From: Candidatus Saccharimonadota bacterium
Lineage (GTDB): Bacteria > Patescibacteriota > Saccharimonadia > Saccharimonadales > Saccharimonadaceae
Direction: 5' to 3'
DNA: 64,000 nucleotides
NCBI GenBank assembly: GCA_003979185.1
Contig: RYWJ01000002.1
Span: 4,650-68,649 of the forward strand
Shown here: positions 1 through 64,000 of the stretch, in pieces
Position numbering within the stretch: position 1 is the first letter of the stretch
Layout of the letters: every line of letters begins with the position of its first letter
The notes under the pieces: model-generated
What the model saw: the letters and a program-made list of their open reading frames with translations, nothing else
What the model was told of the DNA's origin: nothing
Database searches by the model: none
Position numbers and translations under genes: made by a program

Positions 1-759
1 CTAGATAAATTATATGCTGCTCACTTAGTGCTGAAGCCAAAATGGTATGACGTACTTAATTCAGTTGGCACACTTGGTGGCGGAAATCACTTTATTGAGC
101 TTAATAAGAATGAAGCTGGTGAGATTTATATTGTAATTCACAGCGGAAGCCGCAATATTGGCTTACAAATTGCCAATTACTATCAGAAAATCGCAGATGA
201 ACGGCAACCGTTTGCCGATAAGGGCTTAGCCTTTTTAACTGGCGAAGCCTGCGAACATTATTTACATGATATGATGCTTGCTCAAGAGTTTGCGATGCTC
301 AATCGTCATGCCATGATGTATGACATTCTTGAGTTCTTAGGAGTTGAGCCAGTAGAAACCTTTACGACAATTCACAACTATATTGAGCCAGAAACACATA
401 TCTTACGTAAAGGTGCCGTATCCGCTAAGGAGGGCGAGAAGTTCATTATCCCAATCAACATGCGTGATGGTAGCCTTATTTGCGTGGGTAAAGGTAATAA
501 AGACTGGAACTATTCTGCTCCACACGGTGCAGGTCGCTTGATGAGCCGTATGCAGGCAAAGAAGAGCCTCTCTGTGGATGAGTTCAAGAAGCAGATGGAG
601 GGTATCTATACTACTTCTGCTAATATCAGCACACTTGATGAAAGCCCTATGGCTTATAAGGGCATGGAAAATATCGTCAATAACATTGAACCTACAGCTG
701 ACATCATCGAGAATATTAAGCCAATTTATAACTTTAAGGCAGCTGAGAGAGGACGCTAA
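1..759 (+). CDS. rtcB: RtcB-family RNA 3'-phosphate ligase (5' end truncated by window edge)
   Basis: The frame is open to base 1. GGGNHFIE, HSGSRNIG and PHGAGR motifs are typical of RtcB. The stop codon abuts the ATG of the next phage gene, so it looks phage-encoded. Confidence 0.85.
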   Translation, partial: LDKLYAAHLVLKPKWYDVLNSVGTLGGGNHFIELNKNEAGEIYIVIHSGSRNIGLQIANYYQKIADERQPFADKGLAFLTGEACEHYLHDMMLAQEFAMLNRHAMMYDILEFLGVEPVETFTTIHNYIEPETHILRKGAVSAKEGEKFIIPINMRDGSLICVGKGNKDWNYSAPHGAGRLMSRMQAKKSLSVDEFKKQMEGIYTTSANISTLDESPMAYKGMENIVNNIEPTADIIENIKPIYNFKAAERGR

Positions 760-1482
760 ATGGACAACGAAAATAATTATCTTTCCGACATCAATGTCGG
801 AAAGATAAACTTCCAGCCTATGCAAAAGCGGTTTATGGTGTGGGATGAAAAGGGGCGCAAATTCGTTAGAGGAATAAACGGCCATATCCTAAACTGGCGT
901 GAAATTGCTAATTTAGTGGAGCCTTCCATCTGGGATTGTGCTGTCGAATTAGATGAAGTAGTCGAGCGTTTCACTATCGTCCAATCCACCAACCTCTTTG
1001 ATAAAGATGGTGAGGAGATATTTGAGGGGAGTATTGTAATGTATAACCATAACACATATTTTGTACGCCAAGACCGTTATAACGGAATGTGGTTATTAAA
1101 AAATGTAAAGACAGGTGATTGTAGTGAATCTATAAATGGTTGGGAGAATGGTAAAGATGAAAGGTTAAAGCTTCTAGGTCACATCCTCTCAAGTCCAGAA
1201 CGATTAAGGAGTCATATGAGTAAAATTAGGTATACTGAAGACGGTCAGATTGCCAACCCTGACTCCCAACTGTGCTTTGAGATTCTAAATCACAAAGTCG
1301 ACTATATGCTGGAGATGATGTACGCCTACACATATTTTGCCAACCCCTTTGCTACACCACATAAGCAAGGTGCAAGAAAGCCTCCAAAGGTTGACATGAA
1401 TCATGTCATGAAGGCTCATGAAATATGCGAGGAACGGATAAAGCAAAGTGTTAAGGATTTTGAAGAAAGGATGAAAAAATGA
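760..1482 (+). CDS. YopX-like phage protein with unassigned C-terminal extension
   Basis: FMVWDEKGRKF ... DKDGEEIFEGSIV ... LLGHILSSPERL resembles the YopX domain pattern (FRxWD ... DKNGKxIYEGD ... IGNIxENPELL). Confidence 0.5.
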   Translation: MDNENNYLSDINVGKINFQPMQKRFMVWDEKGRKFVRGINGHILNWREIANLVEPSIWDCAVELDEVVERFTIVQSTNLFDKDGEEIFEGSIVMYNHNTYFVRQDRYNGMWLLKNVKTGDCSESINGWENGKDERLKLLGHILSSPERLRSHMSKIRYTEDGQIANPDSQLCFEILNHKVDYMLEMMYAYTYFANPFATPHKQGARKPPKVDMNHVMKAHEICEERIKQSVKDFEERMKK

Positions 1483-1754
1483 TTTTACCAGCGGCGTCAA
1501 CATATACTCAACCAGTTTATATTTACCAAGATAGTACATCGTATACCCAACGGTGCCTAGAGCGATCAGAAAATGCTGATCTTGCCCAGAAAGTATTAAA
1601 AGGTGAGCGGCTTAACGACAAAGATGCTCAAAGAGTTACCACATGTGTGGCAGAAGTTAAAGAATCTGGCACCAAGCTTGTTGCAGGTTTCTTTATTGTT
1701 GTTTTTATTGCTGGTATTGTACTTATTTTAATTGCGGCTTGCGCTCAGGAGTAG
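1479..1754 (+). CDS. Hypothetical tail-anchored membrane protein
   Basis: ATGA start/stop overlap with the upstream gene. One C-terminal hydrophobic helix (LVAGFFIVVFIAGIVLILIAA). Confidence 0.4.
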   Translation: MILPAASTYTQPVYIYQDSTSYTQRCLERSENADLAQKVLKGERLNDKDAQRVTTCVAEVKESGTKLVAGFFIVVFIAGIVLILIAACAQE

Positions 1755-1758
1755 AAAT

Positions 1759-1956
1759 ATGACAGCAAAATTTATAGAAATAACAGACTTGGACGGTGAG
1801 GTGGCACTTATTAATATAGCCAATATAGTCGTGGTCGTAGAAGATGATAATACACCTTATACAATGCTTACCTTTAATATTGGCAAGCAGTTAGTCGCAA
1901 AGATACCCTATTCAAAAATGAAAAAACTACTTGGAGTAAGTGATGACAAAGACTAA
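1759..1956 (+). CDS. Hypothetical small phage protein
   Basis: Internal ATG preceded by AGGAG. No motif recognised. Confidence 0.35.
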   Translation: MTAKFIEITDLDGEVALINIANIVVVVEDDNTPYTMLTFNIGKQLVAKIPYSKMKKLLGVSDDKD

Positions 1957-2359
1957 AACTCCCACAAAGCAGGGAGATTACGAGGTCGGCAACAAGAAGC
2001 CACCGAAGAACCGACAGTTTGGACAGATAGAGGGCAATCCACGGCATAACGGGGCTTGGAAAAAAGAAGACACTCTGCGTTTCAAGCTTCAGCAGATTGC
2101 GAAGATGACTGCTGAGGAGCTACAACAACTCATCGCTAGTCCAGACGCTGGTGAGTACGAGAAGAATGTAGCTCGTACAGTGCTAGAGATGGTGAGCATG
2201 GACGCTGAGAAACGGTGGCGAGTAATCGAGGGGCTCACTAATCAAGATGGTGGATATCCAAAGCAGCAAGTCGAGCAACATAATATCGAACTGAAGCCAA
2301 TTTTGCCGAAGCCGAAGAAAAAGAAGAAACGATTAGGAGTTGGGAATGAAATTAATTGA
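1943..2359 (+). CDS. Putative terminase small subunit
   Basis: Basic N-terminus (KKPPKNRQFG ... GNPRHNGAWKK) and a position two genes upstream of the large terminase. The assignment rests on position and composition. Confidence 0.4.
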   Translation: MTKTKTPTKQGDYEVGNKKPPKNRQFGQIEGNPRHNGAWKKEDTLRFKLQQIAKMTAEELQQLIASPDAGEYEKNVARTVLEMVSMDAEKRWRVIEGLTNQDGGYPKQQVEQHNIELKPILPKPKKKKKRLGVGNEIN

Positions 2360-2639
2360 TGGATATCTTGATAGCTATTATTCCTCTAAGCTAATAAAGG
2401 TTTTAGGTGATTTTCTCACCATGGAGTTCAATGCTGACTTCTTCATAGAATACAATATCGACAAGCAGGTAACTGTTATATCGAAGATGCGTAAGTTGGC
2501 GGACAAATTCTACACGCCTATATATTCGTTTCGCGAGGCTGATGCTGTAGTTATTCTATCTAACCTTTCAGAAGCTAAAAGACATCTCGAACGTAAGTAT
2601 AAAGAGCTAATTAAGTTTCAACGTGAGACTATTTTGTGA
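2346..2639 (+). CDS. Hypothetical phage protein
   Basis: ATG with AGGAG 7 nt upstream. Its stop overlaps the GTG start of the terminase large subunit. Confidence 0.35.
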   Translation: MKLIDGYLDSYYSSKLIKVLGDFLTMEFNADFFIEYNIDKQVTVISKMRKLADKFYTPIYSFREADAVVILSNLSEAKRHLERKYKELIKFQRETIL

Positions 2640-3832
2640 AATATCACGTCACTACTACTCTAGAGAAGATACAAGCCCTGTTTAGCAATGATGATTATCG
2701 TATCATCATCGAACAGGGCGGGACTTCTGCTGGCAAAACTGTGTCTACGCTGTGGGTGCTGCTTGACTATGCACTCGCCCACAGCAATAAGGTGATTAGT
2801 ATTGTTTCTGATACTTTTCCAAATCTCCGCAAAGGAGCTATGCGGGACTTCTTAGACATCTGCCGCGAGACGGGTGTTTTAGAAGTTGCCACATGGAACA
2901 AAGCAGAGAGTACTCTTACACTTCCCAATGGCACTATCGTGGAGTTTTTCTCTTGCGATATGATGGGCGCGCTCGGCGCAAGGCGGGATGTACTCTACAT
3001 CAACGAAGCTAACCGTATCACTTGGGAAACCTTCTCGCAGCTTGAGATTCGTACCCGCGAGAAGATCATCATCGACTTTAATCCAGTAAACAAATTTTGG
3101 GCACATACAGAGATAATCGAAAAGAAGCGAAAAGACTCTGCCTTCGTGAAGCTAACTTTTGAGGACAATGAAGCACTAGATGAGAATACTTATAACGCTA
3201 TTCTCGCACGTAAAGGCGACGGTACGAGCAACTGGTGGCGGGTATATGGCTTAGGCGAAATAGGGAGCTTAGAGGGCAATGTATATGAGGGTTGGGTGGC
3301 CGAAGATGAGCTATCGTCTGATCTAAAACTATTAAGGTATGGTATTGACTTCGGGTTCAGTAATGACCCGACGGCAGTAGTTGCTATATACGAAAATGAT
3401 TGTGGTGAGATTTGGCTTAAACAGGAATTATGTGAAACGAAGTTGCTCACGCCTCAGCTGGTTGTGAGATTGAAAGAAATTATTGAAAGTGATGGTGATG
3501 CACTTGTGGTCTGCGATAACGCTAGACCAGAAATCATCGCAGAGCTTCAAGCTAATGGTATACGTGCTATTGGCTGTGATAAGACGCCAGGTGAGAAGAT
3601 GAATGGTAAGCGTTATAATATTGAACTGGTGCAACGACGTAAGATTCACTACTTGCGTTGCGATAAGGAGCTTGAGCAAGAATACTTAACTTATGCCTGG
3701 CGCAAGAAGAAGTCCACTGGTGAAGTGCTTGATGAGCCAGAAGACGGACACGATCACTGCATGGATGCTATAGCTTATGCGATCAGAGATTTGGAGCGTA
3801 AGATGGTCGTCTATGCAATACCAAGAGTTTAA
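2636..3832 (+). CDS. terL: Terminase large subunit
   Basis: Walker A (GGTSAGKT), a DFNP/acidic ATPase core, and a C-terminal RNaseH-like nuclease region ending HDHCMDAIAYA. Size and layout are typical of PBSX/Terminase_3-type TerL. Confidence 0.85.
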   Translation: MKYHVTTTLEKIQALFSNDDYRIIIEQGGTSAGKTVSTLWVLLDYALAHSNKVISIVSDTFPNLRKGAMRDFLDICRETGVLEVATWNKAESTLTLPNGTIVEFFSCDMMGALGARRDVLYINEANRITWETFSQLEIRTREKIIIDFNPVNKFWAHTEIIEKKRKDSAFVKLTFEDNEALDENTYNAILARKGDGTSNWWRVYGLGEIGSLEGNVYEGWVAEDELSSDLKLLRYGIDFGFSNDPTAVVAIYENDCGEIWLKQELCETKLLTPQLVVRLKEIIESDGDALVVCDNARPEIIAELQANGIRAIGCDKTPGEKMNGKRYNIELVQRRKIHYLRCDKELEQEYLTYAWRKKKSTGEVLDEPEDGHDHCMDAIAYAIRDLERKMVVYAIPRV

Positions 3833-3859
3833 GAGCCGCAACTGTAGCGGTTCTTTTTT
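3833..3859 (+). terminator. Intrinsic terminator after terL
   Basis: Hairpin AGCCGC-aactgta-GCGGTT followed by CTTTTTT. Confidence 0.5.
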
Positions 3860-3860
3860 G

Positions 3861-3880
3861 TTGCTTACCACTTCGTAGCC
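3861..3880 (+). promoter_or_regulatory. Conserved phage motif copy a (TTGCTTACCACTTCGTAGCC)
   Basis: Lies directly after the terL terminator and 57 nt upstream of the capsid gene ATG. A 23-nt stretch is identical to copy e. Confidence 0.55.
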
Positions 3881-3937
3881 TAATTTTAATTGGCTTAGTC
3901 AGTGCCCAGTTGGGCGACGTGAAAGGAATATTAAAAA

Positions 3938-5683
3938 ATGGTAGAGAAAATTAAAACAATTTCTCTTTCAAAACTAAAGATTTCCGAAGCTGAAGTCAAC
4001 GGAGTAAGCGAGCGACGCGTAACCTTTGTTGCTTCTACAGATCGAGAAGATCGTGATTATGAAGTAGTAAAGATTGACACGTTTAGGTTACCAACAAAAG
4101 GCGGCGGAAGCATTAAGGTTGCAGATTTGCCAACTGGCGGATCCGATAATGTGGTTATTCCGCTTCTTACTAATCACGATATGTGGAATGTGGAAAAAAC
4201 AATTGGATCAGTCCGTAACGCTTCATTCGAGAACAACCGACTCATCTTTGAAGTAGGAATCTCCTCGCGACCATATGCACAAGACGTCTTTAAGCTAATC
4301 GAAGAGGGGCATCTCGACAATGCATTCTCGATTCGCTATGGGGACTATTCTCATAACTTTGATACCGGCGTAGACACAGATGGTGAAGTTATTGAGGTGT
4401 CTTTAGTTACTCGTGGGTCAAATAAAGACGCCCAGGTTTTAGAAGTTAAAGGAATGAAAGAGGATAACATGAATAAAGCGAAAACTCTGGAAGCCGATCA
4501 AGCTCCAGCAGAACAGACCAACACAGAAACAAATACCAATAATGATGGCGATAACAATGTGCCACAAGAGAATGACGAAGAAAAGGAAAAAGGTATGACA
4601 ACCGATAATAATACACACACAGAGTTTGCAAAAACTCAGGTTAAGACACCATCACAGGCGGCACGTGTCACAACATCGGCACCTGATGATTATTTGAAGT
4701 CCAAGCAAGCAGAACATGATTTTGCGCGCACTATTGTAGATCACTACGGTCAGTCTAGTCAAATGGTCATGAAATCATGGTCAAATAAGCTTAAAGAAAA
4801 AGGCATTACTGGTGACGCAATCTTGCCTGCTAGCCTTGAACAGATTTTCTTCAAAGCGTGGGAAGATCACTACGAAGCGTTGGGGACATTCCGACGAACT
4901 ACGAAGCTTTCGGGTGCTGTGTATGCATTCAATACTACAGATCGAGCATTGGGTCATAAAAAAGGCGAGAAAAAGGCCGAACAAAATTTGTCAGACATCC
5001 GTCGTGACTACAAGTTTAAGGTCATGTACAAGAAGCTGGCTATTGATTTGCAGGATCTCATTGACGACGAAACTGGCGAGCTGCTACGTTTGCGCTCTGA
5101 AGAACTTGCAAGTCGCCGTGGCGACGAGTTAGTCCGAGCAGTTTGGTTTGGCGATGGACGTACTGAGCCATCTGAGGGTAACCCAGATTATCGCCTCTTT
5201 GATGGAACTCGTGGCCCATGGAGCATGGTCAATGATATCAACAATGCGAATACTGCCGGATCATTCAGCCAGGCAGTTGCTACTCAAATTGCTAATGTAG
5301 CATCAGACTCTTTGTGGCAGAAGATTATTAAAGTTCGTGGTGCTATCCGTGGTGGCGTTGGACGTAAAATCATCGTTTTGCCAGAGGGGTCACTAACGGA
5401 GCTTGCAATCGCTACCAAAGACAACGGTGAGCCATTGTTCCCTCTCGGTACTGATATGCAGAATCTATTTGGCTCTTACATATTCGAGTCACCATACATG
5501 GCGACTTCTGGCTATGATGTATTGGGCTATCGTGAGGGTTCTTACCTATTGGCGACTGGCAACCCAATGGTACGCACAATGTTTGATCTCGACTATAACA
5601 CTGATGTTATGCTACAAGAGCAGGCTGTTGCTGGTACCGCTTACGGTCATAAGGTGATTGCTGGCTACAAGTCAAAAGCCTAG
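3938..5683 (+). CDS. Prohead protease / scaffold-like linker / HK97-fold major capsid protein fusion
   Basis: The N-terminus (VTFVASTDREDRDYEVV, LLTNHDMW..IGSV, FSIRYG) resembles HK97-type prohead serine proteases. The middle is an acidic Asn/Thr/Glu-rich low-complexity region. The C-terminal ~300 aa are capsid-like. Confidence 0.65.
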   Translation: MVEKIKTISLSKLKISEAEVNGVSERRVTFVASTDREDRDYEVVKIDTFRLPTKGGGSIKVADLPTGGSDNVVIPLLTNHDMWNVEKTIGSVRNASFENNRLIFEVGISSRPYAQDVFKLIEEGHLDNAFSIRYGDYSHNFDTGVDTDGEVIEVSLVTRGSNKDAQVLEVKGMKEDNMNKAKTLEADQAPAEQTNTETNTNNDGDNNVPQENDEEKEKGMTTDNNTHTEFAKTQVKTPSQAARVTTSAPDDYLKSKQAEHDFARTIVDHYGQSSQMVMKSWSNKLKEKGITGDAILPASLEQIFFKAWEDHYEALGTFRRTTKLSGAVYAFNTTDRALGHKKGEKKAEQNLSDIRRDYKFKVMYKKLAIDLQDLIDDETGELLRLRSEELASRRGDELVRAVWFGDGRTEPSEGNPDYRLFDGTRGPWSMVNDINNANTAGSFSQAVATQIANVASDSLWQKIIKVRGAIRGGVGRKIIVLPEGSLTELAIATKDNGEPLFPLGTDMQNLFGSYIFESPYMATSGYDVLGYREGSYLLATGNPMVRTMFDLDYNTDVMLQEQAVAGTAYGHKVIAGYKSKA

Positions 5684-5776
5684 TCCCCTCAGGTTCATAC
5701 ATAATAACCGAAAATGGTGAGGGGCTACTAACAGAAGATAGTAAACTACTCCTGACACAGTAAAAGAAAGGACGAC

Positions 5777-6184
5777 ATGAGTGACAAACCTATTATTTCC
5801 CAAGAAACGATGGCCGCGTTACTCGGTCGTCCTTTGAGTGACCTAGAGATAGCTAATTACGATCTATATTTAGAGCTAGCCATAGAGCGGCTTGATGATC
5901 TACTGTGCATTAAACTAGAAGACATGGATGATTTGCCAGTAAGGTTAAAGCTACTAATTGCTCGTGCTTTTAATGTCATGAAGCAGGAACAAGCAGCATC
6001 TGAATCTCACGGTATTGACAAGAAACAAGTCGAAGACTTCTCCATTAGCTTCCAGGCTGACGCGAGTAGCCCTATGACTTATTTCGTGGAACAAAACCTT
6101 TCGATATTAAATCAATACAGTAAGTGCCAAGGCTCTATTAGGAGCGGTAAGGTCTATTCACATGACTGTTTTCGATGTATTTAG
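5777..6184 (+). CDS. Head-tail connector (gp6-like) candidate
   Basis: Follows the capsid gene. The N-terminal pattern (LLGRPLSDLEIANYDLYLELAIERLDDL) is typical of gp6-like adaptor proteins. Confidence 0.45.
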   Translation: MSDKPIISQETMAALLGRPLSDLEIANYDLYLELAIERLDDLLCIKLEDMDDLPVRLKLLIARAFNVMKQEQAASESHGIDKKQVEDFSISFQADASSPMTYFVEQNLSILNQYSKCQGSIRSGKVYSHDCFRCI

Positions 6185-6521
6185 CCAAATTGACTATACA
6201 TTCCTCGAAATATCTAGGGGTAATGTTTATGGTAACCGTGTTATCAATCGACGTGTTCTACGTGGAGTTTTTAAGCTACGCGAAAAAATGAGTTCCTCCA
6301 ATAATATGGAGACTGTAGACTCGGACGCTCGCTTACATGCTCATACTAACGACTTTACAGTTAATCCTCATGAGCTGGTAGGCCAAGGGGTAGAAGTAAA
6401 TGGCCAGCAGTATAGTATAGAGGGGGTTTCTGTGGGTGCAAATTTTGATAATGGCGTCATAGAGCATCTGCGATTTGAACTACAAAAAGCTAATTTTGTG
6501 GAGGATTCAAATGGCGAATGA
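6162..6521 (+). CDS. Head-closure/adaptor candidate
   Basis: Assigned by position in the connector block and overlap with its neighbours. No motif recognised. Confidence 0.3.
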   Translation: MTVFDVFSQIDYTFLEISRGNVYGNRVINRRVLRGVFKLREKMSSSNNMETVDSDARLHAHTNDFTVNPHELVGQGVEVNGQQYSIEGVSVGANFDNGVIEHLRFELQKANFVEDSNGE

Positions 6522-6888
6522 CAATGCAGTGGCTCATGTTGCGGTCACGCTTGATGATAGAACTGGCGCATGGTTTGGTGGCAAGATGAATAATATCAAG
6601 GTTGGACTAAATACTATGGGCAAATCTATAGTATCTAGAGCTAAGATGACTGTACCTAAAAAGAGTGGTAACCTGAAAAAGTCCGATAGAGTAGAAGTAC
6701 GTGGCAATGTTTGTATCGTTTCTCTTGGTGGCGGAAGCATTAAATATGGTGACTATCAGGAGCGTGGTATGCGTAAAGATGGCACTCGTGTGGTTAAACA
6801 TTACACTACTGCAGGCACGCATGCCCAGTATCTACAGCAAGCTGGTCTGTCTGTCGTAAAAGAGGGTCTTAGAAAATGGTTACGTTAA
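6511..6888 (+). CDS. HK97 gp10-like tail-completion family protein
   Basis: ATG preceded by GGAGGA. KMTVPKKSGNLKKS and an RGxxK-rich C-terminus resemble the HK97 gp10 family. Confidence 0.45.
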   Translation: MANDNAVAHVAVTLDDRTGAWFGGKMNNIKVGLNTMGKSIVSRAKMTVPKKSGNLKKSDRVEVRGNVCIVSLGGGSIKYGDYQERGMRKDGTRVVKHYTTAGTHAQYLQQAGLSVVKEGLRKWLR

Positions 6889-7391
6889 GCATACTAAAAC
6901 TCTTAGAGAACAATGGCTTTGGAGAAATTGATAAAGACCTTTTCTGGGAGAAGCTTGGCTTGAACGAAACTGGTCTTTATATATCTGATATTGGATCTAG
7001 CCAAAGCCGTACAGCCAAGCGTTCTACAACCTATGAAATATTTAGTCGTGGTGAATCGGACGTAGAGGGATATATGATGATAGAAAAGGTATCTGATTTT
7101 CTAAATTCTCTATTTGATATTTGCAGACTACCATCTGTACCACCAATTACTGATTATGGATATCATGGTGTTTCGTTTCTGCCCGTGAGTACTATATCTA
7201 ACGTTGGAGTCGATATTAATGGTAGAGTTATTTACAGTATAACAGGTCAAGTGTATTGGTCTGATCGCTACAAAGAAACACCAGCACCACCGGTCAAGGC
7301 GATGTATCTAGCGTTAGAAAATGGAAAAGCGTTAAAAACGGAAAATGAAAAAGTAATTTGGAGAGAAGAATGGAAGAAATTGAGGGCGTAA
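6876..7391 (+). CDS. Hypothetical virion protein (tail terminator/minor capsid candidate)
   Basis: Assigned by position in the head-tail joining block only. Confidence 0.3.
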
Positions 7392-8611
7392 AGATAAGTC
7401 AGCTACCAAAAGCTAGTGCGGTTAGTGCAGGCGACCTTATTCCTGGAGTCATTAATGGAGAAACTCAAGCGATTGATGTTAACTTACTAAAAGGCCAAAA
7501 AGGAGACCAAGGTGATGCAGGTCCAGCAGGCCCCCAGGGTGAACAGGGACCTCAAGGCGAAAGGGGACCGCAGGGCGAGCAAGGCGTGGCCGGCCCACAA
7601 GGTGTGCAAGGTGAGCAGGGTCCTGCTGGTGTTGATGGTGCGCCTGGTCCAGCAGGGCCACAAGGCGAAAAAGGAGATCCTGGAGCTGGTATTGCTATTA
7701 GCGGTGAGGTGGAAACCTATGCGGACTTACCTACTAATTTAACCCCAGAAGATGCGGGCAAGTCATATATAGTTAAGGCTGATGGGCTTCTATACATCTG
7801 GAGTGGCATATCTTTCCCTGCAGATGGTGAGGGCACCACTTTTGTAGGACCACAAGGGCCTAAGGGTGACAAGGGTGATAAAGGTGATAAAGGTGAGCAG
7901 GGCGAGCAAGGCCCGCAAGGTATCCAGGGTGAGCAAGGTATCCAGGGGGAACAGGGACCTCAAGGCGAGCCAGGTACTGGTGGCGAGTTATACGATGAGT
8001 ATGGCCAGAATACGGACGGGGCTTTAACGCAGAAGTTCGTAAGTGATATATTGAACGCTCAAAATCCTGCTATAGGCTTAAGAGCAACAGCTGGCTCATA
8101 TAGCACCGCTTTAGGAGATAGTGCCAAGGCTTCTAATTATGGAACTGCTATTGGGCGGCAGGCCATAGCGAGTAGTCTGGGCTCTGTGGCTATGGGGGAT
8201 GGTGCGCGCGCTATGGCTAAAGGCGCTGTAGCTTTAGGGGTAGAATCGACGGCTACCATCGAAGGAGAAGTCAATATTGGCGCAAAGGCGGGGTACGGTT
8301 ATCAAGGAAGCAATAGCCGTGTTCTAGCTGGCCTACATGATGGTGTTGAAGATGACCACGCAACCACTGTTGCTCAACTAAATACTACCAAAACGGAGCT
8401 TGAAACCAAAATCGCAAATGATTTGATGGAATATTACAATAAAACCGAGTCTGACAATAAATTTGTTGACAAGACTGCAATTGTTCAGTCAACTGGTGAG
8501 TCCACAACTGCCATAATGAGTCAAAAAGCCATTACGGATATGATAGGTGGCGTGGAAGCTCGACTTGTGAGCCTAAATAGCGGAGAAGGAGTTCAAAATG
8601 ACAATCAATAG
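7370..8611 (+). CDS. Collagen-like repeat fibre protein with adhesin-like head repeats
   Basis: Two Gly-X-Y blocks (about 7494-7690 and 7850-7980). N-terminal KISQLPKA fibre-type start. C-terminal Ala/Gly-rich SxAxG repeats and [22 protein letters not shown] resemble trimeric autotransporter head/neck motifs. Confidence 0.7.
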
Positions 8612-9719
8612 TGAGATCTCTATTCTTGAACAGAATATTGCCAGCTCATACAATACCATAAAGAACAAAGGCGGTTCTTTGCCAGAGCAACTCAATACAG
8701 AGAATTTGGCTGGAGCTATAGCTACGTTGGAAGATGCGGGTGTTACTCCTGGCGAATATGGCGCATTATATTATTTAGTTGGGGTTAATGGTAAAACTGT
8801 TCTTCGTGGCGTACAGCTCAATACTATAGACGACTTTAATGCTATGTGTACAGATGGAAACCAACAGTCATCCATTACAATAAACGGTCAGTCTATTCTA
8901 AAAAGCACAATTGTAAGATATACCTTTGGGTCTGCTGAGTTAACCAGTCTACCAGATAACTTTTGCTATTATTTTTCAAACATGTCGCAAATGTCAAACA
9001 TGCCGGATTCAATCACTAGCATAGGTAGTAATTTTATGAGGGCGTGTCAGGCGTTCAATCAATCAATACATTTTAGCAATAATCTTCAAACTATTGGTAG
9101 TTATTGTTTAGCTAACAATTATAAACGTAGCGCCAATACAGATCTCTCAAATACGAAGTTGACCAGTTTACCAGACTACTTTATGGCTTGGTGCTATAAT
9201 TTTAACGGCAAGCTAACATTGCCAGCTTCGCTCAAAAGCATTGGCAATAGAGTGCTTCAATCATGCAATTCGTTTTCGCAAGTGTTAGAAATTCCAGAAT
9301 CAGTAGAATCTATTGGGGATTTCTTCTTGAGTTGGTGTCATAGTTACAATGTAGCAATAACGATTCCAGGAGGTGTAAGAAGCATCGGGGATTATTTTAT
9401 GAATACGTGCTATGCGTTTAACTCCGAGATTAGTCTTGGTGATAGTATTGAAACAATTGGGGATTATTTTATGAGTAGATGCATAGTATTTAATCAAGCC
9501 CTGACAATGCCAGCTTCGCTCAAAAGCATTGGCACCTCTTTCCTCAACCGGTGTATTTCATTAACTTATTACCCGACATTCAATTGTCCAAATTTGACTA
9601 CGATTGGGGACTATTTTCTCAATGAGTGCGCATATTTAAGCGGTACAGGTGGGCGGGTTGATCTTACTAATACAACAGTTGCAGAGATTGGCCGTGGCTT
9701 CTTGTGGGGGGTGTACTAA
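8598..9719 (+). CDS. BspA-type leucine-rich repeat (LRR_5-like) protein, N-terminal part of a split gene
   Basis: Reiterated ~23-aa units (IGxxFxxxCxxFNxxLxxPxSLxS). The ORF ends just after a G6 tract in the middle of a repeat unit. Confidence 0.6.
9706..9711 (+). repeat. Homopolymeric G6 tract at the junction of the two LRR ORFs
   Basis: The sequence reads ttg tgg ggg gtg tac taa. Removing one G gives [15 protein letters not shown], which restores the repeat consensus and fuses 8598-9719 to 9721-10203. Confidence 0.8.
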
Positions 9720-9720
9720 A

Positions 9721-17452: not shown

Positions 17453-17778
17453 GAGTTCAAATCCTGAATGACATCACGACCAGGTTTCCCAACAGCCAAA
17501 ATCGGATCGCCAGTCTTTGGATTTTGTCCAATGAGGATTTCTGATTTGCCATTAGTCCCATACACAATAATCTGTTGCTGACCATTAGCGTTTTGGCCGA
17601 ACTTAATACGCTCAGTGCCTTGAGCGTCATAATACTTAAACCCCTCCTTATCGATACGTACTACTTCAGTAAGCCCGTTTCTGATGACAATTTCGCCATT
17701 GGCTTCATTGATGCTTAAACCTCCAGCAAGAGAGCTGGTCACATTTGCTCCATTGCTTGTTACATTCTCTATAATCAT
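17449..17778 (-). CDS. Small tail/baseplate protein
   Basis: Assigned by operon position. No motif recognised. Confidence 0.3.
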   Translation of the reverse strand: MIIENVTSNGANVTSSLAGGLSINEANGEIVIRNGLTEVVRIDKEGFKYYDAQGTERIKFGQNANGQQQIIVYGTNGKSEILIGQNPKTGDPILAVGKPGRDVIQDLNS

Positions 17779-19358
17779 GCCAGCAGATCCTCCCCATTGA
17801 GTCTTGAGTAATTTAGAGTGAAGACGCCCTCTTCAATGTTAGTTCCATTAAGAGTTAGCTCTGTAATCAAGTTGTTGTTTCCAAACTGATAGGAGATCCC
17901 AGTAATTTGATAAATGCCATTGTAGTCACCTTTTGAAGTTTGTATGCGTATTAAATCCATGAGCTGAAAAGCAAAATCACCTTTAATTTGCGCCTTAACC
18001 ACTCTGGTATAATCGCGATGTTGTTTAATAATTGTGCGAGCGAAGAGGTTCGCCTGATCGTAACTTTGGAAGAACTGGTTGTCGCTAATTTCTAAGGTCT
18101 TGTCGCCATATTTCTGCACGGATTCATCATCATATGCGTCATACTCTAGAACCTCGTAGGTTTTAGCTGGCTCACCCCAAAGCTTCATCTCCGAGATTTC
18201 TACCGGATATGCGTGATGATTTGTAAACGTTATAATGTATGCCTTTGATGATAGTACGCCAGTAGCAGTTATACCAGACGTGACGGGAACGTCATGACTA
18301 TCAACTGCTGTGAACCAAGATACGGATGAAGCTTTACCTAGTGTAGGAGCTACAACATCATAGCACGGTTCGCCAAGGCTACAACTGATTGTGAATGTGT
18401 CGTTTGGACTGACTACCCACAAATCAGATGCTCCGCGACTAGAAGCTGACTTTGTGTAGACCTCTTGATATTCTTGGACTTCTCGCCGTTCAATATTAAT
18501 CTTAACATGATTAACCACATCTGATAGTTGTCCAGGAGTGAGCGACATAATATGATAATCGCTCAAATTAGCTTTAATATCAGTGTCACTTGCTACGCCA
18601 GCAGCAGATTCGAATCGAACAATACCTTTTTCATCTAGCCACATGAATCCATTCTCTGCTTGCACTAGTTTTTTCAAGGCATCGCCAACGCTCACGCCCA
18701 CATCGAAAAATACAAAAGGTATGACAAATTTACCTGGAGCTAAATGATATTGGGTTGGGGATAAACCATAGCTTTGCAGAATAGCGGCAATTACTTCATC
18801 TGTGCGTGCATTGCGCATATTTATTACAGTTTTAAGAGTTTGATTGCAGATATCGTACAAGAAGTCTATTACGTGATAATCAACCGTTCTAGAGCTGTCG
18901 TTAAGATCAGGTAGTCCATCCGTAATGCCTGCAATTTGCGGAACAAATTCTGTTGCACCTGGGTACTTAAATCCTGCCGACAACCGCATAGGTCGAGCTG
19001 GTAGGTTGTTAAGGCCTATAGGCGAATTGCGGTTGAGCGGAGTAAAATAGCCATCTGTATTGCTGAGTGAGAAATCGGCCATTGCGCATTGTATTTGATA
19101 CGGAAATTCTAGCCTCCGCTCCCATGAAGCAGACACGAGCCTGTCCGAATAGTCTTTATAATCATAGAAGTCCCAGCTTTGCGTATCAGCGTCACTTGCG
19201 GCGAACTTCAAAATATCTGAACCATCCAGAACAGACTCGTCTAATGTGAAAAAGCCACCATCGTTTAACTGCTTGTCAAAAGACACGTACAAGCGTACAA
19301 TTGGATTGATAATTTGCCCAAAAGCGGCTTTATGAAAATTATCGGTTACTTCAATCAT
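17775..19358 (-). CDS. Tail-associated/baseplate hub protein (Tal-like)
   Basis: 527-aa ORF directly downstream of the tape measure and Dit-like genes. Its position and size fit a siphovirus Tal. Confidence 0.45.
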   Translation of the reverse strand: MIEVTDNFHKAAFGQIINPIVRLYVSFDKQLNDGGFFTLDESVLDGSDILKFAASDADTQSWDFYDYKDYSDRLVSASWERRLEFPYQIQCAMADFSLSNTDGYFTPLNRNSPIGLNNLPARPMRLSAGFKYPGATEFVPQIAGITDGLPDLNDSSRTVDYHVIDFLYDICNQTLKTVINMRNARTDEVIAAILQSYGLSPTQYHLAPGKFVIPFVFFDVGVSVGDALKKLVQAENGFMWLDEKGIVRFESAAGVASDTDIKANLSDYHIMSLTPGQLSDVVNHVKINIERREVQEYQEVYTKSASSRGASDLWVVSPNDTFTISCSLGEPCYDVVAPTLGKASSVSWFTAVDSHDVPVTSGITATGVLSSKAYIITFTNHHAYPVEISEMKLWGEPAKTYEVLEYDAYDDESVQKYGDKTLEISDNQFFQSYDQANLFARTIIKQHRDYTRVVKAQIKGDFAFQLMDLIRIQTSKGDYNGIYQITGISYQFGNNNLITELTLNGTNIEEGVFTLNYSRLNGEDLLA

Positions 19359-19741
19359 GGCATCTGTTTGCTTTCTCTGAATGTGAGCTTGATATTATCG
19401 ACTAGTCCACAGCTGTTTATGACTTCGGTATTCGATAATGTCATCTTTGCAGTCATATCAGTAATGTTTAGGACCTCTGCTCCATCTACAGTTATTTTGG
19501 GATACTTAAGGTTAGAGTATTGGCGATCAACAAAGGCTTTTAATGCACTATAAGATTCCTGATCCATAGCAAATAAAGAAACTTCGTACGAACGTTTAGT
19601 TGATCCGTAGTAAGTAGAGATATTCCCATCAACGGTTTCTACGTCGGTTTCGTTAATAATCGGCGCAAGTGTAATAGGCGTTATGAGCGTTGCTCCAAAT
19701 GTCATTTGGTCACTATTATCTTGGATTGTCAGTGTAATCAT
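19355..19741 (-). CDS. Distal tail protein (Dit-like, short)
   Basis: Immediately follows the tape measure gene with overlapping codons. Confidence 0.35.
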   Translation of the reverse strand: MITLTIQDNSDQMTFGATLITPITLAPIINETDVETVDGNISTYYGSTKRSYEVSLFAMDQESYSALKAFVDRQYSNLKYPKITVDGAEVLNITDMTAKMTLSNTEVINSCGLVDNIKLTFRESKQMP

Positions 19742-21921
19742 GATAACCTCGATTGGTTAATTTGTGTTAATGCATGTTGTAACTCTTGAGCTAGTTCGCG
19801 TTTTGCTTGAGGGGAGGTTGCCAAGATGCCAGACAGGTTAATAGTAATATTCTGTGCAGCAAGCTTGGGTGTGCCAGTATTCTGGTCTACTTGCTCCGCT
19901 GGCACGACATATTCCCCTCTATGAACGACTCCAGCTACTTCATTAGGTGCGCCACGGCCGGTGTAGCCACCGTTGTTGAATCCGCGTATCATTCTCTTGC
20001 CATGCTCGATGGCTTGTGTGCTTATGGAGCCCATGACGACTGCCGTCGGATCTAAAACTAGAGATTGACCTTTATTTAACTCACTAGTCCATTTGACTAT
20101 TTCTGTATTTACTGTACGTAAACCCTCTTTTAATTTTTGATCTTGAACACGGTTATATTCGTTCCAATATGCGGCAGCCGCTTCTGCACCCTTTTGTCTT
20201 GCATCTTCTACTTGTTTATTAAGACTTTCGCGCTGTTTGTTGAATCGTTCTTGCAGACTCTCTACTTCATCAAGCAAAATCTCTTCACGCACAGAGTTGA
20301 GTAAGTCACGGTGCTTATTCATGAAAGCCAATTCATCATCTAGCTCACCTTGCAGATTTGCAAGCTTTTGCTCAAGCTTTATCCGATCGTTCTCATTTTG
20401 TAGACGGATTTCTTCTTCTTGAGCCAAAGTTTCTTGTTGATAAAGATGTTTTTCCTTTTCAAGAGCAAATTGGACTTGTGCTAATTTTTGTTTGTTATAG
20501 TCATTGTTATAACGTTGCAAGAAGTTAAGCTGAGCCATTAACTCGTTGACTGTTTCTTGGTGGCTACGTTCCTGTTTTGCCATCGTAACGTTAAAATCGG
20601 CAGTCCGTTCGTCTATTGCGCGCCGATAATCAATATTAGCTTCTTCAATTTGACTAGTAAGTTTCTCTAGATTTTCTTCATGATTGACGGCAATTTGTTT
20701 GAGATCGCGCCGATAATCGCGTTCAAGTTCCGCAAGTTGTTTTTCGAGTTTGGCAACTTGCTCAGCCGCGTCGTTCATAGCACTACCAAGTTGTTTGGTA
20801 TTGCCCTCCATCTCCTGAACTGTGGTGCTTGCATTGCCAATTGTTTCATCTGCTTCATCAACAGAGTCTACCATATTGTCAACTGCACTGGAAGCTGCCC
20901 ACATTGCGCCCATAGTCGCAATAGCGGCAACAAGACCAACAATCCCTCCTCGTGCAATTTTCGTTAGCAGACTCATATTACTCAATGCTTTAGTAAGGCT
21001 TTTTATGCTTTTTACGCCGATGGCAGTTGCACCAGCTAGCCCACTGGCACCGGCCAAAATACCTATAGTTGTAGCAAGGGTTGCTACGAGAGATTGATTA
21101 TTGGTGATCCATTGAGCTATGCCACTAATGATTGGACCAAAGCTATTAAACATGGACCCCATAGTTTGTTTCACTTGCTCGATTGCGGTGTCTAATTGCT
21201 GTTGAGATCCAGCTAGTGTTTGCGTGTAGCTGTCGGCATTTCCTGCAAAGACTCCACCTTCTGCAAGTACGCCATTATATACCGCCTGCTGTTTTTCCGC
21301 TTGAGATAATTGATTGGCTGTTTTACCTAAAGAACTTGCATATTCTTCATACATTTTTGCGATATTCTTCTGAATGCCAGACGCGTCAGAAAGCACTGAG
21401 TTTTCCTGTCGTATACCTTGAGTGGTTGCCACAACTGCTTCGCCAAGAGAATAATTAGCTTGTCGGTTATACACGGCGGCATCGGTCATGATTTTAATAA
21501 GCTCAGTAGCCTCACTTACCGAATACCCATAGCCTTGCAAGTTCTTCATTGCTTCCGCAGCTTCTGCTTGCGATAATAGACCGCTTGAGGAAAGCTCCTG
21601 GACGGCAGAAATTGATTGCGAAATGGAGTTCCCTAAACCGCTAGCAACTGCTTTAACCCCATTCATAGAAGCCTGATATTGGTTAAAAGAGTCAACAACA
21701 TCGCCAATTGCGGATGCAGTACCACTTAAAGCTAGATGCGTCGTGGCGAGTTGCCCAATACTAGAAGTAAGTTCAGAAAATCCAGCTGACATAGTCTTGG
21801 TTTCTGAGGCGCTTTTTTGTGTCATATCCGACAAAGTTACCTGAAAATCGCCTAACTGGCGTTGTGCTTCAGTAGTATCTACAATAATTCTAAAAGTCGC
21901 TTGTCCAAGATTTTCATTCAT
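19738..21921 (-). CDS. Tail tape measure protein
   Basis: 727 aa. Contains long Gln/Glu/Ala-rich coiled coils and a central Gly/Ala-rich hydrophobic segment, flanked by chaperone-like and distal tail genes. Confidence 0.8.
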   Translation of the reverse strand: MNENLGQATFRIIVDTTEAQRQLGDFQVTLSDMTQKSASETKTMSAGFSELTSSIGQLATTHLALSGTASAIGDVVDSFNQYQASMNGVKAVASGLGNSISQSISAVQELSSSGLLSQAEAAEAMKNLQGYGYSVSEATELIKIMTDAAVYNRQANYSLGEAVVATTQGIRQENSVLSDASGIQKNIAKMYEEYASSLGKTANQLSQAEKQQAVYNGVLAEGGVFAGNADSYTQTLAGSQQQLDTAIEQVKQTMGSMFNSFGPIISGIAQWITNNQSLVATLATTIGILAGASGLAGATAIGVKSIKSLTKALSNMSLLTKIARGGIVGLVAAIATMGAMWAASSAVDNMVDSVDEADETIGNASTTVQEMEGNTKQLGSAMNDAAEQVAKLEKQLAELERDYRRDLKQIAVNHEENLEKLTSQIEEANIDYRRAIDERTADFNVTMAKQERSHQETVNELMAQLNFLQRYNNDYNKQKLAQVQFALEKEKHLYQQETLAQEEEIRLQNENDRIKLEQKLANLQGELDDELAFMNKHRDLLNSVREEILLDEVESLQERFNKQRESLNKQVEDARQKGAEAAAAYWNEYNRVQDQKLKEGLRTVNTEIVKWTSELNKGQSLVLDPTAVVMGSISTQAIEHGKRMIRGFNNGGYTGRGAPNEVAGVVHRGEYVVPAEQVDQNTGTPKLAAQNITINLSGILATSPQAKRELAQELQHALTQINQSRLS

Positions 21922-21938
21922 GTTTTTAGGTTATTTAT

Positions 21939-21957
21939 GCTACGAAGTGTTAAGCAA
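21939..21957 (-). promoter_or_regulatory. Conserved phage motif copy c (TTGCTTAACACTTCGTAGC)
   Basis: Lies 17 nt upstream of the tape measure ATG on the minus strand. Confidence 0.55.
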
Positions 21958-22106
21958 GCATGGTATAATAGTAATGTTCATTGTATATATTATTGCATAG
22001 TCTTAGTTCTAAAATGAGCTAACGTTTGTAAGCTAGTACTAAGGCTAGTAATATGCAGTGAACGAGTATATTAAACGTTGGCTCTTTTTTGAGCGTGGAG
22101 ATATAA

Positions 22107-22829
22107 GTGGGAATTATTATTGGGGGAAAATATAATGGCTATAAGATCTACTGTAATAGAGATTATAAGTATTTGTACATAAAAGTAGATGATGTGATAG
22201 TCGGTATCACGAAACGTAATATATCTGCATATAAAGAGAGATCCCAAAATGGACTAAGTGATGCTATTTATGCTATCGAATGGCAAAAAGGCGAAAGGTC
22301 GCTAATCAAAATACCTAGGTCATGGTCAGAAATAATGATATCTGGTTGTGAATTTGGCCCACTTGATGAAAAGAGCTCGAGAAAAAATAGAGAAAACAGC
22401 CGTTATATTTTCGCTAGCATATTGTCATGTATTATTATAGTTGCATGCGTAATAACTGGAGTTATGATTAGCAGAGGCGATACGAATAACGTTGTTTCTA
22501 GCAGCCAGCCCAAAACTACAAGAAAAAAATGGTATGTCTGGGACAAAGAAAGCACACCTGAAGAAGCAGATGTAGTCATAATCATGGGTGAATTCACTAG
22601 CGGCTATGGAGGCATAGGCACCATGGGTGGTTCTGCTAAAAACTTTACATCTAAGACATTAAGCTACATCCAGATAACCATTGGCTTATATGCAGGGGAG
22701 GCTAAGGTAGGTAGTTGTTTTGCCAACCAGAGCTACCTTGCGCCTGATACTTATTGGAATTTCGAAGCTACATGTACTAACTCAAGCTCCGCCTCATCCT
22801 ATAAAGTTGAGGATGTGACTTATTGGTAG
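22107..22829 (+). CDS. Membrane-anchored protein on the opposite strand inside the tail module (moron candidate)
   Basis: GTG start. One central TM helix (YIFASILSCIIIVACVITGVMI). The C-terminal beta-rich domain contains an IGLYAGEAKVG segment resembling FxLYD-type domains. Confidence 0.35.
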   Translation: MGIIIGGKYNGYKIYCNRDYKYLYIKVDDVIVGITKRNISAYKERSQNGLSDAIYAIEWQKGERSLIKIPRSWSEIMISGCEFGPLDEKSSRKNRENSRYIFASILSCIIIVACVITGVMISRGDTNNVVSSSQPKTTRKKWYVWDKESTPEEADVVIIMGEFTSGYGGIGTMGGSAKNFTSKTLSYIQITIGLYAGEAKVGSCFANQSYLAPDTYWNFEATCTNSSSASSYKVEDVTYW

Positions 22830-22831
22830 AT

Positions 22832-23221
22832 TTACTTATACGCCTCATCTTGTAGCTTGTTGACATACTCAGCATTATGCTTGGCATAGCTTTTATCATT
22901 CGTCGATAGAGTGGTGGCAGCGTTAATTTTGCCACTATCAATATTTAGTCTATAATGCAGTTTCTCAGCCGCTTTAACTAAGGCGACAGCTTCTTCAAGA
23001 ACGAACGCTAAGCGCGTCAAGTTTCCCTTACTATCAATACCACTATGATAATTACGTTTGAAATCCACAACCGCTTGCCACCCATAATAGTATCCAAGCT
23101 GTGCGCATAAGTAAAAATAAGGTGGAATATCTGGCTTATGCTGAGGATTTAGCCGATCGACCGCCCACCCCTCAACAGTTTTGCGGTCTTCTGGAGTCAT
23201 TAAATCAAGGAGATTAGGCAT
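22832..23221 (-). CDS. Tail assembly chaperone candidate (second)
   Basis: Lies upstream of the tape measure and overlaps the preceding ORF by 8 nt. Confidence 0.35.
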   Translation of the reverse strand: MPNLLDLMTPEDRKTVEGWAVDRLNPQHKPDIPPYFYLCAQLGYYYGWQAVVDFKRNYHSGIDSKGNLTRLAFVLEEAVALVKAAEKLHYRLNIDSGKINAATTLSTNDKSYAKHNAEYVNKLQDEAYK

Positions 23222-23648
23222 TGTCAGCCTTAGCCATAATTTGTTGATAGAAACCCAAAATCTCTTTATAACTAAAATCGTTCAGCAGCTTTTTCCAGTT
23301 TTCTTCGTTATCAGTTGACCATAGCTTTAGGTGTGCCTTTTGAGCATATTTTAGGGCTTCAGTAATTTGTTTTTGTGCCTCAGCCATATCAGCCCCAGCC
23401 TGTTTGTATTCATCGGTTTGTCGCAAAGTGGCTAGACCATCCGCGTCTTTATTTTCAATAAGCTTACTTTCGCGATCGTAGAGATTCTGATATGTAGTTC
23501 GTACTTCGTCGACTGCCCTAGTAGCGTCATCAAGACGCTGTTTTAGGTCTGCTTCTGCTCCAGCTCCTAGCCTGCGCACGCGAAACACTCCATAACCTTT
23601 AATTTCCGCCTCTATTTCATAAGGTTTAGCTTCTATACTTATAGTCAT
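23214..23648 (-). CDS. Tail assembly chaperone candidate (first)
   Basis: First gene after motif copy d. Acidic, helical 144-aa protein upstream of the tape measure. Confidence 0.35.
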   Translation of the reverse strand: MTISIEAKPYEIEAEIKGYGVFRVRRLGAGAEADLKQRLDDATRAVDEVRTTYQNLYDRESKLIENKDADGLATLRQTDEYKQAGADMAEAQKQITEALKYAQKAHLKLWSTDNEENWKKLLNDFSYKEILGFYQQIMAKADNA

Positions 23649-23692
23649 ATCTATATCTATCCATTTAAGTTTATATGGTTTATGTATAACTT

Positions 23693-23711
23693 GCCTACGA
23701 AGTGGCAGGAA
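23693..23711 (-). promoter_or_regulatory. Conserved phage motif copy d (TTCCTGCCACTTCGTAGGC, degenerate 5' half)
   Basis: Lies 44 nt upstream of the 23648 ATG on the minus strand, back-to-back with copy e. Confidence 0.45.
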
Positions 23712-23718
23712 AGACTAG

Positions 23719-23738
23719 TTGCTTACCACTTCGTAGCC
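23719..23738 (+). promoter_or_regulatory. Conserved phage motif copy e (TTGCTTACCACTTCGTAGCC)
   Basis: Lies 16 nt upstream of the 23755 ATG. The 23-nt string GTTGCTTACCACTTCGTAGCCTA is identical to copy a. Confidence 0.55.
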
Positions 23739-23754
23739 TAGCTATTCTTATGAT

Positions 23755-24093
23755 ATGGATATTATTTTGAACCAAATTGCAGTCTGGTCACCATGCCTAG
23801 TAAGCAGTCTTAATGTACGGGAAATGCCTAAAGGTGAAAGATTCCTTATGCCTGGAACAGTTATTTATAGAATCTCTGAAACACCTATATATAGATACAT
23901 CAAAAACTACACTATCAAAAAAGTGAAATTTAGCTTATTTGTGCGCACAGCATATCGCGATGATAAGCTAGTGGAGCAGCAACTTGACGAAACGGCAAAG
24001 AAGCTTACAAAAGAATATGTACTTAATGCTATTTCAGCTGGTGGTATGAATTTCACTTATACACCATATTCTGTGGATATGGGGGCAAAATAA
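23755..24093 (+). CDS. Hypothetical virion protein
   Basis: ORF behind motif copy e. No motif recognised. Confidence 0.3.
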   Translation: MDIILNQIAVWSPCLVSSLNVREMPKGERFLMPGTVIYRISETPIYRYIKNYTIKKVKFSLFVRTAYRDDKLVEQQLDETAKKLTKEYVLNAISAGGMNFTYTPYSVDMGAK

Positions 24094-24659
24094 TGGCAAC
24101 AGTTTCGCTACCGTATCCAAATCTTGTATTTGCCCCTCTCGACAAGCTTACTGCCGAAGAGATGAACCAAATTGTTGCAAATTATACGGCTATCGCTAAT
24201 GCTTTCCCTCTTACCGCCGATCAAATTGCTACTGGTGCGATAACAAGCGCTAAGTTAGCAAATGGGTCTGTGGGTATGGATGCGATTAACTGGTCGGCTT
24301 TTCCTATGAAGATTACGTTCGACGACGTAAGTTTTGCGTTAAGCACCAACTGGCAAGTTGTGACATCTATTAACGTGTCAGATTTTCCTACTGGTTCCCA
24401 CATGCTGGTGTTCGGTCAAAGTCAATTCTCTAATGACGGGGAAGAAACTGGCGTAGACATGCAACTGGTTTATGGTGGCTATACATCGAATGTGTATAAC
24501 GATGTTTTTAGGTGGAGCACATCAAACACAGTGTCTTGGATCTTTGAGAAAACCGCGACAGTTTCAACGATAAATCTTCAAAATAAGAAAAATAGTAACG
24601 CTTCTGCTCTTAATGTTAGATCTGGCTGGCGACATATGTACGCAGTGAGGGTTGCCTAA
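24093..24659 (+). CDS. Hypothetical fibre/receptor-binding-like protein
   Basis: The N-terminus (LDKLTAEEMNQIVANYTAIANAF ... ITSAKLANGSV) resembles the N-termini of phage fibre proteins. Confidence 0.3.
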   Translation: MATVSLPYPNLVFAPLDKLTAEEMNQIVANYTAIANAFPLTADQIATGAITSAKLANGSVGMDAINWSAFPMKITFDDVSFALSTNWQVVTSINVSDFPTGSHMLVFGQSQFSNDGEETGVDMQLVYGGYTSNVYNDVFRWSTSNTVSWIFEKTATVSTINLQNKKNSNASALNVRSGWRHMYAVRVA

Positions 24660-24850
24660 CCTTTACGGCTTTTCTGCCCATATTTAGCTATGCGAGCGGC
24701 AACCGCTTTTTTGGCACGCTCGCTGCGCTGCTCGGGAGTGAGATTGGCATTCATTGCCTTAGCTCCAGCTTGATGCGCTTTTTTGTATTTTGCTAACTCA
24801 GCTTTAAGTCTGGCGTTTTCTTCTTTTAGTTTTATGAGTTCATCGTTCAT
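24656..24850 (-). CDS. Small coiled-coil/basic protein S2 (paralog of 15357-15557)
   Basis: N-terminal heptad-like ELIKLKEENARLKAELAKYKK. The C-terminal 27 aa are identical to S1. Confidence 0.5.
   Translation of the reverse strand: MNDELIKLKEENARLKAELAKYKKAHQAGAKAMNANLTPEQRSERAKKAVAARIAKYGQKSRKG
24663..24745. repeat. 83-bp direct repeat, copy 2
   Basis: See 15364-15446. The offset between copies is 9299 bp. Confidence 0.9.
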
Positions 24851-24938
24851 TTTTCTTACTCCTAGCCCCTGGCGGAGGGAGTAAGGGTATCGACCTTGAT
24901 TTAATTAGCTAAGTTTGATATTATTTAGTTAAGCATTG

Positions 24939-25001
24939 TTAGAAACGCTTCCGTTTGGAGGTGTTTCTTTTTGGTATGAAAACTGTCTTTAATCGTTTCA
25001 T
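24939..25001 (-). CDS. Possible 20-aa micro-ORF upstream of S2
   Basis: ATG preceded by GGAGAAAGGAGCGGT. Translation MKRLKTVFIPKRNTSKRKRF. Confidence 0.2.
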   Translation of the reverse strand: MKRLKTVFIPKRNTSKRKRF

Positions 25002-25055
25002 ACCGCTCCTTTCTCCGCCAGTTTTATTATGTTAATGAACCCTTACTATCTATAG

Positions 25056-25077
25056 TATATCACGCATGCGTGATATA
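25056..25077. promoter_or_regulatory. Perfect 22-bp palindrome (TATATCACGCA|TGCGTGATATA), operator candidate
   Basis: Read directly. It lies between the divergent S2 operon and the P2 gene. Confidence 0.5.
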
Positions 25078-25173
25078 TGCAATACTTTTTGTGAAGATTT
25101 TTGTAAAATATAGCGGAGTTTTCCACAATCCGATTATGTTTGCGGTTATGCTGGCATTTGGTATAATGAGAGT

Positions 25174-25446
25174 ATGGCAATCAATATTATCAAAGAAAAC
25201 TATCAAAATGGAGATGGTCAAGATGCAACGAAGATCGAAATTGCTAATGGTGATTTGGCTGCGTTGAAGGCTGCAACTGAGCAGTATGGTGTTCGTGACA
25301 TTACTGATATGATAGCTTTTTCTATCGGTCTACTTAATGAGGCTGCCGGTCGTCCAGTAGCAGCAACCGATAAGGATGGGCGTTTAATAAAATTTATGCC
25401 TTCGAAAGCAATTACCAAAGATGGTTCAACAAATCAAAACCAGTAA
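25174..25446 (+). CDS. Hypothetical small protein P2 (paralog of 14975-15226)
   Basis: Extended -10 (TGGTATAAT, 25159-25167) lies 6 nt before the ATG, which is leaderless geometry. Protein similarity to P1. Confidence 0.4.
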   Translation: MAINIIKENYQNGDGQDATKIEIANGDLAALKAATEQYGVRDITDMIAFSIGLLNEAAGRPVAATDKDGRLIKFMPSKAITKDGSTNQNQ

Positions 25447-25780
25447 ACCAGTTTTAGATAAATATAAAGACACGCTTCAGCCGATGGTTGACGAGGCTCT
25501 TGCAGTGCAAAATTTAGCTCCAGCTGTAAAGGATGCAATAGCACAAAATAAACCTCTGAATGAGGGGATTCAAGATGTAACAACGGAAGCAATCGAGCGA
25601 AACCCTAAAACAAGAGATGCACTTGATACTTGGTATGCAAACAGTAAGGCTATCCGCAATAGTAAATCGGAGTTGCGAAAACCGAGTTATTGGATTCCGA
25701 TTGTTTTAACAGGACTTATCGGTATAGTCGGCATTATTCTGTCTATAATCTCACTCATGAGTGGTACAAAGCCATCTTGA
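25421..25780 (+). CDS. Hypothetical tail-anchored membrane protein
   Basis: C-terminal TM helix (WIPIVLTGLIGIVGIILSIISLM). The start codon is uncertain. Confidence 0.35.
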   Translation: MVQQIKTSKPVLDKYKDTLQPMVDEALAVQNLAPAVKDAIAQNKPLNEGIQDVTTEAIERNPKTRDALDTWYANSKAIRNSKSELRKPSYWIPIVLTGLIGIVGIILSIISLMSGTKPS

Positions 25781-25805
25781 CAATTGCGCCTATGTTTGCT
25801 ACAAT
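25777..25805 (+). promoter_or_regulatory. Sigma70-type promoter (TTGACA-17 nt-TACAAT)
   Basis: Hexamers read directly. The -35 overlaps the stop codon of the preceding gene. Confidence 0.5.
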
Positions 25806-25830
25806 GGTTACATAAATCCGAAACATCGAA

Positions 25831-25865
25831 GCCCCTAGCTACCTCTACAGGTGGCGGGGCTTTTT
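25831..25865 (+). terminator. Intrinsic terminator about 20-55 nt downstream of the 25777 promoter
   Basis: GCCCC...ACCU-cuac-AGGU...GGGGC bulged hairpin followed by TTTTT. Confidence 0.55.
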
Positions 25866-26000
25866 GCAAGCCCAAAGGTACAAATACGTCATAGCGTGTT
25901 CGCGCTCGAAATACGCCATGTCGTCATACAATTTTCATAAACGCAGGAACTAGATGACGAGCGGTCAAGTTTTTGTTGCTAAAATTTTAACGGAGGTAAC

Positions 26001-26303
26001 ATGGGGAAAAGCCAGAACGTTAACGTTGGTAGCTATTTAGCTACCTTAAGAAATAACGTTAACGTTAAGAAAGAACAGGTTAAAGCTAGAAAAGCTCATG
26101 AAAAGCGTATAGTAGATAGCATTATCAACAAACTTGGCTCAGCTGCCAAAAAGGATGAAGCTTATTGGCATAAATGTGCTAAGTGCTTATCGCAAGATCA
26201 AATAGAGCATGGCATAGAAATTGCTACGGCTAAAAAGCCTTTTGGTATTCAGAGAGTACGCTATTTAGGGGGAATTTACGCCAATATGATGCGTCAGTTG
26301 TAA
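26001..26303 (+). CDS. Hypothetical basic protein upstream of the integrase
   Basis: GGAGG RBS. 100-aa Lys/Arg-rich protein. No motif recognised. Confidence 0.35.
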   Translation: MGKSQNVNVGSYLATLRNNVNVKKEQVKARKAHEKRIVDSIINKLGSAAKKDEAYWHKCAKCLSQDQIEHGIEIATAKKPFGIQRVRYLGGIYANMMRQL

Positions 26304-26356
26304 ATAACCGTCCTATCCCCACTTATTAACTTAATGGGTGGGGGAGGAGTTTCTAA

Positions 26357-27271
26357 ATGCCATATAGGCTAGAAAAATATAATATTAGTCCCAATAAACC
26401 AATTTATCATCAGGCTAAGCACTATTACGAGTTATGTGAGCTTGAGTGGAACTTTACCAAACAGACTATGGAAAATAAAATAAATTCGTTAAATCACTTC
26501 CTGAGATACTCTAGGTTAGATAGACTAGAAAACTTGACTAATGAGATGGTCACAGATTACATCAAAAGCCAAGCTGAGCGAGGCTTAAAACCAAGAACCA
26601 TAAATAATCGGACTAAACATATTCTAGCGATTGCCCGCTACTACATGGACTATGAGGATATGGAAATACCGAGATTCAGGGATCGGAAAATCAAGAAGCA
26701 GCACGAGGAACAGTCTGATAAACGCGCATTCTCACGTGATATAGTTTATGAAGCTTTAGCCTATGCCGATCGTGAAGCTTGGCTGCTTATTAAAATTGGA
26801 TTTGACTGTGGGCTTCGCATTAGCGAACTAAGAATGATGCACTTGAAAGACCTAGACGGCAATAGGCTTCTAGTACATGGTAAGGGGCGAAAAAAACGGT
26901 TTGCGATTCTGAATGATGAAACATTAGTGCGCCTGAAAGACTGGATAAATCAAAGGCATGTTACTACGCATATCTTTGAGAGTAACTATTCGGGTCACCG
27001 TGGCAGGCCAAAAAGCGGTCAAGCTCTACGCACGATCATGCGTAAACCATTTACGAAATGCGGGATAGTAAATGCTTGTCCACACGAGCTGCGCCACTCT
27101 TATGCTAGCGATTTGCTAGACCTTGGCGCGTCGGTTCGTAGCATACAACAAGCTCTAGGGCATAGTACAGAACGAATAACTGAGACATATCTGCATGAGC
27201 TTGTGCCTGGAAAAACGATGAAACAGCTTTACGATCTAAAATATTCCGCATCAGAGCCAAATTTGCGCTGA
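26357..27271 (+). CDS. int: Tyrosine recombinase / phage integrase
   Basis: Catalytic signature GLRISELR ... HELRHSYAS ... LGHSTERITETYLH (R...HxxR...H...Y). The N-terminal SAM-like core-binding region is present. Confidence 0.9.
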   Translation: MPYRLEKYNISPNKPIYHQAKHYYELCELEWNFTKQTMENKINSLNHFLRYSRLDRLENLTNEMVTDYIKSQAERGLKPRTINNRTKHILAIARYYMDYEDMEIPRFRDRKIKKQHEEQSDKRAFSRDIVYEALAYADREAWLLIKIGFDCGLRISELRMMHLKDLDGNRLLVHGKGRKKRFAILNDETLVRLKDWINQRHVTTHIFESNYSGHRGRPKSGQALRTIMRKPFTKCGIVNACPHELRHSYASDLLDLGASVRSIQQALGHSTERITETYLHELVPGKTMKQLYDLKYSASEPNLR

Positions 27272-27324
27272 AAACTAAGAGCCCCCAGTCCTATGGCTGG
27301 GGGCAAAAATAAGCAAAAAGATTA

Positions 27325-27353
27325 TTGACATTTTTTAGCTAGTGATATATAAT
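27325..27353 (+). promoter_or_regulatory. Consensus sigma70 promoter (TTGACA-17 nt-TATAAT)
   Basis: Read directly. It points into about 480 nt with no convincing ORF, followed by the Asn-rich fragment. Confidence 0.5.
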
Positions 27354-27892
27354 GAAAATATCAAGCAGTTTTACAAAACGAACCAATTGTCCTAGGTTAA
27401 TAGGAGTAGGGTATACTCCTTATGCCGCGGTTGTAAAGAAAATCTTTGAACACCACAAGGGTGTTACAACAATCTACTGGCGGACATGTCGTTCGTCGAG
27501 AAAGTACCTCATGGTGCTGTTTAATCCGACGAACTGGTCGATAAAAAAATCGACGACCGCAAAACATTGTAGATTATTGTAACATTATCAGTATAACAAA
27601 TCTTGATTCATTATGCAAATCAACTTTACCGACAAAAATAAAAATATAGAATATATAAAAAACACAAGTATTATATTATAATAAGAATATGGAGAATAAG
27701 CCTCCACGGGCTCGGACGGAAGTCACTGAGGTCAAGCTCCGGCAACCCGACGTACCCTATAATCTATAGGATTGTGAAGCTCTTCAACGCCGTGAAACAA
27801 ATCTCACTCAGCGTTGGTTAGTAGTATTGTATTTGGTCAAGGTCATTTGCAAGCGTAAAAGAGCTTCTTATCCCTATGCGGTAGATTGCTTC

Positions 27893-28070
27893 CCTTATGC
27901 CGGGAACGTCAACGATAGCGCTCTTAACAATGTCGGCTCCAACGGTAGGTATTGGTCACGTACTGCCAACTCTACCAACAACGCATACAACCTGAACTTC
28001 AATAGTACCAATGTTAACCCGGCCAACAACAATAGCCGTTACAACGGTTACTCCGTACGCTGCGTCGCCG
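27893..28070 (+). other. Start-less C-terminal fragment of a FISUMP/DUF1566-type (C-type-lectin-like) domain, AAC/Asn-rich, resembling a DGR template or variable repeat
   Basis: Translation PYAGNVNDSALNNVGSNGRYWSRTANSTNNAYNLNFNSTNVNPANNNSRYNGYSVRCV. The frame is closed at 27767 and has no ATG. Seventeen of 54 codons are Asn, 13 of them AAC, in an AT-rich genome. A GC-rich string CGTACGCTGCGTCGCCG sits at the 3' end. Confidence 0.5.
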
Positions 28071-28096
28071 TATTCCAATCCTATAATCCATCAAAG

Positions 28097-28132
28097 AATC
28101 TAGTGGTCTTAATACGAGCTGCTAGATTTTTT
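28097..28132 (+). terminator. Weak terminator-like hairpin after the Asn-rich fragment
   Basis: AATCTAG-18 nt-CTAGATT followed by TTTT. The loop is large. Confidence 0.3.
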
Positions 28133-28202
28133 CAAAGTTTAGTGGACCCGAAAAACAGACCCAAAATATAATTTTACCAATAAGCTTACTAAGTATAGTA
28201 TA

Positions 28203-28499
28203 ATGGATAATATGGAAGTTAATCAGGATACTATTGCGCACCTTGCTAAGCTGTCGGATTTTGCCTTGACCGAAGATGAAAGTGTGCGCTTAGAAGCAGA
28301 TATTAACGGGATCGTTAATTATATTTCGCAGCTAGATGAGCTCGATACAACTGGCGTTGAGCCGACTTATCAAGTTTTCGAGATGGAAAATATTTGGCGC
28401 GAGGATGAGATTTTGCCACAAGAAGCCGATCGAGAAGCTTTGCTGGGACTAGCAAAAGAAGTAAAAGATAACCAAATCAAAGTGCCGAAGGTGCTATAA
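28203..28499 (+). CDS. gatC: Asp/Glu-tRNA amidotransferase subunit C
   Basis: GatC-like sequence (IAHLAKLS...LTEDE...I.NYISQLDELDT.GVEPT). TATAAT lies just upstream, so the true start may be the ATG at 28212 (leaderless). Confidence 0.9.
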   Translation: MDNMEVNQDTIAHLAKLSDFALTEDESVRLEADINGIVNYISQLDELDTTGVEPTYQVFEMENIWREDEILPQEADREALLGLAKEVKDNQIKVPKVL

Positions 28500-28509
28500 G
28501 GGACTAAAG

Positions 28510-29943
28510 ATGAAAACTGCGAGTAAAGATATAAGTGCAATGACCCTGGTCAAAGAGGCTTTAACTAAGGCTCATCAGTATCAGGAACAGTATCATATTT
28601 TTAATTATTTCAACGACACTGAGGCAATCAGGAAGGCGGCGGAGATTGACGAGCGAATTAAACGCGGAGAGAATGTAGGTCGTTTGGCGGGCGTGCCTTA
28701 TGCCCTGAAGGACAACTTCTTAAGTCCTGAGGGGGAAACTACGGCTTCTGCGCATATTCTAGAGGGTTTCACTAGTCCAGTAACTGCGACGGCGGTGAAG
28801 AGATTGGAGGATGAGGGGGCGATTATGATTGGTCGTACCAATCTTGATGCTTTTGCTCATGGATCCTCTACGGAGAATTCTTACTATGGTCCGACCAAGA
28901 ACTCTAAAGATTTGGAACGGGTAGCAGGTGGCAGCTCGGGTGGCTCGGCTGTAGCGGTAGCTTTGGGTATTGTGCCTTTTGCGACTGGCACTGATACTGG
29001 CGGTTCGATTCGTCAGCCAGCCTCCTTTAATGGTGTTTATGGGTTGAAACCAACTTATGGTACGATTTCGCGTTATGGTGTGGTCGCAATGGCTTCATCG
29101 ACAGATTGCGTTGGATTCTTTACCGAAAATCCTGAAGATATGGATTTGCTGATGAAAGTAACAGCTGGTCAGGATCCAAATGATATGACTACCTTGCCAG
29201 ATTTCTACGATCGGGAAGAAAAGTTTGATGATCCTATTAAGAAGATTGGGGTCATCAAAGATTTTGATAATGAAGCTGTCAGTCCGGAAATCCGCACTTG
29301 TCTTAGTCGCGAAATTGAGAAGCTCAAGGCGGCTGGACATGAAATAGTTGAGTTAAATATGCCAGCGTTAAAGTATGCTTTAGCGGCCTATTATATTATT
29401 ACTCCTGCTGAAGTAGCTAGTAACCTTTCGCGGCATGATGGTGTGCGTTATGGTTTCCGCAGTGAGAATGTGCAGACCTTGGATGAGTTGTATAATAACA
29501 CTCGCAATGAGGGATTCATGCCAGAGAATAAGCGACGAATTATGATCGGTAACTTCGTTTTGTCTGCTGGTTTTTACGACGCATATTATTTGAAAGCTGC
29601 AAAGGCACGAACTTTGATCATTCAGGAGTACGCACAGGCTTTTGAAAAGTGCGATTTGATTTTGACGCCAGTTAGTCCGAATCCGGCGTTTAAGCTAGGT
29701 GAAAAGGTAGATAATCCAGTGGCGATGTACTTGGAGGATATGATGTCGGTTTCTTTGAATCTGGCTGGCTTGCCAGGCTTAGCTATTCCGGTAGGAGAAA
29801 CGACTAATGGGCTCAGCCTAGGCTTGCAGTTGGTAGGTCCACGAAGAAGCGACCAAGAGCTGATCAACTTTGCCAAGCGAATGCGGGGTGATCATGAATC
29901 GGCTGAGGATGAACACGTAGATCTCATGGGAGGGAATGATTAA
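28510..29943 (+). CDS. gatA: Asp/Glu-tRNA amidotransferase subunit A
   Basis: Amidase signature (GGSSGGSAVAVA, GTDTGGSIRQPA). Confidence 0.95.
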   Translation: MKTASKDISAMTLVKEALTKAHQYQEQYHIFNYFNDTEAIRKAAEIDERIKRGENVGRLAGVPYALKDNFLSPEGETTASAHILEGFTSPVTATAVKRLEDEGAIMIGRTNLDAFAHGSSTENSYYGPTKNSKDLERVAGGSSGGSAVAVALGIVPFATGTDTGGSIRQPASFNGVYGLKPTYGTISRYGVVAMASSTDCVGFFTENPEDMDLLMKVTAGQDPNDMTTLPDFYDREEKFDDPIKKIGVIKDFDNEAVSPEIRTCLSREIEKLKAAGHEIVELNMPALKYALAAYYIITPAEVASNLSRHDGVRYGFRSENVQTLDELYNNTRNEGFMPENKRRIMIGNFVLSAGFYDAYYLKAAKARTLIIQEYAQAFEKCDLILTPVSPNPAFKLGEKVDNPVAMYLEDMMSVSLNLAGLPGLAIPVGETTNGLSLGLQLVGPRRSDQELINFAKRMRGDHESAEDEHVDLMGGND

Positions 29944-30362
29944 TGTGGCCGCAAATGATTTTCTTAGTGATTGCGATTATCGCGGTAGCTCTGTTGGCTC
30001 TCGTGGCAATGGTCTTAGGAGGAAAACATCGTCATGAGTTTGATGTACAAGCTTATCAAACTCGCTGGTTGAAAATTGAAAATGGCTTAAATAAGACTAA
30101 TCAATCCAGCTATAACTTTGCAGTCTTGGAAGCTGATAAACTGTTGGGATGTGCGCTAGAAGAGATGGGCATCCCCGGTAAGACGATGGGTGAGCGGTTA
30201 AAGAGAATCGGTGATGGTCTACCAAATATTAGCCGAGTATGGTATGCGCATCGTCTGCGCAATCAGATTGCTCACGAAAGTGATTTTCGTTTGAAGTATG
30301 ACCAAGCGCGACAGGCATTGTCGATTTTTAAGCAAGCATTAAAAGATTTAGGAGCGATTTAG
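29943..30362 (+). CDS. Membrane-anchored protein with HEPN-like RxxxxH motif, inserted between gatA and gatB
   Basis: N-terminal TM helix. The C-terminal helical domain carries WYAHRLRNQIAHE (R-x4-H). The ATG overlaps the gatA stop, and its own stop abuts the gatB ATG. Confidence 0.4.
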   Translation: MWPQMIFLVIAIIAVALLALVAMVLGGKHRHEFDVQAYQTRWLKIENGLNKTNQSSYNFAVLEADKLLGCALEEMGIPGKTMGERLKRIGDGLPNISRVWYAHRLRNQIAHESDFRLKYDQARQALSIFKQALKDLGAI

Positions 30363-31856
30363 ATGGTAGGAAAGACAAAATACATTCCAACGATTGGTAT
30401 TGAGTGTCATGTGCAGCTGTCTACTAAGACCAAGCTATTTTCGGAAGTTGATAATGACGCGCGCCAAAAGTCGCCAAATTCTTGTGTGTCGCCAGTGGAT
30501 TATGGTTTGCCTGGTATGTTGCCACGTCTGAATAAAGCCGCAGTGCGTTATGCGGTGCGAGCTGGGTTGGCCCTAAATTCTAAGATTAACTTAGAAAGTC
30601 GGTTTGATCGCAAACATTATTTTTATCCGGATTTGCCAAAAGGTTATCAGACGACGCAGCTTTTTTACCCGATTATTGGCGAAGGCTATGTGGAATTGCC
30701 TAGTGGTGGCAAGGTACGTATTGAGCATGCGCATTTGGAGGAGGATGCTGGAAAGCTCAGTCACGAGAATGGTGATTCGTTGGTCGATCTTAATCGAGCG
30801 GGTACTCCTTTAGTCGAAATTGTTTCTATGCCAGACATCCATTCAGCGGTCGAGGCTCGTGAATACACTAAGGAGCTTTGGCGTTTAATGACCTACGCTG
30901 GGGTGACTTTTGGTGATTTGTATAATGGCAACATGCGTTTTGATGTCAATATCAGTATCGCGCCAGAAGGCAGCGATAAGTTGGGTACGCGCGCTGAAGT
31001 AAAGAATCTAAATTCTTTCCGCAGTGTAGAGCGTGCAGTCGAATACGAAATCAAGCGACAGGCAAGGTTGCTTGATAAGGGGGAAGTAGTAGTACAAGAA
31101 ACACGTGGTTGGAGCGACGCTACTGGTGAAACTACTTCGCAGCGCAGCAAGGAAGAAGCGCAAGATTATCGCTATATGCCGGAGCCAGATATTCCACCAA
31201 TTCGCTTGACCGAAAAAGATGTTGTCGAACAGAAGGCTTTGATGGGTATACCACTTTGGATTTATCGTTCGTTCTTGAGAAAGTTCCTCTCCGAGGATAT
31301 TGTGGAAGTCCTGTTGGACTATAAAAATCTAACCGACGCACTATTCCAGTTAAATTCGTACTTATGTGACGCTATGAACCTAACTGATGAAAAACCTGCC
31401 ACCAATGATCAACGCAAAGTTCTCAGTTCCAAGCTGAAAAAGATCGCCAACTTGTTCAGCAGTGTATTGTTGGCCGAGGAAAATTCCAGCCTACTTAATG
31501 ATGAATTACCCACTAGCGAACAGCTTAATACTCTCGTCGAGATGAATGAGAAAAACGAACTTTCCAGTACTGGTATGAAAGAGGTCTTTATTAAGTTCTT
31601 TGATCCAGAAATGCACTTTAAGGACACTCGTACCATCGCCAAAGAGCTTGGTGTGGTGCAGGAGAATGATTTGGGCGAACTTGAGAAAATTGTCGATGCA
31701 GTGCTAGCAAAGCCAGAAACCCAGAAAGCTCAAGAGGACTTCAAGGCTGGACAGGAAAAAGTCCTAGGTTTCTTAGTTGGTCAGGTGATGAAAGAATCCC
31801 GTGGCAAGGCTAATCCGTCGGCTGTACAAGATATTTTACGCCAGAAATTGCAGTAA
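30363..31856 (+). CDS. gatB: Asp/Glu-tRNA amidotransferase subunit B
   Basis: GIECHVQL, KHYFYPDLPKGYQ and a C-terminal YqeY-like tail. Confidence 0.95.
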   Translation: MVGKTKYIPTIGIECHVQLSTKTKLFSEVDNDARQKSPNSCVSPVDYGLPGMLPRLNKAAVRYAVRAGLALNSKINLESRFDRKHYFYPDLPKGYQTTQLFYPIIGEGYVELPSGGKVRIEHAHLEEDAGKLSHENGDSLVDLNRAGTPLVEIVSMPDIHSAVEAREYTKELWRLMTYAGVTFGDLYNGNMRFDVNISIAPEGSDKLGTRAEVKNLNSFRSVERAVEYEIKRQARLLDKGEVVVQETRGWSDATGETTSQRSKEEAQDYRYMPEPDIPPIRLTEKDVVEQKALMGIPLWIYRSFLRKFLSEDIVEVLLDYKNLTDALFQLNSYLCDAMNLTDEKPATNDQRKVLSSKLKKIANLFSSVLLAEENSSLLNDELPTSEQLNTLVEMNEKNELSSTGMKEVFIKFFDPEMHFKDTRTIAKELGVVQENDLGELEKIVDAVLAKPETQKAQEDFKAGQEKVLGFLVGQVMKESRGKANPSAVQDILRQKLQ

Positions 31857-31869
31857 GTTTTGCTAGATA

Positions 31870-33528
31870 ATGTCTAGGGAATTTGCTAGTGTCGAAGAGT
31901 TCAAAGAGTGGTTTGAACAGCACGTTACGCTGGGAAGTAAACCTTATACCTTAGATTCCGATCAAGCTAGGGCGGTTTTGGACGACCATAAGAATACATT
32001 GGTGACGGCGCGAGCTGGCTCGGGCAAGACTCGAGTGATCGTGGCAAAGATTGCCTATTTGGTAGCAAATGGCTTGGCAGATTTGCACGAAACCGCAGCT
32101 TTTATGTTCAACCGAACGGCAGCCGCAGAAGTAAATGAGCGCATTGGTGCGGTAGCGGTTGATGGTGTAGAATTGAAGAATTGGTATGGTAAAGAGCAAC
32201 AGATTCGTGTTGCGTCAACCTTTCATAAATTTGCTTTGGATTTAGTTAAACTTAGTGGTGATTGTCCAGAACTGATTTCTGAAAGTGAGCGTAGTAAAAT
32301 CATCCATCAATCCTTGCAACATAAGTTGCGTCAGCAAAATCAATCGCTCACGCCGCAAAGGTATGAGGAATTGTTGCGGTTGGTGAGCAGCTTTATTTCA
32401 CGTGCAGGTCAGAAGTATGCTGGCAAGGATGGAGTGGAGGATCTACGCGAGGATGTGGAAGAGTATTGTCGTCAATACCAAGACCAAGAAGAATATCGGG
32501 AGCGTATACTGATCCATCAGCTTTGTCTGGCAACTTTCAATGATTATTTGCTAGCATTAAGACCACCAAAGATAGACTTTAATTTATTAATGTCGCAAGC
32601 CACGCAAATTCTGCAAAGTCCAGCAGGGCATGGTGCGGTCTTAAAAAAGGTGGCCCCACTTAAATATATTATGGTGGACGAATATCAAGATTTCTCCTTT
32701 CTATTTTTCAGTATTATCCAAGCGCTGCGAGGAGTTTGTCCGAAGGTGCACCTCTTTGCAGTAGGTGATGATTGGCAAGCGATTAATCGTTTTGCGGGGT
32801 CAGACGTAAATTATTTTATTAATTTTGCGGATTATTTTTATGAAGATAACGTCAATATCCCACTAATGACAAATTATCGGAGTGATAGACAGATCGTAGA
32901 AAATGCCAATGAATATATGTTAAAATATTACAATCCTCAAGCGCGAAGGGCGATACCTTTTAGTAAAAAGCGGGGTAAGATTAAGCGTGTCAATCCCGCT
33001 AAAACTAAATTTGATAAGAGCGATATATACGAAGATGGCTTACATGATGCTAGATTTCGGCGTGCTTTAGCCCAAACTTGCGGTGGCAAAGCCCAAGCTT
33101 ATACAGAAGCAGCACAACTACTAAAAACAGTCTATAAGCTCATGCGCAAGCATAGAAAACAACAGATTTTATTACTTCATCGACACAATTTTACCTCTTT
33201 TCAAAATGTTACGCTGGATAGGTTTTTAGAAGCATTAAAAAATCTTGTGGTTGAACATGGGATTATGACTGAAAATCAATTCAAAGAGCGCGTACGCGGT
33301 ATGACGATGCATAAGTCAAAGGGTCTAGAATCAGACGTGGTGATTTTGCTAGAAGCGAATCGCGATCAAGTTTTAGCTCAGCATCACCATGCCGAAACCT
33401 TCACTATCTTTGGCGATTGTCGTGCATCGGAGAAAGCCGATCAACATCGGTTACTCTATGTAGCCTTGACACGCGCAAAACATAGGCTATATATTCTTAC
33501 TACCGATAAACGAAGCCCCCTAACTTAA
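31870..33528 (+). CDS. Compact UvrD/Rep-family (SF1) helicase
   Basis: Walker A ARAGSGKTRV, VDEYQDFS, MTMHKSKGLESD and LLYVALTRAKHRLYIL. Confidence 0.8.
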   Translation: MSREFASVEEFKEWFEQHVTLGSKPYTLDSDQARAVLDDHKNTLVTARAGSGKTRVIVAKIAYLVANGLADLHETAAFMFNRTAAAEVNERIGAVAVDGVELKNWYGKEQQIRVASTFHKFALDLVKLSGDCPELISESERSKIIHQSLQHKLRQQNQSLTPQRYEELLRLVSSFISRAGQKYAGKDGVEDLREDVEEYCRQYQDQEEYRERILIHQLCLATFNDYLLALRPPKIDFNLLMSQATQILQSPAGHGAVLKKVAPLKYIMVDEYQDFSFLFFSIIQALRGVCPKVHLFAVGDDWQAINRFAGSDVNYFINFADYFYEDNVNIPLMTNYRSDRQIVENANEYMLKYYNPQARRAIPFSKKRGKIKRVNPAKTKFDKSDIYEDGLHDARFRRALAQTCGGKAQAYTEAAQLLKTVYKLMRKHRKQQILLLHRHNFTSFQNVTLDRFLEALKNLVVEHGIMTENQFKERVRGMTMHKSKGLESDVVILLEANRDQVLAQHHHAETFTIFGDCRASEKADQHRLLYVALTRAKHRLYILTTDKRSPLT

Positions 33529-33787
33529 GTTTTTGATAGATAAACTACCCCTATCTTTTCATTATAGCACACTTTGTAATAAAAGTCAATAGTTTTACGC
33601 TATACTCTTGTAAAATTGACGATAATATGGAATTACCTCCTAGAAAAGTTGCCAAAAACCTCTATCAAAAAAGCTATTTTTATGCTAAAATAAAGAAAAG
33701 CCGATTTCTCTAAGGTGTTTTGAATTTTATATTTTCGAAGCATACTGCGAGTGTGGTCAAAATTAATTATTAAAAGGAAATGCTTTC

Positions 33788-35887
33788 ATGGCAAATGAAG
33801 TAAAAGATTTAGCAAAGCTGCGCAATATTGGTATTATTGCCCATATTGATGCGGGTAAAACCACTACTTCCGAGGCAATCCTCTACCGTACTGGTTTGAA
33901 ACACAAGATTGACCTTGTAAAAGGTGGTACTGGTGGTGCTACTACCGACTGGATGGAACAAGAAAAAGAGCGTGGTATTACCATTACCTCTGCAGCTGTG
34001 ACTACCTATTGGAAAGGTCACAAGATTAATATTATCGATACCCCAGGACACATTGACTTTACCGCTGAGGTGGAACGTTCACTACGCGTGCTTGATGGTG
34101 CAGTCGTGGTCTTCGACGGTAAAATGGGTGTAGAAGCTCAGTCGGAGACCGTTTGGCGTCAGGCTACTAAGTATGGCGTACCACGTGTCTGCTTTGTGAA
34201 CAAGATTAATCAGATCGGTGGTGATTTCTATAAATCTCTTGATAGTATTCACAAACGTTTGTCGAAGAATGCTGTAGCTATCCACTTGCCAATTGGCTTT
34301 GAGAAGGATATTTGCGGCGTAGTTGATTTGATCGATATGAAAGCTTATACTTACAAGGATTATGCTGATCACGAGTTGACTGTTGGCGATATTCCAGCTG
34401 ACATGCTTGAAAAAGCTAAGAATGCTCGCAGTATGCTGATCGAGGAAGCTGTGCAAGCTGACGAAGCTTTGATGGATAAGTTCTTCAATCAAGGTGAAGA
34501 GGCTATTACAGAAGTCGAGCTCAAAGCTGCTCTTCGTAAGCGTGTGCTTGATGGCGATTTCTTCCTCGTGACTGGTGGCGATGGCCGCGGTGTGATCGTG
34601 GAGAAAGTTCTTGATCTTGTAACGGATTATCTACCATCACCATTAGATCGTGATCAGGGTCAAACTGTTGGCGTTGATCCAAAGACTGGTAATCAAGCCA
34701 TCCGCAAAGCTAGCGACAGTGAGCCATTGACGGCTTTGGCTTTCAAAATCGCAACTGATCCATTTGTGGGTAAATTAATCTTCGTTCGCGTCTATGCTGG
34801 CAAGATGACCTCTGGTAGTACTGTCCTGAACGCTACAACTGGTGACAAGGAGCGTATTGGTCGTCTTGTTCGTATGTTCGCCGATAAGCGTGAAGAGATA
34901 TCAGAGATTACCGCTGGTGATATTGCTGCGGTAGTAGGCATGAAAGAGGTAACAACTGGTACGACGATTTGTGATCCAGCACATCCTATTCATCTTGAGG
35001 ATATTACTTTCCCAGATCCTCCAGTGTCAATTGCTGTCGAGCCAAAGACCAAATCCGATCAGGAAAAAATGGGTCTAGGTTTGCAGAAACTTGTAGAAGA
35101 AGATCCGACCTTGCGCGTGCATACTGATGAAGAAACTGGCCAGACTATTATTTCTGGTATGGGCGAATTGCACCTTGAAATCGCTATTGACCGTTTGCAA
35201 AAAGAGCATGGCGTTGAGGCTAATACTGGTGCTCCACAAGTCGCCTATCGTGAAACGATTCGCGGTACTGCCGAAGCTCAAGGTAAACACATTAAGCAGT
35301 CTGGTGGTCGTGGTCAGTACGGTGACGTTTGGGTGAAGTTTGAACCAAACGAGACTGGCAAGGGTTTTGAGTTTATCGATATGATTAAGGGTGGTGTAGT
35401 CCCACAGGAATATCGCAAACCAGTCCAGCAGGGTATTGAAGAGACTTTGAACGGCGGTGTGATTGCTGGCTATCCAGTTGTCGATGTGAAGGCAACTTTG
35501 TACGATGGTTCCTACCATGACGTTGACTCTAGCGAACTTGCTTTCAAACTTGCCGGTTCTCTTGCTACGCGCGAAGGTATCAAGAAAGCTCAACCAGTCT
35601 TGCTTGAGCCAGTTATGAAGCTAGAGATTACCACTCCAGAAGAATTTATGGGCGATGTGATTGGTGACATAAACTCCCGCCGTGGTCGCATTGATAGCAT
35701 GGAAGACTTAAATGGCGGGGCTAAGTTGATCAAAGCCTTTGCGCCGCTGGCAAACCTCTTTGGTTATACTTCAGATTTGCGTTCAATGTCACAAGGTCGC
35801 GCAGCGAGTTCGATGGAGTTGAGTGGCTATGAGGAAGTACCACCTAACGTAGCTAACGAGATTATCGAAAAACGCAATACAAAATAG
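33788..35887 (+). CDS. fusA: Elongation factor G (stand-alone, not in an rpsL-rpsG-fusA-tuf context)
   Basis: [21 protein letters not shown]-type G4 (NKINQ) and YHDVDSSE. Confidence 0.9.
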
Positions 35888-35892
35888 TAAAA

Positions 35893-35917
35893 ATAGTCCC
35901 GCAAGGGACTATTTTTT
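35893..35917 (+). terminator. Intrinsic terminator after fusA
   Basis: ATAGTCCC-gcaa-GGGACTAT followed by TTTTT. Confidence 0.7.
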
Positions 35918-35998
35918 GTGTACCATGAATTTAAGCTTGCTGTTCAATTTATTCATAATCATGATTATACCATTCCAGATGTGTTATAATGAAGCCAA

Positions 35999-36688
35999 AT
36001 GAAAAAGATTTTAATCATTGAAGATGAAGAGGCAATGCGTCAAGGTCTAGATGACCTATTGCGCAGCTCAGGGTACGAATCAAAGGCTTTGGACTTATCC
36101 AAATATCTTCCGCAACCTCAAAATATTGCCAGTATCATTGACGATATTGTCGCGGTGCAGGCGGATTTGATTTTGCTAGATATTAATTTGGCTGGACTAG
36201 ACGGGGAGCTGATTTTGAAGACTCTGCGTAGTCGTTCGGAAGTACCAGTAATCATGGTAACGAGTAGTGGTATGGAGATGGATGAAGTGCTGTCGATGAG
36301 CTACGGTGCAGACGATTATATTACAAAGCCGTATAATCCACAGATTTTATTGTTGAGAATTGCTGCGGTATTAAAACGCTTTGAGGGTACAAATGGCCCG
36401 ATCAAGTTTCATAATTTACGGGTAGATCTAAATAAAGGCGTGATTGAAAGTGACCAAAAGCGTATTTTGTTGACGAAGAACGAAATGATTATCTTTGGAC
36501 ATTTGCTTTCTCATCGAGGTGAGATTGTGACGCGTGATGATTTAATGACGGATTTATGGAATAACCATGAATATATTAATGATAATGCGTTAACCGTAAA
36601 TGTTAGCCGTTTGCGTGGTAAATTCAAAACACTTGGCATGGGTGAAACCATTGAAACCCGTAAAGGTTTAGGCTATATCTTATCATGA
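35999..36688 (+). CDS. OmpR-family response regulator (BceR-like)
   Basis: Receiver domain (LILLDINLAGLDG) plus a winged-helix C-terminus (TRKGLGYIL). Confidence 0.9.
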   Translation: MKKILIIEDEEAMRQGLDDLLRSSGYESKALDLSKYLPQPQNIASIIDDIVAVQADLILLDINLAGLDGELILKTLRSRSEVPVIMVTSSGMEMDEVLSMSYGADDYITKPYNPQILLLRIAAVLKRFEGTNGPIKFHNLRVDLNKGVIESDQKRILLTKNEMIIFGHLLSHRGEIVTRDDLMTDLWNNHEYINDNALTVNVSRLRGKFKTLGMGETIETRKGLGYILS

Positions 36689-37701
36689 AACCTCAAGCCG
36701 AAAACCCAGCAAGTCTCAAACACTATTTGCGAGATAAGCTCTTTGTGATTGTGTTGGCGTTTGGTATGTTGGGGGTATTAGTGCTTTTCCTGCTAGCGCT
36801 AAAATCAAATTTTATATTTGTTTTTCTAATTACTATTTTTTGGCTCGGTTTTTTGATAATGATTTTGACATGGGATTATCTGCGACGGCATAAATTTTAT
36901 CAAGATTTGTTGGGGAATTTAGAGAATTTAGATCAGGCATATTTGATTTTGGAAACTCTTGAATCGCCAACTTTTTATGATGGTGAAATCTTGCATCAAG
37001 TGTTATATCGTATTAATAAGTCAATGATTGAGAATGTGCGAAATTACCAAAGTGCGTCAAGGGAATTTCAGGATTATGTTGAGATGTGGATTCATGAAGT
37101 AAAAACGCCATTAGCGACGCTGTCTTTGATTGCACGTGAGCCAAAAGTCTTGGCGCAAGTAAAACGTTTAGATGACTATGTAGAACAAATTTTGTACTTT
37201 GCTCGTGCAGAAAATGCTGAACGTGATTATTTAATTCAAAAAGTATGTTTAGAGAAGCCTGTTGATAAAGTCGCGAACCGTAACTTAGAAATTATTAGAG
37301 CAAAACAGATTGATTTTGTGGTTAAGGATTTACATCAGGAAGTCTACACTGATTCAAAATGGCTGGAATTTATTATTAATCAGATTCTGAATAATAGTAT
37401 TAAGTATGGTAGTACTAAAATCGAATTGTCTGCAAAAGTAATCGGTGGCCAAGTGACATTATCGATTACTGATGATGGCTGTGGAATTGACGCGAAGGAT
37501 CTTCCGCGCGTCTTCGACAAAAGTTTCACTGGTGAGAATGGTCGTATTGGCAATAAATCGACTGGCATGGGTTTGTATATTGCGAAAATTCTTTGCGACA
37601 AACTCGGCCATCAGATCACAATTGCTTCTCAGAAAGATCAATATACAAGCGTAAAAATCACTTTTACCAAACCAGAATATTATAAAGTTCTGGAAAGTTA
37701 G
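36685..37701 (+). CDS. Intramembrane-sensing histidine kinase (BceS-like)
   Basis: Two N-terminal TM helices with a minimal loop. H-box HEVKTPL, N-box NSIKYG, and G-boxes DDGCGID and GMGLYIA. Confidence 0.85.
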   Translation: MKPQAENPASLKHYLRDKLFVIVLAFGMLGVLVLFLLALKSNFIFVFLITIFWLGFLIMILTWDYLRRHKFYQDLLGNLENLDQAYLILETLESPTFYDGEILHQVLYRINKSMIENVRNYQSASREFQDYVEMWIHEVKTPLATLSLIAREPKVLAQVKRLDDYVEQILYFARAENAERDYLIQKVCLEKPVDKVANRNLEIIRAKQIDFVVKDLHQEVYTDSKWLEFIINQILNNSIKYGSTKIELSAKVIGGQVTLSITDDGCGIDAKDLPRVFDKSFTGENGRIGNKSTGMGLYIAKILCDKLGHQITIASQKDQYTSVKITFTKPEYYKVLES

Positions 37702-37717
37702 CTTATATATTACAAAA

Positions 37718-37736
37718 AAGTAAGTCAGAAGTAAGT
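37718..37736 (+). promoter_or_regulatory. Tandem direct repeats AAGTAAGT-n3-AAGTAAGT (11-bp phasing), candidate response-regulator box upstream of the ABC operon
   Basis: Read directly. TATAAT at 37768-37773 has no good -35, which suggests an activator-dependent promoter. Confidence 0.4.
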
Positions 37737-37790
37737 TTGAACGCACGACACCGGAATAAGTTTTACATATAATAAAGTCAAGGAGAAAGT

Positions 37791-38558
37791 ATGAAAACGA
37801 TTTTAGAATTAGAAAAAGTCGAGAAATATTACGGCAACAAGTCGTCCTTAACCAAAGCGATTGATAATATTTCTCTAAGTGTCGACGAAGGTGAATTTGT
37901 CGCAATTATGGGTTCGAGTGGCTCAGGAAAAACAACTTTACTTAATGCTATATCAACAATTGATCGCGTGACTGCTGGACACATTTACGTAGCCGGTGAA
38001 GATATTACCGAGTTAAAAGGTGAGGCGCTGAATCGCTTTCGTCGTGAAGAGCTAGGATTTATTTTTCAGGATTTCAATCTGTTGGATTCGCTCACGGCCT
38101 ACGAGAATATCGCTCTAGCTTTGTCGATTCAGAACTGCAAAGTAGACGAACTTAAGGAGCGTGTGCATAATGTAGCAAAAGAGTTAAATATTACGAACGT
38201 ACTGGAAAAGTTTCCTTATCAAATGTCGGGAGGCCAGAAGCAACGCGTGGCGTCCGCTCGAGCAATTGTGACAAAACCAAAACTGATTTTGGCAGATGAG
38301 CCAACTGGAGCTTTGGACTCTAAGTCGTCTCGAATGTTGCTTGAGCAATTCGAAAGCCTTAATGCAAAATTGAACGCTACAATTCTCATGGTAACGCATG
38401 ATGCCTTTGCGGCTTCGTATGCTTCGCGCGTAATTTTTATTAAGGACGGTAAAGTCTTTAATGAGATTCGTAAAGGTAAAGATGATCGCAAGAAGTTCTT
38501 TAATGAGATTATTAATGTAATTACTTTGCTCGGGGGTGATTTAAATGATGCTTTGTAA
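37791..38558 (+). CDS. ABC transporter ATP-binding protein (BceA-like)
   Basis: Walker A GSSGSGKTT, signature MSGGQKQR and Walker B LILADEPT. Confidence 0.9.
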   Translation: MKTILELEKVEKYYGNKSSLTKAIDNISLSVDEGEFVAIMGSSGSGKTTLLNAISTIDRVTAGHIYVAGEDITELKGEALNRFRREELGFIFQDFNLLDSLTAYENIALALSIQNCKVDELKERVHNVAKELNITNVLEKFPYQMSGGQKQRVASARAIVTKPKLILADEPTGALDSKSSRMLLEQFESLNAKLNATILMVTHDAFAASYASRVIFIKDGKVFNEIRKGKDDRKKFFNEIINVITLLGGDLNDAL

Positions 38559-38737
38559 TGGAAAAATACAATTAATAAATAAATTACAAAAATATTTCAG
38601 TTTTAAAATGCGCCAAAATTTAATATTAAAAAATAAACAAAAATTTTCGCAATGGGAAAAGCGACTTTTCCAGCTGTTTTCCTGTAAAGTTATAAATAAA
38701 AAATATTATTTTCAGTTAAATAGTGAGGTGCAGAGTT

Positions 38738-40786
38738 ATGTTTGCTAAACTTGCTATTAAAAACATTAAACGTAGTATTAAAGACTATGCAATTTACTTT
38801 TTTACACTAGTTTTGGGTGTAGCGATCTTTTATATTTTTAATTCTATCGGCAGTCAAACCATTATGCTGGATGTCAATGATCGTGTTCGTGATATGCTGG
38901 AGTTAATTAATGTAATTATGGGCGCGGTAAGTGTCTTAGTTTCATTTATTTTGGGTGCATTGATTATCTATGCTTCAAGATTTTTAATTAAACGGCGTAG
39001 TAAGGAATTTGGTATTTATCTGACGTTGGGAATGAGTAAACGTAAGATTTCGCTGATTCTGTTGTTGGAAACTTTCTTCATCGGCCTTTTGTCGCTGGGT
39101 GTGGGGCTTCTGATAGGAATATTAGTTTCGCAATTTATTAGTGTACTAGTAGCGAATATGTTTGAGGCGAATTTGACGGAATTTCAGTTTGTCTTTTCGC
39201 TATCGGCATTAGTAAAAACACTCATCTACTTTGGTGTGATTTATCTCATTGTTATGATCTTTAATACGATTAATATTAGTCGACAAAGATTAATTACGCT
39301 TCTATCGAACAGCCGTCGTAGTGAAAAGATTAAATTAAAGAACCTATGGGTTTGTACGCTCGTGTTCATTGTGGCAGCGGTCCTACTAGGAATAGCCTAC
39401 TACCTTGTAACGGCCGGAATTGGTTTCGTGGATGAAGTTTCTGATTTGTTGATTCCAATTATTATGGGCGTAGTGGCAACTTTTCTTCTATTCTGGTCAT
39501 TGTCGGGATTGCTGCTCCGCATTTTTATGAGCTTTAAAGGTGTGTATTACAAAAATTTGAATTCTTTTATACTTCGCCAGTTTAGCAGTAAGATTAATAC
39601 GACGGTGATGTCGATGGGTATGATTTGTTTAATGCTCTTTGTCACCGTCTGCGTGTTGGGATCTGCGTTGTCAATTAATGGCACTTTGCATGAGTCAATT
39701 GATAAATCTTTACCTGTTGATGTGCAGATTGAAAGTGTGGGGCGAGATCCGATCAGTATAGAGGAAATATACGATCGTGAAGATATCAATATCAATGAGC
39801 TTTTAAAAGATATTGTTACTTATCGTACCTATATATTAGAAGATTTTTCTGTCAAAGATAGCTTGGCGGATATTATGGATTCGATTGGTAAATATGGAGA
39901 AGTGCAGTATACTTTAAATTCATCTGAACGCTTTATGCATGTCAGTGACTATAATCGTGTTGCTTCACTGTTTGAGCTACCAGCACTGGAGCTGAATCAG
40001 GGTGAGTATGCAGTTTTGGCTGATTACAATCTAATGGTAGAAGTGCGCAACGCAGCGTTAAAGCAGGGTGCTAAAATTAACTTGCTAGGCAATGTTTTGA
40101 AGCCAAAATATGATGAGTGTATCTTTGGTACTATTGAGCTTGCTATGTCAAAGCTTAATACGGGACTTATTATTGTGCCTGATAGTATTCAACTTAAAGA
40201 TACTAAATCATATGTCAGGGAATATATGCTTGCTAACTACGTAAACCCCGATGACGCAGATGAAGTGGAACAGCAGATATATAGCATTAGTAACCGCTTC
40301 TTTAGGGAACATCCAGACCAGGAGGGCGCGGACGAAGAAGAAATGTATTATTACAATGTTACATCACGACAAGAGATAGTTGACAACAACGTTGGTACTT
40401 CAGCTATGGTAACTTTTGTGGGGCTATACTTAGGTATCATTTTCCTAATTTCCAGTGCCGCAGTGTTAGCACTAAAAGAACTCTCGGAAAGCAGTGATAA
40501 TCGTGAGAAGTATACGGTCCTGCGTAAAATCGGCACAAGTGAACATACACTTAATAAAGCACTATTTTGGCAGATTTTCATCTTTTTCATCTTCCCATTG
40601 TTGATTGCAATATTGCATTCGGTCTTTGGCTTAATGTTCTGTGACTTCTTGCTTTCGTCACTAGGTGGTATTAGTATTGCGCATTCAGTACCTTGGGTAG
40701 TGGCGCTATTGCTAGTAATCTACGGTGGATATTTCCTGATCACCTATGCATGCAGCAGAAACATTATTCGTGAGCATCGCGCCTAG
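38738..40786 (+). CDS. FtsX-domain ABC permease with large extracellular domain (BceB-like)
   Basis: About 10 TM segments with a ~200-aa loop between TM7 and TM8. The ATG at 38738 is preceded by GAGGTG. Confidence 0.8.
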   Translation: MFAKLAIKNIKRSIKDYAIYFFTLVLGVAIFYIFNSIGSQTIMLDVNDRVRDMLELINVIMGAVSVLVSFILGALIIYASRFLIKRRSKEFGIYLTLGMSKRKISLILLLETFFIGLLSLGVGLLIGILVSQFISVLVANMFEANLTEFQFVFSLSALVKTLIYFGVIYLIVMIFNTINISRQRLITLLSNSRRSEKIKLKNLWVCTLVFIVAAVLLGIAYYLVTAGIGFVDEVSDLLIPIIMGVVATFLLFWSLSGLLLRIFMSFKGVYYKNLNSFILRQFSSKINTTVMSMGMICLMLFVTVCVLGSALSINGTLHESIDKSLPVDVQIESVGRDPISIEEIYDREDININELLKDIVTYRTYILEDFSVKDSLADIMDSIGKYGEVQYTLNSSERFMHVSDYNRVASLFELPALELNQGEYAVLADYNLMVEVRNAALKQGAKINLLGNVLKPKYDECIFGTIELAMSKLNTGLIIVPDSIQLKDTKSYVREYMLANYVNPDDADEVEQQIYSISNRFFREHPDQEGADEEEMYYYNVTSRQEIVDNNVGTSAMVTFVGLYLGIIFLISSAAVLALKELSESSDNREKYTVLRKIGTSEHTLNKALFWQIFIFFIFPLLIAILHSVFGLMFCDFLLSSLGGISIAHSVPWVVALLLVIYGGYFLITYACSRNIIREHRA

Positions 40787-40799
40787 GTTTTAATCTTAA

Positions 40800-40835
40800 A
40801 GATCGTACTTGCTCGTTCCTAAGTACGATCTTTTT
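40800..40835 (+). terminator. Intrinsic terminator
   Basis: 11-bp stem AGATCGTACTT/AAGTACGATCT followed by TTTT. Confidence 0.7.
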
Positions 40836-40861
40836 ACTGGTTTAGCATAAGTTGTGATATA

Positions 40862-42064
40862 ATGGAAGCTATGGAACTTCTAATAGTCGGGCTACTTGCG
40901 GTTATTATCGGATTATTAATTTTTATGTTGATACGCAGGGCGCAGCCGCCGGTAGTGGACACTTCTAAGCTGGAGGAGAGGTTGATTCGGGTTGAGAGCG
41001 AATTGGACAAGATTGCTCCAAAAATCGAAGGCGAATTTCGTGAGAATCGTAAAGAAATTACTGAAAACTTACAAGGGAATCGCCGAGAGATCTCTGACAA
41101 TCTACAATTAATTCAGAAGACTGTAGATACACGTGTTAAGAGTCTGCAAGATGACAATGCTAAGAAACTTGAGGAGATGCGGATGACGGTAGACGAGAAG
41201 CTGCAAAAATCCGTTGAACATCGCTTTAATGAGAGCTTTAAGCAAATTTCGGGGCAGCTTACGCAGGTCTATCAGGGTCTAGGAGAAATGAAGACTTTAG
41301 CAAACGGAGTTGGTGATTTGAAGAAGGTCATGGAGGGCGTCAAGACACGGGGTATCTATGGGGAAGTCCAACTTGGTAATATTATCTCAGACTGTATGCC
41401 TAAAGAGCAGTACGAAGAAAACATTGTCACCAAAAAGGGCAGTAATGATCGCGTGGAGTTTGCAATAAAAATGCCAGGCAAAGATGACTTTACGGTCTAT
41501 TTGCCAATCGATTCGAAATTTCCAGTGGAAAATTATGGGCGGTTGCTGGAAGCTTATGATAACGGTAACAAAACTGAGATTGAAGCTTTTCGTAAAGCGC
41601 TGTCAACTGATGTTAAGGAACAAGCGAAAAAGATTTCTACGAAATATCTTGATCCGCCAGCGACGACAGACTTTGGTGTCATGTTTGTACCAACTGAAAG
41701 TTTATATGCGGAGATCCTAAGGATTCCTGGACTATCTGATGAGATTCGCCAGAAGTTAAATGTAACAATTGCATCACCATCAACGTTGCCGGTAATCTTG
41801 TCAGGTCTTACTATGGGTTTTCGTAGTGTGGCGATCGAGAAGCGTTCCGCAGAAGTATGGCAAACGCTCGGTGCGGTAAAGACACAGTTTGGTAAGTTTG
41901 GTGACTTGCTTGCGCAAACAAAAAAGAAGCTTGAGGAAACTGCTAATAAGATTGGTAATGCAGAGGTTACTTCACGACAGATTGAGCGTAAATTAAAGTC
42001 AGTTGAAAGTTTGCCGGAGAACGAAAGTGTCAAAATGATTGGTAACTTGGAGATGGAAGCTTAA
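40862..42064 (+). CDS. rmuC: DNA recombination protein RmuC
   Basis: N-terminal TM helix, a long coiled coil, and VEFAIKMPG...YLPIDSKFP. Extended -10 TGATATAAT ends at 40861, so the ATG at 40871 may be a leaderless start. Confidence 0.85.
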   Translation: MEAMELLIVGLLAVIIGLLIFMLIRRAQPPVVDTSKLEERLIRVESELDKIAPKIEGEFRENRKEITENLQGNRREISDNLQLIQKTVDTRVKSLQDDNAKKLEEMRMTVDEKLQKSVEHRFNESFKQISGQLTQVYQGLGEMKTLANGVGDLKKVMEGVKTRGIYGEVQLGNIISDCMPKEQYEENIVTKKGSNDRVEFAIKMPGKDDFTVYLPIDSKFPVENYGRLLEAYDNGNKTEIEAFRKALSTDVKEQAKKISTKYLDPPATTDFGVMFVPTESLYAEILRIPGLSDEIRQKLNVTIASPSTLPVILSGLTMGFRSVAIEKRSAEVWQTLGAVKTQFGKFGDLLAQTKKKLEETANKIGNAEVTSRQIERKLKSVESLPENESVKMIGNLEMEA

Positions 42065-42865
42065 ATGCATACGATCAAAGGCTATAAGGATGAATGGCGT
42101 ATTCAAGAATATGTTTTGATTACATTTTTTATTTCCTGGTTAAGCTGGGGAATATTGATTCTATTAACTAATCTTAAGGCTATTACTTTTAATCATCCGC
42201 TTGGCATGATTTTGTTCGGTGTGGGGGGATTTGGCCCAACAATCGCTGCGATTATGTGCTTGGAGGGAAGGCTCAGTATGAAGAAGATTCAGAATTTTAT
42301 CTTTGAGCATAAGAAGAAGACCATTTGGTGTTTATTACTACTCGCTGTGATGCTTATTATGACTGTCTGGCTTGCTTCAACTGGAACCAATGCTGATATG
42401 CCTTGGTATTCGTTGCCAATCATATTTATGGTTTGCGTATTTTTTGGGGGCGGTAACGAAGAATTAGGGTGGCGTGGTACGATGCAACCTTTACTTGAAA
42501 AAGTAATGCAAGGTAGAGTTAAAAATAGGTTTTGGAGTTATATATTAACTACACTCATCGTTGGTGTAGTCTGGGCGATATGGCATCTTCCATTATGGTT
42601 TGTGGTTGGAAGCAATCAGCAAACAATGGATCTTGGTAGATTTGTTTTTGAAGTTATTGTGATGAGTTTTTGGTTGGCGTTTGTTTACGGTCGTACCAGA
42701 TCAGTGTTCTATTGCATGTTGCTACATGGATTAGTGAACACCTTGATGGCCTTCTTCATACTTCAGACTGGCTGGGTCTATTACTTAGGGTATGCGGTGA
42801 TTACTGCCGTAGCTATCTTCTTGAGCGTGAAGAAACCACAGGGAAAAATTTATGAAAATAGTTAG
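42065..42865 (+). CDS. CPBP-family intramembrane glutamic protease
   Basis: EELGWRG and HGLVN motifs in a polytopic membrane protein. Confidence 0.75.
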   Translation: MHTIKGYKDEWRIQEYVLITFFISWLSWGILILLTNLKAITFNHPLGMILFGVGGFGPTIAAIMCLEGRLSMKKIQNFIFEHKKKTIWCLLLLAVMLIMTVWLASTGTNADMPWYSLPIIFMVCVFFGGGNEELGWRGTMQPLLEKVMQGRVKNRFWSYILTTLIVGVVWAIWHLPLWFVVGSNQQTMDLGRFVFEVIVMSFWLAFVYGRTRSVFYCMLLHGLVNTLMAFFILQTGWVYYLGYAVITAVAIFLSVKKPQGKIYENS

Positions 42866-43583
42866 TGGGATTTCAGTTTGGTTATTGATTTTTCTAACAT
42901 ATTCGTTTATAGGCTGGTTTTTTGAGGTTACAGCGTCTTTGGTTTTAGCAAAGAAGTGGAGCAATCGTGGCTTTTTGATTGGACCACTTTGTCCAATTTA
43001 CGGTTTCGGCGCAATGATTTTAACTATGTTACTCCGTCGTGCCGATAACTTAGTCGAAGTTTTTTTAGTTTCAGTTCTGGCAAGTGCCGTTTTGGAATAT
43101 ATGACGAGCTTTGTGATGGAAAAACTCTTTCGAGTACGTTGGTGGGACTATAGTGAGAAGCCCTTTAATCTTCATGGGCGTATCTCCTTAGAGAATTTGT
43201 TTTATTTTGGCATCATGGGGGTATTAGTTGTATATTGTATTAACCCTATACTGACAACTATCTACGGTAGTATACCTGAACATCTAGTAATTATTTTGGC
43301 GAGTGCCATGCTAGTTCTTGTGCTCATTGATCTTGCAATTTCTCTTTGGTTAATTATCGGTTGTCGCGTAACGGTTGGTACCATTCAAGTTGACGCGACT
43401 GACGAGATTACGGAGAATATTCATAAGCTATTGATGGAGAAAGGTCGCTTAAATCGACGTCTAGCAAAAGCGTTTCCAAACATGAAACCAAAGAAAAAGG
43501 CAGTAAGCAAGAGCAAGAAAACTGTCAATAAAACTTCTAATACCAAAAAGTCTACTAGCTCAACTCAAAAGAGTAAGATATAA
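42852..43583 (+). CDS. Polytopic membrane protein (PF06541-like) with Lys/Ser-rich tail
   Basis: GWFFEV, GPLCPIYGFGA and RWWDYS motifs. The C-terminus is KPKKKAVSKSKK. Confidence 0.5.
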   Translation: MKIVSGISVWLLIFLTYSFIGWFFEVTASLVLAKKWSNRGFLIGPLCPIYGFGAMILTMLLRRADNLVEVFLVSVLASAVLEYMTSFVMEKLFRVRWWDYSEKPFNLHGRISLENLFYFGIMGVLVVYCINPILTTIYGSIPEHLVIILASAMLVLVLIDLAISLWLIIGCRVTVGTIQVDATDEITENIHKLLMEKGRLNRRLAKAFPNMKPKKKAVSKSKKTVNKTSNTKKSTSSTQKSKI

Positions 43584-43592
43584 TATAGTATT

Positions 43593-44591
43593 ATGTACAA
43601 AAGTTTTGCTGAATTCATTAAGGACAAGAAAAGACTCTGTATCATTCAGGCAGAGAATCCCGATGGCGACTCTTTAGGATCGGCGATTGCACTGGACTAT
43701 ATCCTCGCGGAAACAGAAAACTATTTGTACTGTCCAGTAGATATACCAAAGTACTTACGATATTTTGAAGATTGGTCGCGAGTAGAAAACGAGTTTGATT
43801 GGAAAGCTGATGGTTATATTATTGTGGATACCGCTTCTAGCATCTTAATCTCTAAATTATTGGAGGATCCAGCGATTAAGAACCTACTCTTTACTAAACC
43901 AGTTTTCGTAATTGATCATCATGAAACAGAAGATGATCTAGAATTTCCTCATGAAGTGATTATTGAGCCTCTTCCCGCCTGCGCTGATTTGATTTTTAAG
44001 ATTGCTGAGGACAATAGATTGTCAGTTAATAAAGAAGCGGCTTGTGCTTTATACTCGGCAATTTCTTCGGATACTTTAGGTCTAGTAAGCGCATCGGTAA
44101 CTGCGGATACTATGAGGACGATGGCTAAGCTGATTGACCTCGGAGCGAATCCGGCCGAGTTGGACGAGCAGCGACGCGAGTTCATGAAGAAATCGCAACG
44201 GATTCTTGATTACAAAGCGGATTTGATTAAGCGAGTTGATTATTCTTTAGATGGAATGTTGGCGACAATCCATATTCCATTTGAGGAGATTCAGAAATAT
44301 TCTGATGAATATAATCCAAATGTTTTGATTTTGGAAGAGCTACGCTTGGTGGAAGGAGTTTTGGTTGCTATAGCTATAAAAACTTATCCAGATGGAAAAG
44401 TAACTGGCAAGATTCGTGCCAGCAAACCAGTAGCAGAACAAATCGCTGGATATTTTGGTGGCGGCGGTCATCCGTATGCGGCGGGCTTCCGCACTTATGA
44501 TACTAGCTATGAAGATGTGCTCAGCGATGTGATAAAGATTTTGCCAGGTTTATTAAAAGAGTGCGAGAATAATGCCCAGGATAATTTATAA
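43593..44591 (+). CDS. DHH/DHHA1 phosphoesterase (NrnA-like)
   Basis: DGDSLGS, DHH and GGGH motifs. Confidence 0.75.
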   Translation: MYKSFAEFIKDKKRLCIIQAENPDGDSLGSAIALDYILAETENYLYCPVDIPKYLRYFEDWSRVENEFDWKADGYIIVDTASSILISKLLEDPAIKNLLFTKPVFVIDHHETEDDLEFPHEVIIEPLPACADLIFKIAEDNRLSVNKEAACALYSAISSDTLGLVSASVTADTMRTMAKLIDLGANPAELDEQRREFMKKSQRILDYKADLIKRVDYSLDGMLATIHIPFEEIQKYSDEYNPNVLILEELRLVEGVLVAIAIKTYPDGKVTGKIRASKPVAEQIAGYFGGGGHPYAAGFRTYDTSYEDVLSDVIKILPGLLKECENNAQDNL

Positions 44592-45432
44592 TGCAGCTAC
44601 TTGGATTTGGTATCGTCTTTTACGAATGCCTGTTCGCCTAAAGTCGATTTATGACAACCAGGTGCGGCGACCTAAGTTGCTGGTCGTGTTTTTGCATGGT
44701 ATTAGTGCAACTTCAGCGACTTGGAGAACGACTTTTGACGAACTTAATCGTAATCCTGAGCTTGCCGATGTACGTTTGGTGACCTTTGATTTATTGGGGT
44801 TTGGCAAATCGTTGAAAGCCAGCTGGCTAGACTATGATGAGCTAGATTATAATAGAGCTTTGGACTCATCGTTGAGAAAGTTACGAGTAGATTGTCCGGT
44901 AGTGTTGATTGGGCATTCTATGGGTTCGTTAATAGCGGCTGACTATGCAGTAGGTTATGCTAAAACGATAGATTTAGTAAAACTCATTTTGGTATCGCCA
45001 CCATTATTGATGTCTAGCGAGTTGGCTAAATTACCAGATAGATTATACACTAAGTCCTATGCCTCTTTACACAAGTTTGCAAATGAGGAACCAGCAGCAG
45101 ATGTGATTGCAAAAATAGTTCAAAGATTTAGCAGCTTTCGTGGTAAATATATCAAAACTGTTGCCTTTGAAAAATCTATGAATAATATTATCCTCAACTC
45201 AAAAAACTATCAAACTTTCACGAGATTACGGGTTCCTACAGTGATTATTCATGGACATTTCGATCCATTAGTAATGAAATCCAATTTGAAGAGGGCGGCA
45301 CTGCATAATTCTACATATGTGAAGTATATTAGTGTTATGGGGCATCATGATATATCTATCGGAAAACGTGCTAAAATATTAAAAGAGGTTAAACAAACTA
45401 TAAAAGAAGAGAGTCGCCATGAAGTTATATAA
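44572..45432 (+). CDS. Alpha/beta hydrolase
   Basis: Nucleophile elbow GHSMGS. HG near the N-terminus and GHHD near the C-terminus. Confidence 0.7.
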   Translation: MPRIIYNAATWIWYRLLRMPVRLKSIYDNQVRRPKLLVVFLHGISATSATWRTTFDELNRNPELADVRLVTFDLLGFGKSLKASWLDYDELDYNRALDSSLRKLRVDCPVVLIGHSMGSLIAADYAVGYAKTIDLVKLILVSPPLLMSSELAKLPDRLYTKSYASLHKFANEEPAADVIAKIVQRFSSFRGKYIKTVAFEKSMNNIILNSKNYQTFTRLRVPTVIIHGHFDPLVMKSNLKRAALHNSTYVKYISVMGHHDISIGKRAKILKEVKQTIKEESRHEVI

Positions 45433-46771
45433 TACACTATCTCACAAAGTAGAAGCTTTTAATCCGTTTAATCCAGACCAGGTTAAAATCTATACATGTG
45501 GACCTACTGTTTATAGCCAGCCACATATTGGCAACTTCGCAGCTTATGTATATTGGGATTTACTAGTACGTACTCTCTTGGCAAATAATTATGGTGTGAG
45601 ACGGGTTTTAAATTTGACTGATGTAGGACATTTAACTTCTGATAGGGACGACGGTGAGGATAAATTAGAGAAAGGTGCGCGGCAACTTGGAGAAACTGTT
45701 TGGGTTGTTGCAGAAAGATACATTGGTGAATTCCGTCGTGACTATGAAAGACTAGATTTAGTCCAGCCAGATGTATGGGCAAGGGCGACCGATTACATCG
45801 CTGAAGATGAGGCCATAGTTGATAGATTGTCTGATAAGGGCTATACTTATGAAACTAGCGATGGAGTTTATTTTGATACAAGTAAGTTTGCAAAATATGC
45901 GGACTTTGCTAGATTGGATTTGTCTAGCATTAAGGCTGGTGCAAGGGTTGAGTTTTCTCAGGAAAAGAAACACCCATCAGACTTTGCAGTTTGGAAATTT
46001 ATTCAGCCTAATGAGCAGCATGCAATGCGATGGGAATATCTTGGGCGATCAGGTTATCCGGGGTGGCATCTAGAGTGCTCCACAATCATACACAATGAGT
46101 TGGGAGAAACTATTGATATCCATACAGGTGGGATAGATCATATACCAGTTCACCATACCAATGAGATTGCGCAGAGCGAAGCCGCGTTTGATAAGAAACT
46201 TTCTAAATATTGGTTACACTGTAACTTCCTCACTATTGATAAGCAGAAGATTTCTAAGTCACTGGGGAATATCTGGACTTTAGAAGATCTGGAGCAAAAA
46301 GGCTATTCACCTCTAGATTTTAAAATGTGGGTTTTACAAGGACATTATCGTTCAGAACGTGATTTTAACTTTGAGAATCTAGATTCAGCGCGTATCCGCA
46401 GGTTGAATTGGCGGAATCGTATTGCTGAGTGCTATCAAAACCCAACTGGTGAATCTAAACTTACAGAGCTTACGGAAATTCTGAGTGCAGTGAGTGATGA
46501 TCTTAATTCTCCGCGTGCTTTTGCTTTAATTGATGAGGTTCAGAATGAGAGCATAGAATTTTGGCGAATCATTGATTCATATTTTGGCCTAGGTTTAATC
46601 AATAGTGCGCCGAATATTACCGATGAGATCAAAGCTTTATTATCCCAGCGTGAGGACGCGAGAGTGGCAAAAAATTTCCAGTTAGCAGATGATATTAGAG
46701 AAGAGCTACAGAAACACAATATAACGACAAAAGATACCATAAGCGGCCAAGTTTGGCAGTATATAAAGTAG
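45419..46771 (+). CDS. cysS: Cysteine--tRNA ligase
   Basis: HIGN (HIGH) and KISKS (KMSKS) motifs in CysRS-like context. Confidence 0.9.
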   Translation: MKLYNTLSHKVEAFNPFNPDQVKIYTCGPTVYSQPHIGNFAAYVYWDLLVRTLLANNYGVRRVLNLTDVGHLTSDRDDGEDKLEKGARQLGETVWVVAERYIGEFRRDYERLDLVQPDVWARATDYIAEDEAIVDRLSDKGYTYETSDGVYFDTSKFAKYADFARLDLSSIKAGARVEFSQEKKHPSDFAVWKFIQPNEQHAMRWEYLGRSGYPGWHLECSTIIHNELGETIDIHTGGIDHIPVHHTNEIAQSEAAFDKKLSKYWLHCNFLTIDKQKISKSLGNIWTLEDLEQKGYSPLDFKMWVLQGHYRSERDFNFENLDSARIRRLNWRNRIAECYQNPTGESKLTELTEILSAVSDDLNSPRAFALIDEVQNESIEFWRIIDSYFGLGLINSAPNITDEIKALLSQREDARVAKNFQLADDIREELQKHNITTKDTISGQVWQYIK

Positions 46772-46809
46772 TTTATTCGGTTTTAGGGAAGGCGTGGTAA
46801 AATAGAAAG

Positions 46810-47553
46810 ATGAATAAAGTAATCGAAGTAAAAAACTTGGTAAAAGTTTATGGCAAACGATCGACAGCTTTTGAAGCATTGAAGGGGATCAACTTAGACA
46901 TCTTTGATGGCGAGTCTGTCGCAATTGTTGGTAAGTCTGGTTCTGGTAAATCAACACTTATGCACTTGTTGGCGTTATTAGATAAACCAACTAGTGGTAC
47001 CATTAAGGTTGATGGGATTGATTCGACCAAGCTTAGTAATCGTGAGCTAAATAAATTGCGCAATCGTACTTTTGGTTTCGTTTTTCAACAATTCTTTATG
47101 AATCCAAATGACACAGTGCTAGAAAACGTGGTCTTACCGCTGAAAATTGCTGGTATAGGTGGGCGAGAACGGCGTAATTTAGCTAGCAAAGCTTTAGAAA
47201 CGGTCGGCTTGGAAGAGCGCATTAAATTCAAAGCAACTGATTTGTCTGGTGGTCAAAAACAGCGCGTTTGTATCGCCCGAGCAATCGTGAATGATCCGAA
47301 GATTCTCTTCGCAGACGAGCCGACTGGTAATCTAGATTCTGCGACTGGTGATAAGGTAATTAAATTGCTTTTCGATTTAAATAAGGAGAAAGGTGTCACG
47401 CTCATTATGGTGACTCATGATGAGGATTTAGCACGCCTTTGTGATCGTCAGATTCGGATTATGGATGGGAAGATAGTCGAGGGACTACCTGACGATCCGA
47501 AAGGTGAGTGGGTTGACGGTAAATGGAAAATGAAAGTGACGATTGGAGCATAG
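46810..47553 (+). CDS. ABC transporter ATP-binding protein (MacB/LolD-type)
   Basis: GKSGSGKST, LSGGQKQR and LFADEPT. Confidence 0.9.
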   Translation: MNKVIEVKNLVKVYGKRSTAFEALKGINLDIFDGESVAIVGKSGSGKSTLMHLLALLDKPTSGTIKVDGIDSTKLSNRELNKLRNRTFGFVFQQFFMNPNDTVLENVVLPLKIAGIGGRERRNLASKALETVGLEERIKFKATDLSGGQKQRVCIARAIVNDPKILFADEPTGNLDSATGDKVIKLLFDLNKEKGVTLIMVTHDEDLARLCDRQIRIMDGKIVEGLPDDPKGEWVDGKWKMKVTIGA

Positions 47554-47554
47554 G

Positions 47555-48850
47555 ATGGGATTGTTTGAAATAATAACTACAGCGAACCATAATTTATTGC
47601 GAAATAAGGCGCGTACAATTTTAACTATTTTGGCAATCTTTGTTGGGAGCTTTACGATCGCATTAAATTCCGCGATTAATACGGGAGTGAATAAATTCAT
47701 TGATGATCAAACGGCAAGCCTAGGCGGGGAGGATTATATTATGATTATGCCCGAAGGTGCGGTCGAAGGCATGAGTTCACTTGCTATGGGGGGTGCTAGC
47801 GGCGCTCCAACGGAATATAATCCAGACAAAACGATGTCTGCGTTCACGGATGAGCAGCTAAATAGGTTGAAAGAACTGGATGGTATTAATGGTGAGCTTT
47901 ATGTGACGAAGAACTATGTCGTGGATTATATTACGAGTGCTAAAACGGATAAGAAGTATAATATTAATGTAATGGCAATGCCGCCAGGAGATTTTAATAT
48001 TGCGATGACGGCGGGTTCTTTGCCTAATCGTGATTCAAAAAAGTATGAGATTGCTTTGCAGTCGGGTTATCCGAAAGCTCTTGGCTTTGATTCGGACGAA
48101 GACGCAATTGGCAAGACTGTCACTATAACTGTTAGGGATGCCGTAACTAAAAAATATAAGAATTTTGAAGCAACAGTAGTTGGCGTACAAGCTCCAGGTG
48201 TTGTGGCGGTCAACGGTTCGGTTATCACCGTATCTCTTCAGGACGCTCTGTATGATGAAGTGACTAAATACTATCCAGACGACCAGAAAAGCATGGTTTA
48301 TTCCGTGCAGACAAAATTTGATACCTCAAAATATACTGAGTCGGAAATAAAAGCTATTCTAGAAGAAAATGGATTTTATGGTTTCACTATTTCCGACATG
48401 ATGGGGATGATTCGGACGTTTTTCGATGTAATTATGATAGTATTTACAATCTTTGGGGCAATTGCATTGGTTGCGGCGGCCATTGGCATTATTAATACGT
48501 TGCTGATGTCTGTGGAGGAGCGTACTCGAGAGATTGGCTTAGATAAAGCCTTAGGAATGTCCTCTACCAAAATTTTCTTAAATTTTTCGTTTGAAGCTAT
48601 TGCTTTGGGATTTTGGGGATCAGCAGTGGGAGTAGGAGTGGCGATGTTGGTTGGGAATCTGGCAAATACCGTAGTGCACCAGCCTGGTGGATTTCTGGAG
48701 GCATTTCCAACTTTCCATCTATTTAATTTCACTTTGCAAAATGTTCTGCCGATCATTATTATCGTAATGGTCATTGCGTTCGTCGCTGGTACCGTACCAG
48801 CTTGGAAGGCTGCACATAAGAATCCGATCGATGCTTTGAGGTATGAGTAG
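47555..48850 (+). CDS. FtsX-like ABC permease (MacB-type)
   Basis: N-terminal TM helix, a ~250-aa extracytoplasmic domain and 3 C-terminal TM helices. GGAG lies 5 nt before the ATG. Confidence 0.85.
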   Translation: MGLFEIITTANHNLLRNKARTILTILAIFVGSFTIALNSAINTGVNKFIDDQTASLGGEDYIMIMPEGAVEGMSSLAMGGASGAPTEYNPDKTMSAFTDEQLNRLKELDGINGELYVTKNYVVDYITSAKTDKKYNINVMAMPPGDFNIAMTAGSLPNRDSKKYEIALQSGYPKALGFDSDEDAIGKTVTITVRDAVTKKYKNFEATVVGVQAPGVVAVNGSVITVSLQDALYDEVTKYYPDDQKSMVYSVQTKFDTSKYTESEIKAILEENGFYGFTISDMMGMIRTFFDVIMIVFTIFGAIALVAAAIGIINTLLMSVEERTREIGLDKALGMSSTKIFLNFSFEAIALGFWGSAVGVGVAMLVGNLANTVVHQPGGFLEAFPTFHLFNFTLQNVLPIIIIVMVIAFVAGTVPAWKAAHKNPIDALRYE

Positions 48851-48852
48851 TC

Positions 48853-50022
48853 ATGGATCCAGTACGCATAGATAAGATCATACCAGGCGGACAGGCCATT
48901 GGAACATTGCCGGATGGTAAAAAAGCGATGCTTTGGAATGCGTTGCCTGGTGAGTTGGTGACTGAATGGAAGATTACCAAAAATAAAAGTAGCTATATTG
49001 AAGGTATTGCTGAGGTGATTGCGAATCCCTCCAATAAACGCGTAAATCCAAAAGATAATTGCTATCTTGCTACTTCTCCGTGGCAAATTATGGATTATAA
49101 TTATGAGTTGCAACAGAAACAGGAAGTATTGCAGGAAATACTTCGTCAGCAGAAAGTCCCAGATGATTGTTTTGAGGTTCAGGCAGTCAGGACCGATGGT
49201 AGAGATTTCTTTTATCGTAACAAAATGGAGTATGCGTTGTATTATGATTTTGAAGGAGCTCAAATTTTTCCTGCTATGCGCAGCCGTGGTACACATCGCA
49301 AGTTACCTTTATCGCAGTCGAGTTTGGAGATGCCAAGCATTTGGCGGAAAGCTACAGAAATTATCGACGACCTAAATGCAAGACATGAGGAGGCTCGGAG
49401 ATACCAATCATTGTTGTTGCGGTCAAATCAGTCCGGTGAAGTTAGTGGCGGATTGCTGGAGAATCGCAAACCACATCCAAAATTTGATAAATTAAGAGAT
49501 ACTATTTTGGGGCAAGAATATTCATATTCACCCAATGGCTTTTTCCAAATCAATCTGCCGGTCTACGAAATGGTGCTAACTGAGATGCAGAAATGGATCA
49601 AAACCGACAAAGTTTTGGATTTGTATTCCGGGGTTGGAACGATTGGGTTGTCAGTCGCGCGTGATCGAAATTTAATCTTGGTTGAATGTGATAAATCTGC
49701 GTTTTTAGAGATGAAAAATAACTGTCGCGGTACTAACGCTACTCCGATTTTAGCGAAAAGCGAAGAAGCATTAGGCTACATTAATCCAGATCAGACGGTG
49801 ATAGTTGATCCTCCACGTGCTGGTTGTTTACCTAATGTAATTGAAGAGTTGCGTAGTAAGAAGCCCACTATGATTATATATCTATCTTGCAATCCTATCA
49901 CTCAAGCACGTGATATAAGCCTATTGCTAGACACCCATGAGATTAAAACATGTATACCATTTAACTTCTTTCCACGTACGCCGCATCTAGAAAATCTCAT
50001 GATTTTGGAGCGCAAAAACTAA
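48853..50022 (+). CDS. RNA (uracil-5-)-methyltransferase (RlmD/TrmA family)
   Basis: FFQINLP, LDLYSGVGTIGL, DPPRAGC and YLSCNP..QARD motifs. Confidence 0.75.
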   Translation: MDPVRIDKIIPGGQAIGTLPDGKKAMLWNALPGELVTEWKITKNKSSYIEGIAEVIANPSNKRVNPKDNCYLATSPWQIMDYNYELQQKQEVLQEILRQQKVPDDCFEVQAVRTDGRDFFYRNKMEYALYYDFEGAQIFPAMRSRGTHRKLPLSQSSLEMPSIWRKATEIIDDLNARHEEARRYQSLLLRSNQSGEVSGGLLENRKPHPKFDKLRDTILGQEYSYSPNGFFQINLPVYEMVLTEMQKWIKTDKVLDLYSGVGTIGLSVARDRNLILVECDKSAFLEMKNNCRGTNATPILAKSEEALGYINPDQTVIVDPPRAGCLPNVIEELRSKKPTMIIYLSCNPITQARDISLLLDTHEIKTCIPFNFFPRTPHLENLMILERKN

Positions 50023-53000
50023 ATGCCGCTGAATAAGGAACAACAAGCAGCAGTCGAGCATTTATCTGGTCCGTTATTAGTGTTGGCTGGACCTGGTACT
50101 GGCAAAACACAACTACTATCGGCTAAAGTAGCGTATATTCTTAAGAATATTGATATTAATGCTGAAAATATCTTATGCCTAACCTTTACTGAAGCGGGTG
50201 CGGAAAATATGCGAGCACGTTTTCAAAGTATGATTGGTAAGGATGCGCTCGATGTTAACGTATATACTTACCATGCTTTTGGTTCAAACGTTTTAGATCG
50301 TTATAAGAGCTATGCCGAGAATTTTGACCGTAAATTAGATGCGCCGATTGATGAGACTGCACAGTATAAAATTATTGCTGACATTCAAAAGTCTTTACCA
50401 GCTATGGATATTCTTAGAGAGGCTGAAACAAAAGAGATAATATCCATTATTGGTAACGCTAAGGCTGCACGTCTTGATGCGACAGATTTGAAGAAAATTG
50501 CCGAAAAAAACATCGAAGATAGCTCAGCGATTAGCTTTGAAGTTTCGCCGATACTATTAGAAATGAAAAAAGGTGCTAAGTTTCAGGCTGCTCTTGAGAA
50601 CACCTATCAACCAATACTAGAAGTTTTGCTCCAACACATCTCTTCTCAACCTATCGTCAAGCAGGTTGAACCGATTGCAAATATTCTTGCTAAAGATCTG
50701 AAAAGGATTATAGATGAGCTATCAGCTTCCGAAAAACCGTCTGTATCTAGCCTAACCAAGTGGAAGAGTAATAATTTTGAATTATGTACTCCAGACCCTA
50801 AGCATCCAGAGATCAAATCCTATCGTTTAAAAGATCATATTGCGAATAAGAAATTATATTCGTTGGCAAATATTATGCATAAATATGATGAAAAGCTGAA
50901 AGCTGAAGGGCTTTATGACTTTAGCGATATGATTGAATGTGCAATTAAGTATTTGAAAGAAGATAGTGGCTTTCGGATGCAGCTTTCTGAACAATTTCAA
51001 TATATTTTGTTGGATGAGTTTCAGGATACAAGTGCCTCACAATTTGAGCTAATTAAATTGCTAACGGATTATGAAAAGCCGGTCATCATGGCGGTTGGCG
51101 ACGATGATCAAGCGATTTATGAATTTCAAGGTGCAAACGCCTCCAATTTGCGTGATTTTCAGGCATACTACAATGCTGAAGTGATAAACTTATGCAATAA
51201 CTATCGCAGTACTAGTGAGGTATTGAGTCTTTCGCGTAAGATTGCAGAGCAAATTAATGATAGCTTTGCAAAGAACTATAATGTTGATAAAACATTGCGC
51301 TCAATGCGTGATACATGGAACAATGATATAAGCAAGCCACCTCGCGTTGTGCGACATGAGTTTGCTGGTACGGTGGCAGAATATTATTGGATTGCTCAAC
51401 AGATACGATCTTTGGTGGATCATGGTGAGGACCCCAACGAAATTGCAGTCATTGCACCAAAACATAAAAATATCATACCGCTTTTGCCATACCTAAAGGC
51501 TCAGAATCTAGACGTTACTTACGAAAAGCGCGACAATATTCTAAATGATGCTAAGATATCAATGCTCATCAAGCTGGCAAAGTTCATCTTTCGTCTTGCC
51601 AATCGCGAACAACCGGTGGAGAACTTGTTAGAAATCTTATCGTTTGAGTTTTGGGAAGTTTCTGCTGATGTAGCGATTCGGGCAGTAGAAAAACAGTGGG
51701 GCAATAATGCGACGATCTTGGAATACTTAGCCGGAGATGTGCAGCTGGAGAAGATAGCTAGTCTTATTAGTAGCTTAGTAGAGCTGTCATTTTCCGCGCC
51801 CTTGGAGCTATGGCTAGACCACCTGATCGGCACAGCTGAGCTAAATAATTGTAAGTCGCCGTTTTTGAATTACTATCGAGACACACTAAATCAAGCAGAA
51901 TTACTGGAGTTCTATGAAAATCTTAGCACCTTGCGACAAAAGGTTAGCGTACACGCTAAGAATTTGCAACCTAATATAGCTGATTTTGCACCAAAGCTCA
52001 GCGATTTTATTGCTACTATTCAAGATTACGAAATAGCCCAGGCAGAAATTATGCGTGTAAGTGTATACAGGGATAGCGGTAAAGCGGTGCAGGTGATGAC
52101 AAGCCATAAAAGTAAAGGGCTGGAGTTTAAACACGTCTTTCTTACGTCGGTTGATGATCTAGCTTGGGGTAAAGGCAAGGGAAATAATAACCGTTTCACA
52201 TTGCCTAAGAATCTAACGCATATTAGACATACTGGTATTACGGATGATGAACAGTTACGCTTGTTCTTTGTAGCGATTACTCGTGCTAAGGACGGTCTAA
52301 CAATGACTAGCGCGCGTCGTAAAGATGATGGTTCCGATAACCATCGATTGCGATATTTAGCAGAGAGCAGCTATGAAGATGAGCAACAAATTTCTCCATA
52401 CCTACTTGAGGAAGCGAAAAATATTAAGATACACGATGACTTAACAAATGCGGAGAAAATCGAAACATTGCGACTGAATTGGGTTTCAGCTTATCAAAAG
52501 TTAGAGCCTGACGTTATGGAAATTTTACGCGAGCGCATGAAGTCCTATCGACTTTCGGCTTCAGATCTGACCAGCTTCATTGACATTATTTATGCTGGTC
52601 CACAGAAAGTTTATCAATCTCGTGTATTAAAATCTCCGAACGAGCCTGCAAACTTTTCAATGTGCTATGGTAGCTTAATTCATTCAGTTTTTGAGCAAAT
52701 TACCAACCAGCACATTGATGAAGAAAAGGCGATGGATTTGTTTAGAGGCGAAGCTCATAAGGCAGTCTTGACCGATGTGGAGAAACGGCAATTATTGGAG
52801 AAAGGCGAGCATAGCTTAAGGATCGCCATGAGCAAATTTATGCCAATTCTTTGCCGTGAAAATGCCAAGGCAGAGGTCAACTTTGGGCCAGAGCACTTAG
52901 TGATTGACGGCGTGCCAGTGGCTGGAAAAATTGACCATATGGAAATTGACCACACCCATAAAACAATCGAAGTGTATGACTTTAAGACTGGGAAGTTTCA

Positions 53001-53376
53001 TGATCAGAAATGGAGGTCTCAACCGAGTTTATATAAATACATGTTGCAGCTTGGATTTTATAAGTTATTGCTAAATAACTCCATGAATTATCGTAACTAT
53101 AAGGTAACGCGCGGGCATATTCTGTTTGTTACGCCTGATGCCGATGAACAAGTTTATGATAAGGTATATGAGTATAATGATGAAGATGAACTCGAGTTAA
53201 AAAGACTTATGCAGGTTGTCTATAAGCAACTAACTAGCCTAGATTTTGTGGTTGATAATGAGCTCTTTGTGCCTGCCAATAAGAGTAATACTTTGCCAAA
53301 ACTCCGAAACTTTATAGAATTACTGCATAGTAAGACCCAGTTGGCTGACCGTAACATTGTATCAGCGCAACACTGA
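50023..53376 (+). CDS. UvrD/PcrA-type helicase fused to a C-terminal PD-(D/E)xK nuclease
   Basis: AGPGTGKT, LLDEFQDTS, MTSHKSKGLEF and FFVAITRAK. The C-terminal GKIDHMEID...IEVYDFKTGK is nuclease-like. Confidence 0.85.
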   Translation: MPLNKEQQAAVEHLSGPLLVLAGPGTGKTQLLSAKVAYILKNIDINAENILCLTFTEAGAENMRARFQSMIGKDALDVNVYTYHAFGSNVLDRYKSYAENFDRKLDAPIDETAQYKIIADIQKSLPAMDILREAETKEIISIIGNAKAARLDATDLKKIAEKNIEDSSAISFEVSPILLEMKKGAKFQAALENTYQPILEVLLQHISSQPIVKQVEPIANILAKDLKRIIDELSASEKPSVSSLTKWKSNNFELCTPDPKHPEIKSYRLKDHIANKKLYSLANIMHKYDEKLKAEGLYDFSDMIECAIKYLKEDSGFRMQLSEQFQYILLDEFQDTSASQFELIKLLTDYEKPVIMAVGDDDQAIYEFQGANASNLRDFQAYYNAEVINLCNNYRSTSEVLSLSRKIAEQINDSFAKNYNVDKTLRSMRDTWNNDISKPPRVVRHEFAGTVAEYYWIAQQIRSLVDHGEDPNEIAVIAPKHKNIIPLLPYLKAQNLDVTYEKRDNILNDAKISMLIKLAKFIFRLANREQPVENLLEILSFEFWEVSADVAIRAVEKQWGNNATILEYLAGDVQLEKIASLISSLVELSFSAPLELWLDHLIGTAELNNCKSPFLNYYRDTLNQAELLEFYENLSTLRQKVSVHAKNLQPNIADFAPKLSDFIATIQDYEIAQAEIMRVSVYRDSGKAVQVMTSHKSKGLEFKHVFLTSVDDLAWGKGKGNNNRFTLPKNLTHIRHTGITDDEQLRLFFVAITRAKDGLTMTSARRKDDGSDNHRLRYLAESSYEDEQQISPYLLEEAKNIKIHDDLTNAEKIETLRLNWVSAYQKLEPDVMEILRERMKSYRLSASDLTSFIDIIYAGPQKVYQSRVLKSPNEPANFSMCYGSLIHSVFEQITNQHIDEEKAMDLFRGEAHKAVLTDVEKRQLLEKGEHSLRIAMSKFMPILCRENAKAEVNFGPEHLVIDGVPVAGKIDHMEIDHTHKTIEVYDFKTGKFHDQKWRSQPSLYKYMLQLGFYKLLLNNSMNYRNYKVTRGHILFVTPDADEQVYDKVYEYNDEDELELKRLMQVVYKQLTSLDFVVDNELFVPANKSNTLPKLRNFIELLHSKTQLADRNIVSAQH

Positions 53377-53391
53377 AAAGTGTAATAGTAG

Positions 53392-53420
53392 TTGACTTTA
53401 TAGTCTTGGTGTAGTATAAT
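53392..53420 (+). promoter_or_regulatory. Consensus sigma70 promoter (TTGACT-17 nt-TATAAT)
   Basis: Read directly. It drives the GC-rich unit that ends at the 53787 terminator. Confidence 0.55.
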
Positions 53421-53498
53421 CAAATAGTCGAGCAATCTTTTTTAGCTCGATTGTACCTACTCACTAGAGAACCCATTCCTGAAAGGATGTGATTATGA

Positions 53499-53729
53499 AT
53501 GGGGCTGTTCGACAGGAACGGATTGACTTACGGCGGCTACGGTGGAAGTGTACACCTGAGCGAAGGTGACGCCATGATGTCGCGCCTGACTGGCATTGGG
53601 CAGACGACTCAGGATGGCATTACCGGTACGACAGCTATTGATGCCGTGCAACGTTTCGCCGCTACTGGAGCTAGCGAACAACGTATCAGGGAGTTCGCTG
53701 ACCGCATCGCGCGCCAGCACGGACGCTAA
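53499..53729 (+). CDS. Candidate 76-aa ORF within the GC-rich island (may instead be a structured RNA)
   Basis: ATG with AAAGGA about 10 nt upstream. Both strands are open here. The RBS and ATG can be sequestered in a CCCAUUC/GAAUGGG hairpin. No family recognised. Confidence 0.3.
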   Translation: MGLFDRNGLTYGGYGGSVHLSEGDAMMSRLTGIGQTTQDGITGTTAIDAVQRFAATGASEQRIREFADRIARQHGR

Positions 53730-53786
53730 TCGCGACTAACCTGCGAATTTCTGCATACCTCTGCAAGTTTTAACATCCACAACACG

Positions 53787-53810
53787 GGCGACCTTCGGGT
53801 CGCCTCTTTT
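53787..53810 (+). terminator. Intrinsic terminator with UUCG loop
   Basis: GGCGACC-ttcg-GGTCGCC followed by TCTTTT. Confidence 0.7.
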
Positions 53811-53936
53811 CATAATGATGGTTCATTCAGGAATTGTTTAGCGAATACTTAAGAGTATCTCTTGAGCATTATAATTTATTAAGCAACAAAAATATTCCAG
53901 CGAATCTACTGGAATATTTTTATGGATTAATCGAAG

Positions 53937-54275
53937 TTATTTCTCGGCTTCAGCTTTTGCAGCTTTCTTCTCAGCCTCTTTTTCGGCTTTCTTGGCTTTG
54001 TTGCCAAGTGAAGCACGAAGCTTAGCAGCACGCTCGGCGCGAGCCTTAAAACGATCAACACGACCCTCGGTATCAATAATCTTTTCTTCACCAGTAAAGA
54101 ATGGGTGTGAAGCAGAAGAAATCTGAACCTTGATCAATGGATACTCTTGACCATCTTCCCACTTGATGGTTTCGTCGCTCTGGGCTGTTGAACGAGTCAA
54201 GAATTTATAATTCGCAGCCTCATCCATGAAAACAACGTAGCGATAATCTTGCGGTTGTGAAACTTTATTACTCAT
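53937..54275 (-). CDS. rpmE: 50S ribosomal protein L31 (type B, no CxxC) with Lys/Ala/Glu-rich C-terminal extension
   Basis: [10 protein letters not shown]...RVDRF core. The tail is [20 protein letters not shown]. Confidence 0.85.
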
Positions 54276-54373
54276 AGCTTTCTTTAGTCTATCACACTTT
54301 TACTAAACTGTAAACATCTAACTTAGTTATTCCGTGCATTATGTGGGCGGTTAAAAAACTTAGATGTAGATCC

Positions 54374-54402
54374 TTGACTTTTTATTGTGTTTCATTTATA
54401 AT
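54374..54402 (+). promoter_or_regulatory. Consensus sigma70 promoter (TTGACT-17 nt-TATAAT) for rpsB-tsf
   Basis: Read directly. Confidence 0.55.
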
Positions 54403-54486
54403 GAAAGAGTAAATTATTAAACGAGACAGCTATAGGTAGGAGGTTTCCTGTTAATATTTCCTGTAGCAAAGAGAAAGGATAACCAA

Positions 54487-55182
54487 ATGACTGTAGAAGT
54501 CGATATTAAAGCACTATTAGAATCTGGTGCACATTTTGGTCATAAGACTAGCCGTTGGCACCCAAAGATGGCGCCCTATATCCATAGCAAGCGTCAAGGC
54601 GGTCATATTATTAACTTGGAGAAGACCGTTGAAGCTTTGGAGAAAGCTTTGCCAGAACTTTCTAAAATTGCTGCAAGTGGTAAGAAAATCCTCTTTGTTG
54701 GCACAAAGAAACAACTTAAAGATATTACTAAAACCGCTGCTGAATCTGTAAATATGCCATACGTCACTGTACGTTGGGTTGGTGGTATTTTGACTAATGT
54801 GGAAACGGTCAATCGTCAGATTAAGAAACTTAAAGATCTAGAGCGACGCATGGCTTCTGGTGAATTAGAAGCTCGTTATTCCAAGTTGGAAGTGCAGCGT
54901 TATCAGGAAGAAATTGATTTACTTAATGAACGCTATGGCGGCATTAAAGAAATGAACGAACAGCCAGCAGCGATTATTGTAGTTGATGCAGTTCAAGATA
55001 AAAATGCCATTAAAGAGGCTAAAACTCTTAATATTCCAGTTTTTGCTGTTGCTGATACCAACGTTGATCCAACCAATATCGATTACGTAATCCCTGCAAA
55101 TGATGATGCTGTTAAATCAGTTCAATTACTATTGGATTACTTTACTGCTGCTATTAAAGACGGTGAGACGAAAAAAGCCTAA
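54487..55182 (+). CDS. rpsB: 30S ribosomal protein S2
   Basis: GAHFGHKTSRWHPKM start and overall S2 layout. Confidence 0.95.
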   Translation: MTVEVDIKALLESGAHFGHKTSRWHPKMAPYIHSKRQGGHIINLEKTVEALEKALPELSKIAASGKKILFVGTKKQLKDITKTAAESVNMPYVTVRWVGGILTNVETVNRQIKKLKDLERRMASGELEARYSKLEVQRYQEEIDLLNERYGGIKEMNEQPAAIIVVDAVQDKNAIKEAKTLNIPVFAVADTNVDPTNIDYVIPANDDAVKSVQLLLDYFTAAIKDGETKKA

Positions 55183-55221
55183 GTCATTTACAGATTGTTA
55201 AAAATAAACTGAAGGAGGCAT

Positions 55222-55845
55222 ATGAGCCAAGAATTAAAAGAAAAAGCTGGCGAGGTTAAAGCAGTTTCGATCGAGCTAATTAAAAAGCTCAAAGAGCTTT
55301 CGGGCGTCGGCTTGACGGATGCTAAGAACGCTTTGGTAGAGGCCAAGGGTGACTTCGATAAAGCTCTAGACGCAATGCGTAAAAAAGGCATGACGAAAGC
55401 TGAGAAGCGTGGTGATCGTGAAACGCGTGAGGGCATCATTGAGACGTACGTACATGACGGCCGTTTGGGTGCAATCGTCGAGGTTAACTGTGAAACAAGT
55501 TTCGTAGCGAAAACTGATGAATTTAAGGATTTGGCGCATAAGATTGCAATGCAGATTGCTTCTATGAACCCACTCTATGTTACGATTGATGATGTGCCAG
55601 CTGATGTTCTTAATAAGAAAAAGGCGGAGTTTGAAGATAAGTTCAAAGGCCCAGAAAATATGAAAGAACAGATCATTGATGGTCAAGTTAAAAAGGCTTT
55701 TTCTGAAAAAGTTTTGATGGAACAACCATATATTCTTGACGACAATATGACTGTGGCTCAGTTTATTAAAGAAGCAATTGCCAAAACCGGCGAAAATATT
55801 ACTGTGCGTCAATTCAAACGTCTTGAACTTGGTGTTACTGAATAA
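55222..55845 (+). CDS. tsf: Elongation factor Ts (short form)
   Basis: UBA-like N-terminus (LKELSGVGLTDAKNALVEAKGDFDKALDAMRKKG) and a single core domain. Confidence 0.9.
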   Translation: MSQELKEKAGEVKAVSIELIKKLKELSGVGLTDAKNALVEAKGDFDKALDAMRKKGMTKAEKRGDRETREGIIETYVHDGRLGAIVEVNCETSFVAKTDEFKDLAHKIAMQIASMNPLYVTIDDVPADVLNKKKAEFEDKFKGPENMKEQIIDGQVKKAFSEKVLMEQPYILDDNMTVAQFIKEAIAKTGENITVRQFKRLELGVTE

Positions 55846-55857
55846 GAATAATTATCA

Positions 55858-55886
55858 AGTATGGGGATTAGTTTCCCCATACTTTT
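55858..55886 (+). terminator. Intrinsic terminator after tsf
   Basis: AGTATGGGGA/TCCCCATACT stem followed by TTT. Confidence 0.65.
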
Positions 55887-55914
55887 GTTATACTAAACCA
55901 TAGGAGGTAACATT

Positions 55915-64000: not shown

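Follow-up and report, generated by a model that had tools for sequence, protein, structure and literature searches.

Six repeats in a Saccharibacteria prophage are probably the upstream halves of late virion promoters

Introduction

In the MotA/AsiA-dependent middle promoters of phage T4, a host sigma70-type -10 hexamer (TAnnnT) is combined with a phage-read box that replaces the -35 element. The MotA box has the consensus (a/t)(a/t)(a/t)TGCTT(t/c)A, is centred at -30 and lies about 12 nt before the -10. In class II activator promoters (MarA/SoxS class II, Mu Mor/C and P2 Ogr), a usable -10 is combined with a poor -35 that is overlapped by an asymmetric site about 18-20 bp long. In the RinA, ArpU, LtrC and Alt (TP901-1) systems of temperate siphovirus-like phages of Gram-positive bacteria, a small phage protein, whose gene lies close to the terminase genes, is required for expression of the late virion genes, and a single late promoter lies 5' of terS. 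T7-like phages form promoter specificity groups, in which relatives carry differing long contiguous promoter elements at syntenic positions. Asymmetric, multi-copy operators occur in the Bacillus phage phi105.

To our knowledge, almost nothing is known about gene switching in Candidate Phyla Radiation (CPR) bacteria and their phages. A CPR phage paper that covers 120 predicted Saccharibacteria prophages never uses the word 'promoter' (PMC10746230). Here we analyse a repeated motif in a 64,000-nucleotide stretch of DNA (the window) from a Candidatus Saccharibacteria (TM7) bacterium of the mouse gut, which contains a temperate, siphovirus-like prophage of about 32 kb.

Results

The motif TTGCTTAnCACTTCGTAG is present in six copies in the window at up to three mismatches, with 0.13 expected by chance. 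Scanning the whole window with TTGCTTANCACTTCGTAG at the same threshold yields exactly six matches (Table 1), and none of 100 shuffles reached this number (mean 0.13). All six copies lie inside the prophage and each points toward a virion gene block, and no further copy is found in the host DNA of the window (36.5 kb) or in L001, which comprises the prophage's off-window left arm and 4.7 kb of additional host DNA. The six-fold repeat had been described in an earlier sequence-only reading, whose coordinates prove correct within 1-2 nt. Its further claims that motif strand follows the downstream gene (6/6) and that two copies share an identical 23-mer (3860-3882 and 23718-23740) likewise hold. 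In the roughly 41 kb of host DNA scanned, the motif has 0 copies. The proposed motif-to-start distances of 16-78 nt are right at the upper end and wrong at the lower (18, 18, 21, 46, 59 and 78 nt); among the gene labels, protease-capsid fusion, portal and tape measure are retained, and 'tail tube' and 'chaperone' are without HMM support. In a variant of 95-99% identity, the motif is unchanged. Part of the identity of sites within a phage reflects recent copying, as seen in the 23-mer of the window phage and in a 37-nt pair in the related phage L005.

Two related phages, L005 and L009/L021, whose portal proteins are 48-52% identical to that of the window phage, contain five sites each in front of the same genes. 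The site sequences have diverged, and the two phages carry their own motif versions, TAGCCCnCCGCTTCGT and ..ACCGGCTGGG, respectively, at syntenic places. Two blocks can be distinguished: positions -36..-27 are common to the phage group (T-W-G-C-Y-Y-A-C-C-R), and positions -26..-21 are phage-specific, reading CTTCGT in the window phage and L005 and GCTGGG in L009/L021. In a fourth relative, L007/L019, an unrelated motif occupies the same place.

An alignment of 16 sites reveals a hexamer nAnnAT exactly 8 nt past the end of the motif and 18 nt past TTGCTT, followed by an A 7 nt beyond the hexamer. At this offset, A2 is present in 13 and T6 in 14 of the 16 sites (binomial P of about 5e-5 and 3e-6), and both are present in 11; at other offsets, no more than four sites have both. 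The base at +1 is an A in 13/16 sites. The alignment thus contains what is expected of sigma70-type promoters, a -10 hexamer at constant spacing and a purine about 7 nt downstream of it, and this architecture with its fixed spacing recurs at syntenic positions in three phages. The sequence-only reading had searched 17 nt past TTGCTT and wrongly concluded that a -10 is absent. Some of the six hexamers in the window phage are poor, lacking A2 or T6 (TAAATA, TATACA and TTTAAT). At the -35 position, the window phage has TTGCTT (3/6 matches to TTGACA) at 18 nt, and L005 and L021 mostly have TAGCCC. TTG is found at -36..-34 in half of the sites (8/16) and TAG in the other half, with T-x-G-C in most, and strong conservation extends through -29/-28, -24 and -22. 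We also considered an ECF-type sigma promoter (AAC -35, CGT -10, 16-17 nt, start about 7 nt past CGT) and rejected it: CGT lies just 7 nt past TTGCTT, nothing is conserved 16-17 nt 5' of it, and L021 has GCTGGG instead of CTTCGT.

Other promoters of the phage look different. Both the phage tRNA and a unit that reads outward close to the right end have TTGACA-N17-TATAAT promoters (12/12 matches), and the operon of the integrase and a co-transcribed, unassigned 100-aa gene has a near-consensus TTGACA-N17-TACAAT promoter (11/12). The host sigma therefore appears to be canonical and the late promoters a distinct class, in which the motif would take the place of a normal -35.

Consistent with an earlier claim that two copies directly follow intrinsic terminators, copies 1 and 3 abut terminator-like hairpins, which leave the genes behind them without any other possible promoter; an equivalent hairpin precedes the L005 portal promoter. 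Copy 2 overlaps the final codons and stop codon of an LRR gene, and its L005 counterpart likewise runs across the stop codon of the gene before it. Copies 5 and 6 form a back-to-back divergent pair with 6 bp between them. Downstream of copy 1, a stem-loop of eight pairs in the capsid leader, two of them with compensatory changes (window phage, L005, L021 and L019), begins at +2 of the predicted transcript; conservation of the leader sets in at the predicted +1/+2, and positions -6..-1 are not conserved. The genes for portal (10927), tape measure (21921) and a 112-aa protein (23755) follow their hexamers after only 9, 6 and 6 nt without a Shine-Dalgarno sequence. The same short gaps recur in L005 (6, 7 and 9 nt) and L021 (6 and 9 nt), with the 9-nt portal gap also shared by L009/L021. 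We read these three transcripts as apparently leaderless mRNAs or mRNAs with leaders of at most 3 nt. Several genes of the host in the window, and two further phage genes, likewise show TATAAT-N6-10-ATG without a Shine-Dalgarno sequence, and leaderless starts may therefore be common in the host.

Table 1 Features of the prophage and their counterparts in related phages. Gap, hexamer-to-ATG distance.
Feature	Position	Strand	Elements and downstream gene	Counterparts
Terminator-like hairpin with T run	3831..3860	+	Stem 3831-3855, 9 pairs, 5 GC; closes early/terminase operon, abuts promoter 1	
Predicted late promoter 1	3861..3897	+	Motif 3861-3878 (-36..-19); TTTAAT 3885-3890; predicted +1 A 3897; protease-capsid ATG 3938	L005 4178-4199; L021 2846-2855
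Conserved stem-loop of predicted capsid mRNA 5' end	3898..3918	+	GUC..GAC and GCCC..GGGC	
Protease-capsid fusion gene	3938-5683			
Predicted late promoter 2	10186..10222	+	Motif 10186-10203 (3 mismatches); TAAATA 10210-10215, without T6; perfect TATAAT also at 10214-10219; predicted start 10222/10226; 187-aa gene ATG 10282	L005 9242-9263
Terminator-like hairpin with TTTT	10865..10887	+	Hairpin GCCCCCAAGCATGGGGG 10865-10885; directly 5' of promoter 3	
Predicted late promoter 3	10888..10927	+	Motif 10888-10905; CATTAT 10912-10917; predicted +1 A 10924; portal+MuF ATG 10927	
Portal+MuF gene	10927-13272			
Promoter contrasted with late class	16405-16377			
527-aa ORF	17775-19358			
Tape measure gene	19738-21921			
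Predicted late promoter 4	21921..21957	-	Motif 21957-21940; TAACCT 21933-21928; predicted +1 = A of tape measure ATG 21921	L005 20165-20140, gap 7
Predicted late promoter 5	23676..23712	-	Motif 23712-23695 (3 mismatches); TATACA 23688-23683; predicted +1 A 23676; 144-aa and 129-aa genes, ATG 23648	L009/L021, before MTISI.. homolog
Predicted late promoter 6	23719..23755	+	Motif 23719-23736; TATTCT 23743-23748; predicted +1 = A of ATG 23755; 112-aa and 188-aa genes	L005 21548-21569, gap 6; L021 19714-19705, minus strand, gap 6
Promoter contrasted with late class	27325-27353			

We scanned 48 prophage ORFs, including all larger ones, against Pfam, PHROG and NCBIfam, and obtained no hit to an RNA polymerase, a sigma factor, MotA/AsiA, RinA/ArpU or another DNA-binding family. 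Four short ORFs (early genes of 77 and 32 aa, and membrane-type proteins of 119 and 150 aa) were judged by sequence only. The sequence-only reading had recognised no cognate sigma factor, RNA polymerase or activator in the window; the profile scans agree and extend the result to the whole phage, including the off-window left arm (about 4.5 kb), where it had suggested looking for such a gene and none is recognisable. No ORF in the 32-kb phage reaches the length of a T7-type RNA polymerase, and none gives an RNA_pol hit. All ORFs above 250 aa in this genome are virion, lysis, RtcB, terminase or integrase genes except a 527-aa ORF, which matches only PHROG tail proteins, weakly (best E 3.6e-6) and over ~150 C-terminal residues. 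The best-conserved early orphan is a 112-aa family present in all four related phages, which in L021 is paired with a thioredoxin-like gene directly 5' of terS. Its fold, predicted with moderate confidence, matches nothing in the PDB and shows no DNA-binding signature. Among the RNA runs, one (X25) looks like DNA.

Discussion

Taken together, the six repeats are probably the upstream halves (-36..-19) of six late promoters used by host RNA polymerase with a phage factor. With a sigma70-type -10 at a fixed 8 nt in 16 sites, they resemble promoters of the host polymerase in which the motif replaces the -35 region, rather than promoters of a wholly foreign polymerase. The earlier suggestion of a phage-specific late promoter or activator site survives in that the sites form a late class, are confined to the prophage, follow terminators and are syntenic in two relatives; its argument from a missing -10 does not. 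Each promoter would consist of the -36..-27 group block, the -26..-21 phage block, 8 unconserved nt, nAnnAT at -12..-7 and A at +1. The weak -10 would be read by host RNA polymerase carrying the primary sigma, and a phage-encoded specificity factor, perhaps a class-II-type activator or a sigma-region-4-like protein, would read the motif and stand in for a proper -35. The virion genes would stay silent until this factor is made from the early operon, and transcription would then re-start after the terminators in six units (capsid-head-fibre, 187-aa, portal-to-lysis, 144/129-aa, tape measure-to-tail and 112/188-aa). We infer transcription starts at the sites, the use of host polymerase and the need for a phage factor from this arrangement; since TTGCTT 18 nt before the hexamer in the window phage could be a weak host -35, the factor may not be strictly required.

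The arrangement resembles the T4 middle promoters in its host-type -10 and replaced -35, and the MotA box core TGCTT(A) is also found inside the window motif. However, TGCTTA lies at -35..-30 (TGCTT centred near -33), 17 nt before the hexamer rather than about 12, it is absent from the syntenic L005 and L021 sites (TAGCCC there), and conservation continues to -19; moreover, these promoters serve late virion genes in a temperate Saccharibacteria phage of siphovirus-like type, and none of the 48 ORFs scanned encodes a MotA/AsiA homolog. With class II activator promoters the sites share their asymmetry, length and position over a poor -35, and conserved contacts at -34 and -23, a spacing of about 10-11 bp that would suit a protein filling two adjacent major grooves. 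Nevertheless, the site sequence is unrelated and the phage encodes no homolog of the AraC-type, Mor/C or Ogr/Delta proteins, and we use this resemblance only as a working analogy. Compared to the RinA, ArpU, LtrC and Alt systems, the phage type is alike, and the L021 gene pair directly before terS recalls their gene placement, but the window phage has six promoters on both strands downstream of terL. Both terS and terL are part of its early transcript, neither is preceded by the motif, and profile scans of the 48 ORFs found no RinA/ArpU/LtrC homolog. As in T7-like phages, elements differ between relatives at syntenic positions, which by analogy suggests that promoter and reader co-evolve, although here the element is followed by a sigma70-type -10 and the phage encodes no RNA polymerase.

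Host RNA polymerase might act alone, with TWGCYY serving as a weak -35 for the primary sigma at an 18-nt spacer or TWGCYYACCR as the -35 of an alternative sigma. The normal -10 and A at +1, the TTG in half of the sites with T-x-G-C in most, and the failure to find a phage regulator are all compatible with this, and a -36..-27 block common to three phages with only ~50% identical proteins looks as if a conserved host protein reads it. We nonetheless consider it unlikely: the other half of the sites have TAG, the spacer is 18 nt and the -10s are weak, and strong conservation reaches -29/-28, -24 and -22, where sigma70 region 4 reads no sequence. Furthermore, the -26..-21 block differs among phages, the L007/L019 motif is unrelated, the 41 kb of host DNA contain no such site, and constitutive virion genes are hard to square with lysogeny.

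Less probable still is that the motif is an operator on weak late promoters, bound in the lysogen by the prophage repressor or another silencing protein, much as with the phi105 operators. An asymmetric, multi-copy site of 18 nt would suit such a role, since it covers the -35/spacer region and its occupation would keep polymerase out, and the unassigned 100-aa gene that shares the integrase promoter could be seen in the same light. Against this, the early promoter region beside attP, where a repressor must act, contains no copy, the exact -10 spacing (16/16) and constant gene orientation are more typical of a promoter element than of an operator, which is free to vary in position, and without the motif the promoters of the relatives have no -35 whatever (TAGCCC). 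We give very little credence to the motif being an RNA signal in the 5' leader, for processing, stability or translation, or being a promoter for a T7- or N4-kind polymerase. Constant orientation relative to the gene would agree with either, and contiguous conservation over 18-23 nt recalls single-subunit polymerase promoters, yet the terminators before copies 1 and 3 leave no space for a promoter that transcribes the motif, the conserved -10 and +1 lie downstream of the motif and not within it, the motif has no N4-type hairpin potential, and the 32-kb phage has no polymerase-sized unassigned gene.

Returning to host polymerase aided by a phage factor, we tentatively raise the possibility of a new family of promoter-specificity factors in Saccharibacteria phages, in which a small orphan protein redirects host polymerase to the 18-bp element; the 112-aa early orphan family and its thioredoxin-like neighbour are candidates. 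If true, each factor would evolve together with its element, giving rise to specificity groups (TTGCTTAnCACTTCGT, TAGCCCnCCGCTTCGT, ..ACCGGCTGGG and ATGCACATyAT). The locus offers a testable promoter grammar for a TM7 prophage, comprising canonical TTGACA/TATAAT promoters for tRNA and lysogeny genes, a late class with a -36..-19 element and a -10, and putatively leaderless virion mRNAs, with six transcription starts predicted to the nucleotide. The motif could also be used as a short DNA bait to capture the regulator, and the late promoters could become inducible parts for Saccharibacteria genetics, which is still very limited.

The motif is confined to the virion genes of a ~32-kb prophage

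The six motif copies described in the sequence-only reading proved real and far above chance (6 found, 0.13 expected), and each has the orientation of its downstream gene. All of them lie within the virion-gene part of the prophage; a scan that covered the early arm and ~41 kb of host DNA gave no further copies. The terminator-like hairpins that directly precede copies 1 and 3 were also borne out, as was the identical 23-mer found in two copies. In a phage variant of 95-99% identity the motif at 3861-3878 has stayed the same, and a search of IMG/VR for exact copies yielded six single matches, a chance-level result. A match to TAGCCCNCC at position 4454 of L001, a locus with the same prophage and its left flank, was rejected as the reverse of a host Shine-Dalgarno sequence outside the prophage.

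Pfam and PHROG scans showed that a tailed-phage module fills the left side of the window and that cellular genes (gatCAB, pcrA-like, EF-G, cysS and addA-like) run from 28203 on. A search with a window protein retrieved L001 as well as L002, a phage contig that is circularly permuted. Comparison of attL, attR and attP located a 15-bp att core, CACCACAAGGGTGTT, at L001 4720-4734 and window 27451-27465, so that the prophage measures ~32.0 kb, all but ~4.5 kb of which the window contains. At attP (L002 2770-2830; window 27433-27470; L001 4712-4760) the direct repeat AAAGAAAATCTTT stands on both sides of the core, these repeats being likely integrase arm or accessory sites. The runs containing prophage sequence derive from mouse-gut or faecal samples. 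The EF-G of the host belongs to a 90% cluster in which the named members are 'Candidatus Saccharibacteria bacterium', and the species-genome collection contains one related locus, likewise from a Saccharibacteria MAG.

Several further features of the locus were observed. A 240-aa membrane-type gene (window 22107-22829, +) interrupts the minus-strand tail block from the opposite strand; the 95-99% identical variant skips exactly 22110-22832, which identifies the gene as a moron-like insertion. A Fib_succ_major/Lcl_C-like C-terminal domain (YYWSRT..SVRCV) occurs at three sites in host and phage, and the phage copy may have been acquired from the host. There are also two paralogous two-gene modules (window 14975-15557 and 24645-25446), whose plus-strand genes (83 and 90 aa) are both predicted to be leaderless behind TATAAT; the minus-strand genes (66 and 64 aa) have a common 101-nt repeat (93% identical), and their proteins have the identical C-terminus NLTPEQRSERAKKAVAARIAKYGQKSRKG.

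Features of the prophage and its relatives (window coordinates unless a locus is named)
Feature	Position	Strand	Detail
Motif copy 1, before capsid gene	3861	+	hexamer TTTAAT
Motif copy 2, before 187-aa gene	10186	+	hexamer TAAATA
Motif copy 3, before portal	10888	+	hexamer CATTAT
Motif copy 4, before tape measure	21940	-	hexamer TAACCT
Motif copy 5, before 144/129-aa genes	23695	-	hexamer TATACA
Motif copy 6, before 112/188-aa genes	23719	+	hexamer TATTCT
Large terminase	2636-3832		Pfam, PHROG
Prohead protease-capsid fusion	3938-5683		Pfam, PHROG
Portal+MuF	10927-13272		Pfam, PHROG
Tape measure	19738-21921	-	Pfam, PHROG
Adaptor proteins; collagen-like and BspA-LRR proteins	tailed-phage module		Pfam, PHROG
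CHAP-type endolysin	tailed-phage module		Pfam, PHROG
Tyrosine integrase	26357-27271		Pfam, PHROG
Promoter before tRNA	16405-16377	-	12/12
Promoter before 100-aa-integrase operon	25777-25805		TTGACA-N17-TACAAT, 11/12
Promoter	27325-27353		12/12
Fib_succ_major/Lcl_C-like domain, host surface-type protein left of prophage	L001 2842-4452	-	
Fib_succ_major/Lcl_C-like domain, phage early gene	L001 6942-7505	+	
Fib_succ_major/Lcl_C-like domain, short ORF right of prophage	27827-28171	+	
Capsid-leader stem-loop	3898-3918; L005 4218-4240; L021 ~2879-2900; L019 ~4424-4446		
L005 repeat, site 1	past terL, before capsid gene		
L005 repeat, site 2	overlaps fibre-gene stop codon, before 193-aa gene		
L005 repeat, site 3	before portal		
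L005 repeat, site 4	before tape measure	other strand	
L005 repeat, site 5	before 113-aa homolog of gene 23755		
L009/L021 element	before capsid gene, 197-aa gene, chaperone-like gene and portal; divergently before 112-aa homolog		
L007/L019 element	L007 9948-9979; L019 4393-4405, 676-688		

The repeats have a promoter-like architecture

We aligned 16 sites from the window and from the related phages L005 and L009/L021, anchored on the last base of CTTCGT/GCTGGG. Common to the sites is the block T-W-G-C-Y-Y-A-C-C-R, followed by a block of 6 nt that does not vary within a given phage, 8 unconserved nucleotides and a hexamer with A at its second position (13/16) and T at its sixth (14/16). The two bases coincide in 11 of the 16 sites at the 8-nt offset and in at most 4 at any other offset between 0 and 21, and the seventh base past the hexamer is A in 13 sites. 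The earlier argument against a -10 does not hold: it was based on the position 17 nt past TTGCTT, and the hexamer lies 18 nt past it. Setting the hexamer to -12 to -7 places the window motif at -36 to -19, and conservation across the alignment peaks at -36, -34/-33, -29/-28 and -24/-22, well into the spacer. Sigma region 4 reads no bases that deep in the spacer. With contacts spaced ~10-11 bp, the asymmetric site may be bound by a protein, or by a protein together with sigma, that fills two adjacent major grooves.

A consensus scan additionally identified canonical TTGACA-N17-TATAAT-type promoters in the phage, two matching at 12/12 positions and one at 11/12, and such perfect or near-perfect matches indicate that the main sigma of the host recognises this canonical signal. 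At the late promoters, the -10s are weak and no clear canonical -35 is seen.

A phage tRNA gene (window 16074-16183, -, 110 nt), scoring 51.8 bits in Rfam but missed by ARAGORN, follows one of the perfect TTGACA-N17-TATAAT promoters in a stretch poor in ORFs. Its anticodon loop, CUCCAAA, reads CCA (Trp), and a ~36-nt insertion occupies the variable-arm position; the phage also carries a gene for an RtcB RNA ligase (window 28-759; L001 8879-10000). The insertion may be an intron or an extra arm, or the arrangement may serve tRNA repair or act as a decoy.

Predicted transcription starts coincide with putatively leaderless genes

The portal, tape-measure and virion-block 112-aa genes of the window have no Shine-Dalgarno sequence, and their hexamer-to-ATG distances are 9, 6 and 6 nt; the same genes give 9, 7 and 6 nt in L005, and two of them give 9 and 6 nt in L021. 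Where this distance is 6 nt, the predicted +1 falls on the A of the ATG. Consensus TATAAT likewise stands 6-10 nt before ATGs lacking a Shine-Dalgarno sequence at host genes 35999, 43593 and 59386 and phage genes 14975 and 25174, so leaderless initiation may be general in the organism, and the late-promoter hexamer sits at the place expected of a real -10. AGGAGG-type sites precede most other genes, a sequence pattern that suggests mixed leaderless and Shine-Dalgarno-led translation in this Saccharibacteria genome.

The capsid gene, by contrast, has a leader. Its mRNA can form a stem-loop (GUC..GAC and GCCC..GGGC) that is kept in four phages, where two of its pairs show compensatory changes, and that probably stabilises the 5' end or has a regulatory role. 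The stem-loop begins at the predicted +2 and the preceding six bases lack conservation, which supports the predicted capsid start. Four RNA-labelled runs compared with the prophage comprise assembled contigs of the 95-99% variant. One of them, X25, has even depth across the whole prophage and the att junction and is therefore probably DNA; the contig starts at 3896 (X25) and 10926 (X26) adjoin predicted starts and are not counted as evidence.

Related phages keep the positions and vary the sequence

For comparison we retrieved portal relatives of ~48-52% identity. L005, whose gene order is that of the window, has a repeat of its own, (GCC)TAGCCCnCCGCTTCGTGTT, at five sites, and the L009/L021 phage has ..ACCGGCTGGG, likewise at five. 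Equivalent elements thus occupy the same places with different sequences, and such kept positions with drifting sequence fit a promoter element co-evolving with its reader. In a fourth relative, L007/L019, the capsid and portal positions are occupied by ATGCACATyATAA, which is unrelated to these elements; the portal copy forms a perfect 32-bp palindrome (TATAATGTGCATATTG/CAATATGCACATTATA). A pair at L007 16646/16781 was rejected: it lies in the early region, forms a long hairpin and lacks the -10 architecture. Genome and metagenome scans yielded only one and four loci, respectively, and the distant relatives L008, L011, L013 and L014 have ordinary promoters without such a motif.

Candidate reader and relation to known systems

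In agreement with the sequence-only reading, profile scans (Pfam, PHROG and NCBIfam, down to E=1) of 48 prophage ORFs, including all larger ones, recognised no RNA polymerase, sigma, MotA/AsiA, RinA/ArpU/LtrC, Mor/C, Ogr or HTH protein; four short ORFs were assessed by sequence alone. By position and conservation only, a basic early 112-aa orphan (L001 7512-7850) is a candidate reader. The window phage, L005, L021 and L019 all have it. In the first three, the next gene encodes a thioredoxin-like CxxC protein whose tail is basic (L001 7847-8152), and in L021 terS comes immediately after the pair. Homology search returned two matches to the orphan and an exhaustive search 59 representatives among 1.8 billion clusters. 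Its AF2 model (pLDDT 72) has no Foldseek match in the PDB with E below 0.8, and its profile matched nothing in the PDB or Pfam.

We considered whether the repeats could be ECF promoters, promoters of a T7-like polymerase, MotA sites or RNA elements, and rejected these four readings on the joint grounds of spacing, gene content and terminator position. That the repeats are promoters is, in our judgement, very likely; that they combine a sigma70-type -10 with predicted leaderless or short-leader starts is probable. We lean only slightly towards their dependence on a putative phage factor reading -36 to -19. T4 MotA-type middle promoters and class II activator sites are the nearest working analogies. 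The late promoters could be placed in no named family, membership failing on spacing, sequence or gene content, and the phylum of the host adds to the interest of this probable late promoter class.

Follow-up and report, generated by a model that had tools for sequence, protein, structure and literature searches.

A probable DGR template repeat standing free of any reverse transcriptase upstream of gatCAB in a Saccharimonadaceae bacterium

The window analysed here, a stretch of 64,000 nucleotides from contig RYWJ01000002.1 of the Candidatus Saccharimonadota assembly GCA_003979185.1, carries a 180-nt repeat that is most probably a genuine template repeat (TR) of a diversity-generating retroelement (DGR), one that has templated adenine-mutagenised variable repeats (VRs) in trans with a reverse transcriptase (RT) encoded elsewhere. 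Sequence comparison identifies the repeat as the master copy of a family and gives the differences between the copies an adenine-specific direction; it likewise defines the VR family, the element that follows the VRs and the junction of a neighbouring prophage. The TR unit would be transcribed, and a cognate RT would exist, at a location presumably outside the DNA surveyed. The unit is a stand-alone assembly of non-coding leader, TR and terminator upstream of gatCAB (Table 1). In its chemistry and its type of target the system is an ordinary DGR; what is unusual is the free-standing TR, away from any RT, and the very large family of acceptors.

Table 1. Features of the TR unit and its surroundings (window coordinates)
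Feature	Position	Strand	Remarks
Prophage tyrosine integrase (context, outside the DGR)	26357..27271	+	Pfam Phage_integrase, E 8e-27
Consensus sigma-70 promoter in prophage DNA, TTGACA-17-TATAAT	27325..27353	+	12/12 consensus match
attR core CACCACAAGGGTGTT, right prophage/host junction	27451..27465	.	15-mer also at attL and attP
Host hairpin element directly right of attB	27466..27570	+	MFE -33.6 kcal/mol, z=-4.18, 0/200 shuffles as stable
Host leader of the TR: AT-rich stretch, then GC-rich stem-loops	27571..27888	+	~99% identical in L056 (JGI)
Spurious 114-codon TTG ORF spanning the TR (Asn-rich frame)	27827..28171	+	no in-frame ATG
DGR template repeat (TR)	27889..28068	+	180 nt, 50 A, 17 Asn codons; template sense is the + strand
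GC-rich 3' end of the repeat, IMH-like, CGTACGCTGCGTCGC	28054..28068	+	final segment common to TR and VRs
Intrinsic-terminator-like hairpin and T-run, before the gatC promoter	28093..28134	+	17-bp stem, -17.2 kcal/mol, z=-2.83

A preliminary description of this DNA had singled out an Asn-rich block at 27905-28066, which is present as described: it encodes NVNDSAL...SVRCV (in full, NVNDSALNNVGSNGRYWSRTANSTNNAYNLNFNSTNVNPANNNSRYNGYSVRCV), with Asn at 17 of 54 codons and AAC at 13 of those 17. Because the host proteins of the window contain 4.7% Asn, against 31% in the block (binomial 2e-10), and because AAC makes up 30% of Asn codons genome-wide and in the host genes of the window (p=1e-4), both enrichments lie far beyond chance. 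The A content of the TR is 28%. The Asn-rich frame offers no usable ORF: no ATG occurs in it, and a stop before the TTG at 27827 closes it upstream, again as described. The TTG ORF, which gene callers report from other assemblies (P0001, with a weak match to Pfam DUF8237), is spurious. The proposed likeness to FISUMP/DUF1566 C-termini was borne out below the curated cut-offs. The peptide aligns with positions 66-116 of the 117-position Lcl_C (DUF1566) profile at E 4.5e-4 and with positions 130-186 of the 187-position Fib_succ_major profile at E 1.2e-3, in both cases the C-terminal end. Only the final ~55 residues of these domains are matched, and the scores, 20.9 and 19.6 bits, fall short of cut-offs of 34.9 and 33.9. 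With a partial, sub-cut-off domain, no ATG and a frame closed upstream, the TR is not a complete Fib_succ_major/DUF1566 gene.

The limits of the TR were set by the sharp start and stop of its homology with the VRs; the block first outlined therefore does hold the repeat, but its borders had to be moved to 27889 and 28068. The IMH-like GC-rich end and the hairpin with a T-run behind it were both found where the preliminary description had placed them. The GC-rich end common to TR and VRs reads CGCTGCGTCGC; beyond ...GCTGCGTCGC, the TR goes on with CGTATTCCAATCC and the VRs with TACTACCTAAATAGTATATGGGTTAAGGGTGGTGAGGGG. Across samples the TR is invariant, being 98-100% identical in six assemblies: three loci (L005, L006 and L007) are 100% identical to the window, one (L001) has a single substitution and one (L056) has three substitutions in 180 nt. 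The same comparison with L056 gives ~5 differences in 420 nt of flanking sequence, and the TR is thus conserved no better than its flanks. L001 comes from another sample, where a 99% identical copy of the spurious ORF also lies beside gatCAB. The break of that contig consists of Illumina adapter sequence.

A protein search with the spurious ORF returned three kinds of match, namely the gatCAB-side copy in L001, Asn-rich mini-ORFs of other DGR TRs, and two FISUMP C-termini (P0003 and P0002, 80-82% identity). The locus encoding P0003 (L004) matches the window over exactly the 180 nt of 27889-28068, with both flanks unrelated. Of its 16 mismatches, 14 affect TR adenines; of the remaining two, one is a TR polymorphism also seen in L001. 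Against the TR allele of the window, the ratios of mismatches at adenines to mismatches elsewhere are 14:2 for L004, 17:5 for L036 and 20:8 for L043; against the L056 allele they become 16:1 (Fisher p 5e-9; the ratio is 16:1 against the L001/L056 allele), 19:3 (p 3e-9) and 22:6 (p 3e-9). Over these comparisons and both alleles, Fisher p ranges from ~3e-9 to ~3e-7. The choice left by the preliminary description between a TR and a decayed variable region is thereby decided for the TR, since its partners, all outside the window, differ from it almost only at adenines.

The same signature extends to the family as a whole. Among 28 distinct VRs of 180 nt, columns at TR-A positions have an entropy of 1.30 bits and the remaining columns 0.39 (Mann-Whitney p=6e-16), and the mismatch rate is 48% at TR-A positions as against 17% elsewhere. 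The substitutions at TR adenines comprise 315 A->G, 259 A->T and 81 A->C. Since it is adenines on the + strand that vary, the template RNA would be of + sense, the direction in which gatC is also read.

Members of the family were retrieved with a pattern made of CTTCCCTTATGCCGG, a gap of 135-165 nt and CGCTGCGTCGC, which recovered 44 JGI metagenome loci; together with ENA and Logan loci these yield 55 distinct VRs and a single type of TR. Throughout the ~60 copies of these loci, the A-rich, Asn-rich state occurs only in the TR unit, which is always adjacent to gatC, and no second Asn-rich copy was found in any fetched locus of this lineage. The partners lie on other contigs: a scan of both strands of the 64-kb window for an A-masked partner repeat gave nothing above background, in agreement with the earlier statement that the window has no near-identical partner. 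Patterns of the TR with A->N had zero matches in genome contigs (GTDB-representative collection, two scans) and in viral contigs, and the species is therefore absent from those collections; the anchored VR/TR pattern had no match in viral contigs either.

Most VRs are not fresh copies of the TR, carrying 11-29 non-A mismatches to it. Nearly half of the distinct VRs (27/55) have a length other than 180 nt, with indels in multiples of three, and identical VRs recur across many samples and studies, P0214 being present on 19 contigs from four studies. At the other end of the range, the cognate target occurs in two variants, P0003 and P0291, whose VRs differ only at codons derived from TR adenines. 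Other copies have a different history. VR1 of L002 shares ~100 nt with the TR, unmutated adenines included, and then diverges, a pattern that points to gene conversion at the DNA level in addition. Three hybrid ORFs (P0289, P0292 and P0293) join the 5' part of a target to the TR and its 3' flank, and may be assembly chimeras formed via identical stretches of at least 100 nt; one VR was found behind different 5' contexts. DNA-level exchange thus seems to occur within the VR/TR family as well.

The VRs form the C-termini of Fib_succ_major/Lcl_C proteins and end three codons before the stop (...RCVATT, then the stop codon). The proteins that bear them range from 5'-truncated fragments of 81 aa, of a kind frequent in this lineage, up to ~540 aa. 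As many as 25 VR cassettes occur in one metagenome, and the flanks of the VRs are conserved on both sides. Directly 3' of 45 of the 55 distinct VRs lies the conserved 39-nt element TACTACCTAAATAGTATATGGGTTAAGGGTGGTGAGGGG, whereas unrelated sequence follows the TR. A GC-rich end followed by an element confined to the VRs is the arrangement expected for target recognition of the IMH type, in which the 39-nt element would probably take part. A VR close to the TR departs from this pattern. It belongs to a 536-aa FISUMP gene adjacent to dnaE (FISUMP-536), has lost the 3' element and carries a 6-nt insertion and 16 non-A mismatches; its sequence is the same in all three of L008, L038 and L061; judged by its sequence, FISUMP-536 looks like a frozen former target that is non-cognate to the TR of the window. 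A 187-aa Lcl_C-like protein of the prophage also has a VR-like end, again non-cognate to this TR, and no RT was found with its distant relative in IMG/VR. An AlphaFold model of the target P0196, built on an alignment of 40 sequences, is confident only for residues 73-181. It had no PDB match by fold or sequence, and its only matches in BFVD were phage proteins with a FISUMP domain (E 0.02, TM 0.42-0.47). The presumed lectin fold of the targets accordingly comes from the literature classification (PMC5758913) and not from this model.

Upstream of the TR, the hairpin-rich leader of the preliminary description was recovered in part. Folding is strong locally, in the element at 27466-27570 (z=-4.2) and more modestly in the sub-region 27780-27890 (z=-2.3), but the TR unit as a whole is only marginally more stable than its shuffles (z=-1.8). 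The hairpin at 27466-27570 may lie outside the TR transcript; a diverged homologue with compensatory changes in its stem stands beside the unoccupied attB in L062 and L041. Within the leader there is a weak promoter-like site at 27625-27652 (TTTACC-16-TAGAAT, 9/12), and a promoter-like site for gatC follows the terminator at 28143-28172. Aligned to the leaders of the RT-linked TRs in two other Saccharibacteria loci (L012 and L013), the leader was not alignable and showed no conserved blocks outside the TR. Rfam gave no leader family, either at gathering threshold over the whole window or at E<=10 on 27250-28220, where only chance-level snoRNA and miRNA matches appeared.

The consensus promoter at 27325-27353 is exactly as had been described, with 12/12 matches, but it does not lead into the ~480-nt leader as part of one host unit: the promoter and the first ~110 nt behind it are the right end of a prophage. 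The window is identical up to 27465 to L009, a Logan contig that represents the circular attP form, with the integrase directly before attP and the left-end genes of the phage after it; host sequence begins at 27466. The attL site lies at 4720-4734 of L008, a 144-kb contig (ERZ13410478 NODE_136) that extends the window 9 kb leftward, and attP lies at 2789-2803 of L009, the sequences diverging on the expected sides of the 15-bp core. Because this comparison of the window with L008 and L009 places attR at 27451-27465, the promoter and 27354-27465 are phage DNA. The prophage spans ~32 kb, beginning ~4.5 kb before the left edge of the window and ending at 27465, and had no match in INPHARED. It inserted 423 nt upstream of the TR, between the TR and the divergent FISUMP-536; once the phage is removed in reconstruction, 705 nt separate the TR from the start codon of this 536-aa Fib_succ_major gene, after which comes dnaE. 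In the circular phage the promoter points across attP into the early genes, and in the lysogen it faces the TR from the other side of attR. Standing outward in front of the TR, it could, speculatively, add read-through transcription. Consensus promoters beside integrases should be checked against the att junctions before they are assigned to host features. A candidate for a second integrase at 63070 was rejected, the 304-aa ORF there being lactate dehydrogenase.

The earlier statement that the window contains no RT was upheld by Pfam searches of all ORFs of at least 150 aa and by tblastn with two DGR RTs. To the left of the prophage, no RT occurs in the 4.7 kb of host DNA available from L008, which holds only FISUMP-536 and dnaE and ends 5.2 kb away from the TR without the phage, or 37 kb away in the lysogen. 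To the right, none occurs within 44 kb, comprising the rest of the window and 8.5 kb beyond its right end (L089, through Ldh); this extension contains housekeeping genes only. The usual placement of a repeat within 1 kb of an RT is thus absent at this locus. Nor was an RT found in 609 kb of fetched loci, among which the loci of this lineage carry the ~60 VR copies, and tblastn with the accessory proteins of L012 and L013 found no accessory gene (Avd or the 295-303-aa CPR protein) in the window or the loci. A profile built from the RTs of L012 and L013 collected 5845 Saccharibacteria-type RTs, none tied to this genome, and viral RT relatives are only 27-38% identical. P0176 was considered as the RT of this genome and rejected, as it belongs to an unrelated, GC-richer organism. 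The RT may possibly lie just beyond dnaE or elsewhere in the remaining genome.

Taken together, the most probable course of events would be as follows. The + strand of the TR unit would be transcribed; a DGR RT encoded elsewhere would copy the TR RNA, misincorporating opposite adenines; and the cDNA would replace the homologous 180-nt VR at the 3' end of scattered genes of the FISUMP/DUF1566 type (C-type-lectin-like), the acceptor being marked by the GC-rich end together with the conserved 39-nt element that the TR lacks. Use in trans, one of the options offered in the preliminary description, is the best reading because the partners differ almost only at adenines and the TR is the sole A-rich, invariant copy among ~60. 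On sequence grounds the TR would be either used in trans or recently orphaned, and the present activity of the system is uncertain. The near-pure adenine patterns of L004, L036 and L043, with 1-6 non-A differences, imply that homing from this TR allele was recent relative to strain divergence; given the drifted VRs and those identical across studies, rare episodic activity is an uncertain alternative to recent activity.

Orphaning is the core of one rival account, in which the RT has been lost from the lineage, the TR is a relic, and the VRs are fossil diversity now shaped by ordinary mutation and recombination between paralogues. We regard this as unlikely. The failure to find an RT in the ~80 kb that surround the TR, or among the fetched loci (609 kb), is what such a loss predicts, as are the 11-29 non-A mismatches of most VRs with their indels of three-fold length, the VRs shared by many samples (P0214 and the dnaE-adjacent VR), and a TR no better conserved than its flanks. 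Yet a relic would hardly leave the near-pure adenine patterns of the three closest partners, the confinement of the P0003/P0291 differences to adenine-derived codons, or a VR-specific 3' element kept in 45 of 55 copies, and the search covered only a fraction of any genome. That the block is a plain pseudogene, the decayed VR of a 3' FISUMP fragment with no part in templating, is hardly credible: its missing start codon and N-terminal domain would fit, in a lineage where 5'-truncated FISUMP fragments are numerous, but no other copy has 17 Asn codons and 28% A, the hypervariable columns of the VR family coincide exactly with the adenines of the block, the block lacks both the 3' element and the 5' coding flank of the VRs, and it is homologous to the RT-side TRs of L012 and L013.

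A further account holds that a complete DGR cassette was split by the prophage, with the RT just past the left prophage end. One half of this idea stood up, in that the phage did separate the TR from a FISUMP gene that would otherwise lie 705 nt away. The other half fared poorly and makes the account highly improbable: the 4.7 kb on the far side hold FISUMP-536 and dnaE and no RT, an RT would not fit into the reconstructed attB interval, and the VR of FISUMP-536 is non-cognate by its mismatches, its insertion and its missing 3' element. Very unlikely, too, is a role of the block mainly as a donor for gene conversion, in the manner of the silent cassettes of antigenic variation, and not as an RNA template. 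VR1 of L002, the three hybrid ORFs, the VR found behind different 5' contexts and the conservation of VR flanks on both sides would all suit a DNA-level donor; against it, substitutions restricted to adenines cannot come from gene conversion, the hybrids can be assembly chimeras, and the TR is without the VR flanks that recombination would use. The reading of the block as a TR acting in trans remains the preferred one.

Several known systems help to place this TR. The closest are the Saccharibacteria MAG loci L012 (GCA_017431945.1) and L013 (GCA_017404405.1), in which a homologous Asn-rich TR, encoding ...NNVGSNG.YWS...AYNLNFNS...NG.SVRCV, stands beside an RT of 385-400 aa with an IGNLTSQ motif, a 303-aa accessory gene and a FISUMP target. 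Together with the source names of the nearest homologues, these two loci make it probable that the window belongs to the Saccharibacteria. They share with the window a target of the FISUMP/DUF1566 type, a TR inverted relative to that target (in L012 and L013 the TR strand is opposite to both RT and target) and adenine-specific TR/VR differences, which amount there to 20:1 and 17:1. Their TR, however, lies ~0-100 nt from the RT gene, with a single target adjacent, whereas the neighbours of the TR in the window are gatC and, behind the prophage, a non-cognate FISUMP gene, its cognate VRs are elsewhere, and no RT or 303-aa accessory gene occurs within the searched reach. The CPR cassette with TR, reverse-strand accessory gene and RT corresponds to architecture B3 of Wu et al. 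2018 (PMC5758913), and DUF1566/Fib_succ_major VRs are the 'category d / CLec2' DGR targets of the same work. The Legionella pneumophila DGR (LdtA) and other CLec2 DGRs resemble the present system in having the VR at a DUF1566/Fib_succ_major-type C-terminus of a presumably surface-exposed protein (PMC5758913); the Legionella cassette differs in being compact, avd-TR-RT with an adjacent target, while here the Pfam matches are weak and the lectin fold is taken from the literature classification.

Action at a distance has precedents. Treponema denticola has seven remote DGR targets (PMC5758913), and incomplete loci in Thiohalocapsa PB-PSB1 have been proposed to be served in trans, the RT and/or the TR being encoded at another site (PMC10907252). 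In both, as here, one TR serves far VRs or incomplete loci are diversified from elsewhere, but the TR is still beside an RT, whereas here it is detached, and the VR family is larger here, with 55 distinct copies in all and 25 from a single metagenome. The silent-cassette systems of antigenic variation, pilS/pilE and vls, are similar in their many 5'-truncated cassettes, conserved flanks and the occurrence of one segment behind different contexts; they differ in that the present family bears an adenine-specific signature of the RT type, and its cassette recombination is only suggested. A broader scheme combines these elements: a single master TR, detached from the RT, would serve several dozen dispersed VR cassettes in a reduced epibiont genome, many of them in 5'-truncated fragments and each labelled at its 3' end by the 39-nt element; adenine mutagenesis and cassette recombination would together form a two-layer antigenic variation, and the prophage promoter may couple TR expression to lysogeny. 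We offer this scheme tentatively and consider it rather doubtful in its full extent.

Large surveys of DGRs are anchored on the RT and accept only loci with a repeat no more than 1 kb away (PMC8144416), and a detached TR such as this one is therefore missed by design. A large dispersed family of VRs is likewise invisible to RT-anchored surveys. Should the RT be gone from the lineage, the locus would be a dated snapshot of DGR decay, in which the TR is retained while the VRs drift and the recognition elements erode. Should the existence of an RT elsewhere in the genome be confirmed for this lineage, TR RNA can form a unit of its own under separate regulation, and the prevalence of DGRs in the CPR and the number of their targets would have been underestimated. 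For an ultra-small epibiotic bacterium, attachment to the host is central to survival; with such an RT confirmed, a single template could feed dozens of cassettes for lectin-like surface proteins in an organism of this kind.

Three hybrid ORFs in public assemblies (encoding P0289, P0292 and P0293) fuse the 5' part of a target gene to the DGR template repeat (TR) together with its native 3' flank (...RCVAVFQSYNPSKNL...). Either these ORFs were joined as chimeras during assembly, through identical stretches of at least 100 nt, or they are genuine recombinants or inversions between the inverted TR and variable repeats (VRs). VR1 of the metagenome locus L002 (L002 199-382) is a mosaic, whose initial ~100 nt match the TR with the adenines unmutated, while the remainder is diverged from the TR and followed by a different 3' flank. 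Another VR (GGVWDGKLNRPDSNGNYW..., cluster of P0195) stands unchanged behind at least four distinct 5' contexts. The mosaic and the recurring VR each hint at DNA-level gene conversion or cassette shuffling in the VR family.

Two VR-like genes lie left of the window, one in the prophage and one in the host flank (table). The phage Lcl_C/FISUMP-like protein, identical in three phage copies, has a VR-like end that is not cognate to the TR; it resembles the VR of the host gene FISUMP-536, with which it shares a 6-nt insertion. FISUMP-536 looks like a former DGR target that is now frozen, as it has lost the conserved 39-nt element that follows most VRs; its VR is invariant among the ENA and two JGI assemblies.

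Features of the prophage and its host flanks (L008 is a 144-kb contig extending the window to the left)
Feature	Location	Strand	Remarks
Integrated prophage	window 1-27465 and ~4.5 kb further left (L008 4735-10000)		~32 kb
FISUMP-536	L008 2842-4452	-	536-aa Fib_succ_major host gene, left of prophage, divergent from TR
Lcl_C/FISUMP-like protein	L008 6942-7505		187 aa, VR-like C-terminus; in prophage
tRNA-like gene	window 16074-16183	-	phage; Rfam tRNA, 51.8 bits
Structured element	window 27466-27570		host, strongly structured (z=-4.18), abuts att core on right
Membrane-anchored ORF	window 29943-30362		139 aa, inserted between gatA and gatB

The prophage encodes ERF, RtcB, YopX, terminase, prohead protease, portal, tape measure and integrase, along with fibre proteins of collagen/YadA-like and BspA-LRR types; no match to it was found in the INPHARED phage collection. 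Its att core is CACCACAAGGGTGTT, and it excises or circularises, as a Logan contig in the attP form shows. In the JGI contigs L062 and L041, the unoccupied attB is adjoined by a diverged homologue of the structured host element, in which the loop ATGGTGCTGT is kept and both stem halves carry a compensatory change (GTTCGTCG/CGACGAAC versus GTTCACCG/CGGTGAAC).

The phage tRNA-like gene, for which ARAGORN made no call, reads CUCCAAA (CCA, Trp) in its anticodon loop and carries an extra ~40 nt as an insertion or a long variable arm; the RtcB RNA ligase is encoded by the same phage. The ORF within gatCAB, without a Pfam hit, is kept in all related contigs.

The JGI metagenome Ga0137298 (loci L025-L067) holds 25 VR copies on 11 contigs totalling 349 kb, and no TR match was found in that metagenome. 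Should these contigs represent a single genome, it would have unusually many DGR-type acceptors.
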